From positions 149,970 through 213,969 of the forward strand of contig CAWGMA010000003.1 of NCBI GenBank assembly GCA_963823555.1: a DNA stretch of 64,000 bases, written 5' to 3'. This document shows, in pieces, positions 1 through 64,000 of the stretch. The translations under genes were made by a program, and so were the position numbers. How positions within the stretch are numbered: position 1 is the stretch's first letter; the number at the start of each line of letters is the position of its first letter. The DNA is from Candidatus Eiseniibacteriota bacterium (GTDB taxonomy: Bacteria; Eisenbacteria; RBG-16-71-46; CAVPCR01). The notes below the pieces were generated by a model. It had not been told where the DNA came from and searched no databases. It was given only the letters and a program-made list of their open reading frames with translations.

Positions 1-1330
1 CGGGGATGATGAACGTCATGCGCACCCGCCCGGTGCCATGGTTCACCATTCCGGACAGCCGTCCCTTGCGAGAGGAGAGCTTCTGCGTCACGACACCGAT
101 GAATTCCTCGGGGCAGTCGACGTACAGCTCCTCGTAAGGCTCATGCTTCTGCCCGTTGATCTCCTTCAAGATGACCTCGGGCTTCCCGGCGGCGAGCTCG
201 AAACCTTCCCGGCGCATCATCTCGATCAGGATGGCGAGCTGGAGCTCGCCCCGCCCCTGGACCTCGAAGGAGTCCGCCGTCGCGGTCGGCAGCACGCGGA
301 TCGAGACGTTGATGCGGTCTTCATGCTCGAGGCGCTCCCGCAGATGGCGGGAGGTGAGAAAGCGCCCCTCGCGGCCGGCGAGGGGGGATGAGTTGACCGA
401 GAACACCATCGAGACGGTCGGCTCCTCGACCGTGATCGGTGGCACGGCGACCGGCTCGAGCGCATCGGCGATGGTCTCGCCGATGTCGATGCCGTCGATG
501 CCGGCGATGGCGCACAGGTCGCCGGCCGGCACCTCGGCGGTTTCCACGCGCTTCAGTCCGTCGAAGGTATAGAGCATGGTGATCTTGGCCGGTACGATCG
601 AGCCGTCGAGCTTGACGAGCGCCACCGGATCCCCGCGACGCAGCACCCCGGCGTGCACCCGGCCAATGACCAGGCGGCCGACGTAGTCGTTGTAGTCGAG
701 ACTTGCGATCTGGAACTGGAGGGGGCGGGAAACATCGGCTTGCGGTGGCGGGATGTGATCGATGATGAGATCGAAGAAGGGCCTCAAGTCGGTGCCCGTG
801 CGGTTCGGATCGAGGGTGGCCGTGCCGGTGCGCGCGTTGGTGTAGACGAGTGGGAAGTCGAGCTGATCCTCGGTGGCATCGAGGTCGATGAAGAGCGAGT
901 AGACCTCGTCGACGACGGCGGCGATCCGGGCATCGGGGCGGTCGATCTTGTTGATGACAACCACCAGCGGCAACCGATCGGCGAGCACCTTGCCGAGGAC
1001 GAAGCGGGTCTGTGGCAGCGGGCCCTCGGAGGCGTCGACGAGGAGCATCGCTCCGTCCACCATCTTGAGCGTGCGCTCGACCTCGCCACCGAAGTCGGCG
1101 TGGCCGGGCGTATCCACGATGTTGATCTTGGTATCGCGATAATGGACCGCCGTGTTCTTGGCCAGGATGGTGATGCCGCGTTCGCGCTCGAGGTCGATCG
1201 AATCCATGACTCGATCCACCACGGCCTGTCCTTCGCGGAATATCCCACTCTGCCTGAGCATCGCGTCGACAAGGGTGGTCTTGCCATGGTCGACATGGGC
1301 GACGATGGCGACGTTACGAATTGCATCCAT
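1..1330 (-). CDS. typA: Translational GTPase TypA/BipA. C-terminal end is truncated by the window edge.
   Basis: Reverse-strand translation from ATG at 1330 reads [25 protein letters not shown]...[14 protein letters not shown]...NKIDR. This is the G-domain of BipA/TypA. The ORF runs off the window start without a stop. Confidence 0.9.
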
Positions 1331-1400
1331 GCGCGGGAGTGTAGCATGCTGCCTCTGCTGGCAAGATCTGCCAGGGGCCGCGTGCCGGGAGAGTTCGCCT

Positions 1401-2195
1401 CTAGCGCGCTAAACTTCCCGGCTGTGGGTTTCGAGTGGAAGATGTCGTCGTTGCCGCCGCCCGCGGCCTGCCGCCGGCGCCCAGGAAGGGCGACTCGAGC
1501 AACCAGGCGGCGTCCGGATAATAGGCGAAGACAAGCGAGCCCTGCTTGATGGTGTCGATCAGGTCGCGGGCGACGTCGAGACTGAGCGCCGGACAACCCC
1601 AGCTGCGCCCCAGCCGCCCCAGCGCTCCCGCTGTCTCGGAGCTGACGTAGGGAGCGCCGTGCATGACGATTGCGCGCTCGAGAGCCTGGTCGTTGATGCC
1701 GGGTTCGAGGCCCTGCATGCGCAGCGAGTAGCCGTTTCTGCCGACATAGGTGTCGAGCGTCAAGAACAGGCCCAGACTCGACTGATGGCTCCCCGGCCGG
1801 TTCGAGAAGCGCGTTGCGTGGTTCTCTCCGCTGCCGCGACCATGTGCCACCAGTTCCGCGAACAGGACCTGCCTGCGGTCGAGGTCGAGCACCCAGAGTC
1901 GCTGTTCCGTCGACGGGCGGGAATAGTCGATGACCGTGAGCAGCGATGGGTTCTCGACAGCGACCGTACCACGGGCCTCGGCCGCCGCTTCGAGCGCGAG
2001 TTGCAGCACGTGGAGGTCGGGACCCGGAGCGGAGGAGAAGTCGGGGGCCTTGACGGCGCGACCCGGGGTCGCCAGACCGGGAAGGGATGAGATCAAGACG
2101 GACCCGATGACGGCGAGGGAGAGAAGCGAGGCTCTGCCGGCCGGAAGCGAGTGCCGGGAGCGCGTGATCCAGCCGTGGGCGGTCCGTCCTCTCAC
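1401..2195 (-). CDS. L,D-transpeptidase catalytic domain family protein
   Basis: Contains the ...HGAPYVS...GRSWGCPAL motif (His/Cys catalytic dyad of YkuD-like L,D-transpeptidases). Chosen start is GTG at 2195 with a GGAGAA box 8 nt upstream, and it is followed by a signal-peptide-like stretch. The maximal ORF extends to 2336. Confidence 0.7.
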
Positions 2196-2569
2196 CGAGT
2201 CTGTTCTCCGCTGATCCTCTCGGCCGATGGGGCAGGAAACCCGGGTGGGGGCAGAAGAAGCTGGGAGTATAGCGATGGCCGGGCCCCAAAGCCAGAGCCG
2301 CCCGGGAGGGCACCGCCCTGATGGGTGATTCGGCAATTCGCTGTCAGAGCTTGAGTTGTCCGGCCGCTACGGGTCGGCACCCTCGAGGCTGCATCGCCCG
2401 GCCGGAGGTTGGAATCAGGAGAGGAGCAAGAGAAGGGCGCCCCGCCGCCGCGTTCGCGAGGGCCGCACTCGCGAAGATTCGGCTGGCAGGGCGCCGTCAT
2501 TGAGCCGGGATCATAGGTCATCCGCGGCTCCCTGTCGAGCCCGATTCAGTCCTGTCCGGTCGTCCTCCG

Positions 2570-4164
<1,595 letters not shown>

Positions 4165-4165
<1 letters not shown>

Positions 4166-5313
4166 TACTCACCTCCTGGGTCGGGCCGGAGCCCCATGAG
4201 CTCCTCGAGCTTGTCGAGAACCTCGCTCACCTCGGGCAGCACGCCCCCGACGCGCCCGTAGAAGTGGACCGGGGCGAGGCTGCCGGCCGCGAGCCGTACA
4301 TCTTCGACCATTTGACCGGTTGAGAGCTCGACCGTGAGCAGGAATCGTGATTGCTCGGCGAGCTCGGCCAGGGGTTCGGAGGGGAAGGGCCAGAGCGTGA
4401 TGGGCCGGAAGAGGCCGACGCGGATGCCCCGTTCGCGGGCGATGTCGACCACGCTCTGCATGAGACGGGCGACGATCCCGTAGGCGACGATCGCGACCTC
4501 GGCGTCCTCGGCGCGGTAGGTCGTCCAGCGCGTCTCCTTGAGCTCGATCTCGTCGTACTTCCGCTTGAGGTGTCGGATGTGGTCCTCGAGCTCGTGGTGG
4601 TCGAGGTGGATCGACGAGATCAGATTGTGCATCGACGCGGCGTCACCGCGCACAGCCCACTCGGGATCGCCCGGGGGCAGCTTCGGCTCGGGAAGGGTCA
4701 CGGGCTCCATCATCTGCCCGATGGTGCCGTCCGCGATGACACAGACCGGATTGCGGTACTGGTCGGCCAGCTCGAACGCGAGCATCGTGAAGTCGCACAT
4801 CTCCTGCGCCGACGCCGGAGCCAGCACGATGACGCGATAGTTGCCGTGTCCCCCGCCCTTGACCATCTGGAAGTAGTCAGCCTGCTCGGGCCCGATGTTG
4901 CCGAGGCCGGGGCCGCCGCGCATGATGTCGATGAGCACGAGCGGCAGCTCCGATCCGGCGGCGTAGGAGATGCCCTCCTGCTTCAGGCTGATGCCGGGGC
5001 TCGAGGAGGCGGTCATCGTCCGGACCCCCGCTGCCGAAGCCCCGTACACCATGTTGATCGCCGCGGTCTCGCTCTCGGCCTGGATGAACGTGCCGCCCAC
5101 CAGCGGCAGCAGCCGAGCCGCCTCATGGGCGATCTCGCTCGCCGGGGTGATCGGATAACCGAAATAGCAGCGACAACCGGCGAGCACGGCGCCGCGGACT
5201 GCCGCTTCATTGCCCTTGATCAGGATCGTGGGTTGGGAGGAAGCGCGCCCGGCCGCTGGCTTCGGGTCCGACGAGGGAGCGGCGCCCGTCGGGGGAGTGG
5301 TGGTTGCGGTCAT
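4165..5313 (-). CDS. 2-oxoacid:ferredoxin oxidoreductase alpha subunit
   Basis: Has PorA/KorA/VorA alpha-subunit domain architecture. The internal ATG at 5313 overlaps the stop of the upstream ferredoxin gene (ATGA). Confidence 0.88.
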
Positions 5314-5600
5314 CGCTTCTCCTCCTCGCGTCGATAGACGGAGATCGTCCCCGGCTCGGGGCAAACATAGAAGCAGATCGCACAGCCCGTGCACCCCGAG
5401 CCCGAATAGATGGCCGGGTGATAGCCGTGCGCATTGAACCCATCGGAAAGCGAGATCACCTTCGGCGGGCAGAAGACCACGCAGAGCGAGCAACCCTTGC
5501 ACAGCTCCTGGTCGATGGCCACGAGACCGCGATCCCCGGCAGGGATCTCTGGCTCGCTATGCTTGCCGACCGGGACTGCGGGTGAAGTCGAATGCACCAT
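5310..5600 (-). CDS. 4Fe-4S dicluster ferredoxin (oxidoreductase delta subunit)
   Basis: Two CxxCxxCxxxCP motifs in 96 aa. A GGAGGAG RBS sits directly upstream. Confidence 0.85.
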
Positions 5601-5616
5601 ATTCTTCTCCTCCGGC

Positions 5617-6117
5617 CTAGGCGGTTCCGGCCGAGTGCGATTCGGCCTGGCCTTCCTGTCCTACCGGATGTGGCTCCTTCACCACGAAGACCGAGCAATG
5701 GGCTAGCCGGACCACCTTCTCCGCGGTCGAACCGAGAACCAGGTGAGCAAGGCCCCGCCGGCCATGAGTTCCCAGGATGATGAGATCAGCCCCTTCCTCC
5801 CCCGCGGCTGCCAGGATCTCCTCCGCGGCGAAGCCGACACGCACGCTGACCGTGGCCTCGACGCCGGCCGCGAAGGCCGTGGCCGCGATGCGCTCCAGGC
5901 GTCCCGTCGCGCCTTCGCGGGCCCGCGCGTAGTAGTCATCATAGGTACGCTGGTCCACGAACACCGGGGTTGCATAGGCATTGACCTGGGGCAAGACATG
6001 CAGGAGGACGAGTCGCGAGCGCTTCATGCGCGCCCATTCGATCGCCCAGCCTGCGATCGCCTCGCACGGTTCGCCCACGTCGAGCGGAACGAGAATGGTG
6101 GCGATCGTCGCGAACAT
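5617..6117 (-). CDS. Universal stress protein (UspA family)
   Basis: Usp fold motifs are present, including ...LLHVLP... and ...[31 protein letters not shown]. Its stop lies 16 nt upstream of the ferredoxin start on the same strand. Confidence 0.82.
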
Positions 6118-6340
6118 GTCTTCTCTCCCAGGACCTCGTGCTCGCCAGCACCGGGGGCGACGTCGGTACCGGCCGCGCACAAGAGAGGGGCGGGCAACCC
6201 GTGGTTATTCAGGGCAAAAAGGAGTCCAACGGCCGGATCGACCCGGCATCGAATGCAGCCCATATCATTATGTAAAATATAGAGTTGTAGCTGACCTTGG
6301 ATGGCGACCTGACCGGCTCGGTTTTGTCGGCCGCCATGGT

Positions 6341-6355
6341 CGGACATTATGTCCG
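6341..6355. promoter_or_regulatory. Perfect 7-1-7 inverted repeat CGGACAT-T-ATGTCCG in a divergent promoter region
   Basis: Palindrome read directly from the sequence. It lies between the usp start (6117, minus strand) and a hypothetical gene (6507, plus strand), next to the AT-rich stretch cattatgtaaaatatagagttgtag. Confidence 0.35.
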
Positions 6356-6506
6356 GTATGGAAAATCGGCCGTGGACACGGGGTCGACTGCTGATGCGGA
6401 TGGCGAGCGGGGGCCCGACTCTGGTTTCCTGCACCGTGGCACGTTGCTTCCGTGACATGCGGATACAGCAGTCCGCCCGTGCCTCCACCCTGGGGAGGAA
6501 ACCGCC

Positions 6507-6818
6507 GTGCGTGACCAGGACCAGATTCTCAAGGATCGGGAGAGCGAGGTCCTCGATCGGTTCCGCGCGAACCTGGATCGCGGCCACCTCAGCCCGCACT
6601 TCAAGACGCGCCCTCTCGATCACGAGTGGGTGGATCGGGATCATCTTCTCGTCCACCTGAACGATGTCGAACAGATCACGGAGATGGAGATCCGATCTCT
6701 TCAGGAGGCGCTCGTGGTCCAGAGCTCCTGGACGATCGTGCCGCAGCACCTGAACCGTATGCGGATCAGCTTCCTCTGCCAGCTGGCGACCCGGCCACCT
6801 CGGGATCCGACCCGGTAG
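6507..6818 (+). CDS. Hypothetical protein of 103 aa
   Basis: GTG start with a GGAGG box 8 nt upstream. Third codon positions are strongly G/C, unlike the overlapping antisense ORF. No recognisable domain. Confidence 0.45.
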   Translation: MRDQDQILKDRESEVLDRFRANLDRGHLSPHFKTRPLDHEWVDRDHLLVHLNDVEQITEMEIRSLQEALVVQSSWTIVPQHLNRMRISFLCQLATRPPRDPTR

Positions 6819-6867
6819 CAGCTTGCAGCGTCGGGATTCGGGCTCCGGACGCGCAAGGCAAAGGAGA

Positions 6868-6899
6868 GGGCCGGGTGGCCAGAGGCAGCCACCCGGCCC
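6868..6899. terminator. Stem-loop with a perfect 12-bp GC-rich stem between convergent genes
   Basis: The sequence GGGCCGGGTGGC-cagaggca-GCCACCCGGCCC lies between the ends of the 6507 gene (plus strand) and the CBS gene (minus strand). No U-tract follows, as is common in high-GC genomes. Confidence 0.45.
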
Positions 6900-7084
6900 A
6901 TGTTCCGGCCGTGAGACGGTCCCGGTCGTCCCACGGGCCGGCAGCGCACGCTACTGGCGTAGCGTCGCGCCCTTGGGTGCCAGGCCCCCCGACCCGACAC
7001 CCTAGTTGGAGCGCGGTCCCGGTCGCGCTCCTAAGACTCTATCCGTTCCCCCTGTCGGCCCTGTTTCAGCGGACCGGCTTCAGT

Positions 7085-7552
7085 TCACCCCTGCTGCCAG
7101 ATTTCATTGCTCCGGCGCGAGTTCTGGATCAGCGCCAGCACCGCCAGCAAGGCCCGAAGGGCATCGCTTTCAGAGAAGATCCCCACGATCTCGTCGCCCG
7201 CCAGGACCGGCAGCGCACCCACCTGATGGTCCACCAGGAGCCTGGTGGCATCGGCCAGACTCGTGTGTGGGCCGACCACCAGCGGCTTCTGCGTCATGAT
7301 CTGTCGGACAGCGATGCGATTGAGCTGGGCTTCGGTCTCCTTGTCGCCCGGGGGTGCCATCATGGATGGCCAGATGGTTCGCAGGTCGCGATCGGAGACG
7401 ATCCCGATCACGCGTCCTTGCTCCACCACGGGAAGGTGCCGGAAGCCCCCTGCATCCATCAGCCGACGGGCTTCCAGGACCGTACACGCGGGACCTGCCG
7501 TCTCGGGCGCCGGGGTCATCCATTCCTGGACTTCGAACCGGGATACTGGCAT
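7085..7552 (-). CDS. CBS domain pair protein
   Basis: Two CBS motifs, for example ...VIGIVSDRDL... and ...GALPVL.GDEIVGIFSESD... Length is 155 aa. Confidence 0.82.
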   Translation of the reverse strand: MPVSRFEVQEWMTPAPETAGPACTVLEARRLMDAGGFRHLPVVEQGRVIGIVSDRDLRTIWPSMMAPPGDKETEAQLNRIAVRQIMTQKPLVVGPHTSLADATRLLVDHQVGALPVLAGDEIVGIFSESDALRALLAVLALIQNSRRSNEIWQQG

Positions 7553-7831
7553 TCGAACGCTCCAGGAGAGCCACGCCGGGGCGCTCCAACGAAGTCCCTT
7601 GAGGCAGAGCGCAGACCAACCTGCCGCCTCTGGCGGGTGCAGTCCGTAGTCCTTTCCCTGGCAGGCCCCGTGCCGAAAAGGATGCAGTCATGATAAATAT
7701 GTAACTTATTGTCATTTCAATGGTAATGGGCTTGACGCAGGCGAAAGGAGGCCATTCTTGCGGACAAACTGTCGACGCGCCAGGTGGTTGCCCGGCCATG
7801 TCGTCACCGTCGAGGGCGTACGGCCCCGGGA

Positions 7832-8362
7832 TCAAGGAGACAGGGGGGTGGTGCCCGGAGAGGGATAGGGTGGGATGTGGACCCGGCGGTCCCGGTCGGC
7901 CACGACCAGGTGGGCGGAGTCGCCCCAGGAGTGAGGGATGTTCGCGGTGTCGAAGGGGTACCGCCCCTCGTCTTCCGGGTCGTAGGTCCGACTCGTGATG
8001 TAGAAGAGGTGGGCCTGCGGGCTCTTCACCTTGCAGCCGTGGGCTACCCCGGGGGGAATTCGCAGGATCTGAGGGGCCGCCTCCTTGAGCCGGAACTGCA
8101 TGAGGGTGCGATGCGTGGGGCTCGACGAACGAAGATCCCACAGCGCCACGTCCAGCTCACCGATGGCGACGTACCACCAATCCACCTGCCGATGATGGAA
8201 GTGCCAAGCCTTGACCACGTTCTCCGCCATGAGGCTGTGGCTCCACTGGGCAAATCCCTCCTGGAAGAAGGGATCGCTGGCGCGGATGAGCTCACGGAAG
8301 AAGCCGCGAGTATCGGGATGGGTGACCAGGGACTTGAACTCGACGCCTTGAATCATGCGGGT
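7832..8362 (-). CDS. dTDP-4-dehydrorhamnose 3,5-epimerase-like cupin (RmlC family)
   Basis: RmlC-like motifs are present: ...WHFHHRQVDWWYVAIGELDVALWDLR...IPPGVAHG... The in-frame ATG at 8362 gives about 176 aa. The maximal ORF (to 9004) has an implausible N-terminal extension. Confidence 0.65.
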   Translation of the reverse strand, partial: TRMIQGVEFKSLVTHPDTRGFFRELIRASDPFFQEGFAQWSHSLMAENVVKAWHFHHRQVDWWYVAIGELDVALWDLRSSSPTHRTLMQFRLKEAAPQILRIPPGVAHGCKVKSPQAHLFYITSRTYDPEDEGRYPFDTANIPHSWGDSAHLVVADRDRRVHIPPYPSPGTTPLSP

Positions 8363-8563
8363 CATTCCGTGGGTTCGACTTGCTGGGTTGCCGGAGCGGA
8401 TTATCGCATGTCGTGGCCGATCTCGCGATGCGTCCCGGTGGCGCCTTCGATCCGGCGCATCGCAGGAGGATCCCCACCCTGGCCAGTGGTCGGTTGATCG
8501 GGCGTGCACGAAGGGGCCTCCTGTGCCATGCTTCCGCTCTCCGAGAGGTCTGGGAGTCCCGGA

Positions 8564-9181
8564 ATGAAGACCCAGCAGCACCCGATGAAGGGCCATGACA
8601 TCCGCCAGGCCCGGCTTCTGGCCGAGCTGCAGGCGCATGTCCCCGCCGACGGTCAGGAAGCCGCTCACCGCGAGCGGATGCTGGCCCTCGCTGGCACGCC
8701 CGCAGATGTGTTCTCCCGCCACCATTTCGTGCCTGGGCATTTCACCGCCAGTGCTTTCGTGCTGGCGCCGGATGAAGGGGCGCTGCTCCTCATCTTCCAC
8801 CAGCGGCTCGGCCGCTGGCTCCAGCCTGGAGGGCACATCGATCCCGGGGACCCGGACGTCCTCGCCGCGGCCCAGCGCGAGGTGCGGGAGGAGACCGGTG
8901 TTCTGGGACTCGATGTTCTCGCCGCTCACGGGCGCCGCCACCGACTCCTCGACCTGGACATCCATCCCATTCCGGCACACGGCGCCGAGCCCCGTCATGA
9001 GCACTTCGACGTGCGCGCCTTCTTCCGTGCCCGCGCTACCGAGCTACGCGCCGGTCTCGGTGTGGGGGCCGCCCGCTGGGTGCCGCTCGCCGCAGTGCTG
9101 GAGGATGCAGTCGACCGGTCGGTCGAGCGCGGCGTGGCCAAGCTGCTCGCCCGGCGGGAAGAAGGAGGATGGGGATCATGA
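8564..9181 (+). CDS. NUDIX hydrolase
   Basis: Nudix box GGHIDPGDPDVLAAAQREVREETGV is present. The ATG at 8564 has a GGGAG box 7 nt upstream. Its stop overlaps the next start (ATGA). Confidence 0.85.
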   Translation: MKTQQHPMKGHDIRQARLLAELQAHVPADGQEAAHRERMLALAGTPADVFSRHHFVPGHFTASAFVLAPDEGALLLIFHQRLGRWLQPGGHIDPGDPDVLAAAQREVREETGVLGLDVLAAHGRRHRLLDLDIHPIPAHGAEPRHEHFDVRAFFRARATELRAGLGVGAARWVPLAAVLEDAVDRSVERGVAKLLARREEGGWGS

Positions 9182-10176
9182 GCAGGACGCAGAGCATGGT
9201 CCTGTTCCTGGGGGCTCTGATGATCGGAGGAATGATGGCGAAGGGCAATGACGCGAGTGCCGGGACGAGCGAGCTCCAGGACTTCGATGCCCGGTGGGAT
9301 TACGCGCATCCGGATTCGACCGAGGCGGTGTTCAGGAGTCTCCTGCCTGCTGCCCGATCGGCCGGCGACGCGGACTACCTGGTGCAGCTCCTGACCCAGA
9401 TCGCGCGCACCCAGGGTCTGCAGCGGAAGTTCACCGATGCCCATGCCACGCTCGACGAGGCCGCGGGAATGCTCACCGACAGCCTTGCCGTGGCTCGCGT
9501 GCGCTACCTCCTCGAACGCGGTCGAGTATTCAACTCGGCGCAGGAGCCGGAGCGGGCGCGCCCGCTCTTCCTCTCCGCCTGGGAGGAAGCTCAGGCGGCG
9601 GGAGCCGAGTATCACGCGATCGACGCGGCCCACATGATGGGAATCATCGAGCCGCCGGCGGAGGCGCTGGTCTGGAACCGGAAGGCCATCGCTGCGGCGG
9701 AGGCAGCCGGGAGCGAGCGGGCGCGAGGGTGGCTCGGATCCCTCTACAACAACGTGGGGTGGACCTATCACGACCTGGGGGACTACGACCAGGCGCTCGA
9801 CATGTTCGAGAAGGGGCTCGCCTTCCGCGAGGAGAAGAAGCAGCCGCGAGAGACGAGGATCGCCAAGTGGTGCGTGGCCCGCACCTATCGCTCGCTGGGG
9901 CGTACCGAGGAAGCGCTCGCCATGCAGCGGACCCTGGAGCAGGAGCTCACCGCGAGCGGAGAGACCGACGGCTTCGTGGACGAAGAGATCGGCGAGTGCC
10001 TGCTCGCTCTTGGCCGCCCGGATGAAGCCGCGCCCTCCTTTGCGCGCGCCCATGAACTGCTGAGCAAGGACCCGTGGTTCGTGGAGAAGGAGGGGGCGCG
10101 CCTCGCGCGCCTCGCGGAGCTGGGAGGCGTTTCCCTTCCCGCCGAGGGCGCGCGCCCACCGGCGGGCGATCGCTAG
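9178..10176 (+). CDS. Tetratricopeptide-repeat protein with signal peptide
   Basis: N-terminal signal peptide MSRTQSMVLFLGALMIGGMMA, followed by TPR-like helical repeats (for example ...YNNVGWTYHDLGDYDQALDMFEKGLAF...). An AGGAGG box sits 9 nt upstream. Confidence 0.75.
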   Translation: MSRTQSMVLFLGALMIGGMMAKGNDASAGTSELQDFDARWDYAHPDSTEAVFRSLLPAARSAGDADYLVQLLTQIARTQGLQRKFTDAHATLDEAAGMLTDSLAVARVRYLLERGRVFNSAQEPERARPLFLSAWEEAQAAGAEYHAIDAAHMMGIIEPPAEALVWNRKAIAAAEAAGSERARGWLGSLYNNVGWTYHDLGDYDQALDMFEKGLAFREEKKQPRETRIAKWCVARTYRSLGRTEEALAMQRTLEQELTASGETDGFVDEEIGECLLALGRPDEAAPSFARAHELLSKDPWFVEKEGARLARLAELGGVSLPAEGARPPAGDR

Positions 10177-11087
10177 CGGCGATCGCTCCAGGTGGAGGAC
10201 CGCTCCTCGTGTTCGATCAGATTGCGGATCATCTGTCCGCGTCCCACCGCCGCTAGCGCCACGCCACCGAGGATGAGCATCGCGGCGACGAGAAGCCGCA
10301 GCGTGGGTTCCTCGGCGAGGAAGATCACTCCACCAAGGGCCGCCAGCACCGGCACCGTGAGCTGGACGACCGCCGCCCGGGTGGCGGTCATGGCGGGGAG
10401 AGCGGCATACCAGACGACGTATCCGAGCCCGGAGGTGATGGCTCCCGAGACGATCGCGAGTATCGTACCGCGCGTCGAGGTGTGGAGTGTGGGCAGGCGG
10501 ATCAGGGCCAGCGCTGCGACCAGCGGCAGCGACCGGACGAAGTGGTCGGTGGTGGCCGCCATGGGGTCGACGGCGGTGCGGCCGCGCAGCGAGTAGATTC
10601 CCCAGGCGATGCCGGCCATGGCCATGAGCAGGGAGCCGGAGGTGGGTGGTGCCTGGATGCCCGGGCGCACCAGCACGACGAGCCCGACGATGGCGACCGT
10701 GATGCCCATCCACTGCATCGGGTGAGGTCGCTCGCCGGATCTGAGTCCGGAGAGGATCATGGTGGCCTGGACGGCGCCGAAGAGCACGAGCGCCCCCACT
10801 CCGGCCGTGAGCTTCACGTAGGCGAAGGAAAACGCGGCGGCGTAGACGAACAACATGACCGTCGAGGTCCAGGTCCCGGAAACTCCCACCGGGCGCCTGT
10901 GCCCGAGGGCCACGGCGATCGCCCACAGGGTGATGGCGCCGGCGGCGAGGCGCAGCGCCGTGAAGGCAGCGGGATCGATCGATGCGGGGCCGAGAGCGAG
11001 CCGGCAGAGGACCGAGTTCGCGGCAAAGGCGACGAGCGCGCCGAGGGTCAAGCCGACCGTGCTCAAGGCGCCGCGTCCGGCCATCAC
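10173..11087 (-). CDS. DMT (EamA) family transporter
   Basis: Ten predicted TM helices in two EamA-like halves. Confidence 0.8.
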   Translation of the reverse strand: MMAGRGALSTVGLTLGALVAFAANSVLCRLALGPASIDPAAFTALRLAAGAITLWAIAVALGHRRPVGVSGTWTSTVMLFVYAAAFSFAYVKLTAGVGALVLFGAVQATMILSGLRSGERPHPMQWMGITVAIVGLVVLVRPGIQAPPTSGSLLMAMAGIAWGIYSLRGRTAVDPMAATTDHFVRSLPLVAALALIRLPTLHTSTRGTILAIVSGAITSGLGYVVWYAALPAMTATRAAVVQLTVPVLAALGGVIFLAEEPTLRLLVAAMLILGGVALAAVGRGQMIRNLIEHEERSSTWSDRR

Positions 11088-11155
11088 CGCCTCGAGTTCG
11101 TGGGTGGGATGTTGTGATTCATGTCGCGATCCCGAATCGCAGAGCCATCCCGCCC

Positions 11156-12067
11156 TCAGCGCCGGCGCAGCTTTCGCCTTGCGTAGTCGGCGCCGGTGCC
11201 GAGATAGCGCAGGGCGCCCTCCAGGGAGATCACCCGATCGAACATCCAGGAGTAGGCGCCCGCCAGCCGGCGATAGCGATGGTTGGACTGGCGATGACGC
11301 TGGAACTTCTTCTGACTCCCGAAGCCGAGGATGCGCATGTCCTCGGCCGTGAGCGCGCCGAGGAAGGCTGCGTTCAGGATGAGCGGATGATAGCGATAGG
11401 CCCGGACATCGATCTCCTGCAGCGGAATGTCGGGATCGTGGTAATTGAAGAAGATGACCCGCCGTGGCTTCAGTACGGGGCTCGACTGGCGATGGATGCC
11501 CGCGGTATCGAACAAGAACGTGGTCCCCGCCGGACCCTTGACGTGCTCGATCTGGTCGCGGACGTGGGCGATCTCGCGGTCGTTCCAGTGCCGATGGCGG
11601 TTATTGACGTGTGTGCCGCGAATATAGGAGAAGTGGCCGGTCTCCACATCACTGAGGTAGAGACCCAGCTTCACCTCGCGCGGCACCACGGGCAGGTTGT
11701 GGTCGTACCAGGCGTCGTTGTGCCAGCCGTGGAAATTGTCGCGGGTCGCCACTGTTTCCCAGCCGCGCACCTCGCTCAGCGAGAACTGCGGGCCGATATA
11801 GAGGCGCATCACCTCCTTGACCAGCGGATGGAGTCCAAGTTCCTGGAATGCGGGATCGAGGGTGAGGATGTCCTCGACCATGAGCCGATGCTTGTCCGTC
11901 TTCTGGTAGCCCCGCGACGTGTTCCAGCTCATCTGGCCGAGCACGACACTGAACGCTTCCTGCATGGCGATCAGGGATTCGGGGGTGACGAGGTCATCGA
12001 CAAGGACGAGCCCGTCTGTCTCCAGAGCCACGACGATCGAGTTCGGGTCGGTAGCGCGCGCGATCAT
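11156..12067 (-). CDS. Phytanoyl-CoA dioxygenase (PhyH) family protein
   Basis: Fe(II)/2-oxoglutarate dioxygenase PhyH-like motifs, for example ...HGWHNDAWYD... and ...GTHVNNRHRHW... Confidence 0.78.
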   Translation of the reverse strand: MIARATDPNSIVVALETDGLVLVDDLVTPESLIAMQEAFSVVLGQMSWNTSRGYQKTDKHRLMVEDILTLDPAFQELGLHPLVKEVMRLYIGPQFSLSEVRGWETVATRDNFHGWHNDAWYDHNLPVVPREVKLGLYLSDVETGHFSYIRGTHVNNRHRHWNDREIAHVRDQIEHVKGPAGTTFLFDTAGIHRQSSPVLKPRRVIFFNYHDPDIPLQEIDVRAYRYHPLILNAAFLGALTAEDMRILGFGSQKKFQRHRQSNHRYRRLAGAYSWMFDRVISLEGALRYLGTGADYARRKLRRR

Positions 12068-12096
12068 ATCCAGATGGAGTTATCGGCGTCGTCGGT

Positions 12097-14397
12097 CTAG
12101 CCCTTGACGCCCGACCTCTTCTTCTCCTCCCGTTCCCGGAGCAAGTTCAAGGCCGACCCGGCGCGGAACCAGGTCAGTTGCTCGCGGCTCAGCGTGTGCC
12201 CGAGCTCGATCGTCTCCCGAGTGCCGTCGGTGTGGTGGAGGACCGCCGATACCTTCTTCCCGGGAGCGAGACCGTCCAGGTCGAGAATGGTGATGCGATC
12301 GTCCTCGTGCACCCGGTCGTAGTCCGCCGAGTTGACGAAGGTGAGCGGCAGGATCCCCTGCTTCTTGAGGTTGGTCTCGTGGATGCGGGCGAAGCTGCGC
12401 GCGATGATCGCCGCCGCACCCAGGTGCCGGGGCGACATGGCCGCGTGCTCACGGCTCGATCCTTCGCCGTAGTTCTCGTCGCCGACCACCACCCACATGA
12501 GACCCGAGGCCTTGTAGCGCCGCGCGACGTCGGGTACCGGCCGGCCGCGCTCCTGGCTGGCCAGGTCCATGGTCGTCCCGCGCTCCCCCGTGAAGGCATT
12601 GGTGGCGCCGGTGAACATGTTGTCGCTGATGGCATCGAGATGGCCGCGGAAGCGGAGCCAGGGTCCGGCCGGTGAGATGTGGTCCGTGGTGGTCTTGCCC
12701 TTCGTCTTCAAGAGCACCGGCATCTCGCGGAAGCGAGCGGGGTCCGGGGCTGAGAACGGGCTGAGTACCGCCAGCCGCTTGCTGGCCCTGTCGATCTGCA
12801 CCGAGACCAGATCAGGGTGGGTTGCCGGTGCCACGTAGCCGCCCGCCGTGGCTGCGAAGCCCGCCGCGGGCAACTCGGGGGCCTTCTTCGGCGGAGCGAG
12901 CTTCCAGGTCTTGCCGTCCGGCGCCGTCAGCGAGTCCGCGAGTGGATTGAAGGAGAGTCTCCCCGCGAGCCCGTAGGCCATGACCACCTCCGGGCTGGCG
13001 ATGAAGGCCATGGTCTCCGGGTTCGCGTCGTTGCGCCCGGGGAAGTTGCGATTGAACGAGGTGATGATCGAGTTGCGCTCGCCCTTCTTCGGCTCCTCCC
13101 GCCGCCACTGCCCGATGCACGGGCCGCAGGCGTTGGCGAGCACCGTGCCGCCGACCGCCTCGATCCTGGCCATGAGCCCATCGCGCTGGATGGTGGCATA
13201 GATCTGATCACTGCCCGGGGTGACCAGGAGCGGCGACGCCGCCCGCTGGCCATGAGCGTGGGCCTGCTCAGCGATGTCGGCGGTGCGGGCGATGTCCTCG
13301 TACGAGGAATTGGTGCAGCTGCCGATGAGCGCCGCCGTCAGCTGATCGGGATAGCCATCCTTGGCGACATCGGCGGCGAGTCGCGACACCGGCCGCGCGA
13401 GATCGGGCGTGTGCGGGCCGACGACATACGGCTCGAGCTTGGAGAGATCGATCTCGACGACGCGCGAGAAGAACTTCTCGGGAGCAGCTTCGACCTCGGG
13501 GTCGGCCGCGAGGAGGTGCTTGTGCTGGCGCGCCAGCTCGGCGAGCTGGGCGCGGTTCGTGGCCCTCAGGTAGGCATCCATTCGATCATCGAAGGGGAAG
13601 ATCGAGGTGGTGGCTCCGAGCTCGGCGCCCATGTTGGTGATCGTGCCCTTGCCCGTGGCACTGATGGCCCGGGCGCCCGGACCAAAGTACTCGACGATCT
13701 TGTTGGTGCCGCCCTTCACCGTGAGCAGGCCGCACAGATGGAGGATGACGTCCTTGGGGGCCGTCCAGCCGGAGAGCTCGCCCGTGAGCTTGACACCGAT
13801 GAGCTCCGGCTCGAGCACTTCCCACGGGAACCCGGCCATCACGTCGACCGCATCGGCCCCACCAACGCCCACGGCGCACATGCCGAGGCCTCCGGCGTTC
13901 GGCGTGTGCGAGTCGGTGCCGATCAAGAGCCCGCCGGGGAAGGCGTAGTGCTCGAGCACGACCTGGTGAATGATCCCGGCCCCGGGTTGCCAGAAGCCGA
14001 TTCCGTACTTGGCCGACACCGAGCGCAGGAACTCGTAGACCTCGCTGTTCTCGCTGAGTGCCATCTTCATGTCGGCGGCGGCTCCAGTGCGCGCCTGGAT
14101 GAGGTGATCGCAGTGCACGGTGGTCGGCACCGCCACCTCGGGAAGTCCCGCCTGCATGAACTGGAGCAAGGCCATCTGCGCGGTCGCGTCCTGCATGGCG
14201 ACCCGATCGGGATAGAGGGCAAGGTAGGCCTTGCCCGGGGCGAGCTCCTGGTGTTCGGGATCGGCGAGATGGGTATAGAGGATCTTCTCCGCGAGCGTGA
14301 GCGGGCGACCGAGCCGGCGACTGATCCTGGGGAAATTCTCCTCCATGCGGGCATAGACACGGCTAACGAATTCAGGCGAGCTCTCGACCACTGGCAT
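12097..14397 (-). CDS. Aconitate hydratase, mitochondrial-type, 766 aa
   Basis: Aconitase swivel and catalytic motifs, including ...VHCDHLIQA...GTDSHTPNAGGLG...CTNSSYED...ANACGPCIGQW...SFNRNFPGRND...GDENYGEGSSREHAA... Confidence 0.92.
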   Translation of the reverse strand: MPVVESSPEFVSRVYARMEENFPRISRRLGRPLTLAEKILYTHLADPEHQELAPGKAYLALYPDRVAMQDATAQMALLQFMQAGLPEVAVPTTVHCDHLIQARTGAAADMKMALSENSEVYEFLRSVSAKYGIGFWQPGAGIIHQVVLEHYAFPGGLLIGTDSHTPNAGGLGMCAVGVGGADAVDVMAGFPWEVLEPELIGVKLTGELSGWTAPKDVILHLCGLLTVKGGTNKIVEYFGPGARAISATGKGTITNMGAELGATTSIFPFDDRMDAYLRATNRAQLAELARQHKHLLAADPEVEAAPEKFFSRVVEIDLSKLEPYVVGPHTPDLARPVSRLAADVAKDGYPDQLTAALIGSCTNSSYEDIARTADIAEQAHAHGQRAASPLLVTPGSDQIYATIQRDGLMARIEAVGGTVLANACGPCIGQWRREEPKKGERNSIITSFNRNFPGRNDANPETMAFIASPEVVMAYGLAGRLSFNPLADSLTAPDGKTWKLAPPKKAPELPAAGFAATAGGYVAPATHPDLVSVQIDRASKRLAVLSPFSAPDPARFREMPVLLKTKGKTTTDHISPAGPWLRFRGHLDAISDNMFTGATNAFTGERGTTMDLASQERGRPVPDVARRYKASGLMWVVVGDENYGEGSSREHAAMSPRHLGAAAIIARSFARIHETNLKKQGILPLTFVNSADYDRVHEDDRITILDLDGLAPGKKVSAVLHHTDGTRETIELGHTLSREQLTWFRAGSALNLLREREEKKRSGVKG

Positions 14398-14611
14398 CGA
14401 CCGACTCCTCGGCTAGGTGACCTGGGTTTCCCCGGATGCGGGATACCCGGCGATGATAGCGCAGATGGGATGGCACCGAAACGCGCTGCAGGACCCGAGG
14501 ATGGGGCTGCGGGGCAGCGCGACCGGTGCTCGCGCCCCTGAGGCCGCCGTTGCCCCATCCGGCCGCGGGGTCTAACATGAATGGCATCTGGAGCCGTTCG
14601 AGGAGGTCCCC

Positions 14612-16777
14612 ATGCGCCGCGCATCGCCGCCGGCCCGCCCTGCAAGCGCCGAATCCCCTCCTGAAGGCGACGCCCACGCCGGGCGAGGAGCCCCTGCGCC
14701 TTCCGCCGCGACGGCTGCGAACGGCGCCGCCGAGGGCGAGCGCGCCCAGGTCTTCAGAGCCCTCGTCGAGAATCTCGACCGCATCTTCTGGGTCATCACC
14801 CCGGACCTGACGCGAATCATCTACGTGAGTCCGGCATGCGAGCGGGTCCTCGGCCGCACCCGGGCGAGCATCTATGCGAATCCCATGTCGTGGATCGAGG
14901 CCATGCACCCGCATGATCGATCTCAGGTCCTCGATGCGATCAATCGCCGCGTACGTGGGCTGCCGGTGCCGGATCACCAGGTATTCCGGGTCACCCGTCC
15001 CGACGGTGGAACCCGCTGGTTGCGCAGCCAGGGGCTCCTGGTGCCCGCTCCCGATGGCGGATGGTGGTACATCGGTGTGGCCGAGGACATCACCGAGCTC
15101 AAGCGCGATGCCGACGCCGAGGGCGAGCGCGCCTCGATGTTCCGCATGATGACCGAGCAGCTGCCAGCGGTCATCTGGACGATGGGGCGGGATCTCGTCT
15201 TCACGTCGAGCAACGGTCGCGGGCTGGTCGCTCTCGGTCGCGTTCCGAACGAGGTCGTCGGGATGACGATCTGGGAATACTTCGGGACCGATGATCCGGA
15301 CTTTCCTCCCATTGCTGCGCATCGCCGGGCCCTGACCGGGGAGAAGGTCTCCTACGATAGCGAGTGGCAGGGACGCACGTTCACGTCCCATCTCGAGTCG
15401 CTGTGCGATCCGGCCGGTCGCGTGGTGGGTGTTCTCGGTCTCGCGCTGGATGTGACCGAGCGCCGCCAGGCCGAGGTCGAGGCCCGGGCCGCCCATGAGG
15501 CGCTCCGGCTGGCGCACGAGAGCTTGCGCCGGGCTCATGACGACCTGGGGCACATCAACGAGGAGCTCGAGAGCCGCATCCTGGAGCGAACGGCCGCGCT
15601 CCAGCTGGCCAACGAGCGGCTCGAGCGGGAGGCGGGTGAACGCCTGCGTGTTGAGGAGTCGCTACGCCGCAGCGTCGAGCTGTACCGTCTTCTGGCCGAG
15701 AACACGAGCGACCTCATCACCCGCCTCGCGGCCGATGGGATCTGCACCTACGTCTCGCCGGCGATCTACGGCATGGCCGGGTATGCGCCGGAAGATCTCC
15801 TGGGTCGCAGCGGCTATGACGTGGTCCATCCTGATGACCTGGAGACGGTGGTGCGGGCCTCGGAGGAGGTGGTGTCCCGCTCGGGCACGGCGACCGTGAT
15901 CTTCCGCTTCCGGATGAAGAGCGGCTCCTACAAATGGGTCGAAGCCATCGGGAAGCGTGTCGAAGCGGCCGCTGGAGAAGCCGGCGAGATGATCATCGTG
16001 GTCCGCGACATCTCCCAGCGGAAGCAGACCGAGGAGCGCGTGGCCCGCCTGCAGCGCGAGCTGGCGCAGGTGGCCCGCCTGTCGACGATCGGGGAGATGG
16101 CGTCTCAGCTGGCCCACGAGCTCAACCAGCCCCTGACCGCCGTGATGAACTACCTCGATGCGGGGCGCCGTCTCCTGCGCCGGGATTGCACCGCCTCCCC
16201 GGAGGCGCTCGCGGCGATGGACGAGGCCGCGGCCGAGGCCCAGCGCGCGGGACACATCCTGCAGCGCGTCAGATCCTTTGCGCGTGGCGGGGAACCCGAG
16301 CGCACCCTGCACGACGTGAACACCCTTGTGAACGAGGTGCTCGAACTGGCGCATGCCGATATTCGCGCGCGCGAGGTGAAGCTCGACCTCGACCTGGCTT
16401 CCGATCTCTCCCTCGTTCGCGTCGATGGCGTGCAGATCCAGCAGGTGATCCTGAACCTGATCCGTAACGGGCTCGACGCCATGGCGGATGGGGACGGGGA
16501 GCGCCGGCTCTCGCTGCGAACGAGGCAATCCGAGAGGTCGGTCGCAGTTGAAGTAGGGGACACCGGGCCAGGCATCCCCGCAGACGTGAGGACTCGGCTC
16601 TTCGAACCCTTCTTCACCATGAAGCCTGGGGGCATGGGGCTCGGGCTCTCGATCAGCCACTCCATCGTCGAGGCCGCCGGCGGCCGCCTGTGGGCCGAGG
16701 AGGGCGAGGGTCCGGGAGCGACCTTCTGCTTCAGCTTGCCGGCCGCGGCCGGCAAGCGATCCCGGGAGGATGCGTGA
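14612..16777 (+). CDS. PAS-domain sensor histidine kinase (FixL-like), 721 aa
   Basis: Three PAS/PAC-like segments followed by an H-box (EMASQLAHELNQPL) and a HATPase domain (DTGPGIP...GGMGLGLSI). A GAGGAGG RBS precedes the start. Confidence 0.9.
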   Translation: MRRASPPARPASAESPPEGDAHAGRGAPAPSAATAANGAAEGERAQVFRALVENLDRIFWVITPDLTRIIYVSPACERVLGRTRASIYANPMSWIEAMHPHDRSQVLDAINRRVRGLPVPDHQVFRVTRPDGGTRWLRSQGLLVPAPDGGWWYIGVAEDITELKRDADAEGERASMFRMMTEQLPAVIWTMGRDLVFTSSNGRGLVALGRVPNEVVGMTIWEYFGTDDPDFPPIAAHRRALTGEKVSYDSEWQGRTFTSHLESLCDPAGRVVGVLGLALDVTERRQAEVEARAAHEALRLAHESLRRAHDDLGHINEELESRILERTAALQLANERLEREAGERLRVEESLRRSVELYRLLAENTSDLITRLAADGICTYVSPAIYGMAGYAPEDLLGRSGYDVVHPDDLETVVRASEEVVSRSGTATVIFRFRMKSGSYKWVEAIGKRVEAAAGEAGEMIIVVRDISQRKQTEERVARLQRELAQVARLSTIGEMASQLAHELNQPLTAVMNYLDAGRRLLRRDCTASPEALAAMDEAAAEAQRAGHILQRVRSFARGGEPERTLHDVNTLVNEVLELAHADIRAREVKLDLDLASDLSLVRVDGVQIQQVILNLIRNGLDAMADGDGERRLSLRTRQSERSVAVEVGDTGPGIPADVRTRLFEPFFTMKPGGMGLGLSISHSIVEAAGGRLWAEEGEGPGATFCFSLPAAAGKRSREDA

Positions 16778-17472
16778 TGTCGGTTGATGCAGTTGATGAA
16801 GCCGTCCCCACCGTGTTCGTGGTCGACGACGATCCGGGCGTGCGCAATTCGTTGCGCCTCCTGCTCGAGACGGTGAATCTCCCGACCGAGACCTTCGCCT
16901 CGGCGCAGGAGTTTCTCGACGCCTGCGACCTCGGGCGACCCGGGTGCCTGGTTCTCGATCTGGCCATGCCGGGGATGAGCGGACTCGAGCTCCAGGAGCG
17001 ATTGAGGGCCGAGCGCTGCATCATTCCCATCATCTTCATCACGGCGCATGGCGAGGTATCCACCGCGGTCCGCGCCATGAAGAAAGGCGCCAAGAACTTC
17101 CTCGAGAAGCCCTTCTGTGGCCAGGCGTTGATCGACATGATCCAGCGCGAGATCGAGGTGAACCGGCAGGAGAGGCTGCAACGGGCCCGGATCCGGGACG
17201 CCGGCGCCCGTCTCGACCTGCTCACCAGGCGCGAGCGGCAGGTACTCGATCTCCTGGTGCGAGGCCTGCCGGTCAAGGCGATCGCCGACGAGCTCGAGAT
17301 GGCCAAGAAGACCTGCGATGTGCATCGTGCGCACATCATGCAGAAGACCGGGGTCAGCTCCGTTCCCGAGCTCGTGCAGCTCCATATCCTCGGATCGCAG
17401 GCCGAGGAGGGCCGCGAGCCGTCAGCCGGTCTGTCAGAGGATTTTCCTGGGCTCCCCTCTGCTAAAGGTTAG
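16777..17472 (+). CDS. Two-component response regulator, FixJ/LuxR (NarL) family
   Basis: REC domain (VFVVDDDPGVRNSL...LVLDLAMPGMSGLEL) followed by a LuxR-type HTH (LTRRERQVLDLLVRGLPVKAIADELEMAKKTCDVHRAHIMQK). Its start overlaps the kinase stop (TGATG). Confidence 0.9.
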   Translation: MSVDAVDEAVPTVFVVDDDPGVRNSLRLLLETVNLPTETFASAQEFLDACDLGRPGCLVLDLAMPGMSGLELQERLRAERCIIPIIFITAHGEVSTAVRAMKKGAKNFLEKPFCGQALIDMIQREIEVNRQERLQRARIRDAGARLDLLTRRERQVLDLLVRGLPVKAIADELEMAKKTCDVHRAHIMQKTGVSSVPELVQLHILGSQAEEGREPSAGLSEDFPGLPSAKG

Positions 17473-17736
17473 ATCGGCTCAAAGTTGTAAGACATTTCCT
17501 TATAACGGCACAGAAAATGACCTATAGCGAGGTCGCAAGGAAAGCTCGATAGTGACTGTGCAGTCTGAGCGTGAGACGTGGCTGTGGCCGTGGTTGCCAC
17601 ATCCCGCTCAGGCCAGGCCCGACTTCCGGGGGATCCCACTGGCCGCAGGTCCACCGGCAAGCCGGGCCTTTTCTTATGGGGGCCTTTCTCGGGGTTCCCG
17701 CTCCCGGCCCTTTCCTCTGCGGGTGCCAGGTCCCGG

Positions 17737-17775
17737 CCGCCCGGACTCCCGAGTCCGGGCGGGGCTCCCGCCCGG
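17737..17775. terminator. Overlapping GC-rich hairpins between convergent genes (likely bidirectional terminator)
   Basis: CCCGGACTC-cc-GAGTCCGGG at 17740-17759 and CCGGGCGGG-gctc-CCGCCCGG at 17755-17775. They lie between the response regulator (plus strand) and the S8 peptidase (minus strand). Confidence 0.5.
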
Positions 17776-17807
17776 CTCCGGTGCTTCAGCTGTCGCCCCG
17801 TCGGGTG

Positions 17808-20800
17808 TTACTGCAGCAACACCATCTTGCGGACAGCCGCCCGGTCCGGCGTGACGAGCTTGTAGAGGTAGATCCCGCTCGCCACCGGCGCACCGCGCTC
17901 GTCCCGTCCGTCCCAGGCCACGACGTGGGTGCCGCCGGCGAGCTGGCCGCTGACCAGGCTGCGAACGGCCCGCCCCGCCACATCGAAGATGGTGAGCGCG
18001 ACCGGCGCTTCCGATTCGAGCGTGAAGCGAATCGTCGTCGCCGGGTTGAATGGATTGGGCGCGTTCTGATCGAGGCCGAAGCGGAACTCGGCGCTTGCCT
18101 CGGAGCCGATACCCGTGGGACCCGCGTTCACGGGAACTCTGAGACTCGCGGCTCCACCCCAGGCCCCACCCTGGTCCTTGGCGCGCACCCACAGGGTCAC
18201 GAAGTCCTCGCCGAAGGTTCCCGCTGGAATCTCCGCCATGACGCCGACCGTGATCGTGCCGAAGTCACCGGTCATGGCCGTGCCGGTGCCGGCCGGGGCG
18301 GGGTTGAGGCCGGCCGACCACTCGGCAGCGAGGATGTTGGAGCCCCCCGTGTTCGCGTCGGTCACGGTGGCCGCGAGGGATGTCGCCTCGCTGGCCCGGA
18401 TGGGCAGCGGATCGACCGCGATCGAGCCCGCCACCACCACCGGTCCGGTCAGATCGCCGCCCGGGAGATGGAGCGTGAGATCTCCGTTCGAGTCATCGCG
18501 CCCGCGGAGAGAGGGCGATCCGTTGTCGGTGATGGCGACTCGGATCCGGTAGCGGGTGCCGTTGGGGAAGCCCGCCGGATTCCAGGAGTAGGGCGGCGGG
18601 CCCGGAGCCGCCGCGACCAGGTTCCACGACTCGCCTCCGTTCGAGCTGACGTGGATGGTCCGCGATGCGACCGTGAATCCGGCGGCCGCCGATTCGGTCC
18701 AGGAGATGGCCACCGGGCCGCTCGTGATCACCTCGCCCCCGTCCGGCCCCGTCACGGTGACATCCGGATGATCGTGGCCGATGAGCCAGATCAGGGTCCG
18801 GTCGAGGATGTCCGCTCGCGCCTCGTCATCGGGGACAACGGCATTCAGATGCGCCCACTCGTAGAAGTTGGTGGAGATCTTCGTCGGCTGCCCACCCCAC
18901 ACGGCACTACCGGGATCACCCGCAGGCATTGCGCCTGTGAAACGAATGGCAATGTCATCGGGAGAGGTGTCGTTGTTCCGCCAGCTGGCCAGCGCGGTGC
19001 CGCCGACCGGGTTGGGGTTGATCTCGTCGCCGGCGGCCCCCGAACGGTGCGGCGTGTAAGGAATGCCTGCGGTGTAGGTGCCGCTGATCGGGTCGCCGGC
19101 GATGCCGAGGACCGAGCTCCAGGTCGCCGGGTCGGCCTGCCAGATGGCCTTGAGCTCGGTCTCGAACCAGGCCTTTCGCGCCGGGGAGTAGTCGGGAGAG
19201 CTCGGTTCCGAGAAATCCCAGGCCACATCGTGGGAGAAGATGGCCCAGCGGGCTCCGCCGGCGTTCAGGGCGGTGAGCGTGTCACGCGCGGCATCGGTGA
19301 TCACCGGGTACTGCTCGAGGCCCGGCTGCCAGACGACGGCCTTGAAGGAGCGCAGTCCGGAATCGAGATTGCCCAGGCGCGGCGGGCTGGCGAGAGCTCC
19401 CTCCCAGATCGCGTGGGCCCACCCGCGGGACGAGAGCGCCGTCTCGTAATAGCCCCTCTTGTCGAAGGAGCTGTCGGTGATGACCACGAGAACATCGCGT
19501 CGCGAATCGGTCGTGAAGCGGTAATGGACTCCCCCCGCGTCGTCGCGCACGCCGTTCCCCTGATGATCCACGGATTCGACGTCGAAGTAATAGGTCTGGT
19601 TCGTTGCGAGCCCGGTGATCGTGACCGCGTGCGTGGTGACCAGGGCCGGCTCGAGCTCGGTCTCGGCGCCGAGGAGCGGCGTCGTCCCGTAGTAGACCCT
19701 CGAGCTCGCGGGCGTTGAGGTGAGCCACGTGATGGTGGCTCCATCCTGGCTCTGGTTGCCGGCGTGCACTGCGGTGATCACAGGACCCAGGAGATTGACC
19801 GTGGCGCGGGCCGCGATTGGATTCGGGTCGAGGTAGGTCACGGTGATCTCGTCGCCATTCGACACCTGGATGCGACCGTCCGCCGCCGGAGCGGCGAGGG
19901 AAATCGGGATCGCGCCGGTGAAGATGCCGTCCCCCCCGTCGAGGCTCACCACTTCCGGCGTCGACTCGGTGGTGGAGCTGACGCTCACGGTCAGCGGCAG
20001 CGCTGCATCCGGGTCGGTGACGCGGATGGCCACCGTGTCCTCGGCGCCGTAGGCGGCCTGATTCAGCTCGACCACGGCGAGGCCGCTCGCCAGCCCACCG
20101 GTGACCACCAGCGCGAAAGGCTGCGGGCCGAAGGGAACGTTCGCGGCCTCCACCCTGAGGATCCACGTGCCCGCGGATGGCAGGTTGCGCTGGACGCACT
20201 CCTCGACGTTGATGGCGTCGGCGGTCCCGCCGGTCGACGACTGGCCGGCGGCATAGAAGTTGCCGCGGTAGACCGCTCCACCCGGCTCGGTGGCGATGAG
20301 GTCGAGGTTGTTGACCAGGTTGATCGCCGCGGCCGGCGTCGAGGGGTAGTCGGTCCAGACCAGGGTCGCCTCGATCGGCTGCGTCGCGTCGGTGACCTCG
20401 ACCGCGAATTCGACATACTCGCCGGTGAGAAGGCCGGTCGTGAAGTCCACGAGCGCCGTCCGCCGGGTGTCACCGGCGAAGTAGAGCACGTTGTCGGTGA
20501 GCACGCGGCCCCAGCCGATGCGATTGGAGGGGATCGAGTAGCCGCTGACCGAATTGTCCCCGGAGTTGACCACCATGGCCTTGAGCAAGGCCGCCGACGG
20601 CGTGAAGCCGTTGGCCGGCACCTTGGCGCCGGTCGGGTACCAGCCCTCGGTCAAGTACTGGCGCATCAGCGCGGCGGCGCCCGCCATGGCCGGCGTCGCC
20701 ATGCTGGTGCCGGAGAGCGAGGCATAGGAGGCGTCCCCGCTGAAGAAGGCGCTCGAGACCGCGACCGCCGGTGCGCAGACGGTCGGCTTCAGTCGGCCGT

Positions 20801-22247
20801 CGTCCGCCGGGCCCCCCGAGGTCGAGCTGTAGATGGTGTTGGCCGCCGTGCCGTTGCCGGTTCCGCCGGCCGATACGCAGTTCTTGGCGGTTGCCGGGCT
20901 TCCCACTGTCCCCGTGCCGCCCGAGTTGCCGTCGGCGAAGAAGGGGAGGAAGTCGGGGTGCTCCCACATGAACTGGTCGACCGTCATGGCCTGGAAGTCG
21001 TAGTCGCCGGCAGCGGCTGATCTGCTCCACGAGTTCGACATGATGCGCGCCCCGCCCGCGGCATTCCCGGTGTAGGGGAGGACGAGGAGATCGTTGAGGT
21101 CGATCGGCACGTAGATCGCGACCGGGTCGCTGCCACCGCCATCGCAGAAGTAGAGCTGCGCCGCGGGCGCCATGCCGTCGCGGAGATCGGTGGCGAACGG
21201 TGAGTCGTCCCCGGCGACGGTGCAACCGGTGTGGGTGCCGTGTCCGCTCTCGTCGCCGAAGAGGATGCGCGGATCCTCGTTCGTCTTCACATAGGCCACG
21301 AGCTTGCGATGATCCGGGTACTGGCCGTAGCCGGTGATGGAGATCACGGGATCGCGGAACTGATTGTGCGTGGTGCGGATCCCCGAGTCGGCCGTCGAGA
21401 CCATCTGGCCCTCGCCGCGGATGCCGAGGTCCCAGATGCGGCGGTCCGAGCTGACCCAGGTCTGCACCACCCACTGCGCGTTCGAGTTGACGATGCGGTT
21501 CGGGTGCCAGGGCTCGATCCATGCCACCGCCGTCTCCCGCGCCAGGTCGGGTAGGATGTCGCTTCCGGCCTGGAAGCGGATGAGCTGGTTCCGCCCGCGC
21601 GAGCGCTCGACGACGTTGCCGCCGAGGGTGGCGATGCGCGCGGCGATGATGTCGGCGGGTTCGCCGTCGAACACCTGGAGGACGTAGCTGTCCCCCCGGC
21701 GGCCGGGCGCCATCTCGGGAGCGGCCGCCAGCTTGTAGGCCGGGTGGTAGGCGCCGGTCCACTCGACTCGGGGCATGCGCGCGATGGTCTCGCGCGCGCC
21801 GGCGGGAAGGCGGACCAGGAAGGCGTCGTGCGGGAGATAGGCATGGATGCGGCCGCCGAGGGATTCGAGATCAGCCTTCCATTCGGCCTCGATCGGGCCG
21901 GCGAACTGGACGATGAAGTATCCCGCCGCGTCGGATCCGGGGTCGCCGCGGAGGGCATCCGGAAGAGGGGGCTCGCCCATGCGGGTGTCGAAGCGGATAC
22001 CGCTGGCAAGGGTGATCATGGTCCGGTCGGCTACGGGATCGGGCTGGGTCCGCCCGCGACGGATCACCGAGATCCGGTCCCCGTGGCCGCCGGGCTTGCT
22101 CTCCATCCTCGAGGTGAAGGCGGGGCCTGGCGTGTTCGCCACCCGGTTGGCGCTTTCTCCGGACAGGGCATGAAAGGCGATCGCGAATGCCGCCAGGGCC
22201 ACGCAACCGAGGAAACGCAGAGAGCGATCCAGTGTCGGGCGATGCAT
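17808..22247 (-). CDS. Secreted S8 family serine peptidase (subtilase) of about 1480 aa, with a FlgD-Ig/T9SS-like C-terminal domain
   Basis: Signal peptide MHRPTLDRSLRFLGCVALAAFAIAFHA. Subtilase catalytic motifs are present: the Asp region, GHGTHTGCTVAG and SGTSMATPAMAGAAAL. A long beta-rich region follows. The C-terminus reads ...QNAPNPFNPATTIRFTLESEAPVALTIFDVAGRAVRSLVSGQLAGGTHVVAWDGRDERGAPVASGIYLYKLV. Confidence 0.9.
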   Translation of the reverse strand: MHRPTLDRSLRFLGCVALAAFAIAFHALSGESANRVANTPGPAFTSRMESKPGGHGDRISVIRRGRTQPDPVADRTMITLASGIRFDTRMGEPPLPDALRGDPGSDAAGYFIVQFAGPIEAEWKADLESLGGRIHAYLPHDAFLVRLPAGARETIARMPRVEWTGAYHPAYKLAAAPEMAPGRRGDSYVLQVFDGEPADIIAARIATLGGNVVERSRGRNQLIRFQAGSDILPDLARETAVAWIEPWHPNRIVNSNAQWVVQTWVSSDRRIWDLGIRGEGQMVSTADSGIRTTHNQFRDPVISITGYGQYPDHRKLVAYVKTNEDPRILFGDESGHGTHTGCTVAGDDSPFATDLRDGMAPAAQLYFCDGGGSDPVAIYVPIDLNDLLVLPYTGNAAGGARIMSNSWSRSAAAGDYDFQAMTVDQFMWEHPDFLPFFADGNSGGTGTVGSPATAKNCVSAGGTGNGTAANTIYSSTSGGPADDGRLKPTVCAPAVAVSSAFFSGDASYASLSGTSMATPAMAGAAALMRQYLTEGWYPTGAKVPANGFTPSAALLKAMVVNSGDNSVSGYSIPSNRIGWGRVLTDNVLYFAGDTRRTALVDFTTGLLTGEYVEFAVEVTDATQPIEATLVWTDYPSTPAAAINLVNNLDLIATEPGGAVYRGNFYAAGQSSTGGTADAINVEECVQRNLPSAGTWILRVEAANVPFGPQPFALVVTGGLASGLAVVELNQAAYGAEDTVAIRVTDPDAALPLTVSVSSTTESTPEVVSLDGGDGIFTGAIPISLAAPAADGRIQVSNGDEITVTYLDPNPIAARATVNLLGPVITAVHAGNQSQDGATITWLTSTPASSRVYYGTTPLLGAETELEPALVTTHAVTITGLATNQTYYFDVESVDHQGNGVRDDAGGVHYRFTTDSRRDVLVVITDSSFDKRGYYETALSSRGWAHAIWEGALASPPRLGNLDSGLRSFKAVVWQPGLEQYPVITDAARDTLTALNAGGARWAIFSHDVAWDFSEPSSPDYSPARKAWFETELKAIWQADPATWSSVLGIAGDPISGTYTAGIPYTPHRSGAAGDEINPNPVGGTALASWRNNDTSPDDIAIRFTGAMPAGDPGSAVWGGQPTKISTNFYEWAHLNAVVPDDEARADILDRTLIWLIGHDHPDVTVTGPDGGEVITSGPVAISWTESAAAGFTVASRTIHVSSNGGESWNLVAAAPGPPPYSWNPAGFPNGTRYRIRVAITDNGSPSLRGRDDSNGDLTLHLPGGDLTGPVVVAGSIAVDPLPIRASEATSLAATVTDANTGGSNILAAEWSAGLNPAPAGTGTAMTGDFGTITVGVMAEIPAGTFGEDFVTLWVRAKDQGGAWGGAASLRVPVNAGPTGIGSEASAEFRFGLDQNAPNPFNPATTIRFTLESEAPVALTIFDVAGRAVRSLVSGQLAGGTHVVAWDGRDERGAPVASGIYLYKLVTPDRAAVRKMVLLQ

Positions 22248-22450
22248 GAATACCTCTTCCGCTGGCAACGGGGGTCGGGGGTGCCGGATCCATCCGGCCC
22301 CGGGGGCTTCTGGGGCGTCTGGGCTGCCCCTTCCTGGCGGTAGCAGTGGATCATAGCCGAGCCCCCGCCGGGGAGCCAGTGGCAGGTCGGCAGCCGCCGC
22401 ACCATCCGTTGCGCTATGCTCCAGCGAGATCGGTCCCGGTCGAGAAAGTG

Positions 22451-25003
22451 ATGAAGGCAAGGGGCTTTCGGGGTTCGGGCTTTCTCCTGGCAGTTCTGGC
22501 GGCAGCCATGCTGCCCGCCGCCATGGCGCGCGCGGCCGGTCCGCCCTTGAAGCCGGCGCCGGTTCTCACGATCGAGCGGGCCACACGTCAGGAGATGCCC
22601 ACCCGCACCTTCGACGTGCACCATCTGAAGCTCGAGCTCGCGCTGGATCCGGAGGCCGGGCGGATCTCCGGCGAGGCGACCCTGACCCTGAGCCCGCTCA
22701 GCGGTTCGATCACCGAGGTCCCGCTTCATGCCGCGGACCTGGCCATTGAAGCCGCCTGGATCGAACGGGAAGGGACCATCGACAGCGCGGGCACCGCAGT
22801 CGAACCCGGGCTCCTGCGCGTCGCCCTGCCGCGAAGCGCCGCCCCCGGGGAGACGCTCCGGGTGCGGGTGCGCTACACCGCGCATCCTGCGACCGGTCTC
22901 ACCTTCGTCGCCGCCGATCCCGCCGGCGGCCGCTCGCTCCAGATATGGAGCCAGGGTGAAGCCGAGGAGAATCGCTTCTGGTATCCGGCGTGGGACTACC
23001 CCAATGACCGGGCGACGAGCGAGCTCGTGGTCACGGTGCCGGAAGGCCTCACCGCGGTCGGCAACGGCCTCCTGGTCGCCCGGCGCGAAAACCCAGATCG
23101 CACCGTGACGTTTCACTGGCGCGAGGACCATCCCCACGTCAACTACCTGTTCTCCCTCGCCGTGGGCGATTTCGTCCGGCTGCCGGCGCAGGCCGGCGAG
23201 GTTCCGCTCGAGGTCTATGTCGAGCGCGGGCTCGAACCGCTCGCCGAGCGGAGCTTCGGCCACACCGCCGATATGGTGCAGACGTTCGCCCGGGCTTTCG
23301 CTCATCCCTATCCGTTCGAGAAGTACGCCCAGGTCACGGTGCGCGACTTTGCCTACTGGGGCATGGAGAACGTGAGCGCCACGACGCTGATGGAGCGGAC
23401 CCTGCACGATGAGGCCGCGCACCTCACGTACACCTCGGACGACCTCGTGGCGCATGAGCTGGCGCATTCCTGGTTCGGCAACATGATCACCTGCCGGAGC
23501 TGGAGCCAGCTCTGGCTCAACGAGGGTTTTGCGACCTACGCCGAGGCGATCTACTACGAGGCCCGGTGGGGAGAGGAGGGCCTGGTCGACCGCCTGCTGA
23601 ATGACCGCGAGAACTACCTCGAGGAGTACGAGGAGGACTACCGGCGGGCCATCGTCACCGATGTCTTCGTCGAACCGGTGGACCTCTTGGATGCCCACAC
23701 CTACAGCAAGGCAGCTCTGGTCTTGCACATGCTGCGGAAAGAGCTCGGCGAGGAGGTGTTCTGGACGGCGCTCCACCGCTATGTCGCCGCCTTTGCCTGG
23801 AGGGAAGTCGAGACATCCGATCTGCGTAGGATCTGCGAGGAAGTGTCGGGGCGCGATCTCGGCGTGTTCTTCGACCAGTGGCTCTACCGCAGCGGCCACC
23901 CTGTGCTCGCGGCGAGCTGGTCCTGGGACCGCGAGCTCGGGCAGGTCGAAATCGAGATCGAGCAGACTCAGGGAGTCGACGATTCGCCGTTGTTCTTCGA
24001 CACGGCGCTCGACATCCGCATCGTGACGGCGGTTCCGGACGCCGGCCGGCCGGAGGTCGTGGACCATCGCGTGCGCCTCCGGGGCGCGCGGGAGACGTTC
24101 CATTTTCCGGCGGCGGCGCGTCCCAGCTTCGTCCAGCTCGATCCGGCCGGCTGGCTCCTCGCCGAGATCGACTTCCAGAAGCCGGCCGCCGAGTGGGCGC
24201 TCGAGCTGGCCAGCACCACGGAGGTTCTGGGGCGCGTGGCGGCGGTTCGCGCGCTCGGTGCATTCCCCGGAGACACGACGGCGCTCGCCGCGCTCGCCCG
24301 TGCCCTGCGCGAGGACACCTCGCGGCACGTGCGCGCCCGGGCCGCGGCCAGTCTCGGCGAGCTCGGCACCGAATCGGCGCTCGACACGCTGGCCAGCGGA
24401 CTGGCCGATCCCGATGCGCGTGTCCGCCTGGCCGTGGCCACGGCGCTCGGCGAATTCGCCTCGGCGCGCGCGGCGGACCGCCTGCTCGATCTCATCGACC
24501 GCGATCCGAGTCCGTATGTGGTCGGCGCCGCCGCCGAGGCGCTGGGTGCCACCGGGGATGTACGGGCGCACCAGCGTCTCTTGCATCTCCGGCAGCGGAG
24601 CGCCCACGCCGACGAGATCGCGCGTGGCGCCTACGCCGGCCTTGCCGCCCTCGAGGATGAGGCCGTGCTGCCGGATCTCATGCGCGGCACAGGCGAGGAC
24701 ATACCGGGTGAGGCCCGGCGCGCGGCGATCCTTGGGCTCGGCACCCTGGCATCTGAGTTGCCCGAGCGACGACCGGAGATCCAGGCGCGGCTCGTGGGGC
24801 TTCTCGACGCGCCGTTGCTCGACACCCGGCTCGCCGCGATCGAGGCCATGGGGGAGAGCGGGGATCCGGGTGCCCTGCCGGTGTTGAGCCAGCTTGGACG
24901 GAGCGCGTGCGGGGAGTTAGTGCGAGCGACGGCACGGCATGCTGCCTGGCACGTCGCCCATGCCGAGGATTCAGCCGGCAAGACCGCGGACAAGGAGGAT
25001 TGA
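22451..25003 (+). CDS. M1 family zinc aminopeptidase (aminopeptidase N-like) with C-terminal HEAT repeats and signal peptide
   Basis: Signal peptide [28 protein letters not shown]. The M1 zinc motif [10 protein letters not shown]...WLNEGFATY (HEXXH-E) is present. The C-terminal approximately 250 aa are HEAT/PBS-like repeats (...[13 protein letters not shown]...[16 protein letters not shown]...). Confidence 0.9.
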
Positions 25004-25005
25004 TC

Positions 25006-25143
25006 ATGATCATGACCACGACGCCGACCATCGAGGGCAAGCGCATCGCCGACTACAAGGGAGTGGTGACGGGCGAAGCGATCCTCGGCGCCAACGGCAG
25101 CATGCTCATGGTGAGCGTGAGCGGCACCGCCGTCGTCATCTAG
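25006..25143 (+). CDS. YbjQ/UPF0145-like mini-ORF of 44 aa, internally collapsed
   Basis: [30 protein letters not shown]|[15 protein letters not shown] matches the N-terminal and C-terminal strands of roughly 105-aa YbjQ (DUF74) proteins, but the central approximately 60 aa are absent. Starts 3 nt after the M1 peptidase stop. Confidence 0.4.
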
Positions 25144-25679
25144 CGCACGGTGAAGGTGGCGCTCGAACCACCGAGCGGCACCGTCGTCGACCCGCCGTTG
25201 ACGCCCGTGGCGCTGGCGACGCGGAGGGATGAGGTCCCGGTGGCCGCGTTGCTGGCGACCTCGACCGTGGCGGTGACCACGATCCCGTCGCCGGGCGGGA
25301 TCTCGGATGTGCCATTCAGGTCCACGAGGATCACGCGGGCCAATCCGCCCGCGATCTCGTTCACCTGAGCGTCGAAGTCCGCGGCGCGGGCGCCGGCGCC
25401 GGCCGCGGTCACGCTCAGAAGGGCGGCGTCATAGCCGAGGTCGAATTGCAGCCCGGTGAGCGAGCTCGTGTTCTCGAGCCGGAAGCTCACCGTGACGGCG
25501 GCTCCTGGCGCCCCGGCGGCATCATCGATGCGAAGGACGTTCGTCAGGTCGGGGGTGAAGGGTGGCGGCCCGTTGCCATCGTCGTCATCACCCCCGCCGC
25601 AGCCGGCAAGGAGAATGAAGGAGAGAACCGCCGTGGCAAGAGCGCACCGGCGCAGCGAGGGTATCGATCGGACGCTCAT
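25140..25679 (-). CDS. Lipoprotein with cohesin-like domain
   Basis: Lipobox LLAGC|GGG after the signal peptide. The central approximately 130 aa fit the cohesin beta-sandwich pattern ([32 protein letters not shown]...). Start taken at ATG 25679. It lies 62 nt downstream of the dockerin-bearing S8 peptidase. Confidence 0.5.
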
Positions 25680-25741
25680 CGTGGCTGCCAAGGGTTGTCC
25701 TCCTCCTTGCGGTGTGCTCGCCGGGTGATCGGCCGTGTTGC

Positions 25742-28624
25742 TCATCGCACCACCGTGAGCCGCGCGGTTGCACTCTCACCGCCGGCCGTCACGCGTGCCC
25801 AGTAGACTCCTGCCGGCAGCGGCCGTCCCCTGGACCCGCGGCCGTCCCAGACGATCTCATGCCGGCCTGGCGCGCGCGTATCATCGGCCGGCATGGCCAC
25901 CAGCCGTCCCGACACATCATAGATTCCCACGGTAACGCGCCGATTTTCCCTGCCTGGCACCTCGATGGCGATACGGGCGGGACCGGCAAAGGGATTCTGC
26001 GTGGCCGCCCATATCCGTAGCGACGCCGGTGCGCCGCCGCCCGCCGGATCCGGAATGGGGGCGCCGAAGGAGACGGTCCCGGCGACGTGCTCGCCACCCG
26101 GACCGACGAGGTCGAGGCGCAGCGGGCGCCAGGCCGCCGTCTCGGCTCCCGCGGCCGCGACGAAGGGCAGGTTGATGACGGGGTTCCCGCCGCTCAGCGA
26201 ATGCCCGTCGGCGGCGAGCGCCATGAGGCGTGTGGTCCCCTCGGCATCGCGCGGCGAGCCGAGGGCGAGAACGCCGCTCCGCGCGCCGCGCACCGCGGCG
26301 GCGAGTGGTGTCAGGGTGCCTCCTGGCGCCGGCGCCAGGTCGAGCTCGAGCCCCGACACGGGAGCAGCCGCCTGGATCGTGATCGGGAGGATCCATGTCA
26401 CCGCGCCGACCGGCGGCACGGGTGGGTTCGCGAACGCACCGGCCGCCATGATGGCGCGGATCACCAGGACCACGTCACCGACATCGATGATCTCGTCACG
26501 GTTCATGTCCGTGCGATCACGCTCCTCGGGGGTCGGCTGCTGGACCTCCAGGACATAGTCGAGGGCGAGGAGCGCATCGGTGATTTCGAGGACGCCGTTG
26601 CCATCGATGTCGCCGGCGATGGTGGTGTCGGATGCGGCGGCGTTCGCGGCGGCGAGGACATCGAGCTTCCCGTACCCCCATAGAGCGTTGGGCAAGAGAC
26701 CCGTGAAGGCATCGGAACGAGCGGTGGTGGTCAAGGCGCGCTTCAGATCGACGATGTCCCAGTCGGGATGGAGCTCCAGGAGCAGGGCCACGGCTCCAGT
26801 GACATGCGGCGCGGCCTGGCTCGTGCCTTGCTGGATGGCATAGCGGTCGCCGGCGAGGAGGAACATGTTGGGGAACTGCGGAAACGGCGAGGCAAAGCTC
26901 GATGACGGCGACGTCGGCGGAGCATCGACGGAGAAGCAGGAGGCAATCTCCATCCCCGGTGCGCAGAGCTCCGGCTTGATTCTCCCGTCGCGCGTCGGCC
27001 CGGCGTTGGAGAAGGGTGCGATCGCGCCGAAGGCGGCGTTGGGTAGGCCGAGGGTGCGCAGGTCGAAGTGGTTGCCGTCCTTGTCATCCCATTCGATCTT
27101 GGTCGTATGGGCGCCGACGGTGATGGCGTTGCGCGCCGTGCCCGGCTCCGAAACGAAGCCGGTGGAACTGGCGAAGCTGCCGAAGGCGGTGGCGGCTCCG
27201 GGCAGGGTCGGCTCGAAGGTGCTGATGGAGATGTAGGCATCGAAGGGGCCGGCGCCGTTCTCGAGGCGGATCCGCCAGCTGCCGGGCACGGGCTGGGCGC
27301 CGGGGATATCGATGACCAGGATGTTGGCCTCGAAGTCGCCGTTGGCCGGGTTGGCGCCCGCTCCGACGTTCTGGACCAGGATCAGACCGTCCTCGCTGAA
27401 GGTGCCGCTCGGAGCGTTCGACTCACCGGGAGCGAACGGGCCGACGGCCAGTCCGTTGGGCGTGATGACCGTGATCGAGAATCCGGCGAAGGTCTCGTAC
27501 CAGAGGTTGATGAGCACGAAGTCGTTCTGCACGCCGGACGCCGGTACGTAATCCGGGATCGTGAAGCGGAGATCGTTGACTCCGCTCACGTAGTCCGAGG
27601 CGGCATGCTGCGCCGGCAGGCTGCGCTCGTTGCCGGCCGCCGCGACGATGGCCTTTCCCGGCCTGCCGCTGCCCACCAGGTTGTCGATCGCCACCTCCTG
27701 CAGCGCCGAGCCGTCGTGGGCCCCGAAATGGCCGCCGAAGCTCAGATTGGTCACGTAGGGCTGGCCGAGCTCGGCGGCCTTCTGATCGATGAAGGAGAGG
27801 GCGTTGACGACATCGGCCTCGCTCAGGCCCCCCGAGCCCGCGCGATCGCCGTTGACGATGATGAGATCGGCGCCGGGCGCGACCCCTCTCATGCCCGACA
27901 TGACGCGGCCGCCACCGGCGGCGCTGCCGGCGACATGGGTGCCGTGGCCGACGACATCGCGCGCTGTGGCGCCCTGATCGATCTGGGCGGCGGTGAGGAG
28001 CGTGCCGCCGAAGGGGCCGTTGCCCGGCACGCTCAGGTCGAGCAGGAACTTGATGCGGGTCGTGCCGTCGGGATTCTGGAAGTCGGGATGCTCGGTATCG
28101 ATGCCGGTGTCGATGACACCAACGATCACGCCCTCTCCGGTTGCTCCGTACTCCGACCACACGCCGGGGGCGCCCGTGTCGGGAACGCTCAGGTCGTTCA
28201 TGAGGCGCATCCGGCCGGCGGCCTGGACGCGTTCGACCACCGGCAGTCGGGCGATGTCGTCAACAAGAGCGAGGGGCACCGCGCGCGCCGTGGCCACTTC
28301 GCCGATGACCGTATCGATCTCGAGGCCGAGCGCCGATAACGACGTCACATCACCGCCTGCGACGGCAAGGAGGAGATCGGCGACCGGAACCCCGGCCAGG
28401 AGTCGGGCCCCGAGCGCCGACGCAGCCGGGCTCAGCATGGGCGCGCCCCGGCCCGGGCTCGCGGCGGCTTCATAGAGCGGCTCGGCGGCCAGGGCGAGCA
28501 GGGGCTGGACCTTGCGTCCCTCCTCGGGCGAGAGCGAAGGAGCCGCCACCGCGGACGTTGCCGAGATGAGAAGTGCGGCGACCAGCAACCCGGACCGTCG
28601 GGAGACCCTTATCGCGTTCATCAT
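25742..28624 (-). CDS. Secreted S8 family serine peptidase of 960 aa with a type-I dockerin and a FlgD-Ig/T9SS-like C-terminal domain
   Basis: Signal peptide MMNAIRVSRRSGLLVAALLISATSAVAAP. Subtilase motifs are present: VGVIDTGID, HGTHVAGSAAGGG and GTSQAAPHVTGAVALL. A dockerin is encoded at about nt 26470-26640 (GDIDGNGVLEITDALLALDYVLE...TDMNRDEIIDVGDVVLVIRAIM). The C-terminus reads ...NPFAGPARIAIEVPGRENRRVTVGIYDVSGRLVAMPADDTRAPGRHEIVWDGRGSRGRPLPAGVYWARV. Confidence 0.88.
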   Translation of the reverse strand: MMNAIRVSRRSGLLVAALLISATSAVAAPSLSPEEGRKVQPLLALAAEPLYEAAASPGRGAPMLSPAASALGARLLAGVPVADLLLAVAGGDVTSLSALGLEIDTVIGEVATARAVPLALVDDIARLPVVERVQAAGRMRLMNDLSVPDTGAPGVWSEYGATGEGVIVGVIDTGIDTEHPDFQNPDGTTRIKFLLDLSVPGNGPFGGTLLTAAQIDQGATARDVVGHGTHVAGSAAGGGRVMSGMRGVAPGADLIIVNGDRAGSGGLSEADVVNALSFIDQKAAELGQPYVTNLSFGGHFGAHDGSALQEVAIDNLVGSGRPGKAIVAAAGNERSLPAQHAASDYVSGVNDLRFTIPDYVPASGVQNDFVLINLWYETFAGFSITVITPNGLAVGPFAPGESNAPSGTFSEDGLILVQNVGAGANPANGDFEANILVIDIPGAQPVPGSWRIRLENGAGPFDAYISISTFEPTLPGAATAFGSFASSTGFVSEPGTARNAITVGAHTTKIEWDDKDGNHFDLRTLGLPNAAFGAIAPFSNAGPTRDGRIKPELCAPGMEIASCFSVDAPPTSPSSSFASPFPQFPNMFLLAGDRYAIQQGTSQAAPHVTGAVALLLELHPDWDIVDLKRALTTTARSDAFTGLLPNALWGYGKLDVLAAANAAASDTTIAGDIDGNGVLEITDALLALDYVLEVQQPTPEERDRTDMNRDEIIDVGDVVLVIRAIMAAGAFANPPVPPVGAVTWILPITIQAAAPVSGLELDLAPAPGGTLTPLAAAVRGARSGVLALGSPRDAEGTTRLMALAADGHSLSGGNPVINLPFVAAAGAETAAWRPLRLDLVGPGGEHVAGTVSFGAPIPDPAGGGAPASLRIWAATQNPFAGPARIAIEVPGRENRRVTVGIYDVSGRLVAMPADDTRAPGRHEIVWDGRGSRGRPLPAGVYWARVTAGGESATARLTVVR

Positions 28625-28655
28625 GAAGTGCCCCTTCAGAGCGTGATGGTCGTTG

Positions 28656-29024
28656 TCACTTGATCTGCATCTGGCGAGCAGGCTCGATCTGGATCACCTC
28701 GTCCAGCGCGGCGATCTCGGCCAGCGAGCGCGGCTGGATCCAGCCGGTGAGGACGTCGCCGACAACCGTGTCGACGCGCATCCCCCTCGACTCGAGGAAG
28801 GGGCTGGAAGCCGCTTCATCGACCCGGACGAGCACCGAGAGAAGCGAGTCCCCTTTTCCTTCGCTCAGGAGCTGGGAGGCGGTGCGGCGCAGCTCGGGAT
28901 CGACCTTGGCCGCAGCAGGGCCGGGAAGGTCGAGCGTTTCCTGACCATGGGAACCGCATCCAGCCAGAACAGCGAGGGCCAGGACGCTGAAGAGGGCAGG
29001 GCGGAGAGAGGTTGAGTGGCGCAT
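28656..29024 (-). CDS. Small lipoprotein resembling the subtilisin propeptide (inhibitor I9-like), 122 aa
   Basis: Lipobox LAVLAGC|GS. The segment ...DSLLSVLVRVDEAASSPFLESRGMRVDTVVGDVLTGWIQPRSLAEIAALDEVIQIEPARQM resembles peptidase-S8 propeptide / I9 inhibitor domains. It lies 31 nt upstream of the dockerin-S8 gene. Confidence 0.5.
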   Translation of the reverse strand: MRHSTSLRPALFSVLALAVLAGCGSHGQETLDLPGPAAAKVDPELRRTASQLLSEGKGDSLLSVLVRVDEAASSPFLESRGMRVDTVVGDVLTGWIQPRSLAEIAALDEVIQIEPARQMQIK

Positions 29025-29155
29025 CCTGGCCTCGGGGTGGGGAGCCTCTCGACGGCGCGCGGCACAGCCAATGCAGGCCGGCGCAGGATTCCAGAGCCAA
29101 GTGACATTACCACTGGCGCCTGGGCGTGGGAAGCGGCTCGCGCCGGGCGGGAACG

Positions 29156-29692
29156 CTAGCTGCGAGCGAGCGGGATGAACCCCTTGGGATAGCGCCGGGC
29201 CAGATCGACGTAGGTCTTCTTGAAGTGGAGCCACTCGGCCTTGTAACGCTCGTCGACCGTCTTCTCGAGGATCCTGGCTGGAACGCCGACCGCGATCTGT
29301 CCGGGCGGGATCTCCTGGCGCTGGCGCACGACACAGCCCTCGCCGACGACCGCCCAGGTCCCGAGAACGGTCCAGTCGCTCACGACCGCGCCCATGCCGA
29401 TGACGACATAATCCTCGATGCGCAGGGCGTTGTGGATGATCGAGCCGTGTCCGACGGTGACCCAGTTTCCGATCGTGCACACCTCACCCGGCCGGGCGTG
29501 GATGACGCAGTTGTCCTCGATGCTGGTGAAGTCGCCGATGTGGATCGTGCCGTAGTCGCCGCGGATGCGGGCGCCGGGGCCGATCCAGCAGCCGCGGCCG
29601 ATCACGACATCCCCGAAGACATCGGCCGATGGATGAATGTAGGTCGCTTCGCCGATCGTCGGCGTCTTGCCCTCGAAGCTGGCAACGCTCAT
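29156..29692 (-). CDS. Gamma-class carbonic anhydrase family protein (hexapeptide-repeat, PaaY/YrdA-like)
   Basis: Left-handed beta-helix hexapeptide repeats (...IGRGCWIGPGARIRGDYGTIHIGDFTSIEDNCVIH...) and conserved His residues. The internal ATG at 29692 gives 178 aa. Confidence 0.82.
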   Translation of the reverse strand: MSVASFEGKTPTIGEATYIHPSADVFGDVVIGRGCWIGPGARIRGDYGTIHIGDFTSIEDNCVIHARPGEVCTIGNWVTVGHGSIIHNALRIEDYVVIGMGAVVSDWTVLGTWAVVGEGCVVRQRQEIPPGQIAVGVPARILEKTVDERYKAEWLHFKKTYVDLARRYPKGFIPLARS

Positions 29693-29757
29693 GGCGGTTG
29701 TCCTCCCGGTGGCGAGGATAGCAGGAAGTGCCGCCTGGCCGGTGCTAGGATCTCGCT

Positions 29758-30484
29758 CATGGACCACCGAGCCGGTGAGAGCGATCTCCTTCTGCTCCGC
29801 GACGTTCACCATGTCTATGCCGATGACGGGGTCGAGGTCGTGGCGCTGCGCGGCGTGACGCTCTCGGTGAAGGCCGGCGAGTTCGTGGCCATCGTCGGTC
29901 AGAGCGGCTGCGGCAAGAGCACTCTCCTCCATGTGATGGGGGCCATGGATCGCCCGCGTTCGGGCGAGGTATGGCTTCGCGGCCGGGAGATCGCTCGCCT
30001 CGATGACGAGTCGCGCACCGCCATCCGCCAGCGCGAGGTGGGTTTCGTCTTCCAGTTCTTCAATCTGCTCCCCACGCTCGACCTGAGCGAGAACGTGATG
30101 CTGCCGGCGTTGCTCGCCGGCGCCGGTGTTGCCGCCGCGCGCCAGAGGGCCGAGGATCTGCTCCGCGCCGTCGGGCTCTCCGGGCTCGGCGCTCGCCGGG
30201 CGACCGCGCTCTCCGGCGGCGAGCGCCAGCGTGGCGCGATCGCTCGCGCCCTGGTCAACGAGGCCCCGCTGCTCCTCGCCGATGAGCCGACGGGGAATCT
30301 GGACAGCGGGACCGGAGCCGAGATCATCCGGCTCCTGCGCGCCCTGCCGGCGAGCCGGGGCACGACCGTCGTGCTCGCCACTCATGCTACCGAGCTCGCC
30401 CGCGTCGCCGATCGCGTCGTCACCATGCGTGATGGGCGCATCGAGAGCGACGAGGCGGCGGGCGAGGGCCAGGACAGGCTGTGA
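29758..30484 (+). CDS. ABC transporter ATP-binding protein (MacB/LolD-type)
   Basis: Walker A GQSGCGKST, ABC signature LSGGERQRGAIARAL and Walker B LLLADEPTGNLD. The start is set at the ATG at 29758, not the overlapping N-terminal extension. Confidence 0.9.
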
Positions 30485-33041
30485 TCCCCCGCCTCCTCGT
30501 CTGGACCAGCCTCCGCCACACGGGCCGCGCGCCAGGGCTCTTTCTCCTCGCGGTGCTCGGTATCGCGCTGGGAGTGGCGGTCTTCGTGGCGATCCAGATC
30601 GCGAATCGCACGGTGCTTCGCACCTTCGCCGCCACGGTCGACGCGGTGGCCGGGCGGGCGAACCTGGAGATCGCCGGTGGCGGCAACGGTCTTCCGGACA
30701 GCCTGTACGTGCGCGTGCGGCGGCTCCCCGGCATCACCGCCGCCACGCCTCTCGTCACGGCTCATGCTCTCTTGCCGGACCACCCCGGCGAGGTCCTGGA
30801 GCTCATCGGCGTCGACAGCTTCTCGAACGGACCTTTCCGTACCTATGACGTCGTCGCCGCCGATGGCGCTGCGGATGGATACCTGTCGTGGCTCGCCGAT
30901 GCGCGCGGCGCCCTCGTGCCCGCCTCGCTGGCCAGGACGCTCGGGCTCGAGATCGGGAGTCCGCTCGTCATCCTGGCCCGGAGCGCCCCGGACACGCTCC
31001 GGGTGCGCGGCCTCCTGCGCTTCTCCGGAGAGATCGAGCGCACCGCCGAACGAATCGTCGTCGTCGATCTGGCGACGGCGCAGGAGGTGTCGGGCAAGCT
31101 CGGGCAGCTCGATCGCATCGATCTCATCGCCGCCGATCCGGACTCGACCGGCATCCGCTTGCAGGCGCTCGCCGCAAACGGGTGGCCGGCGGATGCCAGC
31201 GTGCGGCGTCCGGGCGCTCGCACGACGCAGGTCGAGACCATGCTCGCCGCTTTCCGGCTCAACTTGACGGCGCTCAGCCTGATCTCGCTCTTCGTCGGTG
31301 TCTTCCTCGTCTACAACGCTGCGACCACCGAGGTCGTGCGCCGCCGGCGTGAGATCGGCATCCTCCGTGCTCTGGGCACGCCACGGCGGATGGTCCGACG
31401 ACTCGTTCTGCTCGAGACCGGCGTGCTGGGGGCCATCGGCATCGCGGCCGGCCTCGGGTTGGGGGTGCTCCTCGCCCGGTTCGTGCTGAGCTCGATCGCG
31501 CGCACCGTCTCGGCGCTCTACGTCCAGGTGGCGGTGCGCGAGCTCTTCATCGAACCGCGCGTGCTCCTCGCGGCGGCAGTGGCCGGAGCCGGGGCGGTTC
31601 TCTTCGCCGGCTGGGCACCGGCGCGCGAGGCAGCAGGGCTCGAGCCGCAGGTGGTCCTGACCGAGGGCCGGTATCCGGCGCTCGGCTGGCTCCGCCCGCT
31701 GCGCCTGCTCGCGGCGGCGCTCGCCGCAGGCGCCCTCGCCGCGATCCTCTCCATGTCGCGGCTCGCGAGCTGGCACCCGGCGGCGGGGTTCCTGGCGGCG
31801 CTCTGCATCCTCACGGCCGGGGCGCTGGCGGCACCGGCGGCGGCGGTGGGTCTCATCGCCGCCGCCCGAGCGCTGGCCGGGCGGAGCGTGAGCATGCGTC
31901 TGGCCGCCGGGCAGCTCCGGGCCGGCCTCCGGCGGGCGGCGGTCACCATCGCCGCGCTCAGCTCGGCGCTCGCCATGGTGATCGGCGTCACCATCATGAT
32001 CGACAGCTTCCGGCGCACGGTGGACCTCTGGATCGGGCAGACCATCCGCGCCGACCTCTATGTCGCGCCCGCGAGCCAGCGCGCCGCCGGGGGGCGGCCG
32101 AGCTGCCCGGGGAGGTCAGCGCCCGGATCGGGCGGTTGCCCGGTATCCGAGCCCGCGACGAGCTCCGCATCGTCGAGCTCGAAGTGGGCGGGCGCCGGGT
32201 TCACGGGGGTGCCGTCAACTTTGACGTCATCGCGCAAGAATCGGCGTTCCTGTTCCGTCGGGGCCGATCCTCGTCGATTCTCGCCCAGGCCATCCGGGAT
32301 CACGGGGTGATCGTGAGCGAGCCCTTCTCCCGCCATCAGCACCTGGCCGAGGGGGATACGCTTCATCTCGCCACGCCCTCCGGTCCCGCCGCGCTCAGGA
32401 TCGCCGGGGTGTTCTACGACTATTCGAGCGATGCCGGTCTCGTCTTGTTTCATCGGCCGCACTACGCGGCGCTCTACCGGGATCCGGCGATCAACTCGCT
32501 TGCGCTCTATCTCGAGGACCCGGCGGGCGCGGCGGCCTTCAGGCAGGCCATCGCTGCCGGCGTGGGTCGCGAGCACGCGCTCCTCATCCGGTCGAACCGC
32601 GACATCCGGGATGCCGCGCTCGAGCAGTTCGATCAGACCTTTGCGGTGACCATGACCCTCAAGTTCATCACCCTCATCGTGGCCATGGCCGGAGTCTTCT
32701 TCTCGCTGACGGTGAGCGTGGCCGAGCGCCGGGCCGAGATCGGTATCCTGCGCGCGATCGGCGCCAGGGCGGGGCAGGTGCGGCGGATGGTGTTCGGCGA
32801 GGCGCTCCTGATCGGCCTCGCCGCGCTGGTCGTGGGCGTGGCGACCGGCATCGGCCTCGCGCTGCTCCTCGTCTTCGTCATCAACCGCCAGTTCTTCGGG
32901 TGGACCCTCCTCTGGGTCCTGACTCCGCGTGTCCTCATCGAGGCGTTCGTGGTCATCGCCGTGGCATCCGTGCTGGCGGCATGGCTGCCGGCGCGGACCG
33001 CGATCCGTACGGACCCGGCGGCGAGCCTGCGCGCCGAGTAG
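30481..33041 (+). pseudogene. ABC transporter permease with two FtsX domains (YbbP/MacB-like, about 850 aa), interrupted by a single-nucleotide frameshift
   Basis: Frame 1 ORF 30481-32310 carries the first FtsX domain. Frame 0 ORF 32136-33041 carries the second FtsX domain. Reading through with one extra G in the GGGGGG run at 32089-32094 restores ...ASQRAAGGAAELPGEVSARIGRLPGIRA... The GTG start overlaps the ATPase stop. Confidence 0.8.
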
Positions 33042-33184
33042 CCGCGGGGGGCGGAGCGCGCCAGCGGCGATTCGTGGAGCGAGCGGACTCGCCCCGCTCC
33101 CGTCTCTCGTGCTATGCTTCCCGCCCGCCGCGGCACCCCCCTCGTCGATGCCATGGACTCAGCCGTGGCTACCGCTCGAAAGCC

Positions 33185-33853
33185 ATGAGGTACAAGAAGA
33201 TGCACAGAATGATGGTATGCGCGATCCTGGCCCTCGGGATCGCCGGCCAGGCCCTGGCCGCCGACAACCCAAAGGACAAGGCAATGACGCAAATCGACGA
33301 GATGATCGCCAAGGCTGGCGTGGACAAGTCCGACCCGGCCTGGCGCACGACTATCCCGAAGCCCGAGATGGCCACCTTCGATTCGACACACACGTACTAT
33401 GCGAAGATGGTCACCAGCAAGGGGCCGATCCTGATCAAGTTCATGCCGAAGGTGGCGCCCATGCACGTGACGAGCTTCATCTATCTCACCAAGCTCGGCT
33501 TCTACGATGGCCTCACCTTCCATCGCGTGATCACCGGCTTCATGGCGCAGGGTGGTTGTCCGCTCGGTAGTGGCACCGGGGGCCCGGGCTACAAGTACGG
33601 GGGCGAGTTCGATTCCAAGGTCAAGCATGACAAGCCCGGCCTGCTCTCGATGGCCAACGCCGGCCCCGGCACGGACGGCAGCCAGTTCTTCCTGACCTTC
33701 AAGCCGACGCCCTGGCTCGACGGCAAGCACACGCTCTTCGGCGAGGTCGTCGAGGGGATGGATGTGCTCAAGGCCCTGGAGGCCGCCGGCTCCGAGAGCG
33801 GGACGACCAAAGAGAAGCTCGTGATGGAGAAGGTCACGATCGAGGTCAAGTAA
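33185..33853 (+). CDS. Peptidyl-prolyl cis-trans isomerase, cyclophilin type, secreted
   Basis: Signal peptide [25 protein letters not shown]. Cyclophilin core motifs are present (...[15 protein letters not shown]...GGEF...[18 protein letters not shown]...[13 protein letters not shown]). Confidence 0.9.
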
Positions 33854-33881
33854 CCAAAGCGCCTTCGCGTATTCGAGAATC

Positions 33882-35102
33882 ATGACGGCCACGGGCCCGC
33901 GTCACGACAGATCGATGTCGGTCGCGGGCCCGCTTGCTTGGGCACGGCACCGCGCCGGCGCCGGGGGCGTCGCATTGCTTATCTGCGCTGTGACGCAGAT
34001 ATTCCCGGGATGGCTCCCGGCCGATGATTCCTTCCGCCCGCTGGAACCTGGATACGAGCTGCGTTTTCCCGAGGATCACGCCGCCCATCCCGCCTACCGC
34101 ACCGAGTGGTGGTACTACACCGGACATCTTTGGTTCGAGGCGCCTGGCGATGCCGGCGGCAAGCCGGGTCGCAAGCAAGCGCCATCGGATCTGGGATTCC
34201 AGCTCACTTTCTTCCGGAGCGGGATCGCTCGTCCTGAACCGCCGCGACCATCACTCTGGGCGCTCCGCGACATCTACTTTGCGCACCTCGCCATCGGGGA
34301 CTTCGCAGCGCGGCGCTTCCACGTCGCCGAGCGGCTCGAACGGGATGCCCTCGGGCTTGCCGGAGCCGACTCCGTGCGCTATCACGTGTGGGCGGGAGAC
34401 TGGTCGGCGACCCTGGCGCCCGACGGTGCTCATCATCTGGTCGCGGTCGAGGCGGAGGAGTGCGGCGTCGACCTCACGCTCGTCCCGTTGAAGCCTCCGG
34501 CCCTGCACGGAGAGGCGGGATGGAGCCGGAAGGGGGATGAACCGGGCCAGGCTTCCACCTACTACTCGCTGACCCGCATGGCGGCGAGCGGCACGGTCCA
34601 TCTCGGAGACCGCACGCTCAGCGTGCGCGGCGAGGCCTGGATGGACCACGAGTTCACGACCGGTGAGCTCGCGTCCGACCTCGTGGGCTGGGACTGGTTC
34701 GGATTGCAGCTCGATGACGGCACGGAGCTCATGCTCTATCTCCTGCGTCGCTCCGACGGCACACCGTCCCCGGCCTCGAGCGGGAGCCTCGTCGATGAGG
34801 CCGGCCGCGTCACCCATCTCGACCGCGAAGCGTTCACGGTGACGAGCGAGTCGAGCTGGCGGAGCCCCCGGAGCGGGGCGGTCTACCCCGCGGGATGGCG
34901 GGTCCGCGTTCCCGGCGCGGCGCTCGAGCTCACGCTCACACCTCGGCTTCCCGACCAGGAACTGGTGACTCGGGAATCGACCGGCGTCACCTACTGGGAA
35001 GGGGCCGTCGGGATCAGCGGCAGTCGCGGAGGGGCCCCGATCACGGGCCGCGGGTTCGTCGAGCTCACCGGTTACGCCGAGGCCTTTCGCGCCCGGATGT
35101 GA
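33882..35102 (+). CDS. AttH/CrtC-like lipocalin-fold protein (carotenoid 1,2-hydratase family)
   Basis: The EWWYYTGHL motif and overall length are typical of AttH / hydroxyneurosporene synthase-like proteins. Confidence 0.65.
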   Translation: MTATGPRHDRSMSVAGPLAWARHRAGAGGVALLICAVTQIFPGWLPADDSFRPLEPGYELRFPEDHAAHPAYRTEWWYYTGHLWFEAPGDAGGKPGRKQAPSDLGFQLTFFRSGIARPEPPRPSLWALRDIYFAHLAIGDFAARRFHVAERLERDALGLAGADSVRYHVWAGDWSATLAPDGAHHLVAVEAEECGVDLTLVPLKPPALHGEAGWSRKGDEPGQASTYYSLTRMAASGTVHLGDRTLSVRGEAWMDHEFTTGELASDLVGWDWFGLQLDDGTELMLYLLRRSDGTPSPASSGSLVDEAGRVTHLDREAFTVTSESSWRSPRSGAVYPAGWRVRVPGAALELTLTPRLPDQELVTRESTGVTYWEGAVGISGSRGGAPITGRGFVELTGYAEAFRARM

Positions 35103-35176
35103 TGGGACCCCCGTAGTTCGGGGGCGGGGTCGATCATTCTCGAGACGGCTCGAGGCGACATCGCGCTCCGAGGGTT

Positions 35177-36808
35177 CTAGCCGTCCCGCCCCGGTGACAA
35201 CGGGCGCCCACGAGCGAGCTCGGCGCTCGCCCTGCGGAAGGCGGATTGATCGCGCTTTCTCGCCGCGGCGCTGCGCTTGCGGAGCGCGGCCAAGGGCAAA
35301 CGCATTCGCGGGTTTGCGTCCAGCTCTGGCTCGTGGCGCGCCAGGAAGGCCCAGTAGAGGGGAGTGAGCGGGCAGTTCGCCCGGGGGTCGAAGGCGCAGG
35401 GCGGGCAAAGATCGCTCATGCGGTCGATGTAGGCCGCGCCCGAGACATAGGGCTTGGTGGTCATGAGATCGCCTGCGGCGTAGGTGCCCATCCCGAGCAC
35501 GTTCGGTTCCACGACCCAGTCGTAGGCGTCCGTGAAGGCGACCCAGAACCAGTCGGTGAGAGCGCGGGGCGAGACGTCGAGCAACGTGGCGATGTTGGCG
35601 AGAACCATGAGCCGGGTGATGTGGTGGCTGTACCCTTCGCGCCACACATCGCTGACCACCGTGTCGAGGCAGGCCAGGCCGGATCGGATCCGGCCCCAGT
35701 AGGCGGGCGGCAAGGGGCCGGCCGCGCCGAGGAAAGAGGGCTCGGCGCCGCCATCCTCGTGCTCCGCCGTGCGCACGCGCAGGCCCGCTCCCGGCAGGCG
35801 GCGAAAGCCATCGGTCGCTTCGTGCACGTGACGCATGAACTCGCGCCAGCCGAGAACCTGCCGGATGAATCCTTCCTTGCTCGCTAGCGGGATGTCGAGT
35901 CGCGCGGCATCCCGCACCACGCGTGCCGGCAGCAGGCGATGCAGGTTCAGGAGCGAGGAGATGCGGGTATGGAAGAGCCCGCGCGAGCGCGCCGACATGG
36001 CGTCCTCGAACGGCCCGAAATGCGGGAGGCATTCCGTCTGAGCCCAGCGCCACAGGTGCTCGGCATCGTCGCGGGTCGCCGGCAGCGCCTCGAGGTCGAG
36101 CTGACCGGGATGATCTCCGTAGCGCGCGGCGATCAGATCGGCGACTTCGTCCTTGATGGGGTCGGACTGGAAGCGCGGTGCGGTCGGCGCCGGGGGATCG
36201 CCCTTCCAGGGCAAGCGGTTCTCGGTATCGAAGCTCCACTTGCCGCCGGCCGGCCGGCCCCTCGCCACGAGCGTCCCGGTCGCCCGGCGCGCCGCCCGAT
36301 AGAAGCGGTCCAGGCGCCACGGCGGATCCCCGGCCAAGGCAGTGAACTGCTCCCGGGTCGTGAGCCAGCCCTCGTGCGGCAGCAGCTCGAGCTGACCGGC
36401 CACGGCCAGCCGGGCCAGATCGGCGCAGAGTTCGCGCTCTGCCGGGCGCATGACGCGGATCGGGCCCAGCTCGCGCGCGAGTGGCGCCAGCGCCTCCGCG
36501 TAGGAGTGAGGCGCGACGACATGCAGGACCGCAACACCCCGTGCCGCCTGCTCGAGCGCGAAGTGCCGCATGTTGGCGAGCACCAGCGCGAGCTTCTGCC
36601 GGTGATAGGGCCGGCGTGCCGCCTTGCCCGGACACTCGACCATGATGACCCCGAGCTCGCGCGGATCCTCGCGCGCCAGGGGTCCGATCTCGTCCGACAG
36701 TTGATCGTAGGGGACGAAGATCCAGCGCCGTTTCCCGCGGTCGCGCGCGCTCTCGGCCAGCGCCGCGCGAAACGGACTCCGGGGTTTGCGGTTGTTTCGC
36801 TTCTTCAC
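35177..36808 (-). CDS. Cryptochrome/photolyase family protein of the FeS-BCP / (6-4) photolyase PhrB-like class
   Basis: 543 aa with an N-terminal photolyase alpha/beta domain (RWIFVPYDQLS). The four Cys residues (CLDT ... CPPC ... NCP) are spaced about 88, 3 and 13 residues apart. This matches the [4Fe-4S] ligand spacing of FeS-BCPs. GTG start at 36808. Confidence 0.78.
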   Translation of the reverse strand: MKKRNNRKPRSPFRAALAESARDRGKRRWIFVPYDQLSDEIGPLAREDPRELGVIMVECPGKAARRPYHRQKLALVLANMRHFALEQAARGVAVLHVVAPHSYAEALAPLARELGPIRVMRPAERELCADLARLAVAGQLELLPHEGWLTTREQFTALAGDPPWRLDRFYRAARRATGTLVARGRPAGGKWSFDTENRLPWKGDPPAPTAPRFQSDPIKDEVADLIAARYGDHPGQLDLEALPATRDDAEHLWRWAQTECLPHFGPFEDAMSARSRGLFHTRISSLLNLHRLLPARVVRDAARLDIPLASKEGFIRQVLGWREFMRHVHEATDGFRRLPGAGLRVRTAEHEDGGAEPSFLGAAGPLPPAYWGRIRSGLACLDTVVSDVWREGYSHHITRLMVLANIATLLDVSPRALTDWFWVAFTDAYDWVVEPNVLGMGTYAAGDLMTTKPYVSGAAYIDRMSDLCPPCAFDPRANCPLTPLYWAFLARHEPELDANPRMRLPLAALRKRSAAARKRDQSAFRRASAELARGRPLSPGRDG

Positions 36809-37162
36809 GGCCGGACCTCGTGGCGAATGGCGGTCATTCCATCGACCCCCTGCCGTTCTTGAGGCCGCTGGCGTTCGCCTGGATACCTGACCATATCATG
36901 ATGGCGTTCCGACTACGCCTTCGAGTCCGGGGCGGCGCCCGGCCAATCCTGGCTCGACTTCGTCGGGATCGCGGTCGACACTCCGTAGTTGTTCATGGCG
37001 AGATGGAAAAGGGGGTGGTTCCACATGGAGGCGCCCTCTTTCAATTGAACGTGCTCCGTGCATCCCGGTGAACCCGCGTGTTATTCTCGAGGCGTTCAGT
37101 CCCGGACCGGGCCCAGCTTCCCGGTCGAACGCAATCCCGCCAGATCCCAGAGGAGGCTTCCC

Positions 37163-37669
37163 ATGCGGAACCTGTTATTGGCTCTTCTCTTCATTCTCGT
37201 GCTCCCGGTCTCGGCCCTGGCCCAGAAGGGAAGCGATTCTCACTGCGATCCGTGTCCCGATGTCGAATCGTCGCTGACGATCACCGGGGCCTACCAGACG
37301 ATCGCCGGCTCCACGCTCGGTGCGAGCAATGGCGACTACTCCTACCAGTTCTGCGCCATCGCCAACGGTGGCTACACGTTCACCTTCTGCCAGCAGGGCG
37401 GGACCGCGAATTTCGACACCGGTCTCTCCATCTGGCCGCTGAATGCCGGGGCCTGCGGTGGCCAGGTCGCCCTCGCCTGCAACGACGACACCTGCGGGCT
37501 CCTCTCCGAGCTCGCCTGGATCGCGCCCGCCGACGGCACCTATGTGCTGCGGGTCGGCGGCTTCGGCGGCTCGACCGGGGACTATGTTCTCGCCTATTCC
37601 GGGCGCGAGTGCGGCGCGACTCCGGTCGAGAACTCGACCTGGGGCAGCATCAAGTCGATGTACGAGTAG
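37163..37669 (+). CDS. Secreted Cys-rich protein with a PPC (pre-peptidase C-terminal)-like domain
   Basis: GAGGAGG RBS 6 nt upstream. Signal peptide MRNLLLALLFILVLPVSALA. The segment DYSYQFCAIANGGYTFTF...GTYVLRVGGFGGSTGDYVLAYS resembles PPC jelly-roll domains. Eight Cys residues are present. Confidence 0.5.
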   Translation: MRNLLLALLFILVLPVSALAQKGSDSHCDPCPDVESSLTITGAYQTIAGSTLGASNGDYSYQFCAIANGGYTFTFCQQGGTANFDTGLSIWPLNAGACGGQVALACNDDTCGLLSELAWIAPADGTYVLRVGGFGGSTGDYVLAYSGRECGATPVENSTWGSIKSMYE

Positions 37670-37758
37670 CCGGCCGATCGAGCGAATGCACGAGCGATGA
37701 CACGAGGGCGGCTCCCGGAGGAGCCGCCCTCAATCTCTTCCGGCCTCGGAGCGCACGC

Positions 37759-38382
37759 CTACTTGCGGACGAGGCCCTGTGTCTTCAGGTCCTCGACCAC
37801 GGCGCTGCTCACCTGCTTGACGACATCGGAGACCGATTTCGGATCGAAGGTCTCGGACACCGCCGTCCACAGGAGCTTCTCGGTCGCCACATCGTAGAGA
37901 TTGCTCTCGAGAACGACCGTCAATGCGGTCTGCTCCTGAGCGGGCTCGACCACGGTCTGGTAGGACTGGTAGTAGTAGTTGTAGTAGCCGTTATAGTAGG
38001 ACTGCGGCACCGTGTAGCTCGCCGGATCGGTGTAGGTCGTCGTGGTATCGATGTTCTTGAGGCGGGTGACGATCACGGCCTCGACGCCTGCTTTCTTCAC
38101 CTCGGCTTCGACCTCTTCGCGGGTGAAATCGCTCGTCGGCAGGACCTGGTACCCCAGCAACGCGCGCACCCCGTGTTCTTCCAGCCGCCCGGCGAGCTCG
38201 GTCTCGAAGAGCCGGCGGTTTTCCTCCGACCGACCTGCTGCGATCACCATCATGCTCGAGACCGGCTGGCCGGTGTAGCTGGGGTCGCGCCACCGTCCGA
38301 CGAGCTCCGTGTTCGAGCCGCAGGCGACGGCAATGAGAACCGCCATGAGCGCTGGGAACGCAATCCTGATACGGGATGACAT
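37759..38382 (-). CDS. Lipoprotein with Tyr-rich low-complexity segment (DUF4136-like)
   Basis: Lipobox LIAVAC|GS. The Tyr-rich segment is YYNGYYNYYYQSYQ. Length is about 207 aa. Confidence 0.5.
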   Translation of the reverse strand: MSSRIRIAFPALMAVLIAVACGSNTELVGRWRDPSYTGQPVSSMMVIAAGRSEENRRLFETELAGRLEEHGVRALLGYQVLPTSDFTREEVEAEVKKAGVEAVIVTRLKNIDTTTTYTDPASYTVPQSYYNGYYNYYYQSYQTVVEPAQEQTALTVVLESNLYDVATEKLLWTAVSETFDPKSVSDVVKQVSSAVVEDLKTQGLVRK

Positions 38383-38498
38383 GATACCTCCGCCACTTGG
38401 AAGCCACAGACCCAGGGCATGATATCACGCTCGTGCCGGCTGCGAGGCGCGGGGGTATCGAGTAGAATGAAATCCCCCCCCCGGCGGAGCCCGATCCC

Positions 38499-41400
38499 AT
38501 GACCCTCGACATCCTCGAGAGCTTCCATCCCGCCGTCGCGCGCTGGTTCGCAGGGGAGCTCGGTCCGCCGACCGAGCCGCAGGTTCGCGGCTGGCCTGCC
38601 ATCCAGGCGCGGCGGAACACGCTCATCGCCGCGCCCACCGGTTCGGGGAAGACGCTGGCCGCGTTCCTGGCCGCCATTGACGCTCTTGTGCGGCAGGGAG
38701 TCGCGCGGGACGGCGTGCTCCCCGATGAGACCCAGGTCGTCTACGTATCGCCGCTGAAGGCGCTCTCCAATGACATCCAGCGCAACCTCGAGGAGCCGCT
38801 CCTGGGCATCGGTCGTGAACTCGAGGCGCTCGGGCTCCCCGCCGCCGGCATCCGGACCTCGGTGCGCACCGGGGACACCCCGGCCGCGGCGCGCCAGGCC
38901 ATGGTCGCGCGCCCGCCGCACCTCTTCGTCACCACCCCGGAGTCGCTGTACATCCTGCTCACGAGCGAGCGCGGGCGGCGCATGCTCGCCACCGCGCACA
39001 CCGTGATCGTCGACGAGATTCACGCCCTCGTGCGCGACAAGCGGGGCTCGCATCTGGCCCTGTCGCTCGAGCGGCTGGCTGCGCTCACGAGCGCGCATCG
39101 AGGCGGGGACCAGGGGCTCGTGCGCATCGGACTCTCCGCGACCCAGCGTCCCATCGACGAGATCGCCCGCTTCCTGGTCGGCGCGGAGCACATCGCAGCC
39201 AACGGCGAGCCAGAGTGCACGATCATCGACGCCGGCCACCGGCGGACCCTCGATCTCGCGCTCGAGCTCCCGCGTTCGCCGCTCGAGGCCGTGATGTCCG
39301 CCGAGGTCTGGACCGAGGTCTACGATCGCCTCGCCGATCTCATCCGCGAGCACCGGACGACACTCGTCTTCGTCAACACCCGGCGGCTCGCCGAACGGTT
39401 GAGCCGGCATCTGAGCGAGCGTCTGGGCGAGGAGCATGTCACGTCCCATCACGGGAGCCTCGCGCGCGAGCAGCGCTTCCTGGCCGAGCAGCGACTCAAG
39501 GCCGGCGAGCTCAAGGCGCTCGTGGCCACCGCGTCGCTCGAGCTGGGCATCGACATCGGTGCCGTCGATCTGGTGTGCCAGATCGGCTCGACGCGCTCGA
39601 TCGCCACGTTCCTGCAGCGAGTCGGCCGTTCCGGGCACCACCTGGCGGGGGTGCCGAAGGGGCGGCTGTTCCCGACCAGCCGCGACGAGCTCGTCGAGTG
39701 CGCGGCGCTGCTCGACTCGGTCGGCCGCGGCGAGCTCGACCGGATCATGATCCCCGAGGCGCCGCTCGACATCCTGGCCCAGCAGATCGTGGCCGCGGTG
39801 GCCGCCGAGGAGTGGAGCGAGGACGAGCTCTTCGACTCGTACGCCGCGCCCATCCGTTCCGCCGACTCGCGCGCGAGCGACTTCGATCAGGTGGTCGGGC
39901 ATGCTCGCCGACGGCTTCACGACGCGGCGCGGCCGGCGCGGCGCCTATCTCCACCGCGATCAGGTGAACGGGCGCTTGCGGGCCCGGCGCGGGGCGCGGC
40001 TCGCCGCCATCACATCGGGCGGCGCCATCCCGGACACCGCCGACTACGAGGTCGTGCTCGAGCCCGCCGGGACTCTCGTCGGCACGGTGAACGAGGACTT
40101 CGCCATCGAGAGCATGGCGGGCGACATCTTCCAGCTCGGCAACGCCTCGTGGCGGATCCTGCGCATCGAGCCGGGTCGCGTTCGCGTCGAGGATGCGCGC
40201 GGCGAGCCGCCGACGATCCCGTTCTGGTTCGGCGAGGCGCCGGGCCGCACCGCGGAGCTGTCGTCGTCGGTGTCGCGCTTCCGCTCCGCGGTGGCGGAGC
40301 GTCTGCTGCAGGGGGGGCCCGCGGCGGCACGCGCGTGGCTCGAAGCGGAGATCGGAATCGCTCGCCCTGCCGCCGAGCAGATCGTCGATTACCTGGGCGC
40401 GGCGCGCGCGGCGCTCGGGGTCATGCCGACGCAGGAGACCATCGTGGTCGAACGCTTCTTCGACGAGAGCGGCGGCATGCAGCTCGTCGTGCACGCGCCC
40501 TTCGGCAGCCGTCTCAATCGCGCCTGGGGGCTGTCGTTGCGCAAGCGCTTCTGCCAGCGCTTCAACTTCGAGCTGCAGGCGGCGGCCACCGAGGACGCGA
40601 TCGTGCTCTCGCTCGGCCCCACGCACAGCTTCCCGCTCGACGCGATCTTCGGGTTCCTCAGCTCGGCCACCGTGCGCGACGTGCTGGTGCAGGCGCTGCT
40701 GGCCGCACCCATGTTCGCCACCCGCTGGCGCTGGAACACGACCCGCGCCCTCGCGGTGCTGCGCTTCCGCGGCGGCCGCAAGGTGCCACCCCGCTTCCAG
40801 CGCATGGACGCCGACGATCTGCTCGCGCTCGTCTTTCCCGATCAGGTCGCGTGCCTCGAGAACCTGCGCCGGGCCCGCGCAGGTTCCCGAGCATCCGCTC
40901 GTTCTCGAGACCATTCGCGACTGCCTGGACGAGGCGATGGACATCGAGGCGCTGGAATCGCTGCTGACATCGATCGAGAGCGGCGAGCGGGAGCTCGTGG
41001 CCCGCGATCTGACCGAGCCCTCGCCGCTGGCACAGGAGATCCTGAGCGCGCGTCCCTACGCGTTTCTCGACGACGCGCCGCTCGAGGAGCGGCGGACACA
41101 GGCGGTCTTGAGCCGGCGCTGGCTCGATCCGGAAACGGCATCCGATCTGGGCGCGCTCGATGCGAGCGCGATCGAACGCGTGCGCGCCGAGGCCTGGCCC
41201 CAGGTGGAGACCGCCGACGAGCTGCACGACGCGATGTGCCTGCTCGGCGGTCTGACCGCGGCCGAGATGGAAGCCGAGCCGCGCTGGCGCGAGCTTCTCG
41301 CCGGGCTGGTCACCGCTCGCCGCGCGACCCGGCTCGAGGTCCCAACCGGCCCTTCGCTGTGGGTGGCCGCCGAGCGCCTACCCGAGCTCGGCGCGCTCCA

Positions 41401-42883
41401 TCCGGAGGCGCGGCTCGATCCGCCGATCACCGCCCCGGCCGCGCCGGCGGCGCGGGTGTGGACGCCGGACGAGGCGCTGGTCGAGATCGTGCGCGGGCGC
41501 CTCGAGAGCTCGGGGCCCGTCGTGGCCACGGCCCTCGCCCGCGCGCTCGCGGTCGCGCCGGGAGCGATCGCCGCGGCGCTCGCCGCTCTCGAGAGCGAGG
41601 GCTTCGCTCTTCGCGGCCGCTTCACGCCGGGGACGGCCGAGACCGAATGGTGCGAGCGCCGGCTTCTCGCCCGCATCCATCGCTACACGCTCCATCGCCT
41701 GCGAAGCGAGATCGAGCCGGTCTCGAGCGCCGACTTCATGCGCTTCCTCTGCTCGTGGCAACGGGTGACACCGTCCCGCCGCATGGCCGGTCCGGAGGCG
41801 CTCGCGCTCATCCTCGAGCAGCTCGCCGGCTTCGAGGCCCCGGCGGCGTCGTGGGAGAGCGAGATCCTGACGGCACGCCTTGGCGAGTACGATCCACTAT
41901 GGCTCGACGGACTCTGCCTCTCCGGCCGTGTCGCCTGGCTCCGGCTCACGCCGCCGCGAGCGAACGGGAAACGACGCGGGCGCGTGGCGCCGGTGCGCTC
42001 CACTCCGATCGCCATCATTCCGCGCGAGCATCTGGGGGCATGGCGGGAGGCCATGCCGCCGGTTTCGCTGGATGCCTCACCGCTGTCTCCCGACGGCCGT
42101 CGCGTGCTCGACTTCCTGATCCACGACGGTGCGTCGTTCTTTCCCGAGATCGGACGCGGAACGGGGCTTCTGCGCACGCAGGTCGAGGCGGCGCTCGCCG
42201 AGCTGGTGGCGCATGGGCTCGCCACGGCCGACAGCTTCACGGGACTCCGGGCGCTGCTCACGCCGTCGGCCGCGCGCCCGCCGCTTGGCGGGCGGCGCCG
42301 GCGCCGCCGCGGCGCTGTGTTCGGCATGGAGACGGCGGGGCGCTGGACCCGCGTCACTCCCGGGGAGGGGCTGACCGGCGATCACACGGTCCGCGATGGG
42401 CCGGCGGCCGAGACGATCGCGCGCGCGTTGCTCCTGCGCTATGGCGTCGTCTTCCGGCGGCTGGCGGTCCGCGAGGGCACGCTCCCGCCATGGCGCGATC
42501 TCTTGCGCGTCTATCGCCGGCTCGAGGCGCGGGGCGAGATCCGAGGTGGCCGTTTCGTGGCCGGGTTCGCCGGGGAGCAGTACGCGCTGCCCGAGGCCGT
42601 GAGCTACGTGCGCGCGACCCGGCGCGAGACGGGGAGCGGCGAGCTCATCGCGGTGAGCGCGGCCGATCCGCTCAATCTGCTCGGGATCATCACGCCCGGG
42701 GAACGACTCCCCGCGCTCACGGGGAACCGGATCCTCTTTCGTGATGGGGTGCCGATCGCGGTCCGCGAGGCGCGGGCCGTGCGTTTCCTCGTCGATCTCA
42801 CCACGACGGAGCAGACCGAAGCCGAGCGTGTCCTCCTGCGCCGGCGGGTCGCGCTGCAATGGCGCGCCTACATGGGGCGGTGA
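38499..42883 (+). pseudogene. lhr: Lhr-family ATP-dependent DEAD/DEAH-box helicase (about 1460 aa), interrupted by two single-nucleotide frameshifts
   Basis: Motif [14 protein letters not shown] and an Lhr-type C-terminal domain are present. Three consecutive ORFs in frames 0, 1 and 2 (38499-, 39901-, 40193-42883) carry contiguous Lhr sequence. The junctions are ...FDQVVG|MLADGF... at about 39898 (extra C in gggCatg) and ...ENL|[12 protein letters not shown]... at about 40870 (extra C in ctgCgcc). Confidence 0.82.
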
Positions 42884-42904
42884 GTCTGACGAGCGGGGAT
42901 CCGG

Positions 42905-43507
42905 TCAGGGCGCGGAGTCCACGGCGGGGATCAGGCGCAGGGCACGCTCCCTGATCAGGTCCTCGTCGCGACACCCGCGAAAGACAGCGAGCACTCCATC
43001 CAGGTCGCCCTCGACGCCGCCGCGGCCCTTGAATTCAAGAGCGTGCGCGGGGACGTAGCTGTGCACGCCGCCCGCACCCGGTTCCACGGTCTCCTTGAAG
43101 GCGGTATCTCCGGTGAGGGTGACCCCCTCCGGCAGCTGGCTCAAGAAGAGACGGATCTTGGCCGCATGGGCCGGGGAGTAGACGGCGAGCGAGAAATCGA
43201 AGCGAGCTCCGGCAATCCCGCGTTCGCTCCGCAGATGCACCTGGCGTTGCTCGGCGATCGGATCCGCGATCGCTTGTCGGACCTCGGGGAGCGCCTCGGC
43301 GGGGACCAGGAAGTGCATGACCGCGTTGTCCGGATGCAACAGGTCGCGCAAGCGCTCGATCAGGCTGTCACCGGCGAAGCCCTCGGCCTCGGCATCGAGC
43401 ACCGGCGCATGGATACCGCTGCCGCGCAGGAAGCCCTGGATGAAGCCGAAGGTCCAGGGCCGGGGCCCCTCGATCACGAGCTCGTGGTATGGACTCGGCA
43501 TCGACAC
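42905..43507 (-). CDS. Hypothetical protein of 200 aa
   Basis: Complete ORF with G/C-biased third codon positions. No recognisable motif. Convergent with lhr, with a 21-nt gap. Confidence 0.45.
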   Translation of the reverse strand: MSMPSPYHELVIEGPRPWTFGFIQGFLRGSGIHAPVLDAEAEGFAGDSLIERLRDLLHPDNAVMHFLVPAEALPEVRQAIADPIAEQRQVHLRSERGIAGARFDFSLAVYSPAHAAKIRLFLSQLPEGVTLTGDTAFKETVEPGAGGVHSYVPAHALEFKGRGGVEGDLDGVLAVFRGCRDEDLIRERALRLIPAVDSAP

Positions 43508-43523
43508 ACCTCCGCGCCCGGTT

Positions 43524-45047
43524 CTAGAAGAAGATCCAGGCTGTGACCAAGAATACCGGAATCAGGACCGGTACGGCCCAGCGCAAGAGATAGCCGAAGA
43601 AGGACGGCATGGCCACGCCGGCCTCGTCAGCGATCGACTTGACCATGAAGTTGGGAGCGTTTCCGATGTAGGTGTTGGCTCCCATGAACACGGCTCCGGC
43701 CGAGATCGCCGCCAGGTAGCGCACGTGTTCCACCGTCAGGCGATGCACGGCGGTGAGTTCCGGGACTCCCGCGTAGAAGCGTCCGAGCTCTGCATTGAAG
43801 AAGGTGAGGTACGTCGGGGCATTGTCGAGGAACGAGGACAGAGCCCCCGTGATCCAGAAGAAATCGGCCGGTTGGTTGAGACTGCTGATGACGAAGGCCA
43901 GGGGGCCCCGCTCGCCGGCCTTGAGAATGGCCAGCGCGGGGATGATGGTCATGAAGATCCCGGCGAAGAGAATGGCGACCTCGCGAATCGGCGCCCAGGT
44001 GAAGCCGTTCGCCTGCCGCAGCACCCTCCGGGTCGTCGCCAGGGAGAGCAATCCCATGACCACGATGAGCGCGTCGCGCGACAGGTTCTGGGCCTTGAGA
44101 TGCAAGCTGCCCAGAGCCAGGGTCGGACCGTGCCAGAGCCCGGATAGCAGCACCGCTCCGACGATGCCGGCGAGGAAGAGGAAGTTGTGGGCGCCGTCGA
44201 GTCGGAGCCGTTCGCGGGGCGTGTCCTCGACTTGTTCCGGGGCCGGCGGCACACCGGCGGCGAGGGCGGCGGCCGATTCCGCGGCCTGGGCGGCCCGGGC
44301 CGCGGCAGCGTCGCGAGCCTCGCGCCGGTAGTAGTGCCGGTCGATGACATAGAACAGGGCGAGAACCGTGCCCGCGACGAAGGCGGTGATGGGCAGGAGA
44401 CGCAGAGTCCAGAAGAACGGCACGCCGCGCAGGAAGCCAAGGAAGAGCGGGGGATCACCGAGCGGCGTCAGGGAGCCGCCGATGTTGGATACGAGGAAGA
44501 TGAAGAAGACGACGACATGCACCTTGTGCTTGCGGCGAGCATTGGCCCTCAGTGTGGGGCGAATGAGGAGCATGGAAGCACCGGTTGTTCCCATCCAGGA
44601 GGCGAGCAATGTTCCGGTCAGGATGAGCGCCGTGTTGACAGGTGGCGTGCCGGCGAACGTTCCGCGCAGGACGACGCCACCGGCGACCGTGAACAGACCC
44701 CACAGGAGAATGATGAAGGGGAGATAGTCGAGCAGATAGGTGTGGAGGATCTCGGTCCATGCGGCACCGCGGTAGGCGGCGAGGAAGGGGATGGCGAACG
44801 AGAGCGCGATGGCCAGCGTGAGCTTGGGATAGTGGTGGTGCCAGAACCGCGGGGCCAGGAGCGGCCCGAGGGCGATGGCGAGCAAGGTGGCGACGAAGGG
44901 GAGCGCCGACCACATGGGCAAGACCTCGCCCAGCTCCGCCGCCTCGCCTCCCGGAGCAGTGGTTGCCGCCAGGAGGGTCGCCGCCTGAAAGATGGCAAGG
45001 AGGCTCGCGGTGAGGGCGAGGGCCAGCCGCCGCCATGGTCTAAACAT
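43524..45047 (-). CDS. NhaD/ArsB-type ion transporter (sodium:proton antiporter family)
   Basis: About 12-13 TM helices with two inverted repeat halves, typical of the NhaD / citrate-transporter-like superfamily. 507 aa. Confidence 0.7.
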   Translation of the reverse strand: MFRPWRRLALALTASLLAIFQAATLLAATTAPGGEAAELGEVLPMWSALPFVATLLAIALGPLLAPRFWHHHYPKLTLAIALSFAIPFLAAYRGAAWTEILHTYLLDYLPFIILLWGLFTVAGGVVLRGTFAGTPPVNTALILTGTLLASWMGTTGASMLLIRPTLRANARRKHKVHVVVFFIFLVSNIGGSLTPLGDPPLFLGFLRGVPFFWTLRLLPITAFVAGTVLALFYVIDRHYYRREARDAAAARAAQAAESAAALAAGVPPAPEQVEDTPRERLRLDGAHNFLFLAGIVGAVLLSGLWHGPTLALGSLHLKAQNLSRDALIVVMGLLSLATTRRVLRQANGFTWAPIREVAILFAGIFMTIIPALAILKAGERGPLAFVISSLNQPADFFWITGALSSFLDNAPTYLTFFNAELGRFYAGVPELTAVHRLTVEHVRYLAAISAGAVFMGANTYIGNAPNFMVKSIADEAGVAMPSFFGYLLRWAVPVLIPVFLVTAWIFF

Positions 45048-45139
45048 CTATTACATAATCACTTAGCAAATCTCATATAGTCATGGTAGAATGAAGGGCT
45101 GTGCTGGTGCCGCATCCGTTCACTCCTGGGGGATCGACC

Positions 45140-47650
45140 ATGAGATATCTCATCTTCGCCTTGCTTGCGTCCACGCTTACCTTCGGCGCCGCACATCCAG
45201 CCCTCTCGGCTCAGCCCGGGCAGGCGCTCATCTTGGTCGAGAACCCCGGCCCGCAAACGGCGGCGGCGCTCCTGGCGGAAGACCTCATGGTGGTTCGTGA
45301 CCTGGGCAGCATCCTTCTCGTCGTGGCCTCTCCCGAACGCCTCGCCGCGCTGGATGCCGCGGATCTCGAGTGGCGGATCCTCGACACGAGCCTGGAGGGC
45401 AAGACGTACTACACGGCCGGAGTTCCGGCCGGCGCCGATCTCGCCGCCATCGCGCCCGGGACGCGCGTCTTGTGGTCGGCGGGCACGGATGCTGTCATGG
45501 TCGCCACATCCGAGCAAGTGGATCAGATCTCGGGCGCTTCCATCGAGGTCGCCCGGGTCTTCATGCGCCCGATCCGCGTCCCGGCCGCGGCCCGCCCCCT
45601 GCCGCCGGCAATGGCGCTCGATCCCGATCCGGCGATCCAGCAGATGGTGGACCAGGTCTCGATCGCAGGCGTCACGGCCATGGTCCAGCGCATGCAGAAC
45701 TTCGTCACTCGCCACTCGGCGACGGACAGCGCCGATGCGGCGGCACGCTGGGTCCATGACCAGTTCGTGTCCTTCGGCATCGACAGCGTCTACTACCAGC
45801 ACTGGAGCAGCACCTACAGCGACAACGTCGTCGCCTCCATCCCCGGGACGCGCTTCCCCGAGCGGGTCGTCGTCATCGGCGGCCACTACGATTCGACAAC
45901 CGGATCCTCTACGGCCCCAGCTCCGGGAGCCGATGATGATGCCTCCGGCACCGCCTGCGTTCTCGAGTGCGCGCGCATCCTGAGCCAGTACCCGCACGAC
46001 TACACGATCACCTTCGTCGCCTTCGCGGGCGAGGAGCAGGGCCTTCTCGGCAGCGAGGCCTACGCCAGCCAGGCGCGGACCAACGGCGACGACATCCTGG
46101 GCATGGTCCAGGTGGACATGATCGGGTACCTGCAGGCGGGCGATCTCCTCGATCTCGACATCATCTCCAACTCGGGCTCGGCCTGGATCCGCGACCTCGT
46201 AGTCGAGGTCGGCGGCTTCTACGTCCCGGGCTTCTCGATCGTGCCCGGTTCGCTGCCAGGCGGGGCCAGCAGCGACCACGCCTCCTTCTGGGCCGCCGGT
46301 TACGACGCCGTCCTCTTCTTCGAGGACAGCGGGGCCTACAGCCCCTACATCCACACCACGAACGATGTGATCGGTGTCAGCTACAACTCGGAGGCGCTGG
46401 CGGAGCGATCGGTCAAGACCGCGGTCGGCCTCCTGGCGACGATGGCGAAGGCGCCGGCCGTGGTCATGACCCACACGCCGCTCGGGAACACGACCGATAT
46501 CCTGAACCCGTATCGCGTGGTGGCCGAGGTCAGCGCCCTCGAGGCTCTCAACCCCGATTCGACCTTCGTCCGCTACTCGACTCAGGCCGGCACCTTCGAT
46601 GTGCCGCTCACCGTGACCGCGAATCCGAACGAGTACGAGGGCTTCATCCCGGCCCAGCAGGGCGGCACCTTCGTCGATTACTACGTCTCGGTCCAGGGCG
46701 TGAGCGGCTACCGGGTGACGAGCCCGGCCGATGCACCGCTCACCTGGCATCGCTTCTTCGTCGGACAGATCACGACGGCGTTCAACGACGAGTTCGAGGC
46801 CGATAGCGGCTGGACCGTCGGGGACACCGGCGACAACGCGACCGCAGGCATCTGGGTGCGCGCCGATCCGGTCGGTTCTTACAGCGGCACCTCCCCGGTG
46901 CAGCCGGAGGACGATCACACGCCGGCCCCGGGGGTCGCCTGCTGGGTGACGGGGAACGCGGCACCAGGGCAGAGCCAGGGTACGAACGACGTCGACAACG
47001 GCAAGACCACGGTCAAGAGCCCGATCTACGATCTCTCCGGGCTCCAGAACGCCGGGGTCCGCTACTACCGCTGGTTCACGAACGACACCGGATCGGGGCC
47101 GGAGACGGACGAGTGGGCGGTGGATGCCTCCTCGGACGGCGGTGCGACCTGGGTGCGGATCGAGACCGCGCTCACCAGCGATCGCAGCTGGCGGCTGGTC
47201 GAGCGCTGGCTCGCGGACTACATCCAGCTCACCTCGCAGGTGCGCTTCCGCTTCATCGCGCGCGACGACTCGCCCGGCTCGATCGTCGAGGCGGCGGTCG
47301 ACGATTTCGCGATCGTCGTCTACGAGCAGCCGTCGTCGGCGGTGTCCTCGCCGGAGCCGGTGGCGCCGCGCCAGGTGGTGCTCGAGCCGGTGAAGCCGAA
47401 TCCCTTCAACCCCTGGACCGAGATCCGCTTCACGGTACCCGAACCGGGAGGCAAGGTGCGGCTCGCCATCTTCGACGTCACGGGGCGGGAGGTGCGCGTC
47501 CTCGCCGATGGCGAGCTCCTGGCCGGCACGACGGCTCTGACCTGGGACGGCCGGGACGGCGCGGGAGCGGCGATGCCCTCCGCGGTCTACTTCTGCCGGC
47601 TCGAGGCGGCGGGCGAGTCGCGTGTGCAGAAGCTCGTGCTCGTGCGGTAG
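45140..47650 (+). CDS. M28 family zinc aminopeptidase with FlgD-Ig/T9SS-like C-terminal domain, secreted
   Basis: Signal peptide MRYLIFALLASTLTFGAAHPALSA. M28 metal-binding motifs are present (HYDS...ADDDASGTA...FAGEEQGLLGS...DHASF). The C-terminus reads ...PNPFNPWTEIRFTVPEPGGKVRLAIFDVTGREVRVLADGELLAGTTALTWDGRDGAGAAMPSAVYFCRLEAAGESRVQKLV. Confidence 0.85.
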   Translation: MRYLIFALLASTLTFGAAHPALSAQPGQALILVENPGPQTAAALLAEDLMVVRDLGSILLVVASPERLAALDAADLEWRILDTSLEGKTYYTAGVPAGADLAAIAPGTRVLWSAGTDAVMVATSEQVDQISGASIEVARVFMRPIRVPAAARPLPPAMALDPDPAIQQMVDQVSIAGVTAMVQRMQNFVTRHSATDSADAAARWVHDQFVSFGIDSVYYQHWSSTYSDNVVASIPGTRFPERVVVIGGHYDSTTGSSTAPAPGADDDASGTACVLECARILSQYPHDYTITFVAFAGEEQGLLGSEAYASQARTNGDDILGMVQVDMIGYLQAGDLLDLDIISNSGSAWIRDLVVEVGGFYVPGFSIVPGSLPGGASSDHASFWAAGYDAVLFFEDSGAYSPYIHTTNDVIGVSYNSEALAERSVKTAVGLLATMAKAPAVVMTHTPLGNTTDILNPYRVVAEVSALEALNPDSTFVRYSTQAGTFDVPLTVTANPNEYEGFIPAQQGGTFVDYYVSVQGVSGYRVTSPADAPLTWHRFFVGQITTAFNDEFEADSGWTVGDTGDNATAGIWVRADPVGSYSGTSPVQPEDDHTPAPGVACWVTGNAAPGQSQGTNDVDNGKTTVKSPIYDLSGLQNAGVRYYRWFTNDTGSGPETDEWAVDASSDGGATWVRIETALTSDRSWRLVERWLADYIQLTSQVRFRFIARDDSPGSIVEAAVDDFAIVVYEQPSSAVSSPEPVAPRQVVLEPVKPNPFNPWTEIRFTVPEPGGKVRLAIFDVTGREVRVLADGELLAGTTALTWDGRDGAGAAMPSAVYFCRLEAAGESRVQKLVLVR

Positions 47651-47759
47651 TTCGAGGTCGCCAGGCGACTGATCAGCGGGCGGGAGGCGTTCCCATCGCC
47701 TCCCGCTCTTCTTTCCACTGTCGGGCGCCCCGGGGCCGGCCGAGTGCTATGCTCCCGGC

Positions 47760-50498
47760 ATGAAGAGCACGCTCCGATCCGGATCCACGGTTTCTCACTA
47801 CCGCCTCCTCTCCCTGGTCGGCGCCGGCGGCATGGGCGAGGTCTACAAGGCCGAGGACACGACCCTCGGGCGCACGATCGCCTTGAAGATCCTGCCTCCC
47901 GAGCTCGTCCAGAACAGCGAGCGGCTGCACCGGTTCGTGCAGGAGGCCAGGTCGGCGTCGTCGCTCAGCCATCCCAACATCGTCACCGTGCACGAGATCG
48001 GCGAGGCCCGGGTGCGTCCGAACGGGGAGCCGGATGAGGGGGAGCGGGAGGAATCCTCGGTCCACTACATCGCGATGGAGTTCGTCGAGGGGGACACGCT
48101 GCGGGCGAAGATCCACGACGAGAAGACCGAGCTCCGCGTTCTCCTCGTCTATCTCGCCCAGGCCGCCGAGGGCCTGGCCAAGGCGCATGCTGCGGGCATC
48201 GTCCATCGCGACCTCAAGCCCGACAACATCATGATCACCCGCGACGGCTATGCCAAGGTCCTCGATTTCGGGCTCGCCAAGCTGACCGAGTCCCAGCCTT
48301 CCTCGTCCACCGGGCAGACCACCGATGCCACGACCGCGGCCGGATCGCCGACCCGCGCCGGCGCTGTCCTCGGCACGGTCGGCTACATGTCCCCCGAACA
48401 GGTGCAGGGGAAGAGCGTCGACGCGCGTTCCGACATCTTCTCCTTCGGCTGCATCCTCTACGAAGCCGCGGCCGGCCAGCGTCCCTTCCAGGGCGATACC
48501 GACATCGAGGTCATGCACAAGATCCTCCGCGAGAAGCCCGTGCCCGTGGATCAGCTGAATCCGGACGTGCCGGGGGAGCTCCGCCGCCTCATCCGCCGTT
48601 GCCTGGCCAAGGATCCCGAGCAGCGATACCAGTCGATGAAGGATCTGGCGATCGAGCTCAACGACCTCGCCCAGGAGTACGACCAGCTCTCGCCGGGCTC
48701 ATCCTCCGGGAGCTCGGTGGGTGAGCTGGCGCCGGTGCGCGGCCGCGGCCCGCGGTCGTGGGTTCGCATGGGCGCTCTGGCCCTTATGCTCGTGGCCGCG
48801 GTCCTCGGCGGGGCCTATCTCCTCGGGCGGCGCGCGGGCGCTCCGGGTGAGCCCGTGCCGTTCGAGTCGATGCGCATCACGAGCCTCACCGGGAGCGGCA
48901 AGGTGCGTGATGCCGCCATCTCCCCCGATGGCAAGGTGGTCGTGCAGGCGGTCGAGGAGGCGGGCAAACAGAGTCTCCGGGTGCGCCAGGTGGCGACCGG
49001 GAGCGATGTCGAGATCGTGGCGGCGGGTACTCCATTCGGCGGCATCGCCCTCACCCCGGACGGCAACTACGTCTACTACACCCGCAGCGAGCGCGATGTA
49101 CGCCTGTACTCGTTGCTCTATCAGGTGCCGGTCCTGGGGGGCACGCCGCGAAAGCTCATCTTCGATGTCGATACGCCGGTGACGTTCTCGCCTGATGGCA
49201 GCCAGATCGCCTTCGCGCGCGGCTATCCCGACGAGAACTCGAGCGCCATCCTCGTGGCCGCCGCGGACGGGACCGGAGAGCGGAAGATCGCCGAGCGCAA
49301 GGATCCTGAGCCCTACGACCTGAGCGTGCTGGCCTGGTCACCGGATGGCAAGACCATCGCCGCGGTCGCCACGAGCATCGAGGGAGGAGAGCATTCAATC
49401 GTGGTCGTGGTCGATGTCGCGTCCGGCGATGATCGTCCCCTCGGTGGCGAGCATTGGGCCAACGTGGGTGGACTGGCCTGGCTCCCGGACGGCACGGGCC
49501 TCATCGTCGTTGCGAGCACCGAGGAGTCGGTCAACAATCGCCAGATCTGGCATATCGGGTATCCCGGGGGCGAGCCGAGGAGGATCACCAACGACCTCAA
49601 CAACTACCACCGGGCGAGCCTGACCGCGGATGCGCGAACCCTCGTCACGGTGCAGACGAGCTTCAGCTCGAACCTGTGGCTGGCCCCGGCGGAGGATGCG
49701 GGACGAGCCCGGAGCCTGGCCCTCGAGCGCAGCGAGTTCGTCGAGCAGGTGCGCTGGGGTCGATCCGGCAAGATCACCTTCCTGGCCAACCGGAACAGCT
49801 CGATCGACCTCTGGATGTGCGATCCCGAGAGCGGCGAGCAGAAGCGCCTGACCACCGAATCCCGGCAGTTCTTCAATCCCCTGCCCGCCGCCGACGGCAG
49901 CTTCATCCTCTGCACCTCCTTCCGCGACGGCGGCGTGCCGCATGTCTACCGGCTCGACCCCGACGGCGGGAACCCGACCGCGATCACCAGGGGTGAGGGC
50001 GAGATCTGCTTCGATCTCTCTCCCGACGACCAGTGGATGCTCTATGTGAATCGCGGAACGGAGAGGACCGTGTGGAAGGCGAGGCTGAACGGCGACGAAC
50101 CGACCGAGATCCTCACCGAACCGCGGGGCATGGCCCGGTTCTCCCCCGACGGGAAGATGATCCTCCACGGATACCTGCGCCCGGAGGGCGATCGCTACGT
50201 GACGGCCGCGGGCATCATCCCGGCTCTGGGCGGCGATCTTCTCCACAGCTACGACGCGCCCGAGGGTGTGGGGGATACGCGCTGGGCGTCCACATCCGAT
50301 GCGATCGCCTACGTGCAGACCCAGGATGGGGTCTCGAACATCTGGCGGCAGCCGCTCGGGGGTGGGCCGCCCGAGCAGGTCACGAACTTCGAGAGCGGTC
50401 GCATCTTCTCCTTCGACTGGTCCCCCGACGGGAAGCAGATCGCCTACTCCCGAGGCGAGGCGATCGGCGATGCGGTGCTCCTGAGCGACCTGCGCTAG
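47760..50498 (+). CDS. Ser/Thr protein kinase with a transmembrane segment and a C-terminal TolB-like beta-propeller (PD40 repeats)
   Basis: Kinase motifs GAGGMGEVYKA, HRDLKPDNIM and DFGLAK are present. A TM segment (VRMGALALMLVAAVLGGAYLL) follows. Repeated ...SPDGK...A... blocks are typical of the TolB/WD40-like propeller. Confidence 0.9.
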   Translation: MKSTLRSGSTVSHYRLLSLVGAGGMGEVYKAEDTTLGRTIALKILPPELVQNSERLHRFVQEARSASSLSHPNIVTVHEIGEARVRPNGEPDEGEREESSVHYIAMEFVEGDTLRAKIHDEKTELRVLLVYLAQAAEGLAKAHAAGIVHRDLKPDNIMITRDGYAKVLDFGLAKLTESQPSSSTGQTTDATTAAGSPTRAGAVLGTVGYMSPEQVQGKSVDARSDIFSFGCILYEAAAGQRPFQGDTDIEVMHKILREKPVPVDQLNPDVPGELRRLIRRCLAKDPEQRYQSMKDLAIELNDLAQEYDQLSPGSSSGSSVGELAPVRGRGPRSWVRMGALALMLVAAVLGGAYLLGRRAGAPGEPVPFESMRITSLTGSGKVRDAAISPDGKVVVQAVEEAGKQSLRVRQVATGSDVEIVAAGTPFGGIALTPDGNYVYYTRSERDVRLYSLLYQVPVLGGTPRKLIFDVDTPVTFSPDGSQIAFARGYPDENSSAILVAAADGTGERKIAERKDPEPYDLSVLAWSPDGKTIAAVATSIEGGEHSIVVVVDVASGDDRPLGGEHWANVGGLAWLPDGTGLIVVASTEESVNNRQIWHIGYPGGEPRRITNDLNNYHRASLTADARTLVTVQTSFSSNLWLAPAEDAGRARSLALERSEFVEQVRWGRSGKITFLANRNSSIDLWMCDPESGEQKRLTTESRQFFNPLPAADGSFILCTSFRDGGVPHVYRLDPDGGNPTAITRGEGEICFDLSPDDQWMLYVNRGTERTVWKARLNGDEPTEILTEPRGMARFSPDGKMILHGYLRPEGDRYVTAAGIIPALGGDLLHSYDAPEGVGDTRWASTSDAIAYVQTQDGVSNIWRQPLGGGPPEQVTNFESGRIFSFDWSPDGKQIAYSRGEAIGDAVLLSDLR

Positions 50499-51589
50499 TC
50501 CCGGTCCGATACGTCGACGGACACCCAGCCTTCCGTCGCCGCCGAGCGGCGGACCGAGTCGAGGACTTCCTGGTTCCGGTGTCCGTCGGTGAATGCTGCA
50601 GCGCCGGGAACCGCGGTCCCTCCGGCGCGGATCGCGGCCACGATCTCGCGTGCATAGCGGAGGAAGGAGCGCGCCCAATCGCTCGAGGGGATGCCCAGGG
50701 CGGCCGAATCGGGGAGATCATCGATGACATCCATGGGTTGCCAGCCCTTGCCCCCAACGCTCAGGAGCAATGGCCCCTGTTCCGCCCAGCACGCGGCGCC
50801 GCGGGAACCGGCGAGCGAGAACTCGTGCCGCCGACTGCCCTCGACGACCGAGATCGTGATCGTCGCCGCCGTGCCCGAGCGGAACCGGATCCACGCGGCG
50901 GCGTAGTCATCCGCGGTCACCGGCCGCGGCTTCCCGCGCGCGGGATCGGGCCGCTCCTTGACGAACGTCTCGAGGCGGCCCCGCACCGATTCGACCTCGC
51001 CGAGATAGACTCGCAGCGTGTCCACTGCGTGCGAGCCGATCGCTCCCCAGGCCCCGCCCCCGGCCGCTGCGTCGCTCCACCAGGACCAGGGCCTTCCGGG
51101 ATCCTGGCGGCCGCTCGAGAGGAGCGTGTAGCTGGCGTGATAGATGGTGCCGAGCGCGCCCTCGGCGACGAGTTCCTCGAGGGCCCGGCGCCGCGGATCG
51201 AAGCGTAGCTCGTGGTCGAGGAGCGCGAGCCGTCCGGGCGCGCTCTCCGCCGCCCCGAGCATCGCGGCGCTCTCCTCCCGGCTCATCGCGGTCGGCTTCT
51301 CGCATACCACATGGCAGCCCGCGGCCAGCGCATCGCGTGTCTGCTCGAGATGGCGGTGAGGGGGAGTGACGATGAAGACGAGATCGGGGCGCGCCCGGTC
51401 CAGGATCTCCCGGTGGTCGGCGGCGGCCGCCTCGATGCCGAACTCACGGGCGGTCTGCCGCGTGCGATCGATGGTCGGGCTCGCGATGCCGGCAAGGGTG
51501 ACGCCCTCGACGTGGCGGAGGCAGGGCAGGATGGTCGTCCGCGCGAAGCCATTGCCGAAGATCGCTATGCGGACGGGATCGGGAGTCAT
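50495..51589 (-). CDS. Gfo/Idh/MocA family oxidoreductase
   Basis: N-terminal Rossmann motif IAIFGNGFARTT plus the ...EKP... motif. 364 aa. Its 3' end overlaps the kinase gene's stop codon by 4 nt. Confidence 0.82.
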   Translation of the reverse strand: MTPDPVRIAIFGNGFARTTILPCLRHVEGVTLAGIASPTIDRTRQTAREFGIEAAAADHREILDRARPDLVFIVTPPHRHLEQTRDALAAGCHVVCEKPTAMSREESAAMLGAAESAPGRLALLDHELRFDPRRRALEELVAEGALGTIYHASYTLLSSGRQDPGRPWSWWSDAAAGGGAWGAIGSHAVDTLRVYLGEVESVRGRLETFVKERPDPARGKPRPVTADDYAAAWIRFRSGTAATITISVVEGSRRHEFSLAGSRGAACWAEQGPLLLSVGGKGWQPMDVIDDLPDSAALGIPSSDWARSFLRYAREIVAAIRAGGTAVPGAAAFTDGHRNQEVLDSVRRSAATEGWVSVDVSDRD

Positions 51590-51608
51590 GGCTTCTCCTC
51601 GTGGGTCT

Positions 51609-53450
51609 TCATACCTCGAGCCCGACGGCGCGCATCAGGGCGAGGGCGTTGCTCTTGGTGACGACTCCCGGCCGCATCTGGTAGTCGAAGGTCATGCGGC
51701 CGTCCTCGAGATGATCCTCGAAGTGCACGTTCGCGGCGCGGGGGGCCAGCACTTCGGCGACGTGGGCGAGCGCGAGATCATGGGTGGTCACGAGTCCGAT
51801 CGCGCCCCGCTCGATGAGGCTTCGCACCACCGCCTCCGCACCGATCTTCCGGTCATGGGAGTTGGTGCCGTGAAGGAGCTCATCGAACAGGAAGAGCAAA
51901 GGCGGCGCTCCACGCCCGAGCTCGACCAGCTGCTTGAGCCGCGTGATCTCCGCATAGAAGCGCGAGACCCCTGCCTTGAGGGAGTCGTGGATACCGATCG
52001 TCGCGCCGACGGCGAGCGGTGACAGGCGAAGCCGATGAGCCCGCACCGGGCCGCCGGCCAGGGCCAGCACCGTGTTCACGCCCGCGGTGCGGAGGAGCGT
52101 GCTCTTCCCCGACATGTTGGAGCCGCTCACCACCAGCACCTGGAGCTCGCGGTCGAGCCGGAGGTCGTTCCGCACGAGGAGGCGCTCCGGAATCAGTGGG
52201 TGCCCGACCCCCTCGGCCTCGAACAGGGGGCCTTCAGCGGCGATCTCGGGGAAGGGATCCGCCGGATGCTCGTAGGCGTGGCTCGCGAGCGAGGACAGGG
52301 CTTCGATCTCCGCCACGGCGTCGATCCAGGCCTGGATCTCCCGCCCGTGCCGCGCGCGCCAGGACTCGATGGCGAAGGCGAGCTGCAGTCGCCAGAGGAG
52401 GAGGAACGCCAGCGGCGCAAAGAAGAGGTTGTGCTGCGAATCGGCCAGCTCGATCAAGCGCGCGAGCCGGGCGATCTGCCTCGAGGCGGGAACCCCCGCG
52501 AATTCGAGTGAGGCCCGCAGCGTCCGCAGTCGCGTCGCCTGCCATGGCTCGCGCTCGATGCGGGCGAGAAGATGAGCGAGGAGCGACAGCTCGGCGGCGG
52601 CGTGCTCGGCGCCCGCGTGCACGAGCTGAACGCGGTCCTTGAAGGACCTCTCGAAGAGCATCCTCGCGAGCACGACGGCGACGAACGGGTATGGACCGAG
52701 GCCGAAGCGGAGCCAGCCCACGAGCGTTGCGATCCCCAGCACGCCGAGGAGGAGAGCGATCGCCCGGGCTCTCGTCGGGTGGAGCATGATCGGCCCCGCC
52801 CCCCAGATCGAGAGCTCGACCGGATTCATGCCGGCCTCGACATCGGGACCGAGAACGGCGAGATCTTCCCGCAGGTCGAGCCGGTCCCTGAGCTCGGCGA
52901 CCGCCCCCTGGCGGTCGCGGAGCACGGCCAGCGTGGCCGGCGCAATGAGCCACGAGGCGAGAGTCTCCATGCCGCGACTGGTGCGAGCCTGACAGAGGAG
53001 CTCGAAGAGAGAGCCGATGCCGAAGACGTCGAGGTCCGCCGCGTACGGGTGATCCTCGGTGCGGAAGCGCTCGCCGGCCTCGCCACGGCCAGCCCAGTCA
53101 TCCGCGAGGCGTTCGAGGCCGCGGTCATAGAACTCGGCCGCGCGCAGCACCTGGGCTCGCGCGGTACGGACCCGCGCGTGCAGGAGGACGAGAATCACGA
53201 AGAGGGCCAGCGGAACGGATAGCCAGAGGATGGAGAAGGCGTGACGCGCGATGGCCAGCCAGGCCAGGAGCACGAGCGCGGCGAAGGCCGCGAGGCGAGC
53301 GTTGGCGATGGCGATGTCGCGCCGGCCGAGACGATCGGCCTCGCTCCGTCGTGCCGCGAGGCGCTGCTCGTAGGTCTCGCGGGGAACGGACGGCGTCCTT
53401 CGCTCATCCGCACCTTCATCCGATGCCAAGGTCATCATCCGGTCCATCAT
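51609..53450 (-). CDS. MutS domain V (ABC-ATPase) protein with N-terminal transmembrane helices and no mismatch-binding domains
   Basis: C-terminal Walker A GSNMSGKSTLLR, plus ...LFLFDELLHGTNSHD...TTHDL (MutS domain V). N-terminal hydrophobic helices (AAFAALVLLAWLAIA..., WLSVPLALFVILVLL). The start is approximate (ATG at 53450, next to a GAGGAG box). Confidence 0.75.
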   Translation of the reverse strand: MMDRMMTLASDEGADERRTPSVPRETYEQRLAARRSEADRLGRRDIAIANARLAAFAALVLLAWLAIARHAFSILWLSVPLALFVILVLLHARVRTARAQVLRAAEFYDRGLERLADDWAGRGEAGERFRTEDHPYAADLDVFGIGSLFELLCQARTSRGMETLASWLIAPATLAVLRDRQGAVAELRDRLDLREDLAVLGPDVEAGMNPVELSIWGAGPIMLHPTRARAIALLLGVLGIATLVGWLRFGLGPYPFVAVVLARMLFERSFKDRVQLVHAGAEHAAAELSLLAHLLARIEREPWQATRLRTLRASLEFAGVPASRQIARLARLIELADSQHNLFFAPLAFLLLWRLQLAFAIESWRARHGREIQAWIDAVAEIEALSSLASHAYEHPADPFPEIAAEGPLFEAEGVGHPLIPERLLVRNDLRLDRELQVLVVSGSNMSGKSTLLRTAGVNTVLALAGGPVRAHRLRLSPLAVGATIGIHDSLKAGVSRFYAEITRLKQLVELGRGAPPLLFLFDELLHGTNSHDRKIGAEAVVRSLIERGAIGLVTTHDLALAHVAEVLAPRAANVHFEDHLEDGRMTFDYQMRPGVVTKSNALALMRAVGLEV

Positions 53451-53773
53451 CTCCTCAGAACGGCTGTGGCCTGCACGGGCTCTACAGGCGACGGATGGTA
53501 GCAGGTGTGGCCAGATTTGCCTTCCTGGTTCTAACCCTATGTCATGCCTGGCGTTGAGGCGCTGTTGCCGCGGCCGGTCCACGCTTCGGCTCAGCGCCCA
53601 GGGCCCGGATTGCGGAGTTCAGTCGCTTCCGCTACATTCCGCTGTCGGCATTCGGTCTCGCGATGTGCTGCCGCGGACGCGAGTTGGCTCTTGTCCGGGG
53701 TTCGACCCGATCGACTGCGCCACGGGAGCGGCGGGTATCCGGCCACATCGACCTCTATTAAGGGAGCAGAACG

Positions 53774-54097
53774 ATGAAGCACAGGTCTTGGCTGATCTTG
53801 GCGATGCTGTTGCTGATCGGATCCGCGTTCCTTGCCTGCGGCACGAAGGAAGCCGAGCAGGCGGGACACGAAGCCGGTCAAGCGATGGAACAGGCGGGTG
53901 AGGCCGTTCAGGAAGGCGCCGAGCAGGCCGGCGAAGCGGTCGGCGAGGCGGTTGAAGGAGCTGGCGAAGCGGTCGGCGAGGCGGCCAAGGACGCCGGCGA
54001 AGCGGTCGGCGAGGCGGCCAAGGACGCCGGCGAAGCGGTCGGTGAGGCGGCCAAGGACGCCGGCGAGAAGACGAAGGAAGCCGTCGGCGGCCATTAG
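53774..54097 (+). CDS. Small lipoprotein composed of tandem 11-aa repeats (GEAAKDAGEAV)
   Basis: AAGGGAG RBS upstream. Lipobox FLAC|GT. The remainder is Ala/Glu/Gly-rich repeats, predicted helical (LEA/apolipoprotein-like). Confidence 0.6.
   Translation: MKHRSWLILAMLLLIGSAFLACGTKEAEQAGHEAGQAMEQAGEAVQEGAEQAGEAVGEAVEGAGEAVGEAAKDAGEAVGEAAKDAGEAVGEAAKDAGEKTKEAVGGH
53915..54075. repeat. 33-bp tandem repeats (gaagcggtcggcgaggcggccaaggacgccggc, 3 near-identical copies plus degenerate flanking copies) inside the lipoprotein gene
   Basis: Direct repeats read from the sequence. One copy has a single c-to-t change (ggtgag). Confidence 0.8.
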
Positions 54098-54217
54098 AAT
54101 CCAGCAGGCCCTCCACCGAGCTCATTCCGGCCCGCGCGTGCGGGCCGGAACGGAGAAGAGAACCCCCGCCAGCGCCATCGACGCCGGCGGGGGTCGTGCT
54201 TTGCCCTCGAGTCGCCG

Positions 54218-56020
54218 CTAGCTCCCGAGAAGCACCTTCTCCTCCGACTCGCGTGCGAACTGATTGGTGTAGAGCCGGTAGTAGGCGCCACGCTGTGTCA
54301 GGAGTTCGGCATGGCGTCCCTGCTCGATGATCCGACCGTCCTCGATGACGAGGATCCGGCTCGCGGAGCGGATGGTGGAGAGCCGATGGGCGATCACGAA
54401 GCTCAGTCTGCCCGTCAGGATCTTCTCGATGCCGTCCTGGATCAGGCGCTCCGTCTCCGTATCCACCGACGATGTCGCCTCATCCAGGATGAAGATCTCG
54501 GGATCAGCAAGCACGGCGCGCGCGAGCGCGACGAGCTGCTTCTGTCCGGTCGACAGCCTGGTTCCACCCTCACCCACGGGCGTGGCGTAGCCCTCCGGCA
54601 GACCGGCGATGAAGCGGTCCGCATTGGCCCATCGCGCCGCGGCGAGCATCTCCTCGTCGGTCGCCTCGAGCCTCCCGTAGCGGATGTTCTCGGCGATGGT
54701 CCCGCTGAAGAGATGCGGTGACTGGAGCACGGTGCCGAGACGCGATTGCAGCCAGGGAAGCGAGTAGTCGCGATAATCGCGCCCGTTGAGCTTGATCGCG
54801 CCCGCGGTCGGCTCGTAGAAGCGGCAGAGAAGCCCCATGATCGTGCTCTTGCCGCTTCCCGTGGCCCCGACCAGGGCGATGGTCTCGCCCGCATGCACCG
54901 CGAGGTTGAAATCGTCGAGCACCGGTTCCCCCGCCTGGTAGGCGAACGACACATGGTCGAACTCGACCGTCGCGATCCGGCCCGGGGGCGGATCCGCGGC
55001 GAGCGCGGCCGGTGTATCCCGGACTTCGGGCACCGTGTCGAGGAGCCCCTGCAGCCGCTCGGCCGAAGCCTGGGCCGCCTGCAGCTGGGTGAAACGCTCC
55101 GCCATTTCCTGGATGGGGATCGTGAACAGGGTCGCGTACTGCATGAAGGCGATGAGAGTTCCCAGGCTCAACTCGCCGCCGACGGCGATCCCACCGCGCC
55201 AGAGCGCGAGTCCCGCCCCCACGCTGCCCAGCGTGATGACGATCGGCAGGTAGACCGCCGCCGTGAGGGCGTTCCGGATCGAGGACTGGTACATCTCGCC
55301 GGAGAGCACCTGGAATTCGGCCAGGCTCTCCGCCTCCCGTCCCAGCGACTTGGTCGTCTGCACTCCGGTGATCGCCTCGTTGAAGCTGGCGGTGATCTGG
55401 GAGTTGATGCGGCGCACCGCCCGCTGGGTGCGCAGGAGCCGCCGCTGGAACCAGAGGCTCACCACCACGAGCGGGGGCACGATGACCATCACCATGAGGG
55501 CCAGCCGCCAGTGGAGAGTGAGCATGAAGACGGTGATGCCGGTGAGCAGCGCCGATCCCCAGACCATGTCGAGCATGGTCCAGGGGATGACCGAGGACAG
55601 GCGACTGGCATCGGAGGTGAGCCGCGCCATCAGCCAGCCCACGGGGCGGCGGTCATAGAACGAGAACGAGAGCTCCTGCAGATGGGCGAAAGCGTCCCGC
55701 CGGAGGTCGTGAGCGAGTGCCGCCGCCGTGCCGCCGGCCGTCACGATGAAGCGCCAGATGAGAAGCGCGATGACGGCCACCAGTCCGAGGTAGTAGATGC
55801 CGTAGCGGGCCAGGGCCTGCCTGTCGGCGGCCGTCGCGCTGTCGATGATCCGGCCGGTCAATAGCGGCAGGACGGCGTCGGCGACAGCGAGCACGACGCC
55901 GCATAGGGCGAGCGTGGCCAGCCGCCGGCGATAGGGACGGGCATGCGCGACGATGCGCCGCCAGAGGGCGACGTCGAGACCCCTGAGCGGCTGCTCGTCT
56001 TGTAGTTCATGTTCCATCAT
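54218..56020 (-). CDS. ABC transporter ATP-binding/permease protein (exporter half-transporter, subunit 2)
   Basis: Six-helix TMD followed by an NBD with Walker A GATGSGKST, signature LSTGQKQLVALARA and Walker B FILDEATSSVD. GGAGGTG RBS upstream. Its ATG overlaps the stop of the upstream ABC gene (ATGA). Confidence 0.9.
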   Translation of the reverse strand: MMEHELQDEQPLRGLDVALWRRIVAHARPYRRRLATLALCGVVLAVADAVLPLLTGRIIDSATAADRQALARYGIYYLGLVAVIALLIWRFIVTAGGTAAALAHDLRRDAFAHLQELSFSFYDRRPVGWLMARLTSDASRLSSVIPWTMLDMVWGSALLTGITVFMLTLHWRLALMVMVIVPPLVVVSLWFQRRLLRTQRAVRRINSQITASFNEAITGVQTTKSLGREAESLAEFQVLSGEMYQSSIRNALTAAVYLPIVITLGSVGAGLALWRGGIAVGGELSLGTLIAFMQYATLFTIPIQEMAERFTQLQAAQASAERLQGLLDTVPEVRDTPAALAADPPPGRIATVEFDHVSFAYQAGEPVLDDFNLAVHAGETIALVGATGSGKSTIMGLLCRFYEPTAGAIKLNGRDYRDYSLPWLQSRLGTVLQSPHLFSGTIAENIRYGRLEATDEEMLAAARWANADRFIAGLPEGYATPVGEGGTRLSTGQKQLVALARAVLADPEIFILDEATSSVDTETERLIQDGIEKILTGRLSFVIAHRLSTIRSASRILVIEDGRIIEQGRHAELLTQRGAYYRLYTNQFARESEEKVLLGS

Positions 56021-57861
56021 GACGACACCTCCGAGGTCTCGGTCGCCTCCTCGTCCAGCAATTCGTCGCGCAGATTCTCCTCGAGCGCCGTCTGGATCTG
56101 CCAGAGCCGGCGGTAGAGGCCGTCTTCCGCGAGCAGTGTGGTATGCGATCCCTCCTGCAGGACTCGGCCCCGGTCCAGAGCCACGATGCGGTCCGCGTGC
56201 ATGAGCGTGGACAGCCGGTGGGCGATGACCACGGTCGTGTAGCGGCCGCGCCGCGCGCGGAGCGCGGTGAGGATCATGCTCTCGGTCTCCGTGTCCACCG
56301 CGGACAGCGCGTCGTCCAGGATCAGGATCGCGGGCTCGCGCACGAGCGCGCGGGCGAGCGCCACCCGCTGGCGCTGGCCGCCCGAGAGCGTGACTCCGCG
56401 CTCGCCAACGAGCGTGTCGTATCCGGCCTCGAAGCCGGTGATCGAATCGTGCACGCAGGCGGTGGCGGCCGCCTCGACGATCTCCTCGTCGCGGGCGGTG
56501 CCCCGTCCGAGGCGGATGTTCTCCCGCACCGACTTCGAGTAGAGAAAGGGCTCCTGCATGACGACGGCGATGTGGGCCCTGAGCGCCTTCCGGCCGAGGG
56601 TCGTGATCTCCCGCCCGTCGATGCGGATCGAGCCCTGAGTCGGGTCGTAGAAGCGGAGGAGGAGGTTCACGATCGTCGACTTGCCCGCGCCGGAGGGGCC
56701 GAGCAGCGCCAGCGTCTCGCCCGATCCCACGCGGAAAGAGACCTGATCGAGGACTCGCGGGCCGTCGCCATGGGCGAAGCTCACCCCTTCGAACTCGATA
56801 TCGCCGGCGACCGTCAGCGGTCCGCCGCGCAGGATCACCTCGCTCTCGCGCTCGGCACCGAGGATTTCCTCGATGCGGCCCATGGCCACCGAGGCCTTGC
56901 CGAGCTCGGTCAGGATGCGACCAAGCATGCGGATCGGCCAGATGAACATGTTCACCGCAGCGAGGAAGAAGTAGAACGTGCCCACCGGGATCTGCCCCAG
57001 CGCCAGCCAGAGGCCGCCCACCGCCACCAGCACCACCTTCTGGCCCATGCACATGAAGTCGGAGATCGACCAGTACCAGGCGAGGAGCCGGAAGTACTGC
57101 GTGTCGAGATCGCGATAGGTTCGAATCCGCTCGCCGAACTTCTCCTTCTCGAAGTCCTGGCGGGCGAAGGCACGCACCACCCGGATCCCGGTCAGGTTCT
57201 CCTGGAGGGTGCTCGTCATTCGCCCCTCGGCTTCATCCACCAGCTTGAACGTCGCTCGCACCCTCCTGAAGAAGAAGAACGAGAAGATGACGATCGGGGG
57301 GATGAAGACCACCGAAACGGCGGCGAGTCGCCAGTCGAGGGCCACCATGAGCGGAATCGGCACCATCATCATGAGCGCCGCCCGTCCGATCTCGACGATC
57401 TGAGTGGCCAGGAACTGGCGAAACGTCTCCACGTCGGAGGTGCATCGCTGCACGAGGTCCCCGGTTTCGGCCCGGTCGTGGTAGGCCGCCGGCAGATGCG
57501 CGAGATGGTCATGGAGCCGATCACGGACGCGGCGCGCGATGGACTCGCTGGCCATGGCCGACCAGCGTCCGCGCAGGTAGGCGAACCCGCCGGCGATCGC
57601 TGTCAGGACGACGATGGCCACCGCCGCGATCCAGAGATGGCTCTGCAGGAACTCGCGTCCGCCGGCAAGACCGACAGCCCACCGGACGAGCGGGGCCGCC
57701 CTCTCGGGCTCGCTCGTGAGCACGCCGTCGAGCACCACCTGGGGCACGAGCGGGACCAGGTATATGAAGCATGAGCCGAGGACGAGCGCGAATAGCGCTC
57801 CGCCATAGCGGAGGCGTTGTCCCCTGGTCAGTTGCCAGATGAGTCGATGATTGGCGTTCAT
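56017..57861 (-). CDS. ABC transporter ATP-binding/permease protein (exporter half-transporter, subunit 1)
   Basis: TMD followed by an NBD with Walker A GPSGAGKST, signature LSGGQRQRVALARAL and Walker B LILDDALSAVD. Start taken at ATG 57861 (MNANHRLIWQ...). Confidence 0.9.
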   Translation of the reverse strand: MNANHRLIWQLTRGQRLRYGGALFALVLGSCFIYLVPLVPQVVLDGVLTSEPERAAPLVRWAVGLAGGREFLQSHLWIAAVAIVVLTAIAGGFAYLRGRWSAMASESIARRVRDRLHDHLAHLPAAYHDRAETGDLVQRCTSDVETFRQFLATQIVEIGRAALMMMVPIPLMVALDWRLAAVSVVFIPPIVIFSFFFFRRVRATFKLVDEAEGRMTSTLQENLTGIRVVRAFARQDFEKEKFGERIRTYRDLDTQYFRLLAWYWSISDFMCMGQKVVLVAVGGLWLALGQIPVGTFYFFLAAVNMFIWPIRMLGRILTELGKASVAMGRIEEILGAERESEVILRGGPLTVAGDIEFEGVSFAHGDGPRVLDQVSFRVGSGETLALLGPSGAGKSTIVNLLLRFYDPTQGSIRIDGREITTLGRKALRAHIAVVMQEPFLYSKSVRENIRLGRGTARDEEIVEAAATACVHDSITGFEAGYDTLVGERGVTLSGGQRQRVALARALVREPAILILDDALSAVDTETESMILTALRARRGRYTTVVIAHRLSTLMHADRIVALDRGRVLQEGSHTTLLAEDGLYRRLWQIQTALEENLRDELLDEEATETSEVSS

Positions 57862-57937
57862 CGCCCTGTTCCTGTGCGGCGGCGCCTTCAAGCGCCGCCG
57901 TCGCGAGGCCATGGGTCAGCGGTCGGGGAACGGGCGG

Positions 57938-58008
57938 AGAGCGGGCTCGGGCCGGATTCAGTCGGCAGAAAGCGATCGAGCCCGCTCCCCGGCGAGGGAG
58001 CGGGCTCG
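57938..58008 (-). promoter_or_regulatory. Three 11-nt elements forming mutually exclusive hairpins (candidate transcription attenuator) in the leader of the ABC exporter operon
   Basis: GAGCGGGCTCG occurs at 57938-57948 and 57998-58008. Its exact reverse complement CGAGCCCGCTC occurs at 57977-57987. The central element can pair with either flanking copy. Confidence 0.5.
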
Positions 58009-58032
58009 AAGGACGAGTCTCAAGTCAACGTC

Positions 58033-58122
58033 CTAGGAAGCCGGGCTCCCTCCATCCCCAGCCGGGGGAAGGACGACCAGGCAAGGGACCTGGCCGGTGA
58101 TGATGAGGACGTTGATCTTCAT
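58033..58122 (-). CDS. Candidate 29-aa leader peptide MKINVLIITGQVPCLVVLPPAGDGGSPAS
   Basis: ATG at 58122 is preceded 9 nt upstream by AAGGAG. Stop TAG at 58033-58035 lies 25 nt before the first hairpin element. It is below the ORF-track length cutoff and was found by reading the reverse strand. Confidence 0.35.
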   Translation of the reverse strand: MKINVLIITGQVPCLVVLPPAGDGGSPAS

Positions 58123-58228
58123 GCGTAAACGCTCCTTAGGGGTTCGCACGGCGGATTCCCACCGGATTGATATGCGAACACTCTACGCGCATCGCAGGGC
58201 TCTGTAAAGCGGAATCATGAATTCGCCT

Positions 58229-59692
58229 TCACCGCTCGTAGGATTCGCGGCGAGATGCAGCGGAGAGCGGTGTCAGAAAGCGGAGAGGATCGGAGAGCAC
58301 TTGCGCTCGGACCTCGGCGAGCGTGGTCCCGCCGCCGTAGCTCACAGCCGATTGCAGATGCCCGCGCAGCCGATGGAGGATGGCGACGACACTCCCCTGG
58401 TAGGGGATCTGGACCTCATGGCCTTCTGCCGGGATGCCCAGCGCCGATTCGAGCGGCTCGCCATCATCCTCGAGCTGCGCTCCGAAGACCGCCTGGGGAG
58501 AGGTCATACCGCGATAGATCTTGCGCTTCTCACGAGTGGCGGGGTCCTCGATCACATGCCCCGGTGCTTCGTCGGTCCCGGAGAGCATGCTGCCGAGCAT
58601 CACGGTCGAGGCCCCGCAGATGAGGGCCAGGAAGACGTCCTTGTCGTGACGCACGCCACCGTCGGCGATCAGCGGGATCGAGTCGCCCAGCGCACAGTGG
58701 ATCTCGCGAATCGCCTGCAGCTGGGGCACACCGGCGGCCGTTTCGAGCCGCGTGCGGCAGCCGCGTCCGGGTCCGATGCCGATCTTGATGCCATCGACGC
58801 CGAGATCGGCGAGGAAGCGGGCACCATCGGCGGTGCCCACATTGCCGGCGATGAGCGTGAGATCGCCGAGATGACGGCGGAGCGCGGCCACGGCATCCCG
58901 CATGGCCAGCGAATGCCCATGGGCGATGTCGACGAGGATGGCATCGGTGCCGGCGGCCAGAAGCTCCTGGGCGCGTTCGACGGAATCTCCGCGCGCACCG
59001 ACCGCCGCGCCGACCAGCAGTCGCCCCTTCGCGTCCCGGCTCGAACCGGGAAGCTGGCGTGAGATCAGGATGTCCTTCTTGGTGATGAGACCGGCAATGT
59101 GGCCTTCCTCGTCGACGAGCGGCAGCTTCTCGATCCGGTGCTCGAACATCACCTGCTCGGCATCCTCGGCCGCGATCCCCGGCCGGGCGATGATCAGCTT
59201 CTGGCGTGGCGTCATGAACTCATCGACACGATGATCGAGCCGATCCCCGGTCCAGGGGATATCGCGGTTCGAGAGCAGGCCGGCGAGGACGCGACTGCCA
59301 TGCTCTTCCTCGATCAGGATGCCGGTGATGTTGTGCTGCTTGATGAACTCGATGGCATCGCGGATGGTGACGTCCCGGGGGAGAGAGAGCGGCTGCTCGA
59401 CGACGTAGCCCTGACTCCGTTTCACCCGCTTCACCATGGCGACCTGCTCGGCGATCGGCATCGCGCGATGGATGAAACCGATGCCGCCCTCGAGCGCCAT
59501 CGTCTTCGCCATCTGCATCTCGGTGACGCTGTCCATGTTGGCGGAGACGATGGGGAAGTGGAGGGCATGGTGCTTGGAGAGCCGCGTCGTGAGGGAGACC
59601 CGTCGGCGCGAGGCGACCCGACCCAGTTGCGGCCGGAAGAGGAAATCATCGTAGGTGCGGCCGATGAAGATCCGTTCGAGATCCCTGTCCAT
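58229..59692 (-). CDS. guaB: IMP dehydrogenase
   Basis: The sequence MDRDLERIFIGRTYDDFLF..., a CBS pair, and the catalytic loop IGIGPGRGCRTR are present. Length is 487 aa. Start coordinate is plus or minus 1 nt. Confidence 0.95.
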   Translation of the reverse strand: MDRDLERIFIGRTYDDFLFRPQLGRVASRRRVSLTTRLSKHHALHFPIVSANMDSVTEMQMAKTMALEGGIGFIHRAMPIAEQVAMVKRVKRSQGYVVEQPLSLPRDVTIRDAIEFIKQHNITGILIEEEHGSRVLAGLLSNRDIPWTGDRLDHRVDEFMTPRQKLIIARPGIAAEDAEQVMFEHRIEKLPLVDEEGHIAGLITKKDILISRQLPGSSRDAKGRLLVGAAVGARGDSVERAQELLAAGTDAILVDIAHGHSLAMRDAVAALRRHLGDLTLIAGNVGTADGARFLADLGVDGIKIGIGPGRGCRTRLETAAGVPQLQAIREIHCALGDSIPLIADGGVRHDKDVFLALICGASTVMLGSMLSGTDEAPGHVIEDPATREKRKIYRGMTSPQAVFGAQLEDDGEPLESALGIPAEGHEVQIPYQGSVVAILHRLRGHLQSAVSYGGGTTLAEVRAQVLSDPLRFLTPLSAASRRESYER

Positions 59693-59842
59693 GGCGCCCG
59701 GAGTATAGCGCCGTGACGCCGTCCCGCCCAGGGAAGCCGGCCGGCATCGGTCGGAGCGGCCCGGAGCTTGTTGCGCCGCGGCGCGGGACATAGGAGACTT
59801 TTCGTGCCCGGCCGCGCCTCCCATCGGTGATAAGAGAAAGCC

Positions 59843-61111
59843 ATGTCCTCCTTCACGGCATCGGCGCGTGAGCGCGTGATCCTCCATCTCGATATGGATG
59901 CGTTCTATGCCGCCGTCGAGGTGCGCGAGGATCCCGCGCTGGCCGGGAAGCCGCTCATCATCGGCCACCGCGGTCGGCGTGGCGTGGTGTCGACGTGTTC
60001 CTACGAGGCGCGCCGATTCGGTGTGCGCTCGGCGATGCCGTCCCTCACCGCCGAGCGGCTCTGTCCCGACGCGACCTGGCTTCCGGGTCGCATGGATCTC
60101 TATGTCCGGGTGTCGCATGCGATCCGGTCCATCCTTGCCGGGTTCACGCCGATCATCGAGCCGCTCTCGATCGACGAGGCATTCCTCGATCTCTCCGGCA
60201 TCGCACGGGATCTCCAGGCCGGCCGCGAGGTCGCTGTCGCCCTCAAGCAGCGCATCCGGACTCAGGAGCGACTGACCGCCTCGGTCGGTGTCGCCCCCAA
60301 CAAGTTCCTGGCCAAGCTCGCCTCCGACATGGAGAAGCCGGACGGACTCGTGGTGTTCCCCCTGTCGCTCGTTCCCGAGCGCTTGTGGCCGCTGCCGGTG
60401 GGGCGGCTCTGGGGCGTGGGCCCGAAGACGGCCCAGCGTCTCGAGTCGGGCAGGATCAGGATCGTCCGGGACCTGGTCGAGTCCGAAGCTGAAGTCATTG
60501 CTCGCCTCGTCGGCGAGTCGGCGGCCCATCACCTCCGCGCCCTCGCCCGCGGTGAGGACACACGCCCGGTGGTGCCCGAGCATGAGGCCAAGTCGATGTC
60601 CGAGGAGCGGACCTATCTCAATGATCTTCGTGCCCCCGACGAGATCGATGAGTCGCTCCTGGCCCGGGCCGAGGGCGTGGCCCGGCAATTGCGCGCCGCC
60701 GGGTTGCGTGGACGCACGGTGCACCTCAAGGTGCGCACCGGAGACTTCACCACCTGGACCCGCGCTCACACCCTCGATGCCGCGACCGATCTCGCCGAGG
60801 TCATCGTGAGCACCGCGCGTATGCTCTTCCGCGAGCGGATTCATCTCGGAGGGCGAGGCGTGCGGCTGCTCGGGGTCGGAATGAGCGGCCTGGAACCCGC
60901 GACGGTGCGGTCCGAGCGGCAGTTCGAGCTCTTCGCGACGAGGGCCGCCGATCCCGATTCCAGGGAGGAGCGGCTTGAACGCCTGGCGCGGGCCACGGAT
61001 GCGGTTCGCAAGCGGTTGGGCCGCGATGTCCTCAAGCGGGCGCGGCTCCTTGGAAAGCCGGAGCGCGATCCCGGCGAGGGCGAGGCCTCGAGTTTGCCCT
61101 CGGTGGACTGA
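59843..61111 (+). CDS. dinB: DNA polymerase IV
   Basis: Y-family motifs are present: ILHLDMDAFYAAVE, ...CSYEARRFGVRSAMP... and SIDEAFLDL. Divergent from guaB. Confidence 0.95.
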   Translation: MSSFTASARERVILHLDMDAFYAAVEVREDPALAGKPLIIGHRGRRGVVSTCSYEARRFGVRSAMPSLTAERLCPDATWLPGRMDLYVRVSHAIRSILAGFTPIIEPLSIDEAFLDLSGIARDLQAGREVAVALKQRIRTQERLTASVGVAPNKFLAKLASDMEKPDGLVVFPLSLVPERLWPLPVGRLWGVGPKTAQRLESGRIRIVRDLVESEAEVIARLVGESAAHHLRALARGEDTRPVVPEHEAKSMSEERTYLNDLRAPDEIDESLLARAEGVARQLRAAGLRGRTVHLKVRTGDFTTWTRAHTLDAATDLAEVIVSTARMLFRERIHLGGRGVRLLGVGMSGLEPATVRSERQFELFATRAADPDSREERLERLARATDAVRKRLGRDVLKRARLLGKPERDPGEGEASSLPSVD

Positions 61112-61119
61112 GCCCAGCC

Positions 61120-62010
61120 CTACTGGGCCGGCTCCTTCCGCCTGCCACGAAAGGAAACCCAGACCCCCGCCAGCACGAGCAAGGCGCCGGCGAAGCTCGA
61201 TCCTGACAGCCGCTCGTGGCGCACGAGCGCGCCGAGGATGACGGCGACCACGGGGACGATGACCGAGGACAGGCTGGTCCGGCTGGCGCTCCAGTGCTTG
61301 AGGAGCCACGCGTAGAGGACGAACGCCCCCACCGAGCCGGCAAGCGTCAAGTAGAGGATGGGGAACCACTCGGCGAAGACGCGGGGCACCGGATGCGGCT
61401 CACCGGCCAGAAGGCTCACGACCAGACACACGGCACAACCCACACCCGATCCCACGGCGTTGGCCCCGATGGCTGACTGCCTGGGGCCACGTTTCAAGAC
61501 CACGCCCCCGATCGCAGCCAGCGTGGCCCCCGCCCAGATGGCGAGCATCGGGAGCGTCTCCGCGCTCGTATCGGCGAGCTCCCCGGAGAAGATGATGCCG
61601 ACGCCGACGAGGGCAAGAAGGGCGCCGCCGATCTTTTGCTTCGTCAGGCGCTCGAGGCCGATAGCCCTGGCCACGATCGCCGTTGTCAGCGGGATCGTGG
61701 CATAGAAGACCGACGTGATCCCGGAGGGCACCGTCTTCTGCCCCCAGTAGAGGAGTGCGAAGTTGAGTCCGAGGACGAGAAACCCGTAGCCGGCCGCGGC
61801 CCTGAGCGCCGCTCCGCGGGGCCAACCCTGGCCGGTCAAGGCCAGGATCGAGCCGAGGATGAGGGTCGCCAGACCGAGGCGAAGCGACGCCGCCCAGATC
61901 GCCGGCACCGTGTCGTTCCCGAACGAGATCGCGAGGAAGGTGCTGCCCCAGATCGCGGTCGAGCCGGCAAAGGCCAGCGCGGGCAGAGCGTGAGAGCGAC
62001 GCGAACTCAT
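61120..62010 (-). CDS. DMT (EamA) family transporter
   Basis: Ten TM helices in two EamA repeats. 296 aa. Confidence 0.8.
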   Translation of the reverse strand: MSSRRSHALPALAFAGSTAIWGSTFLAISFGNDTVPAIWAASLRLGLATLILGSILALTGQGWPRGAALRAAAGYGFLVLGLNFALLYWGQKTVPSGITSVFYATIPLTTAIVARAIGLERLTKQKIGGALLALVGVGIIFSGELADTSAETLPMLAIWAGATLAAIGGVVLKRGPRQSAIGANAVGSGVGCAVCLVVSLLAGEPHPVPRVFAEWFPILYLTLAGSVGAFVLYAWLLKHWSASRTSLSSVIVPVVAVILGALVRHERLSGSSFAGALLVLAGVWVSFRGRRKEPAQ

Positions 62011-62166
62011 TGGAAAATTGGAACCTCGTGGAGGGCGGAAGACCGCCTGAGGGATCGGTGTGGACCGAGCCAGGGTAGCCGGAGGGCCGCAGCGTGCCTA
62101 CTCCAGACTCATAATACATTGTTATTCAACACGTTATATCGCTCAGCCCGGCACTGGCCAGATGAT

Positions 62167-62188
62167 TGTCTAATATCTAATTTAGACA
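62167..62188. promoter_or_regulatory. Inverted repeat TGTCTAA-N8-TTAGACA in an AT-rich divergent promoter region
   Basis: Read from the sequence. It lies 117 nt upstream of the DUF4397 lipoprotein start, inside an unusually AT-rich stretch (...cataatacattgttattcaacacgttatatcg...). Confidence 0.35.
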
Positions 62189-62304
62189 TATCTGAATCGG
62201 ACCGGGGGGCCGGCGGAATCCCATGGAGTGAACGGGGTGCCGGAGGTTCCGGACGTAACCCAGACAGCCCAATCCAATCGAACCCCCAAAGGAGTTGGCT
62301 CGCC

Positions 62305-63750
62305 ATGTTCTCTCAGCTCTTCCGCCGGAAGCTGATGCCGATGAGTCTCGTCCTCCTCGTGGTCCTCGTCGCCGGATGCGGTGACGATGACGATGGTGAC
62401 AATGGCATGATCCCGATGCCGGAGGTTCCGGCCATCCGCGTCGTTCACAGCTCTCCCGATGCGCCTGCGGTCGACGTCTATGCCGCCGGTAGCTCGACGC
62501 CCTTGTTCACGAACGTCGCCTACGGCGAGGCCACCGACTACCTGACGGTGGATGCCGGAACCGTGAAGATCCAGCTGCGCCCGGCCGGCGCCGATCCGGG
62601 GTCGACTCCGGTGTTCGAGACCGGCGACCTCGCGATTGGAGCCGATGATCGCATCACGGCCGTCGCAGCCGGGCTGATCGGGGCCACCGGAGCAGCAGAC
62701 GCTTTCCGCATCCTGCCCCTGGTCGAGGGCTTCGCCGATCCGGGCACGAGCGTTCGCGCTCGAATCGTTCATGCCGGAGCCGACGCGCCATCCGTGGCGG
62801 TGGACGTGGGCAACGATGGCACTCCGGAGATCACAGACTTCGCTCGCTTCGCGGACACCGGCGCGACGGGCGTCGAGCTGCCGAGCGGCGAGGCGCTGGC
62901 CATCGGGATCTGGGCGGGCTCTCCGCTCGCCCGGGTGACGGCCTTCACGACGCCGGCGCTGCCGGCCGGGGCCGAGATCTTCGTGATCGCGACCGGGCTC
63001 CTGAGTCAGCCCCCGCGTGATGACGATGGCTTCTCACTGCTTGCCGTCGGCCCCGAGGGTGCGATCGGCTTCATCAAGCAGAACCCCGTGGTGTATGCGC
63101 TGCATGCATCACCGGACGCGCCCGCCGTGGACATCGCTGTCGGGGGTACGTCGACGATCCTGGTCAGCAATCTCGCCTTCGGCGATCTCTCGGACCCGGT
63201 GCAGGTGGCACCGGCCGCTTACACTCTCGAGTTTCGCGCGACCGGGACTTCGAATGCGGCCGCCTCGCTGACGACACCGTCCCTCGCGGCGGGAGAGCGC
63301 TACCTGGCGATCGCCACCGGATTCTTGTCTCCGGAAAGCGGTGAGCCGTCATTCCAGCTCTTCCCGCTGGCCGACGGCTTCGATCGCGAACTCGCCACGC
63401 CTCTCTTGCGCGTCGCTCACGCCTCACCCGATGCGCCCGCGGTCGACGTGGGCACCGTGTCGGGCAACGTGCTGACGCCGCTCGCTCCCTTCACTGATCT
63501 CGCCTTCGCCGAATCCTCGGTGGAAGAGGGGACCGAGGTGCCGGCGGCCGCGCTGCTGATCGGCGTGGCGCCTACCGGGACGACCACTCCGGTGGCGACG
63601 TTCAACGTGACCACTGCAGTCGGTCTCAGGGCGATCGCCGTGGCAGCCGGCGCGCTCTCGCCCGAAGTGGGCATCGACGAGCCCTTCCGACTCCTCATCA
63701 TCGATACGGCCGTCTGGCCGTGGACGGTGGCGACCGTCAATCCCAACTAG
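62305..63750 (+). CDS. Lipoprotein with four tandem DUF4397 domains
   Basis: AAAGGAG RBS upstream. Lipobox LVAGC|GDDDD. Four repeats each begin ...(I/L)R(V/I)(V/A)HaSPDAPAVDV... Confidence 0.7.
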   Translation: MFSQLFRRKLMPMSLVLLVVLVAGCGDDDDGDNGMIPMPEVPAIRVVHSSPDAPAVDVYAAGSSTPLFTNVAYGEATDYLTVDAGTVKIQLRPAGADPGSTPVFETGDLAIGADDRITAVAAGLIGATGAADAFRILPLVEGFADPGTSVRARIVHAGADAPSVAVDVGNDGTPEITDFARFADTGATGVELPSGEALAIGIWAGSPLARVTAFTTPALPAGAEIFVIATGLLSQPPRDDDGFSLLAVGPEGAIGFIKQNPVVYALHASPDAPAVDIAVGGTSTILVSNLAFGDLSDPVQVAPAAYTLEFRATGTSNAAASLTTPSLAAGERYLAIATGFLSPESGEPSFQLFPLADGFDRELATPLLRVAHASPDAPAVDVGTVSGNVLTPLAPFTDLAFAESSVEEGTEVPAAALLIGVAPTGTTTPVATFNVTTAVGLRAIAVAAGALSPEVGIDEPFRLLIIDTAVWPWTVATVNPN

Positions 63751-63765
63751 GTAGAATGATCACCA

Positions 63766-64000
63766 TGTCCCTCCCCCCTCGTAAGGAAGGCCCCGCCGGG
63801 GGTGATCTTGCCGAGCCGGGCCTGGGCCTGCTCTCGATCGGAGAGCTGGCCCAGGCCACGGGGGTCACTCCGGACACGATCCGGGTCTGGGAGCGGCGTT
63901 ACGGCCGACCTTCTCCCGTGCGTCTCGAATCCGGGCATCGTCGCTACACGCGCGAACATGTGAGGTGGCTCAGGCAGGTCGCCGAGGCGCTTGCTCGCGG
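63766..64000 (+). CDS. MerR-family transcriptional regulator. Only the N-terminal HTH part is in the window.
   Basis: LSIGELAQATGVTPDTIRVWERRYGRPSPVRLESGHRRYTREHVRWLRQV is a MerR-type HTH. The ORF runs off the window end. Confidence 0.6.

Follow-up and report, generated by a model that had tools for sequence, protein, structure and literature searches.

Three large peptidases with predicted N-terminal signal peptides and a shared C-terminal domain (CTD) are encoded in the 64-kb window, the whole stretch of DNA analysed here, which belongs to a genome of 68% GC. Two are subtilases of family S8 (S8-1 and S8-2) and the third is an M28 aminopeptidase (Table 1). In S8-1, the signal peptide is followed by Peptidase_S8 (aa 279-581; E 6.5e-34), a fn3-like region, a long stretch without assignment, and the CTD, which Pfam matches as FlgD_ig (E 2e-13). 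S8-2 consists of a signal peptide, a split Peptidase_S8 (E 2e-45), a Dockerin_1 module (aa 670-725), and the CTD (FlgD_ig, 35.1 bits), while the M28 protein has a signal peptide, Peptidase_M28 (aa 230-412; E 8.2e-32), a middle part without assignment, and the CTD (FlgD_ig, 34.7 bits). Judged by eye, all three N-termini have a positive n-region, a hydrophobic core, and an A-x-A-type site. An M1 aminopeptidase gene at about 22451-25003 (+) also begins with a Sec-type signal peptide. Its product lacks the CTD, as the earlier note on this DNA had stated: an HMM that combines the three tails matches only S8-1, S8-2, and M28.

Table 1. Positions of the peptidase genes, their predicted modules, and the neighbouring cohesin gene in the window
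Feature	Positions	Strand	Description
S8-1, S8 subtilase 1	17808..22250	-	1480 aa, counted from the Met preceding the signal peptide
S8-1 predicted Sec signal peptide	22158..22250	-	MHRPTLDRSLRFLGCVALAAFAIAFHALS...; judged by eye from the translation
S8-1 CTD	17808..18074	-	last 88 aa and stop; ...NAPNPFNPATTIRFTL...IFDVAGRAV...WDGRD...GIYLYKL...RKMVLLQ (stop)
S8-2, S8 subtilase 2	25742..28624	-	960 aa
S8-2 predicted Sec signal peptide	28544..28624	-	MMNAIRVSRRSGLLVAALLISATSAVA/AP; judged by eye from the translation
Dockerin type I module in S8-2	26450..26617	-	PF00404, 28.6 bits (GA 22.9)
S8-2 CTD	25742..26014	-	last 90 aa and stop; ...QNPFAGPARIAIEV...IYDVSGRLV...WDGRG...GVYWARV...ARLTVVR (stop)
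Cohesin-domain lipoprotein gene	25140..25745	-	PF00963 Cohesin, 49.7 bits; lipobox ...FILLAG/C in the translation
M28 aminopeptidase	45137..47650	+	837 aa
M28 predicted Sec signal peptide	45137..45208	+	MRYLIFALLASTLTFGAAHPALSA/QP; judged by eye from the translation
M28 CTD	47378..47650	+	last 90 aa and stop; ...KPNPFNPWTEIRFTV...IFDVTGREV...WDGRD...AVYFCRL...VQKLVLVR (stop)

The tails of the three peptidases (~85-90 aa) aligned without large gaps and with 18 invariant columns. When 90-aa tails were compared by BLASTP with compositional adjustment, S8-1 matched M28 at 47% identity (E 3e-26) and S8-2 at 30% identity (E 4e-12). The proposal that both subtilases and the M28 enzyme end in one shared module is therefore upheld; the consensus drawn up for it earlier agrees with the alignment, and the catalytic domains that carry it, S8 and M28, are indeed unrelated to each other. 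The boundaries first assigned to it (17808-18065, 25742-26000, and 47393-47650) cover the domain, stop codons included, but fall short at the N-terminal side, where the HMM match starts 3-5 codons further upstream. When the three-tail HMM was run on every six-frame ORF in the window, no fourth copy of the tail came up; the next match had an E value of 0.7. In each protein the CTD runs to the last residue, with 0 residues beyond the domain, and its fold is a seven-strand Ig-like 3+4 beta-sandwich. Common to the three tails are a hairpin of the form I-F/Y-D-V-x-G-R-x-V, in which D, G, and R are invariant, and a terminus of the form K/R-x-x-L-V-R, with Lys at -6 in S8-1 (RKMVLLQ) and M28 (QKLVLVR) and Arg in S8-2 (ARLTVVR).

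Profile scores place these tails in a known family. The earlier note had likened them to FlgD-Ig domains and to the type A CTDs of type IX secretion systems (T9SS), and the likeness is borne out: PF13860 (FlgD_ig) scored above its gathering threshold of 27 in all three (50.4, 39.5, and 39.5 bits for S8-1, S8-2, and M28), and TIGR04183 scored above its cutoff of 23 in S8-1 (31.5 bits). Of the models named there, PF13860 was thus the one that recognized every tail; TIGR04183 stayed below its cutoff in the other two (S8-2, 17.8 bits; M28, 20.1 bits), and PF18962 (Por_Secre_tail) came just under its threshold of 27 in 3 of 3 (23.2, 20.5, and 20.1 bits). For two of the tails the PF18962 alignments were end-to-end, pairing residues 7-87 of the S8-2 tail with 4-74 of the 75 model positions and residues 7-87 of the M28 tail with 3-74. 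Among the best 120 homologues of the M28 protein, PF13860 was found in 113, PF18962 alone in 1 more, and PF18962 overall in about 39. On these scores the tails take a place between FlgD_ig and Por_Secre_tail, and because orthologous tails fall on both sides of the thresholds, the two Pfam entries form one continuous family.

In a sequence search of the PDB, Salmonella FlgD was the best match (E 4e-10) but covered only profile 14-79, and the CTD of PorU matched at E 9e-5 over profile 7-89, stopping 2 residues short of the chain end. The Ig domain of FlgD, the flagellar hook cap, is thus both the best Pfam model and the best PDB match for the tails. Its central five strands align with them, including D-x-x-G-R-x-V and W-D-G, but FlgD lacks the strands with which the tails begin (NPFNP) and end (K..LVR). 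Moreover, FlgD is a protein of about 130-230 aa with an N-terminal domain and a flagellar context, whereas the tails described here end large secreted hydrolases. That S8-1, S8-2, and M28 are FlgD proteins can be ruled out: they are peptidases of 837-1480 aa, and neither the N-terminal domain of FlgD nor any flagellar gene occurs in the window. The NCBIfam FlgD equivalogs scored 25-32 bits against cutoffs of 230-383. Many close matches to the tail are named "flagellar hook assembly protein FlgD" by the JGI automatic annotation, a name that is likely a misannotation. Assignment to the type B CTDs of the T9SS (TIGR04131/PF13585, CHU_C), which are likewise C-terminal Ig-like secretion signals, was also rejected, since the tails are only subthreshold matches to PF13585 (16.8, 16.8, and 13.6 bits), well below its threshold of 27. 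Type B secretion uses PorP/SprF-type carriers, of which there is no hint here.

A profile search over 1.84 billion representatives matched 389,050 representative proteins, 195,933 of them at E <= 1e-10. Tails at 53-57% identity bear the NCBI name "T9SS type A sorting domain-containing protein," and the orthologues of the CTD peptidases carry the names Eisenbacteria, Krumholzibacteriia, or Latescibacterota. Among plasmid records the closest match, with 45.6% identity and spanning 100% of the query, was the extreme C-terminus of a protein from Rhodothermus marinus, and plasmids of both Rhodothermus and Salinibacter bear the tail. Its passengers are diverse. In the nearest representatives the complete C-terminal module was attached to lectin-like, CotH, FG-GAP, BNR, and NHL proteins; in loci from metagenome-assembled genomes with an M28 orthologue that bears the NCBI name "Candidatus Eisenbacteria bacterium," a metallophosphoesterase and a propeller protein of the Reg_prop type carried it; and further CTD proteins were encoded around M28 orthologues, short CTD-only ORFs, and a TypA relative. 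With so varied a set of non-protease passengers in close relatives, the suggestion in the earlier note that sorting machinery is reserved for protease cargo finds no support, and the tail cannot be taken as the mark of a protease-specific system. In UniProt, two of the three most frequent classes of protein with TIGR04183 are peptidases anyway, namely serine endopeptidases (12.2%) and metallopeptidases (10.4%) (PMC11205867). We conclude that the shared tail is probably an ordinary new example of a well-known family of export tags (FlgD-Ig/T9SS type A), not a new system.

Specifically, we think it probable that the tail is a T9SS type A-like CTD, of the subfamily classed by Pfam as FlgD_ig, and that it serves on a route from Sec to an outer membrane translocon. 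Each peptidase would cross the inner membrane via Sec by means of its N-terminal signal peptide and would then fold in the periplasm. The seven-strand Ig-like CTD would be bound in the outer membrane translocon (SprA/Sov with a PorV carrier), through which the peptidase would be pulled outward, and a PorU-type sortase would probably remove the CTD, so that the enzyme is released or linked to the surface. Since the window contains no T9SS core gene, export by a T9SS is something that we infer, as are the presence of the system in this genome, its recognition of the tails, and their cleavage.

Likeness to known type A CTDs, such as those of Porphyromonas gingivalis RgpB, PorU, and PorZ, Tannerella forsythia mirolase, and Flavobacterium johnsoniae RemA and NucA, argues for this assignment together with the PF13860 scores and the TIGR04183 score of S8-1. 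So do the M28 homologues with PF18962, the NCBI name given to close tails, the Rhodothermus marinus match, and the longer alignment of the PorU CTD. Those domains are also extreme C-terminal, about 85 residues long, and seven-strand Ig-like sandwiches, with an x-D-x-x-G-R-x-V hairpin between beta3 and beta4 and Gly at the start of beta4. In RgpB the hairpin F-D-M-N-G-R-R, with its Gly, is functionally required (PMC11285876), and the hairpin of the tails matches it; because FlgD has the motif too, it is not specific to the T9SS. Type A CTDs, whose final strand is described as having a nearly invariant Lys close to the C-terminus (PMC10994853; PMC11285876), share with our tails a basic residue about 6 positions from the end (Lys in 2 of the 3). 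Their cargo likewise combines an N-terminal Sec signal with S8 or metallopeptidase passengers, which are typical of T9SS substrates (PMC11205867). There are differences as well. The tails begin with N-P-F-N-P and contain the W-D-G-R-D...G...P-x-G-x-Y motif that characterizes FlgD_ig; 2 of the 3 lie below the TIGR04183 cutoff and all below the PF18962 threshold; and the host is not a member of the Bacteroidota.

A rival reading is that the tail is purely a structural or binding domain of the Ig-like FlgD_ig/E-set kind, for example a spacer, a substrate or surface binder, or a folding aid, with no role in secretion. Three observations speak against the type A assignment. By sequence, flagellar FlgD scores best among the relatives of solved structure; the module is not confined to C-termini, being also internal in a PKD protein of Thiodictyon and in tandem repeats; and a protein of the alphaproteobacterium Rhizobium, which is outside the phyla with reported T9SS genes (PMC11285876), has a FlgD_ig-like domain close to its C-terminus. 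The Rhizobium domain lacks the NPF and K..LVR ends, and internal copies among the representatives are truncated, missing the last strand, and arranged as tandem Ig repeats. By comparison, among the best 150 of the 389,050 representatives, 23 matches extend to the profile end, and 22 of them stop <=2 residues from the protein C-terminus. The sorting version is set apart from internal Ig repeats by its first (NPF) and last (K..LVR) strands and its terminal position. A structural role is unlikely in view of this pattern, of the hairpin Gly and the basic residue near the end, as in type A CTDs, and of the curated NCBI model under which close tails are named T9SS type A. Furthermore, because passenger domains of many kinds, with no relation to one another, carry the module, a tag fits better than a catalytic accessory.

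Alternatively, the tail could be a true sorting signal that is read by noncanonical machinery, such as a translocon that has diverged or been reduced, or a different outer membrane pathway, in a lineage whose T9SS core genes are missing or can no longer be recognized. The T9SS core genes, reported missing from the window by the earlier note, were again not detected there by Pfam/NCBIfam searches, tblastn with GldK (a sequence from a paper supplement that was checked against PorK structures, E 1e-75), or GldK and GldL HMMs. Local HMMs found no GldK or GldL in 171.6 kb, comprising the window and about 108 kb of related loci, and T9SS Pfam families were absent around M28 orthologues, short CTD-only ORFs, and a TypA relative. 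The lack of T9SS components in these sequences counts against a canonical type A system and is consistent with different machinery. So are the intermediate position of the tails between two Pfam models, the nearest named matches of the housekeeping GTPase TypA, which are Acidobacteriota (64-68%) unlike those of the cargo orthologues, and the independent predicted route of S8-2 to the surface by way of dockerin, cohesin, and lipoprotein. GC-biased motif scans also returned essentially only Bacteroidota-type sequences: for NFKPxxGDY in genome contigs, 57 loci, of which 56 were GldK, nearly all Bacteroidota-named, and 1 was a chance match; for GldL (G-x-LFK[IL]xH...G...E) in metagenome contigs, 40 loci, of which 39 were GldL/PorL, Bacteroidota-like by sequence, and 1 was a chance match. 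Yet no record named Rhodothermus or Salinibacter was among these matches, even though plasmids of both carry the tail and their phylum is listed among the T9SS-bearing phyla of the FCB group (PMC11285876). The scan motifs are thus probably specific to Bacteroidota, and the scans are uninformative beyond that phylum. In addition, within Bacteroidota CTD proteins are strictly found together with T9SS genes (PMC11285876), and the cargo has its nearest named relatives in the FCB group, for which the T9SS is reported. We regard noncanonical machinery as quite improbable. Equally doubtful is its fuller form, in which the genome has no recognizable T9SS, a diverged or different outer membrane machinery reads the tail, itself intermediate between the Ig domain of flagellar FlgD and the Bacteroidota CTD, and the cohesin lipoprotein captures at least S8-2 by its dockerin in place of PorU/A-LPS anchoring. 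Finally, a chance or compositional origin of the similarity, for which high GC alone would speak, can be dismissed given the composition-adjusted BLASTP values, the curated HMM matches above threshold, and the number of representatives that match at E <= 1e-10.

By our analysis three more proteins can be predicted as T9SS-type cargo. They come from a high-GC lineage that is uncultured and little studied, and they suggest that the organism feeds via surface or extracellular proteolysis. The literature searched contains no report of a T9SS in Eisenbacteria or neighbouring candidate phyla, Latescibacteria included. A T9SS in this genome would therefore widen the range known for the system, and its absence would point to a CTD family without a T9SS.

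The type I dockerin of S8-2 may provide a second means of surface attachment, and the product of the adjacent cohesin gene, with its predicted lipoprotein signal, is its likely partner. In this the arrangement resembles the cohesin-dockerin assemblies of cellulosomes. It differs in that only 1 of the 3 peptidases has a dockerin, the cargo is a protease and not a glycoside hydrolase, the dockerin is combined with a T9SS-type tail, and the pair is a predicted one. The ATG of the cohesin lipoprotein gene overlaps the stop codon of S8-2 (ATGA).

Three peptidases, the S8 subtilases S8-1 and S8-2 and an M28 aminopeptidase, end in tails that are a new addition to the known family of FlgD_ig and type IX secretion system (T9SS) type A C-terminal domains (CTDs), on typical cargo from an understudied lineage. 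All three were found as the earlier note had described them, on 64 kb of chromosomal DNA (GC ~68%) where peptidase genes form a loose group alongside housekeeping genes for TypA, 2-oxoacid:ferredoxin oxidoreductase, aconitase, a MutS-like protein, and DinB. Each has a plausible N-terminal Sec signal peptide, as judged by eye, and the claim of a common C-terminal module was borne out: 18 columns are invariant across the final ~85 to 90 residues, and BLASTP returned 47% identity for S8-1 versus M28 (E 3e-26) and 30% for S8-1 versus S8-2 (E 4e-12). An HMM of the three tails found no further copies in any frame of the window, including on the M1 aminopeptidase, which had been said to lack the module. 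The M1 gene lies divergent to S8-1, and its product could act in the periplasm as a partner to the peptidases with tails, which presumably head outward.

Features in the window and in loci from other genomes (L103, L104, L105)
Feature	Position	Strand	Remarks
TypA GTPase	2-1408	-	
Multi-PAS histidine kinase + LuxR-type response regulator	14576-17472	+	just past 3' end of convergent S8-1
S8-1	17808..22250	-	ORF, 1480 aa
M1 aminopeptidase	~22451-25003	+	C-terminal HEAT repeats; Sec-type signal peptide
Cohesin-domain protein	25140-25745	-	49.7 bits; lipoprotein-type signal ...FILLAG/C
S8-2	25742..28624	-	ORF, 960 aa
Type I dockerin within S8-2	26450-26617	-	28.6 bits
CrtC-like lipocalin protein, photolyase-related (DPRP) gene	33825-36895		adjoining
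Lhr-like large helicase	38466-42883	+	overlapping frames 38466-40967, 40091-42883
M28	45137..47650	+	ORF, 837 aa
Ser/Thr protein kinase with PD40/WD40-like propeller	47760-50498	+	directly after M28
L103 almost CTD-only ORF	10001-10309		
L104 almost CTD-only ORF	10001-10351		
L105 ORFs (close relative)	3630-8216		six consecutive, same strand, 215-247 aa

Family scores of the three tails (GA, Pfam gathering score)
Model	S8-1	S8-2	M28	Cutoff
FlgD_ig (PF13860), tail alone	50.4	39.5	39.5	GA 27
TIGR04183 (T9SS type A), whole protein	31.5	17.8	20.1	23
PF18962 (Por_Secre_tail), tail alone	23.2	20.5	20.1	GA 27
PF13585 (type B), tail alone	16.8	16.8	13.6	GA 27

The suggested likeness to FlgD_ig held for all three tails. 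Likeness to T9SS type A held in part, with TIGR04183 passed by S8-1 only and PF18962 below GA in every tail, its alignments running near full model length in S8-2 and M28. Because scores are split across models, the tails straddle the border of two models, FlgD_ig and Por_Secre_tail, within a single superfamily. PF13860 was present in 113 of the best 120 M28 homologues, PF18962 alone in 1 more, and PF18962 overall in ~39. The NCBIfam models of PorU and PorZ also align to the tails with their C-terminal ends, where each of these proteins has its own CTD. The nearest stand-alone matches (45 to 61% identity) are named both "T9SS type A sorting domain-containing protein" (NCBI) and "flagellar hook assembly protein FlgD" (JGI).

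For the S8-1 tail, an AlphaFold2 model with the three-sequence alignment as input (pLDDT 88, pTM 0.78) has seven main strands; its top Foldseek matches were FlgD (E 3e-4) and the PorZ CTD (E 3.5e-4), after which came the mirolase CTD and the CTDs of T9SS substrates caught in the F. johnsoniae translocon. By sequence, the best PDB match was FlgD (E 4e-10), confined to profile positions 14-79, while the PorU CTD (E 9e-5) covered 7-89 and stopped 2 residues short of the chain end. The core is therefore common to FlgD, whereas the N-P-F-N-P strand at the start and the K/R-x-x-L-V-R strand at the end are absent from FlgD and are the T9SS-CTD-like parts of the tails. The RgpB beta3-beta4 hairpin F-D-M-N-G-R-R, with an essential Gly, has been shown by experiment to be necessary (PMC11285876); the tails carry IFDVAGRAV (S8-1), IYDVSGRLV (S8-2), and IFDVTGREV (M28). 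Near the C-terminus of type A CTDs stands an almost invariant, functionally important Lys (PMC10994853; PMC11285876), which is present in S8-1 (RKMVLLQ) and M28 (QKLVLVR) and replaced by Arg in S8-2 (ARLTVVR).

The tails are probably T9SS-type export signals, with the mechanism inferred. The best-surviving alternative, though an unlikely one, is a plain Ig-like accessory domain. When 1.84 billion representative proteins were searched with a profile, 389,050 matched at E <= 1e-3 (195,933 at E <= 1e-10). In the best 150 of the 389,050, 127 stop at about position 77-83 and are mostly internal, commonly in arrays with as many as 22 copies; 24 lie 10-22 residues before the protein end. Of the 23 that extend to the profile end, 22 finish <=2 residues from the C-terminus, so a module that keeps its last strand nearly always closes the protein, as a sorting signal should, and the version without that strand serves as an ordinary repeat. 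Beyond the Fibrobacteres-Chlorobi-Bacteroidetes superphylum (FCB group), a PKD protein of Thiodictyon contains the module at an internal site, and the FlgD_ig-like domain close to the end of a Rhizobium protein lacks the NPF and K..LVR strands. Giant proteins from the search (P0242-P0255; 1,250-4,065 aa) carry 9-22 tandem internal Ig-like modules without the last strand. Short, almost CTD-only ORFs (~100-130 aa, several recurring at 102 aa) begin exactly where an upstream ORF ends in L103 and L104; either split genes or real mini-proteins made of the CTD could explain them.

The proposal of a sorting machinery dedicated to protease cargo was not supported. Ten representatives that end in the complete module, 4 of which also passed PF18962, carry lectin-like Laminin_G_3, CotH+LTD, FG-GAP+fn3, BNR, NHL, or Ig repeats only. 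In two MAG loci (GCA_043808325.1 and GCA_041390305.1), whose M28 orthologue bears the NCBI name "Candidatus Eisenbacteria bacterium", the tail ends that orthologue, a metallophosphoesterase, and a Reg_prop propeller protein, with a weak tail on an FG-GAP/ASPIC protein. A close relative's locus (TypA 86% identical) encodes a DUF1565+FlgD_ig protein. Serine endopeptidases and metallopeptidases rank second and third by size among the functional classes of 238,000 TIGR04183 proteins in UniProt (PMC11205867). The tag is general; proteases are among its typical cargo and do not form a special set of their own.

For export, Sec would carry the peptidase over the inner membrane, with folding in the periplasm. 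The CTD would dock in the SprA pore with PorV loops through mostly hydrophobic surfaces, its terminal Lys touching PorV (PMC10994853); the protein would be extracted, driven by proton-motive force, and a PorU-type sortase would remove the CTD before release or surface linkage (PMC11285876). A signal for non-canonical machinery is slightly less probable than an accessory domain. As the earlier note had observed, the 64-kb window holds no T9SS machinery genes, and the literature searched made no mention of T9SS in Eisenbacteria; co-occurrence of CTD proteins and T9SS genes has been stated (PMC11285876). Two motif scans of sequence collections, for GldK and GldL, returned essentially only Bacteroidota-type sequences and are silent on other phyla, because tail-bearing Rhodothermus and Salinibacter were also missed: no record bore either name, plasmids of both carry the tail, and Rhodothermota is among FCB phyla listed as T9SS-bearing (PMC11285876). 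Chance similarity, set against the BLASTP E values, is next to negligible.

NCBI/ENA contains the exact M28, S8-2, and TypA proteins on a contig of 852,213 bp. The M28+CTD orthologues (53-59% identity) carry names from candidate phyla of the FCB group: Candidatus Eisenbacteria/Eiseniibacteriota, Krumholzibacteriia, and Latescibacterota. TypA has relatives at 80-86% identity and then drops sharply to 64-68%, where the sole names are Acidobacteriota, Thermoanaerobaculia, Bryobacteraceae, and Nitrospirota, a saturated plateau that does not fix the phylum; the label Eisenbacteria-like is therefore only tentative. The lineage seems poorly sampled. Upstream of typA in L105, the six ORFs have no Pfam matches.

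Some interest remains in whether the lineage has any T9SS; the S8-2 dockerin beside a cohesin lipoprotein gene adds a little more. The cohesin gene comes next after S8-2, overlapping its stop codon (ATGA), and a dockerin-cohesin tether may keep this secreted protease on the lipoprotein. The histidine kinase and response regulator could control the peptidase cluster, and on the M28 strand a Ser/Thr kinase is fused to propeller repeats. The helicase is seemingly split, which could reflect a frameshift, pseudogene, or assembly error. The CrtC-like protein (hydroxyneurosporene synthase family) and its photolyase-related neighbor hint at light-related functions.

Follow-up and report, generated by a model that had tools for sequence, protein, structure and literature searches.

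How is a dockerin-bearing subtilase held at the cell, and which cohesin does it dock onto? The question is raised by a conserved unit of three genes in an uncultured Gram-negative-type bacterium, Candidatus Eiseniibacteriota, encoding a protease with a dockerin, a lipoprotein with a cohesin, and a lipoprotein corresponding to a protease pro-piece. They lie within a window of 64,000 nucleotides, the whole stretch of DNA that was analyzed, and the host appears to be diderm. The locus looks like a minimal non-cellulosomal variant of the cellulosome plug-and-socket system, in which binding is predicted. Our preferred reading, to which we give a probability of roughly 55%, is that this operon-like unit serves a cell-associated protease, docked to the lipoprotein cohesin, with the pro-piece lipoprotein as a trans-acting inhibitor or foldase.

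The three genes and their neighbors

An ORF check bears out three minus-strand genes where the preliminary description had placed them: a 122-aa lipoprotein (28656..29024), a multidomain 960-aa S8 peptidase (25742..28624, stop codon included; also recognized by Pfam), and a 179-aa cohesin lipoprotein (25140..25679) that follows the S8 stop by 62 nt, as had been claimed. All of the domains given below are on this strand. A protein identical to the S8 peptidase (P0004) is encoded on a public contig of 852 kb. The upstream co-directional gene (29156..29701) encodes a hexapeptide-repeat protein (Pfam Hexapep; gamma-CA-like), and divergently transcribed on the plus strand are an ABC ATPase (29741-30484) and a double MacB_PCD/FtsX permease (30481-33041), so the neighbors are those previously named, all by Pfam match. 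The hexapeptide gene is found in one related locus (L001) and is missing from two others (L084, L085), and is probably context only. A run of six G residues (32090-32095) interrupts the reading frame of the permease, and tblastn with the L001 permease switches from frame 1 to frame 3 at 32085/32094.

The S8 protein would be made as a pre-pro-enzyme. A putative Sec signal peptide (aa 1-28, ending SAVAAPS; 28541..28624), read from the sequence, is followed by a prodomain (aa ~30-143; 28196..28537) defined by alignments A4 and A10 and by homology to the small-lipoprotein family, which ends in the alignment just ahead of a conserved NDxSVPxTGAP where the mature domain starts. The subtilase catalytic domain (aa ~144-660; 26645..28195) has a long internal insertion and matches Peptidase_S8 in two stretches with 155.8 bits, above the Pfam cut-off. 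The catalytic residues D172, H227 and S602, together with N332, are invariant in an 18-sequence alignment, and the domain reads as a Csp-like subtilase with its triad intact. The nearest NCBIfam model is CspBA, and the score of 103.8 bits is so far under the cut-off of 1250 that the protein is not a Csp ortholog. Beyond the catalytic domain are the dockerin, a cohesin-fold module and a C-terminal FlgD_ig domain; the earlier account of this protein had the dockerin right but overlooked the other two, as well as the protein's own prodomain.

The C-terminal domain (aa ~877-960; 25745..25996) matches Pfam FlgD_ig at aa 881-948 with 35.1 bits (cut-off 27). It resembles a T9SS-type sorting domain, but fails both models for these, with 12.9 bits for Por_Secre_tail (cut-off 27) and 17.8 for TIGR04183 (cut-off 23), and no T9SS genes are seen within the window. 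An adjacent 1550-aa S8 protein passes TIGR04183 with 31.5 bits. If the C-terminal domain of the 960-aa protease were to drive T9SS export and covalent linkage to LPS, any further anchor would seem redundant.

One dockerin and two candidate sockets

The dockerin (aa 670-727; 26444..26617) comprises two Ca-binding loop-helix repeats, DIDGNGVLEITD... and DMNRDEIIDVGD..., the loop strings being exactly as first reported. Dockerin_1 matches aa 670-725 with 28.6 bits, clearing the Pfam cut-off of 22.9, and it does so in all 18 members of the S8 family, with G671, D672, D683, D710 and D717 invariant across their alignment. A profile of the family dockerins finds solved type I dockerins in the PDB (4fl4_A, E 1.8e-11), and also 8x39, the structure of a C. 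thermocellum S8 dockerin (E 1.4e-8).

The downstream 179-aa protein had been called a cohesin by pattern, and PF00963 now matches it well above the cut-off (49.9 against 24.1 bits; E 5e-13), with PDB cohesins as its best matches (4uyp_A at E 1.7e-5 for the profile). It has a signal peptide, a lipobox LAGC (Cys27), an acidic GGGDDDD segment, a short Pro-rich linker and the cohesin domain (aa ~47-179; 25143-25541). Orthologs are P0001-P0003 and the proteins of loci L084, L085, L091 and L092. We propose that the Ca-binding dockerin of the S8 protein plugs into this single cohesin, presumably in a calcium-dependent manner, and that the exported protease would then stay on the outer membrane through the lipid anchor of its partner.

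Within the window, a single dockerin is accompanied by just one lipoprotein cohesin and a single internal cohesin-like module; the last is in the S8 protein directly after the dockerin (aa ~741-858; 26051..26404), and there are therefore two candidate sockets for one plug at the locus. The internal module could be the real partner of the dockerin, against docking on the lipoprotein: the dockerin of one S8 molecule would bind the module of another, or its own, giving dimers or head-to-tail chains, with the lipoprotein cohesin only a membrane base for the chain or a competing regulator. The two domains are adjacent and both are kept in 18/18 family members, the fold of the module is confidently that of a cohesin, and the closest structures, the NagJ and NanJ cohesins of Clostridium perfringens, join enzyme to enzyme (PMC12997984). 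Nonetheless, we regard self-assembly as unlikely. The module is very divergent in sequence, with no Pfam Cohesin match in the window protein and an hhalign probability of only 59.8% to the lipoprotein cohesins, and it may therefore have lost or altered its binding; moreover, the sole C. perfringens enzyme with both a cohesin and a dockerin gave no binding in assays (PMC12997984). Self-assembly alone would also make the always-linked extra cohesin gene superfluous.

Conservation of the protease-cohesin linkage

The pairing of dockerin-S8 and cohesin is kept in relatives, a check that the original proposal had itself named as able to refute it. All ten S8-dockerin-cohesin loci examined (32-67% identity to the window S8) have a cohesin-bearing gene no more than two genes from the S8 gene, and the architecture of the cohesin protein and the gene order vary between clades. 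In the close clade (the window, L001, L084, L085, L091 and L092) the cohesin lipoprotein is directly downstream of S8, at 12-62 nt among the gaps measured. Three distant loci (L086, L087 and L088; 33% identity) instead have a protein with one or two cohesins upstream of S8, and in L090 a Big_6 plus cohesin protein is encoded two genes downstream. The distant-clade cohesin protein is not a lipoprotein, and lipid anchoring is therefore not family-wide. Adjacency to the ABC/MacB genes, part of the original proposal, stands in the close clade but not in the distant one, where the ABC/permease pair is not found in L086-L088.

A further reading is that the two proteins have no specific interaction. 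The dockerin might simply be a Ca-dependent stabilizing module or bind a cohesin elsewhere in the genome, with the neighboring lipoprotein having some other ligand and the linkage being inherited synteny. For many dockerins and cohesins outside cellulosomes no partner is known, and our search of this genome for such domains covered the 64-kb window. The close-clade genomes also share wider synteny, with aconitase and a PAS kinase plus regulator nearby in several, and part of the conservation within that clade may thus be inherited gene order. However, the linkage is present in 10/10 loci, even in clades where S8 identity is down to 32-33% and the flanks are unrelated, and it outlasts changes in the order of the genes, in the number of cohesins and in the type of anchor. 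Inheritance alone is therefore hard to accept as the explanation, and we consider the absence of a specific interaction very unlikely.

The small lipoprotein and the membrane face

The 122-aa protein starts with a signal peptide (28956-29024) that has a lipobox LAGC (Cys23), and its aa ~33-122 (28659-28928) resemble a prodomain. BLASTP aligns it with S8 aa 96-141 (E 4e-5), and when its family (A9) is compared by hhalign with the alignment of S8 N-termini (A10), the two match at 98.4% with E 4.7e-15 over 90 columns; the C-terminus falls a few residues from the position aligned with the pro/mature junction. Of the 28 proteins in the family, 10 match CspB_prodomain (PF18425), and two of these score no less than the cut-off of 25 bits. 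Judged by these similarities, the protein is a free-standing paralog of the S8 prodomain; the propeptide part of the first assignment thus stands, and the Inhibitor_I9 label is rejected, as Pfam gives no PF05922 match. The AF2 model, at a pLDDT of 41, gives no reliable fold for it. The prodomain of CspB is both a foldase and a blocker of the active site, and acts in trans (PMC3567191). Most likely, the small lipoprotein, tethered to the membrane, binds the S8 catalytic domain in trans and serves as its inhibitor, its foldase or both, and would curb protease activity during periplasmic passage.

The two lipoproteins differ after the lipidated cysteine. An acidic run is kept in five of six cohesin lipoproteins and is absent from the small one, and an acidic motif after the cysteine is the lipoprotein export signal (LES) of Bacteroidota (PMC5080379; PMC6222051). 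Because of this resemblance, which the small lipoprotein lacks, the tether probably lies on the outer side of the membrane. The run begins at +5 in the cohesin lipoprotein, whereas the Bacteroidota signal is at +3/+4, and since the LES is unproven outside Bacteroidota, the cohesin lipoprotein would by default face the periplasm. Both lipoproteins could then form a holding complex there, the cohesin gripping the dockerin of the folded pro-enzyme and the trans-prodomain blocking the active site, so that a dangerous protease is kept in place and inactive ahead of export or as an alternative to it. The periplasm is the default orientation for lipoproteins in diderm bacteria, T9SS-type cargo folds there, the trans-prodomain homology stands, and the acidic run is shifted from the experimentally defined LES position. 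We nevertheless find this arrangement decidedly unlikely: the residues after the cysteine differ systematically, with the acidic run only in the cohesin lipoprotein, which suggests different destinations, and the cohesin partners in the distant clade, multi-Ig proteins secreted by Sec, have an extracellular look.

Related systems

The suggestion that such dockerin proteases are rare and poorly characterized is only partly true, as published S8-dockerin proteins bind cell-bound cohesins (PMC12484212; PMC8542988); this is known in Clostridium (Acetivibrio) thermocellum and inferred in Cloacimonadota. In C. thermocellum, an S8 protease with a double dockerin binds ScaD (PDB 8x39/8x3a), which together with OlpA and OlpC is a single-cohesin cell-surface anchoring protein (PMC12484212). 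The window protein is likewise a subtilisin-family protease, its dockerin belongs to the same Pfam family, its proposed partner is a cell-bound single-cohesin protein, and the proposed role is surface retention and not enzyme scaffolding. Unlike C. thermocellum, the host is apparently diderm, a lipobox lipid takes the place of SLH domains as the anchor, a single internal dockerin followed by the cohesin-fold module and FlgD_ig replaces the tandem pair, and the partner is encoded by a neighboring, syntenic gene, with no cellulosome context visible.

‘Ca. Stygibacter’ (Cloacimonadota), also an uncultured FCB-group bacterium, has a cellulosome-like complex inferred from MAGs only (PMC8542988), and for the window too the evidence is MAG inference only. 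Its components include a dockerin-bearing S8/S53 peptidase and a cohesin protein whose attachment is via a T9SS-type C-terminal domain. Its scaffoldin is a 3,755-aa multi-cohesin protein with CBMs that serves several enzymes with C-terminal dockerins, whereas the window has one cohesin on a 179-aa lipoprotein and one dockerin enzyme, and here it is the enzyme that bears the C-terminal domain. The toxin and glycosidase complexes of C. perfringens (NagJ, NanJ, NagH; PDB 2w1n, 2vo8, 2o4e) are also cohesin-dockerin based, but are of Gram-positive glycoside hydrolases, with no lipoprotein partner and no protease.

In the diderm Treponema denticola, the S8 protease complex dentilisin (PrcB-PrcA-PrtP) is located at the surface, is encoded by an operon and includes accessory lipoproteins, and the window S8 has a partial match to the NCBIfam model denti_PrtP. 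The two loci share an S8 protease encoded in an operon or operon-like unit with accessory lipoproteins; dentilisin has neither a cohesin nor a dockerin, its accessory proteins are unrelated to those of the window, and PrtP is itself a lipoprotein. [quoted passage not shown] In CspB this prodomain belongs to the protease chain itself, and the window adds a separate, lipid-anchored copy.

The protease locus and its cohesin and dockerin domains

The locus comprises four genes that are co-directional on the minus strand, as noted in the preliminary description. These encode a hexapeptide/gamma-CA-like protein (29156–29701), a 122-aa protein (28656–29024), a 960-aa S8 peptidase (25742–28624) and a 179-aa protein (25140–25679), the last of which starts 62 nt past the S8 stop codon. 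The signal peptides of both the 122-aa and 179-aa proteins end in the lipobox LAGC (scored by eye and by regular expression as [LVI][ASTVI][GAS]C at the signal-peptide end), with the cysteine kept in the orthologues. An alternative ATG for the 179-aa protein (25743–25745), overlapping the S8 stop codon (25742–25744) as ATGA, would add 22 residues ahead of the signal peptide; we retain the shorter start at 25679, which sits 18 nt past a GGAGGAGGA stretch, because the orthologues begin at the same position. Rfam had no match in the window, and neither sigma-70 promoters nor intrinsic terminators were predicted in 24900–29900. The G+C content of the window is 68%, and, judging by the relatives of its S8, the source is probably an uncultured FCB-type diderm.

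The S8 peptidase has a strong Peptidase_S8 match (155.8 bits, cut-off 21.8), with the catalytic residues in the order D172 (DTG), H227 (HGTH) and S602 (GTSQA); these and the oxyanion N332 are invariant across an 18-sequence alignment. The dockerin proposed previously lies at residues 670–725 and scores above the curated cut-off for Dockerin_1 (PF00404; 28.6 bits, cut-off 22.9). Dockerins were recognized by such a score together with two tandem ~22-residue repeats, in each of which a helix comes after an EF-hand-like loop of 12 residues that binds Ca (D-x-[DN]-x-[DN]-...-D), and direct reading places the two loops at D672–D683 and D706–D717, exactly as the two strings had been quoted. Dockerin_1 is matched in 18 of 18 S8 relatives, and a dockerin profile built from the orthologues matches type I dockerins in the PDB (4fl4_A, E 1.8e-11) as well as the double dockerin of a C. 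thermocellum serine protease (8x39, E 1.4e-8). The 179-aa protein had been suggested to be a cohesin, and it is one: Cohesin (PF00963) matches at 49.9 bits (cut-off 24.1), and the profile of its orthologues matches 13 cohesin sequences of solved structures in the PDB at E ≤ 0.03 (best 4uyp_A, E 1.7e-5). Taken together, the module as first described is real and far above chance.

The anatomy first given for the S8 peptidase was correct for the dockerin and incomplete beyond it, missing a second cohesin-fold module and a C-terminal FlgD_ig domain (residues 881–948; 35.1 bits, cut-off 27). AF2, run on a 15-sequence alignment, models the ~135-residue segment that separates the dockerin from the C-terminal domain as a beta-sandwich with high confidence (pLDDT 90.1, pTM 0.83), and residues 741–858 have the cohesin-type fold. 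The homology of this internal module to cohesins is visible only at the level of profiles and structure. Pfam Cohesin (PF00963) has no match to the window module at E ≤ 1 and matches it in only 1 of 18 S8 relatives (E 8e-4), and BLASTP against the lipoprotein cohesin is not significant (E 1.2). Comparison with the lipoprotein cohesins by hhalign gives E 8.8e-5 (59.8% probability), and the NagJ cohesin ranks first among PDB matches to the module profile (E 0.14). Because the module has a cohesin fold, the protease appears to contain a plug and, directly beside it, a divergent socket, and one could imagine self-assembly through the internal cohesin, which we think unlikely.

FlgD_ig domains are of a kind that serves for type IX secretion system (T9SS) sorting in the FCB group. 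The tail of the window S8 scores below the T9SS models (TIGR04183, 17.8 bits vs 23; PF18962, 12.9 bits vs 27), PF18962 is matched by 6 of the 18 relatives at E ≤ 1 (best 3.4e-5), and none of the proteins scanned in the 64-kb window is T9SS machinery. Secreted peptidases are abundant in the window. They include a second S8 peptidase (17808–22460, minus strand; ~1480–1550 aa) that has an fn3-like region and whose C-terminal domain scores above the cut-off of TIGR04183, the model for T9SS type A (31.5 bits), an M28 peptidase that also ends in a FlgD_ig tail (45101–47650, plus strand), and an M1 aminopeptidase with fused HEAT repeats (22346–25003, plus strand). The second S8 and the M28 peptidase have no dockerin.

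The small lipoprotein and the subtilase prodomain

The 122-aa lipoprotein had been likened to the S8 propeptide and to the I9 inhibitor; the relationship to the propeptide holds and the I9 label does not, as Inhibitor_I9 (PF05922) has no match at E ≤ 10 in this protein or in 27 relatives. BLASTP aligns it with the N-terminal region of the S8 peptidase (E 4e-5), and exhaustive HMMER searching assembles a small-protein family with 29 members, the majority of them carrying a signal of the lipoprotein type. CspB_prodomain (PF18425) matches 10 of 28 family members, of which two reach the 25-bit cut-off (26.2 and 25.0 bits), and does not match the window protein itself. By hhalign, the small-family profile aligns with the S8-family prodomain over 90 columns (98.4% probability, E 4.7e-15), and the last residue of the small lipoprotein aligns with S8 M142, just ahead of the conserved NDxSVPxTGAP at the start of the mature domain. 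From the family-profile alignment, the PF18425 matches and the position of the C-terminus, we predict that the small lipoprotein is a detached, lipid-anchored paralogue of the subtilase prodomain. Its AF2 model, based on a 4-sequence alignment, has a pLDDT of 41.3, and the small-family profile has only chance-level matches in the PDB (ribosomal S11, E 0.18).

We note that prodomain-like small ORFs also lie directly upstream of S8 genes with no dockerin in contigs of KSB1 (L004, 7418–7816), Oscillatoriales (L007, 4243–4656) and Ca. Manganitrophus (L014, 7600–8073). These match the small-protein HMM (E 2e-8 to 9e-4), and the KSB1 ORF has a clear lipobox. Such sequences suggest that pairs of a detached prodomain and an S8 gene are widespread and independent of cohesins and dockerins. 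The pairing is apparently undescribed so far, with a lipoprotein signal in most of the small genes.

Conserved linkage and a proposed mechanism

The combination of S8, dockerin, internal module and C-terminal domain is rare, with ~18 full-length relatives in 5.8 billion proteins, all of which keep both the dockerin and the internal module; the nearest named S8 relatives are from KSB1, Calditrichaeota and Latescibacteria. A metagenome scan with the dockerin alignment found only two further family loci among 30. We inspected ten loci, which include a close clade (the window, L001/L002, L084, L085, L091 and L092), a distant clade (L086, L087 and L088/L089) and L090. S8 identity in the close clade is 48–67% (four loci with a full-length S8 match). 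Throughout this clade a gene for a ~170–187-aa cohesin lipoprotein follows the S8 gene, at 12–62 nt in the four loci checked, and wherever upstream sequence exists there is a gene for a ~120–130-aa prodomain-like protein ahead of S8. In the short fragment P0003 the end of the FlgD_ig gene overlaps the cohesin gene by 4 nt.

S8 identity in the distant clade is 32–33%, and the order of the cassette is cohesin protein, ~230-aa lipoprotein, ~200-aa lipoprotein whose C-terminal part resembles the prodomain, and S8. Here the cohesin protein is not a lipoprotein and has a Sec signal, Ig-like domains, one or two cohesins and a common C-terminal domain. In L090, the gene two positions downstream of S8 encodes a Big_6 protein that has its cohesin at the C-terminus. 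One of the distant-clade assemblies (GCA_024275485) is a Krumholzibacteriota/Delphibacteria reference (bioRxiv 10.1101/2023.07.10.548433). Conserved synteny had been put forward as a check on the module, and the cohesin gene does stay linked to the dockerin protease across clades; the close, distant and L090 loci together show that this linkage persists where the order of the genes, the number of cohesins, the type of anchor and the flanks all differ. That there is no specific dockerin–cohesin interaction seems quite improbable.

Two features of the distant cassettes (L086 4727–7981, L087 5898–7952, L088 4548–7979) are missing from the window. One is the extra conserved lipoprotein, of ~225–240 aa, with faint TPR matches and the N-termini GCGGGGGD and GCSSGDDD; the other is a domain of ~90 aa (LKNPGR...) that the cohesin proteins share at their C-termini.

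The cohesin lipoproteins have a conserved acidic run right after the lipidated cysteine (CGGGDDDD and variants, e.g. C-GG-DDDDD), beginning at +4 to +6, and the small prodomain lipoproteins have no such run. In Bacteroidota the lipoprotein export signal (LES) has at least two acidic residues at ~+3 to +5, with the position being critical (PMC5080379), and takes the form C-S-D-D-D-D or C-x-K-(D/E)2 (PMC5080379, PMC6222051). The run described here is similar but displaced by 1–3 positions; the LES is unproven beyond that phylum, and the host is not a member of it. The acidic run may hint that the cohesin is surface-exposed and the small protein periplasmic. A periplasmic holding complex seems improbable to us.

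The domain identities, the gene linkage, the lipoboxes and the catalytic triad are demonstrated here; the following interactions and locations we infer. The pre-pro-S8 would pass the inner membrane via Sec and be exported, possibly on a T9SS-like route signalled by the C-terminal domain. Ca-dependent docking of its dockerin into the lipid-anchored cohesin would then retain the protease at the outer membrane, and binding of the detached prodomain in trans to the catalytic domain would inhibit the enzyme, assist its folding or do both, actions that have been demonstrated experimentally for the CspB prodomain (PMC3567191). We give this reading as a whole, the best supported of those considered, a probability of roughly 0.55. 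A more ambitious version, which we regard as speculative and doubtful, has each S8 acting as both plug and socket, with the dockerin of one inserted in the internal cohesin of the next in head-to-tail chains rooted on the lipid-anchored cohesin and the detached prodomain as a dedicated off-switch. If so, the protease would assemble by itself, on a Gram-negative surface, into a polymer or layer rooted in the membrane, and this would be a cohesin–dockerin assembly built with no scaffoldin.

Dockerin-bearing proteases of this type had been presented as rare, which overstates the case, as S8 proteases with dockerins are well documented in bacteria that make cellulosomes. In C. thermocellum, an S8 with a double dockerin docks on ScaD, a cohesin bound to the cell, and is considered to be anchored at the surface (PMC12484212). 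Dockerin peptidases are known in mucinolysomes, and there are C. perfringens enzymes with embedded cohesins, one of which has both a cohesin and a dockerin (PMC12997984); in Cloacimonadota, an S8-dockerin protein and a T9SS-anchored scaffoldin have been inferred (PMC8542988). The window locus would work like those cohesin–dockerin systems, but it is not a cellulosome, since it has no multi-cohesin scaffoldin integrating dockerin-bearing carbohydrate-active enzymes and no such enzyme was seen. The 64-kb window has one dockerin, on the protease, and single-cohesin proteins, and there is no glycoside hydrolase among the ~25 window proteins scanned.

Four features appear to be new: the lipoprotein anchor for a cohesin, the tight 1:1 operon of dockerin protease and cohesin, the internal dockerin–cohesin tandem upstream of a T9SS-like tail, and the detached prodomain lipoprotein. 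Full-text literature on cohesins, dockerins and lipoproteins gave no natural example, although the main survey of non-cellulosomal modules was not covered by it and an earlier mention is possible. The principle would not surprise a cellulosome specialist, but the system is clean, minimal and testable, and the accessory-gene theme is apparently unreported. For most cohesins and dockerins outside cellulosomes, neither a partner nor a role is known. Here there is a minimal linked set: a single enzyme with a dockerin, a single cohesin on a lipid anchor, and a cohesin-fold module embedded in the enzyme. Because divergent uncultured lineages of FCB type have kept this set, partner specificity is directly testable with three small recombinant domains. 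If correct, the docking mechanism would widen the range of cohesin–dockerin tethering to include diderm cells with lipoprotein anchors, and foraging for protein rather than polysaccharide. Parts of the locus could also be engineered into compact modules for display and inhibition.

Flanking genes

The divergent neighbours reported previously, an ABC ATPase and a double MacB_PCD/FtsX permease, are indeed present. We treat the pair as context because it is adjacent only in the close clade, and its absence from the distant-clade loci led us to reject it as a core part of the module. The permease gene (30481–33041, plus strand) is split between two frames with a break at 32086–32095. An 859-aa orthologue in L001 matches frame 1 to 32085 and frame 3 from 32094, and the break falls at a run of six Gs (32090–32095); it is probably a homopolymer sequencing error, and otherwise the gene is a pseudogene. 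Downstream of the permease (33161–35102, plus strand) are two genes, one for a prolyl isomerase of the cyclophilin type, whose N-terminus is signal-like, and one for an AttH-like (CrtC/Lipocalin_9) protein. The ABC, FtsX and AttH-like set is reminiscent of gene sets of the attEFGH type in Agrobacterium.

A gene some 20 kb away from the module encodes a 912-aa Ser/Thr kinase fused to PD40/WD40 beta-propeller repeats (47760–50498, plus strand). A 968-aa protein of identical architecture (L088 13265–16171; L089 7148–10054) and an ECF sigma factor are encoded within a few kb of distant-clade S8 loci. The presence of these kinases near both sets of S8 genes may be a coincidence or may reflect a regulatory link.

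Follow-up and report, generated by a model that had tools for sequence, protein, structure and literature searches.

A probable leader-peptide transcription attenuator upstream of a heterodimeric ABC exporter operon in an uncultured high-G+C bacterium

Introduction

How is a pair of ABC half-transporter genes regulated when the DNA in front of it holds a small open reading frame (ORF) followed by three copies of a single 11-nt sequence? The question is raised by a locus within a 64-kb stretch of DNA from a high-G+C uncultured lineage (hereafter the window, meaning the whole stretch analyzed). An initial annotation had interpreted the three copies (A, B, and C) as the arms of mutually exclusive stem-loops, A:B and B:C, forming the terminator and antiterminator of an attenuator comparable to the BmrB leader of Bacillus subtilis. 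Here the genes, the leader transcript, and the equivalent regions of related loci (designated by L numbers) are described, and the possible mechanisms are weighed against each other.

The Exporter Operon

Both genes lie on the minus strand.

56017-57861, minus strand: ABC1 half-transporter (Pfam ABC_membrane and ABC_tran)
54218-56020, minus strand: ABC2 half-transporter (Pfam ABC_membrane and ABC_tran)

The coupling described in the initial annotation is present, the start of ABC2 overlapping the stop of ABC1 (ATGA; genes at 57861-56017 and 56020-54218). The Walker B motif of ABC1 is ILILDD, in which Asp replaces the catalytic Glu, and that of ABC2 is IFILDE (canonical ILDE); a search of ABC2 for the canonical signature xSGG[QE] found none. 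Relatives in the PDB include TmrB and TM287 for ABC1, and TmrA, TM288, and BmrD/YheH for ABC2 (E = 1e-94 for the BmrD/YheH match). These sequence features place ABC1-ABC2 among the heterodimeric type IV ABC exporters in which one ATP site is degenerate (TM287/288, TmrAB, and BmrCD type). An in-frame ATG at 57912 was rejected as the start of ABC1; homologues align from MNANHRLIW at 57861.

Promoter and Leader ORF

The first part of the predicted leader transcript contains the following features.

58180-58208, minus strand: sigma-70-like promoter (TTTACA, 17-nt spacer, TAGAGT)
58143-58178, minus strand: 5'-terminal stem-loop of the leader transcript, UUCGCA...UGCGAA (folding)
58132-58137, minus strand: Shine-Dalgarno (SD) sequence AAGGAG of the leader ORF, 9 nt 5' of the ATG at 58122
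58033-58122, minus strand: leader ORF of 29 codons plus UAG, MKINVLIITGQVPCLVVLPPAGDGGSPAS (ORF list and sequence)
58051-58096, minus strand: two hairpins within the ORF, 58096-58074 and 58073-58051 (folding)

A promoter scan of positions 53500-62000 returned this promoter-like site only, from which transcription would start at approximately 58173, and a TTGGCR/TTGCTC-N17-TAnnnT sequence was recognized by eye at the matching relative position in L151, L152, L154, L156, L157, L008, L158, L159, and L001. The 5'-terminal stem-loop (-14.8 kcal/mol, z = -3.1) is also part of the minimum free energy (MFE) fold of the whole region. That region is more stable than dinucleotide shuffles as a whole (z = -5.5, 321 nt).

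The 29-codon ORF reported in the initial annotation lies on the minus strand as described, with AAGGAG at 58137-58132. Nineteen curated relatives have an equivalent ORF (18-30 codons), with SD-like motifs 5' of the start in those relatives whose sequences were read. Such ORFs are often missed by standard annotation, as had been stated for this one; gene callers annotated small ORFs at the leader position in L151, L153, and L155. Among relatives, nucleotide identity is higher in the leader ORF than in the flanking spacers; the encoded peptide is poorly conserved between clades, and no sensing motif can be named in it. The strong SD sequence, the presence of the ORF in every close relative, and a stop codon locked to an RNA element (see below) support a true regulatory role for the small ORF as a leader. 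The two hairpins within the ORF (-27.0 kcal/mol, p = 0.013 versus shuffles) have counterparts of differing sequence at equivalent positions in L151, L152, L154, and L155, and are candidates, from modelled folds, for RNA polymerase pause or anti-antiterminator structures.

Terminator and Antiterminator

Beyond and partly within the end of the leader ORF, the transcript contains six further features.

57995-58009, minus strand: element A, 5' arm of the terminator, UCGAGCCCGCUCCCU, with the first 11-mer (folding, alignment)
57976-57990, minus strand: element B, 3' arm of the terminator, GGGGAGCGGGCUCGA, with the second 11-mer (folding)
57966-57975, minus strand: U-rich tail, UCGCUUUCUG, the presumed termination point (sequence)
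58037-58053, minus strand: element E1, GGAGGGAGCCCGGCUUC, last leader codons and predicted 5' arm of the antiterminator, pairing with A (RNAduplex, masked folds)
58010-58034, minus strand: apical hairpin of the predicted antiterminator, AGGACG, 13-nt loop, CGUCCU (folding)
58031-58023, minus strand: post-stop motif RCGCUGAYC, here GACGUUGAC, in the apical hairpin (alignment)

The three 11-nt elements of the initial annotation all match CGAGCCCGCTC or its complement exactly (minus strand; A at 58008-57998, B at 57987-57977, C at 57949-57939), and B is complementary to both neighbours. The first begins 24 nt past the leader stop codon, within the 25 nt originally given, but the gap between B and C is 27 nt rather than 28. 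By an estimate of our own from base composition, the sequence is expected at ~1.5e-6 per position, and two extra copies within ~100 nt have a probability of the order of 1e-7. The only other exact copy in the window (37938-37948) was dismissed as chance, as it lies within a coding region and has no partner.

Elements A and B form a 15-bp helix (58009-57995 with 57990-57976) closed by a 4-nt loop (-33.1 kcal/mol, z = -6.4). In every curated relative the hairpin is followed by a U-rich tail, even though the G+C content of this part of the window is 62-74%. The tract is interrupted in the window and imperfect throughout the clade, and in a strict terminator scan the hairpin and tail fell below the cut-off. 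The CCCGCT..AGCGGG hairpin occurs once in the window and, in the loci that carry it, at this position only; L002 has the ORF without a clear terminator. In 13 aligned loci the core CCCGCUC of A is invariant while the flanking pairs covary, including compensatory changes at the base of the stem. From its hairpin and tail, A:B is identified as an intrinsic terminator.

The alternative partner of A was sought without bias in the 100-285 nt upstream of it in 20 curated loci. In 18 of these, the best partner ends between -13 and +11 nt from the last base of the leader stop codon, a statistic open to some bias from the choice of the curated leader ORFs by eye. In the window, E1 is the top-scoring partner of A across all 204 nt upstream (-24.4 kcal/mol, p = 0.045; RNAduplex). 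The duplex is imperfect in the clade of the window (8 + 5 bp with an internal loop) and individually marginal there (p = 0.10-0.23 for L151-L155), and p values against shuffles are at most 0.06 in 12 of the 20 loci. In the clade with 65-69% ABC1 identity, E1 contains or adjoins the stop codon (GGA GCG GGU GCA UAG; L156 ends in UGA), and the same holds for L001 (UUGAGCGGGUAG) and L004 (CUGAGCGGGU). Alignment column 74, within A, shows covariation with two partners, B (GC:8, AU:5) and E1 (UA:5, CG:4, UG:4), and pairing between E1 and A is possible in 74% of alignment cells, compared with 30-51% when the partner is slid. In this MAFFT alignment (A2), E1 of the window clade is 2 columns out of register with that of the 65-69% clade, so the pair counts understate pairing in the window clade and the per-locus duplex tests were used instead. 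Since the best upstream partner of A sits at the leader stop codon in so many loci, the antiterminator is taken to form between E1, at the 3' end of the ORF, and A.

Folds in which a ribosome masks part of the leader before B has been made are consistent with such a role. A P-site at codon 3, 8, or 16 gives the antiterminator as the MFE structure, and a P-site at codons 22-30 abolishes it; at codons 12 and 19 the MFE structure is a different fold. The antiterminator hairpin (-27.8 kcal/mol) is predicted to be weaker than the terminator, so the model relies on kinetics. The RCGCUGAYC motif in its apical hairpin is kept in 10 of 11 main-clade loci, and a search 3' of the terminator for a long-range partner of this motif found none (all p > 0.45).

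Conservation of the Leader Region

The initial annotation had looked to orthologous loci for a decision, and there the small ORF and repeat elements are indeed kept upstream of ABC1. The layout is shared by 16 other distinct loci (ABC1 about 53-84% identical) from Phycisphaerae, Planctomycetota, Myxococcota, and unclassified metagenome-assembled genomes. The same order of promoter, SD-bearing ORF, hairpin with U-rich tail, and ABC1 is found at 79-84% ABC1 identity (L151, L152/153, L154, and L155), at 63-69% (L156, L157, L008, L158, L159, and L160), and at 50-60% (L001, L003, L004, L005, L006, and L073), with a spacing of 23-33 nt between the stop codon and A in most loci. An automated scan detected an SD-bearing ORF and terminator 5' of ABC1 in 15 of 22 loci at an identity of at least 50% (0 of 22 reverse-complement controls), and in 7 of 21 loci at 40-50% identity (0 in controls). 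Analogous leaders are present in low-G+C homologues from gut metagenomes. Searches of Rfam with the window region at permissive E-values returned, as best matches, chance miRNA-like hairpins (14-19 bits, far below thresholds), and 11 related loci gave no matches at the gathering threshold.

Proposed Mechanism

Several properties of the region are those of a classical attenuator: a short SD-bearing ORF between the promoter and the regulated gene, an intrinsic terminator between that ORF and the structural gene, an alternative helix (E1:A) that shares arm A with the terminator, and an ORF placed such that ribosome occupancy could select the helix, the masked folds switching between codons 16 and 22. 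The sequences themselves show the elements, how these complement one another, that they are conserved, and that E1 keeps a constant relation to the stop codon. The region is very probably a ribosome-mediated (leader-peptide) transcription attenuator controlling the heterodimeric ABC exporter operon. With an ORF and terminator hairpin conserved in front of the exporter across several phyla, the attenuator most likely turns the pump on when ribosomes slow. The initial annotation was right to place a transcription attenuator before a heterodimeric ABC exporter, but its assignment of A:B and B:C as terminator and antiterminator does not stand.

If termination takes place here and is coupled to translation, the sequence of events might be as follows. 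Transcription would begin from the promoter at 58208-58180, and the 29-codon leader would be translated while being made. In the OFF state, a ribosome that keeps pace would reach the stop codon and cover E1 (the last ~six codons, 58053-37), leaving A free to pair with the emerging B, and the 15-bp hairpin with its U-rich tail would release RNA polymerase at approximately 57975-57966. In the ON state, a ribosome that is delayed or stalled with its P-site before approximately codon 18, or that is never loaded, would leave E1 exposed. E1 and A would then form an extended hairpin capped by AGGACG...CGUCCU, B would stay unpaired, and polymerase would continue into ABC1-ABC2. After read-through, B may pair with C, which would make the read-through fold approximately as stable as the terminated fold. 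By analogy with bmrBCD, the signal is most likely translation stress (e.g., ribosome-targeting compounds).

Element C and a Possible Second Checkpoint

Between the terminator and ABC1 lie three further features.

57935-57949, minus strand: element C, CGAGCCCGCUCUCCG, with the third 11-mer (15-bp pairing with B possible)
57901-57975, minus strand: C-rich, G-poor spacer from the terminator to ABC1, of rut-like composition
57862-57936, minus strand: helix of CGCCCGUUCC (57936-57927) with the ABC1 ribosome-binding region GGAACAGGGCG (57872-57862) (MFE)

The B:C duplex is very stable (-34.6 kcal/mol, p < 0.005; -37.2 kcal/mol as a hairpin) and has no U tail, and a B-complementary element 24-38 nt past B is significant in 8 other loci. 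The spacer reaches a C/G ratio of 1.85 in 78-nt windows, the 98.8th percentile of the window. The helix at the ABC1 ribosome-binding region encloses a 10-bp GC hairpin (57900-57877) and persists in both modelled states (-40.7 kcal/mol, z = -2.1); the ABC1 ribosome-binding site is largely paired (P(unpaired) 0.2-0.4). Element C would come into play after termination has been decided. It might fix the read-through fold in place, cover a loading site for Rho, or pass the signal on to the ABC1 ribosome-binding site. To our knowledge, a conserved downstream partner for the 3' arm of a terminator is present in no described attenuator.

These observations can be combined, tentatively and with a good deal of doubt, into a relay of five elements (E1, A, B, C, and the SD region or C-rich spacer) in which one signal of ribosome position would flip two linked decisions. 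In such a relay, E1:A would cancel the intrinsic terminator, and the freed B would capture C and lift a second downstream block, in which either Rho loads on the C-rich spacer or the ABC1 ribosome-binding site is sequestered. As each arm would have two partners, the relay would account for the freezing of the core CCCGCUC/GAGCGGG across several phyla.

The first form of this second block, in which C masks a Rho loading site as a checkpoint added to the main model, is possible though unlikely. Transcripts leaking past the imperfect U tract in the OFF state would expose a single-stranded spacer on which Rho could load and end the transcript before or within ABC1, whereas in the read-through state the free B would pair with C, bury the tract, and protect the untranslated spacer. 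The spacer has a C/G ratio of 1.6-2.5 in 11 of 11 main-clade loci (96th-99.9th percentile of window background), although this support is one of base composition, which does not by itself show Rho loading. Part of the C-richness also follows from the pyrimidine-rich nature of C and the anti-SD stretch, both of which are complements of G-rich partners. The fixed position of the B:C complementarity, 24-38 nt past B, and the imperfect U tracts of the clade are consistent with such a checkpoint, as is the pairing of most of the ABC1 ribosome-binding site, which would leave the spacer and early ABC1 poorly protected by ribosomes; B:C, however, would bury only ~45 nt of the tract. The coupling of an upstream ORF to Rho-dependent termination has a precedent in toiL-topAI (PMC12121999).

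The second form, in which C or its 3' flank acts as an anti-SD sequence in a translational relay of the ermC type, is quite unlikely. The ABC1 site would be sequestered when A:B has formed, and on read-through B would capture C and free the site, such that transcription and translation of ABC1 would switch together. C or its 3' flank is complementary to the SD or start region of ABC1 in the window (CGCCCGUUCC with GGAAC(A)GGGCG) and in L152/L154 (CCGCCCGCC with GGCGGGCG), L156 (CGCUCGUC with GACGAGCG), L157 (GCUCGUCGC with GCGAUGAGC), and L160 (GACUCCGGUUC with GAACCUGGAGUC), but L008 and L158 lack such pairing, and per-locus p values are 0.04-0.1 at best, with many loci non-significant. When A is held unpaired, P(unpaired) of the SD rises modestly, by 0.08-0.20, in six relatives (L151, L152, L154, L155, L158, and L159). 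In the window, partition-function calculations give no rise between the OFF and ON models (0.33 to 0.26), and the anti-SD stretch merely abuts the B:C helix (2-nt overlap).

Alternative Interpretations

The region might instead be read by a trans-acting factor (protein, small RNA, or ligand) that recognizes the CCCGCUC/GAGCGGG core or the RCGCUGAYC loop, translation of the ORF being secondary. Such recognition would suit a core that is invariant even where ABC1 is only 53-69% identical, and a loop conserved without a detectable RNA partner. A core constrained by two partners per arm can, however, be frozen for that reason, an SD-bearing ORF with a fixed stop position is conserved throughout, the Rfam searches gave no match, and no conserved regulator gene lies beside the operon in the contexts seen; a trans-acting factor is therefore considered very unlikely.

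The switch of the initial annotation, with A:B and B:C as the mutually exclusive terminator and antiterminator that decide termination, draws on the perfect complementarity of B to both neighbours, the stability of B:C, and the conservation of C in relatives. The U-rich tail, however, follows A:B and not B:C, and C lies 27 nt past B. Polymerase would decide at 57975-57966, before C (57949-57939) has been transcribed, and this switch therefore cannot decide termination. It also leaves unexplained why the best upstream partner of A is found at the leader stop, where the comparative data place the antiterminator partner of A (E1), and relatives such as L001 and L005 keep E1, A, and B without room for C (spacers of 8-9 nt in the scan). 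On these grounds the B:C antiterminator is highly improbable.

It is scarcely credible that A:B is a plain terminator of guaB (IMPDH), with the small ORF and repeats incidental. This gene ends at 58229, upstream of the leader, and A:B is the first terminator past that end. It is also upstream in L151, L152, and L154, and the hairpin may well end guaB transcripts too; but a promoter sits between guaB and the hairpin, and the relation of the stop codon to E1 would be unexpected in a plain terminator. Moreover, the leader travels with ABC1 and not with guaB: in L156, L157, L008, L158, L159, and L160 another or a divergent gene lies upstream, but ABC1 is still accompanied by the ORF, E1, hairpin, and C. 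Equally hard to credit is a functional micropeptide (e.g., a substrate or partner of the exporter) in place of a leader, since, although the ORF adjoins the exporter, the window peptide is fairly hydrophobic, and the closest clade keeps MKI[NT]V, the peptides are almost unrelated between clades except where E1 dictates their sequence (...GAGA* in the 65-69% clade), their length varies (18-30 codons), and no maturation genes lie nearby in the contexts examined.

Comparison with Known Systems

In attenuators of the Escherichia coli trpL type, the position of the ribosome on a short leader ORF selects either an antiterminator or the overlapping intrinsic terminator. The hairpins within the window ORF could serve as pause structures, as in that type. 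Unlike it, the window leader lacks stretches of codons for any single amino acid, which makes amino-acid supply an unlikely signal. An untranslated leader forms the antiterminator in the modelled folds, so that the state without translation would seem to be ON by default, and not super-attenuated.

Classical leader-peptide attenuators are summarized in PMC4191407. Like the window, bmrBCD of B. subtilis has a promoter-proximal small ORF, together with an intrinsic terminator and alternative antiterminator, in front of a heterodimeric type IV ABC exporter in which one ATP site is degenerate (PMC4191407). Slow translation of the bmrB leader favours read-through (PMC4191407). The parallel with BmrB drawn in the initial annotation is reasonable as a functional likeness, but the architectures differ. 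The bmrB ORF has 53 codons, contains the terminator, antiterminator, and anti-antiterminator, and ends 119 bp before bmrC (PMC4191407), whereas the window ORF has 29 codons and contains, of these elements, only the 5' arm of the predicted antiterminator, and the terminator begins 24 nt past its stop. The BmrB-type arrangement, with terminator and antiterminator inside an ORF of ~53 codons, is not found in the window, which has in addition the conserved downstream copy C and belongs to a high-G+C uncultured lineage, not to Bacillota.

Other leaders resemble parts of this arrangement. In Streptococcus pneumoniae, the heterodimeric ABC exporter patAB is preceded by a Rho-independent terminator and a predicted antiterminator and anti-antiterminator, and terminator mutations raise pump expression; patAB differs from the window in having no described leader peptide and a low-G+C Gram-positive host (PMC4319486). 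The toiL upstream ORF of topAI-yjhQ in E. coli senses ribosome stalling and links RNA refolding around the downstream ribosome-binding site to premature Rho-dependent termination (PMC12121999), making it the closest parallel to the second checkpoint proposed here; toiL operates with no intrinsic terminator, whereas in the window an intrinsic terminator would be the primary device and a Rho or translational layer would be added to it. The vmlR leader of B. subtilis combines polymerase pausing, transcription attenuation, and translation attenuation (PMC9226507), and is similar in being a multi-layered control of an antibiotic-response ABC gene. VmlR is, however, an ABCF ribosome-protection factor and not a membrane exporter, and its leader is unrelated to that of the window.

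Significance

What is known of the control of efflux pumps by leader peptides comes mainly from Bacillota, B. subtilis (bmrBCD, vmlR) being an example. The window would represent a familiar mechanism, ribosome-mediated attenuation functionally like that of bmrBCD, in poorly studied bacteria, the same logic being carried by a strongly conserved, unrelated leader that precedes one subfamily of heterodimeric ABC exporters in uncultured high-G+C bacteria. With no Rfam family and a small ORF that is easily overlooked, the leader offers a compact motif for annotating such operons. The near-isoenergetic two-state RNA, together with the extra downstream element, could show how intrinsic termination and a second checkpoint are combined, and the leader gives a testable handle on the inducer of this family of pumps.

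Leader region and exporter genes

The initial annotation reported a small ORF and three 11-nt repeats upstream of a pair of ABC transporter genes, and these are present as claimed, with slightly corrected spacings. All leader and exporter features read from the window sequence lie on the minus strand:

58208-58180, minus: sigma-70-like promoter, TTTACA-17 nt-TAGAGT, the only such site in the 8.5 kb searched
9 nt before the ATG at 58122, minus: ribosome-binding motif AAGGAG
58122 to UAG at 58035-58033, minus: leader ORF of 29 codons, MKINVLIITGQVPCLVVLPPAGDGGSPAS
58008-57998, minus: element A, 11-mer copy or complement (exact match)
57987-57977, minus: element B, 11-mer copy or complement (exact match)
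57949-57939, minus: element C, 11-mer copy or complement (exact match)
57861-56017, minus: ABC1, TMD-NBD half-transporter
56020-54218, minus: ABC2, TMD-NBD half-transporter
53591-54094, minus: 167-aa ORF without Pfam match, downstream of ABC2
51609-53582, minus: MutS domain III/V protein (MutS2-like), downstream of ABC2

A 15-bp hairpin (58009-57995 with 57990-57976, loop CGCC; folding energy -33.1 kcal/mol, z = -6.4) has elements A and B as its core and is directly followed by the U-rich tail UCGCUUUCUG, and the 321-nt leader region is structured well beyond its shuffles (z = -5.5). One further exact copy of the 11-mer occurs in the 64 kb, within a coding region and without a partner. The gene upstream of the leader is guaB (IMPDH), and no terminator lies between its stop codon (58229) and the leader promoter (58229-58209, minus); guaB transcripts probably stop at the attenuator hairpin (57966-58009, minus) as well, and transcription running on from guaB may feed into the leader.

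ABC1 and ABC2 overlap by ATGA. Of their heterodimeric structural relatives, TmrAB, TM287/288 and BmrCD come closest. The catalytic Glu of ABC1 is replaced by Asp and ABC2 lacks the canonical signature motif, a combination that, judged from the sequence, is the usual single degenerate site. The ORF list entry 56017..57912 begins ABC1 17 codons farther upstream, at an in-frame ATG at 57912 (minus). This start was rejected because alignments with homologues begin at the ATG at 57861; position 57912 falls in a loop of an SD-sequestering helix. A very stable 10-bp GC hairpin (57877-57900, minus; CGGCGGCGCU UGAA GGCGCCGCCG) lies directly upstream of the ABC1 ribosome-binding site, where the related loci L151, L156 and L160 have small GC hairpins too.

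Conservation of the leader

Related loci were gathered by scanning a genome collection with ABC1, by scanning metagenomes with an ABC1 alignment, and by closest-protein look-ups. They are graded by ABC1 identity, and more distant homologues were gathered too:

79-84%: L151, L152/153, L154, L155
63-69%: L156, L157, L008, L158, L159, L160
50-60%: L001, L003, L004, L005, L006, L073

Loci from the genome collection are labelled Phycisphaeraceae, Phycisphaerales, Planctomycetota, Planctomycetaceae, Nannocystaceae and "beta proteobacterium" MAG. All loci in these three groups have an SD-preceded ORF of 18-30 codons (annotated by gene callers in three assemblies), followed in most after 23-33 nt by a GC-rich hairpin with a U-rich tail, which in the main clade (11 loci) lies 81-116 nt from ABC1. 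While guaB is upstream in the closest loci, L156-L160 and L008 keep the complete leader without it, which assigns the leader to the ABC operon. An automated scan found the SD-preceded ORF with terminator in 15 of 22 loci at ABC1 identity of at least 50% (reverse-complement control, 0/22), in 7 of 21 at 40-50% (0/21), and in 11 of 112 below 40% (4/112). The low-G+C metagenome homologues L079, L081 and L083 have analogous leaders of unrelated sequence; upstream ORFs and terminators of this kind, again unrelated in sequence, were likewise seen in L076 and other low-G+C metagenome loci (L084-L095). The exporters of all these low-G+C homologues are 35-45% identical, and some of the loci come from human-gut metagenomes.

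Leader peptides are alike within the closest clade only (MKI[NT]V...), and outside it agree solely where base pairing of the ORF end dictates codons. Comparison across loci revealed no nameable sensing motif, and the leader ORFs contain no single-codon runs suggestive of amino-acid sensing.

The leader ORF end as a probable antiterminator

In the relatives, the leader ORF ends with a copy of the terminator 3' arm, of which the stop codon is often a part (e.g., GGA GCG GGU GCA UAG in L157, L159, L008 and L158, with UGA in L156; UUGAGCGGGUAG in L001; CUGAGCGGGU in L004). When the best partner of arm A was sought in the 100-285 nt upstream, with position unrestricted, its end fell at -13 to +11 nt relative to the final stop-codon base in 18 of 20 loci, and duplex energies with the ORF-end partner beat shuffles (p <= 0.06) in 12 of 20. 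The window partner, E1 (GGAGGGAGCCCGGCUUC, 58053-58037, minus), is the best anywhere upstream (-24.4 kcal/mol, p = 0.045) and ends one base before the UAG. In a MAFFT alignment of 13 loci, 83% of cells pair in the terminator stem, whose base shows compensatory changes, and 74% pair in E1:A versus 30-51% in slid controls. The E1:A figure understates the window clade owing to a two-column misregistration. One and the same column of arm A covaries with B and also with E1. The hairpin core CCCGCUC/GAGCGGG, found at this position only, is invariant over loci at 53-69% ABC1 identity, most simply because each arm must fit two partners.

The window transcript was also folded as it stands before B is made, with a ribosome mask of 27 nt. 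An extended antiterminator (E1:A plus the cap AGGACG...CGUCCU) forms with the P-site at codons 3, 8 or 16 and is gone with the ribosome at codons 22-30. The modelled geometry of E1, A and B is thus that of a leader-peptide attenuator. Once it is at the stop codon or close by, a ribosome would hide E1 and let the terminator form, while a lagging or stalled ribosome would leave E1 free and transcription would go on.

Two further features accompany this arrangement. Of the 11 main-clade loci, 10 carry the motif RCGCUGAYC 1-8 nt past the leader stop codon, without a constant reading frame (58023-58031, minus, in the window; same position in L151, L152, L154-L159 and L008). The motif falls in the apical hairpin of the antiterminator, in its 5' arm or its loop, and a search for a downstream pairing partner found none. 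Two ORF-internal hairpins (58096-58074 and 58073-58051, minus), the second overlapping the first 3 nt of E1, recur with different sequences in L151, L152, L154 and L155, and are candidates that may act as polymerase pause or anti-antiterminator structures.

The third copy

The switch first proposed, A:B against B:C, cannot decide termination because A:B is the helix with the U-rich tail behind it and C is made later; B:C would act after that decision. Element C is nevertheless more than noise. An element complementary to B lies 24-38 nt beyond it and reaches significance in the window (-34.6 kcal/mol, p < 0.005) and in L154, L155, L156, L157, L158, L003, L006 and L083, and in the window A, B and C have in common a clade-specific extension, CGAG/CUCG. 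In L003, L006 and L083 the equivalent of C supplies the 5' arm of another terminator-like hairpin after the first (in L003, at about 173-207 of the upstream extract), where the free 3' arm of the first terminator could also cancel the second. Full-length leaders forced into terminator (A pairing downstream, B upstream) or read-through (A upstream, B downstream) states differ by 0.3-5.7 kcal/mol in all 11 main-clade loci; the two are nearly equal in energy, and C therefore balances both folds.

One possible use of C is a Rho checkpoint, in which the spacer after the terminator would serve as a Rho loading site that B:C partly buries, in the read-through state only. A C-rich, G-poor composition is typical of such sites, and all 11 main-clade loci have it in this spacer (C/G 1.6-2.5, at the 96th-99.9th percentile of the window), although composition is what suggests this reading. 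Alternatively, C might switch access to the ABC1 ribosome-binding site. In the window, L152/154, L156, L157 and L160, the region of that site pairs with C or with the bases immediately following it. Modelled SD accessibility rises only modestly in six relatives and shows no rise in the window (0.33 to 0.26), and the pairing statistics are weak.

Relation to known systems

Rfam searches matched no family to the leader region, and a literature search found no such leader described in these lineages. The closest functional precedent is bmrBCD, which likewise combines a translated leader with an intrinsic terminator and is induced by lincomycin, chloramphenicol and erythromycin, lincomycin induction being lost on ErmC-methylated ribosomes (PMC4191407). 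The bmrB leader differs in having 53 codons and its terminator inside the ORF (PMC4191407), whereas the window leader has 29 codons and its terminator past the stop; the likeness is functional, and by this analogy the element would work like bmrB without being counted among BmrB leaders. The patAB case shows that attenuating a heterodimeric ABC exporter through a terminator has consequences for drug resistance (PMC4319486). Combining uORF sensing with Rho or translational layers has precedents in toiL-topAI (PMC12121999) and vmlR (PMC9226507).

The idea of a leader-peptide attenuator of a heterodimeric ABC exporter thus stands, with E1:A versus A:B replacing the proposed switch, and ribosome-mediated transcription attenuation is the likely mode of control at the window leader. 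We infer a role for C and, as the inducing signal, translation stress. The leader is a new, well-conserved case of a known regulatory mechanism. A relay to a second checkpoint is a tentative and rather doubtful addition; if true, it would make the window leader a genuine variant. Control by leader peptides may recur across this transporter family.
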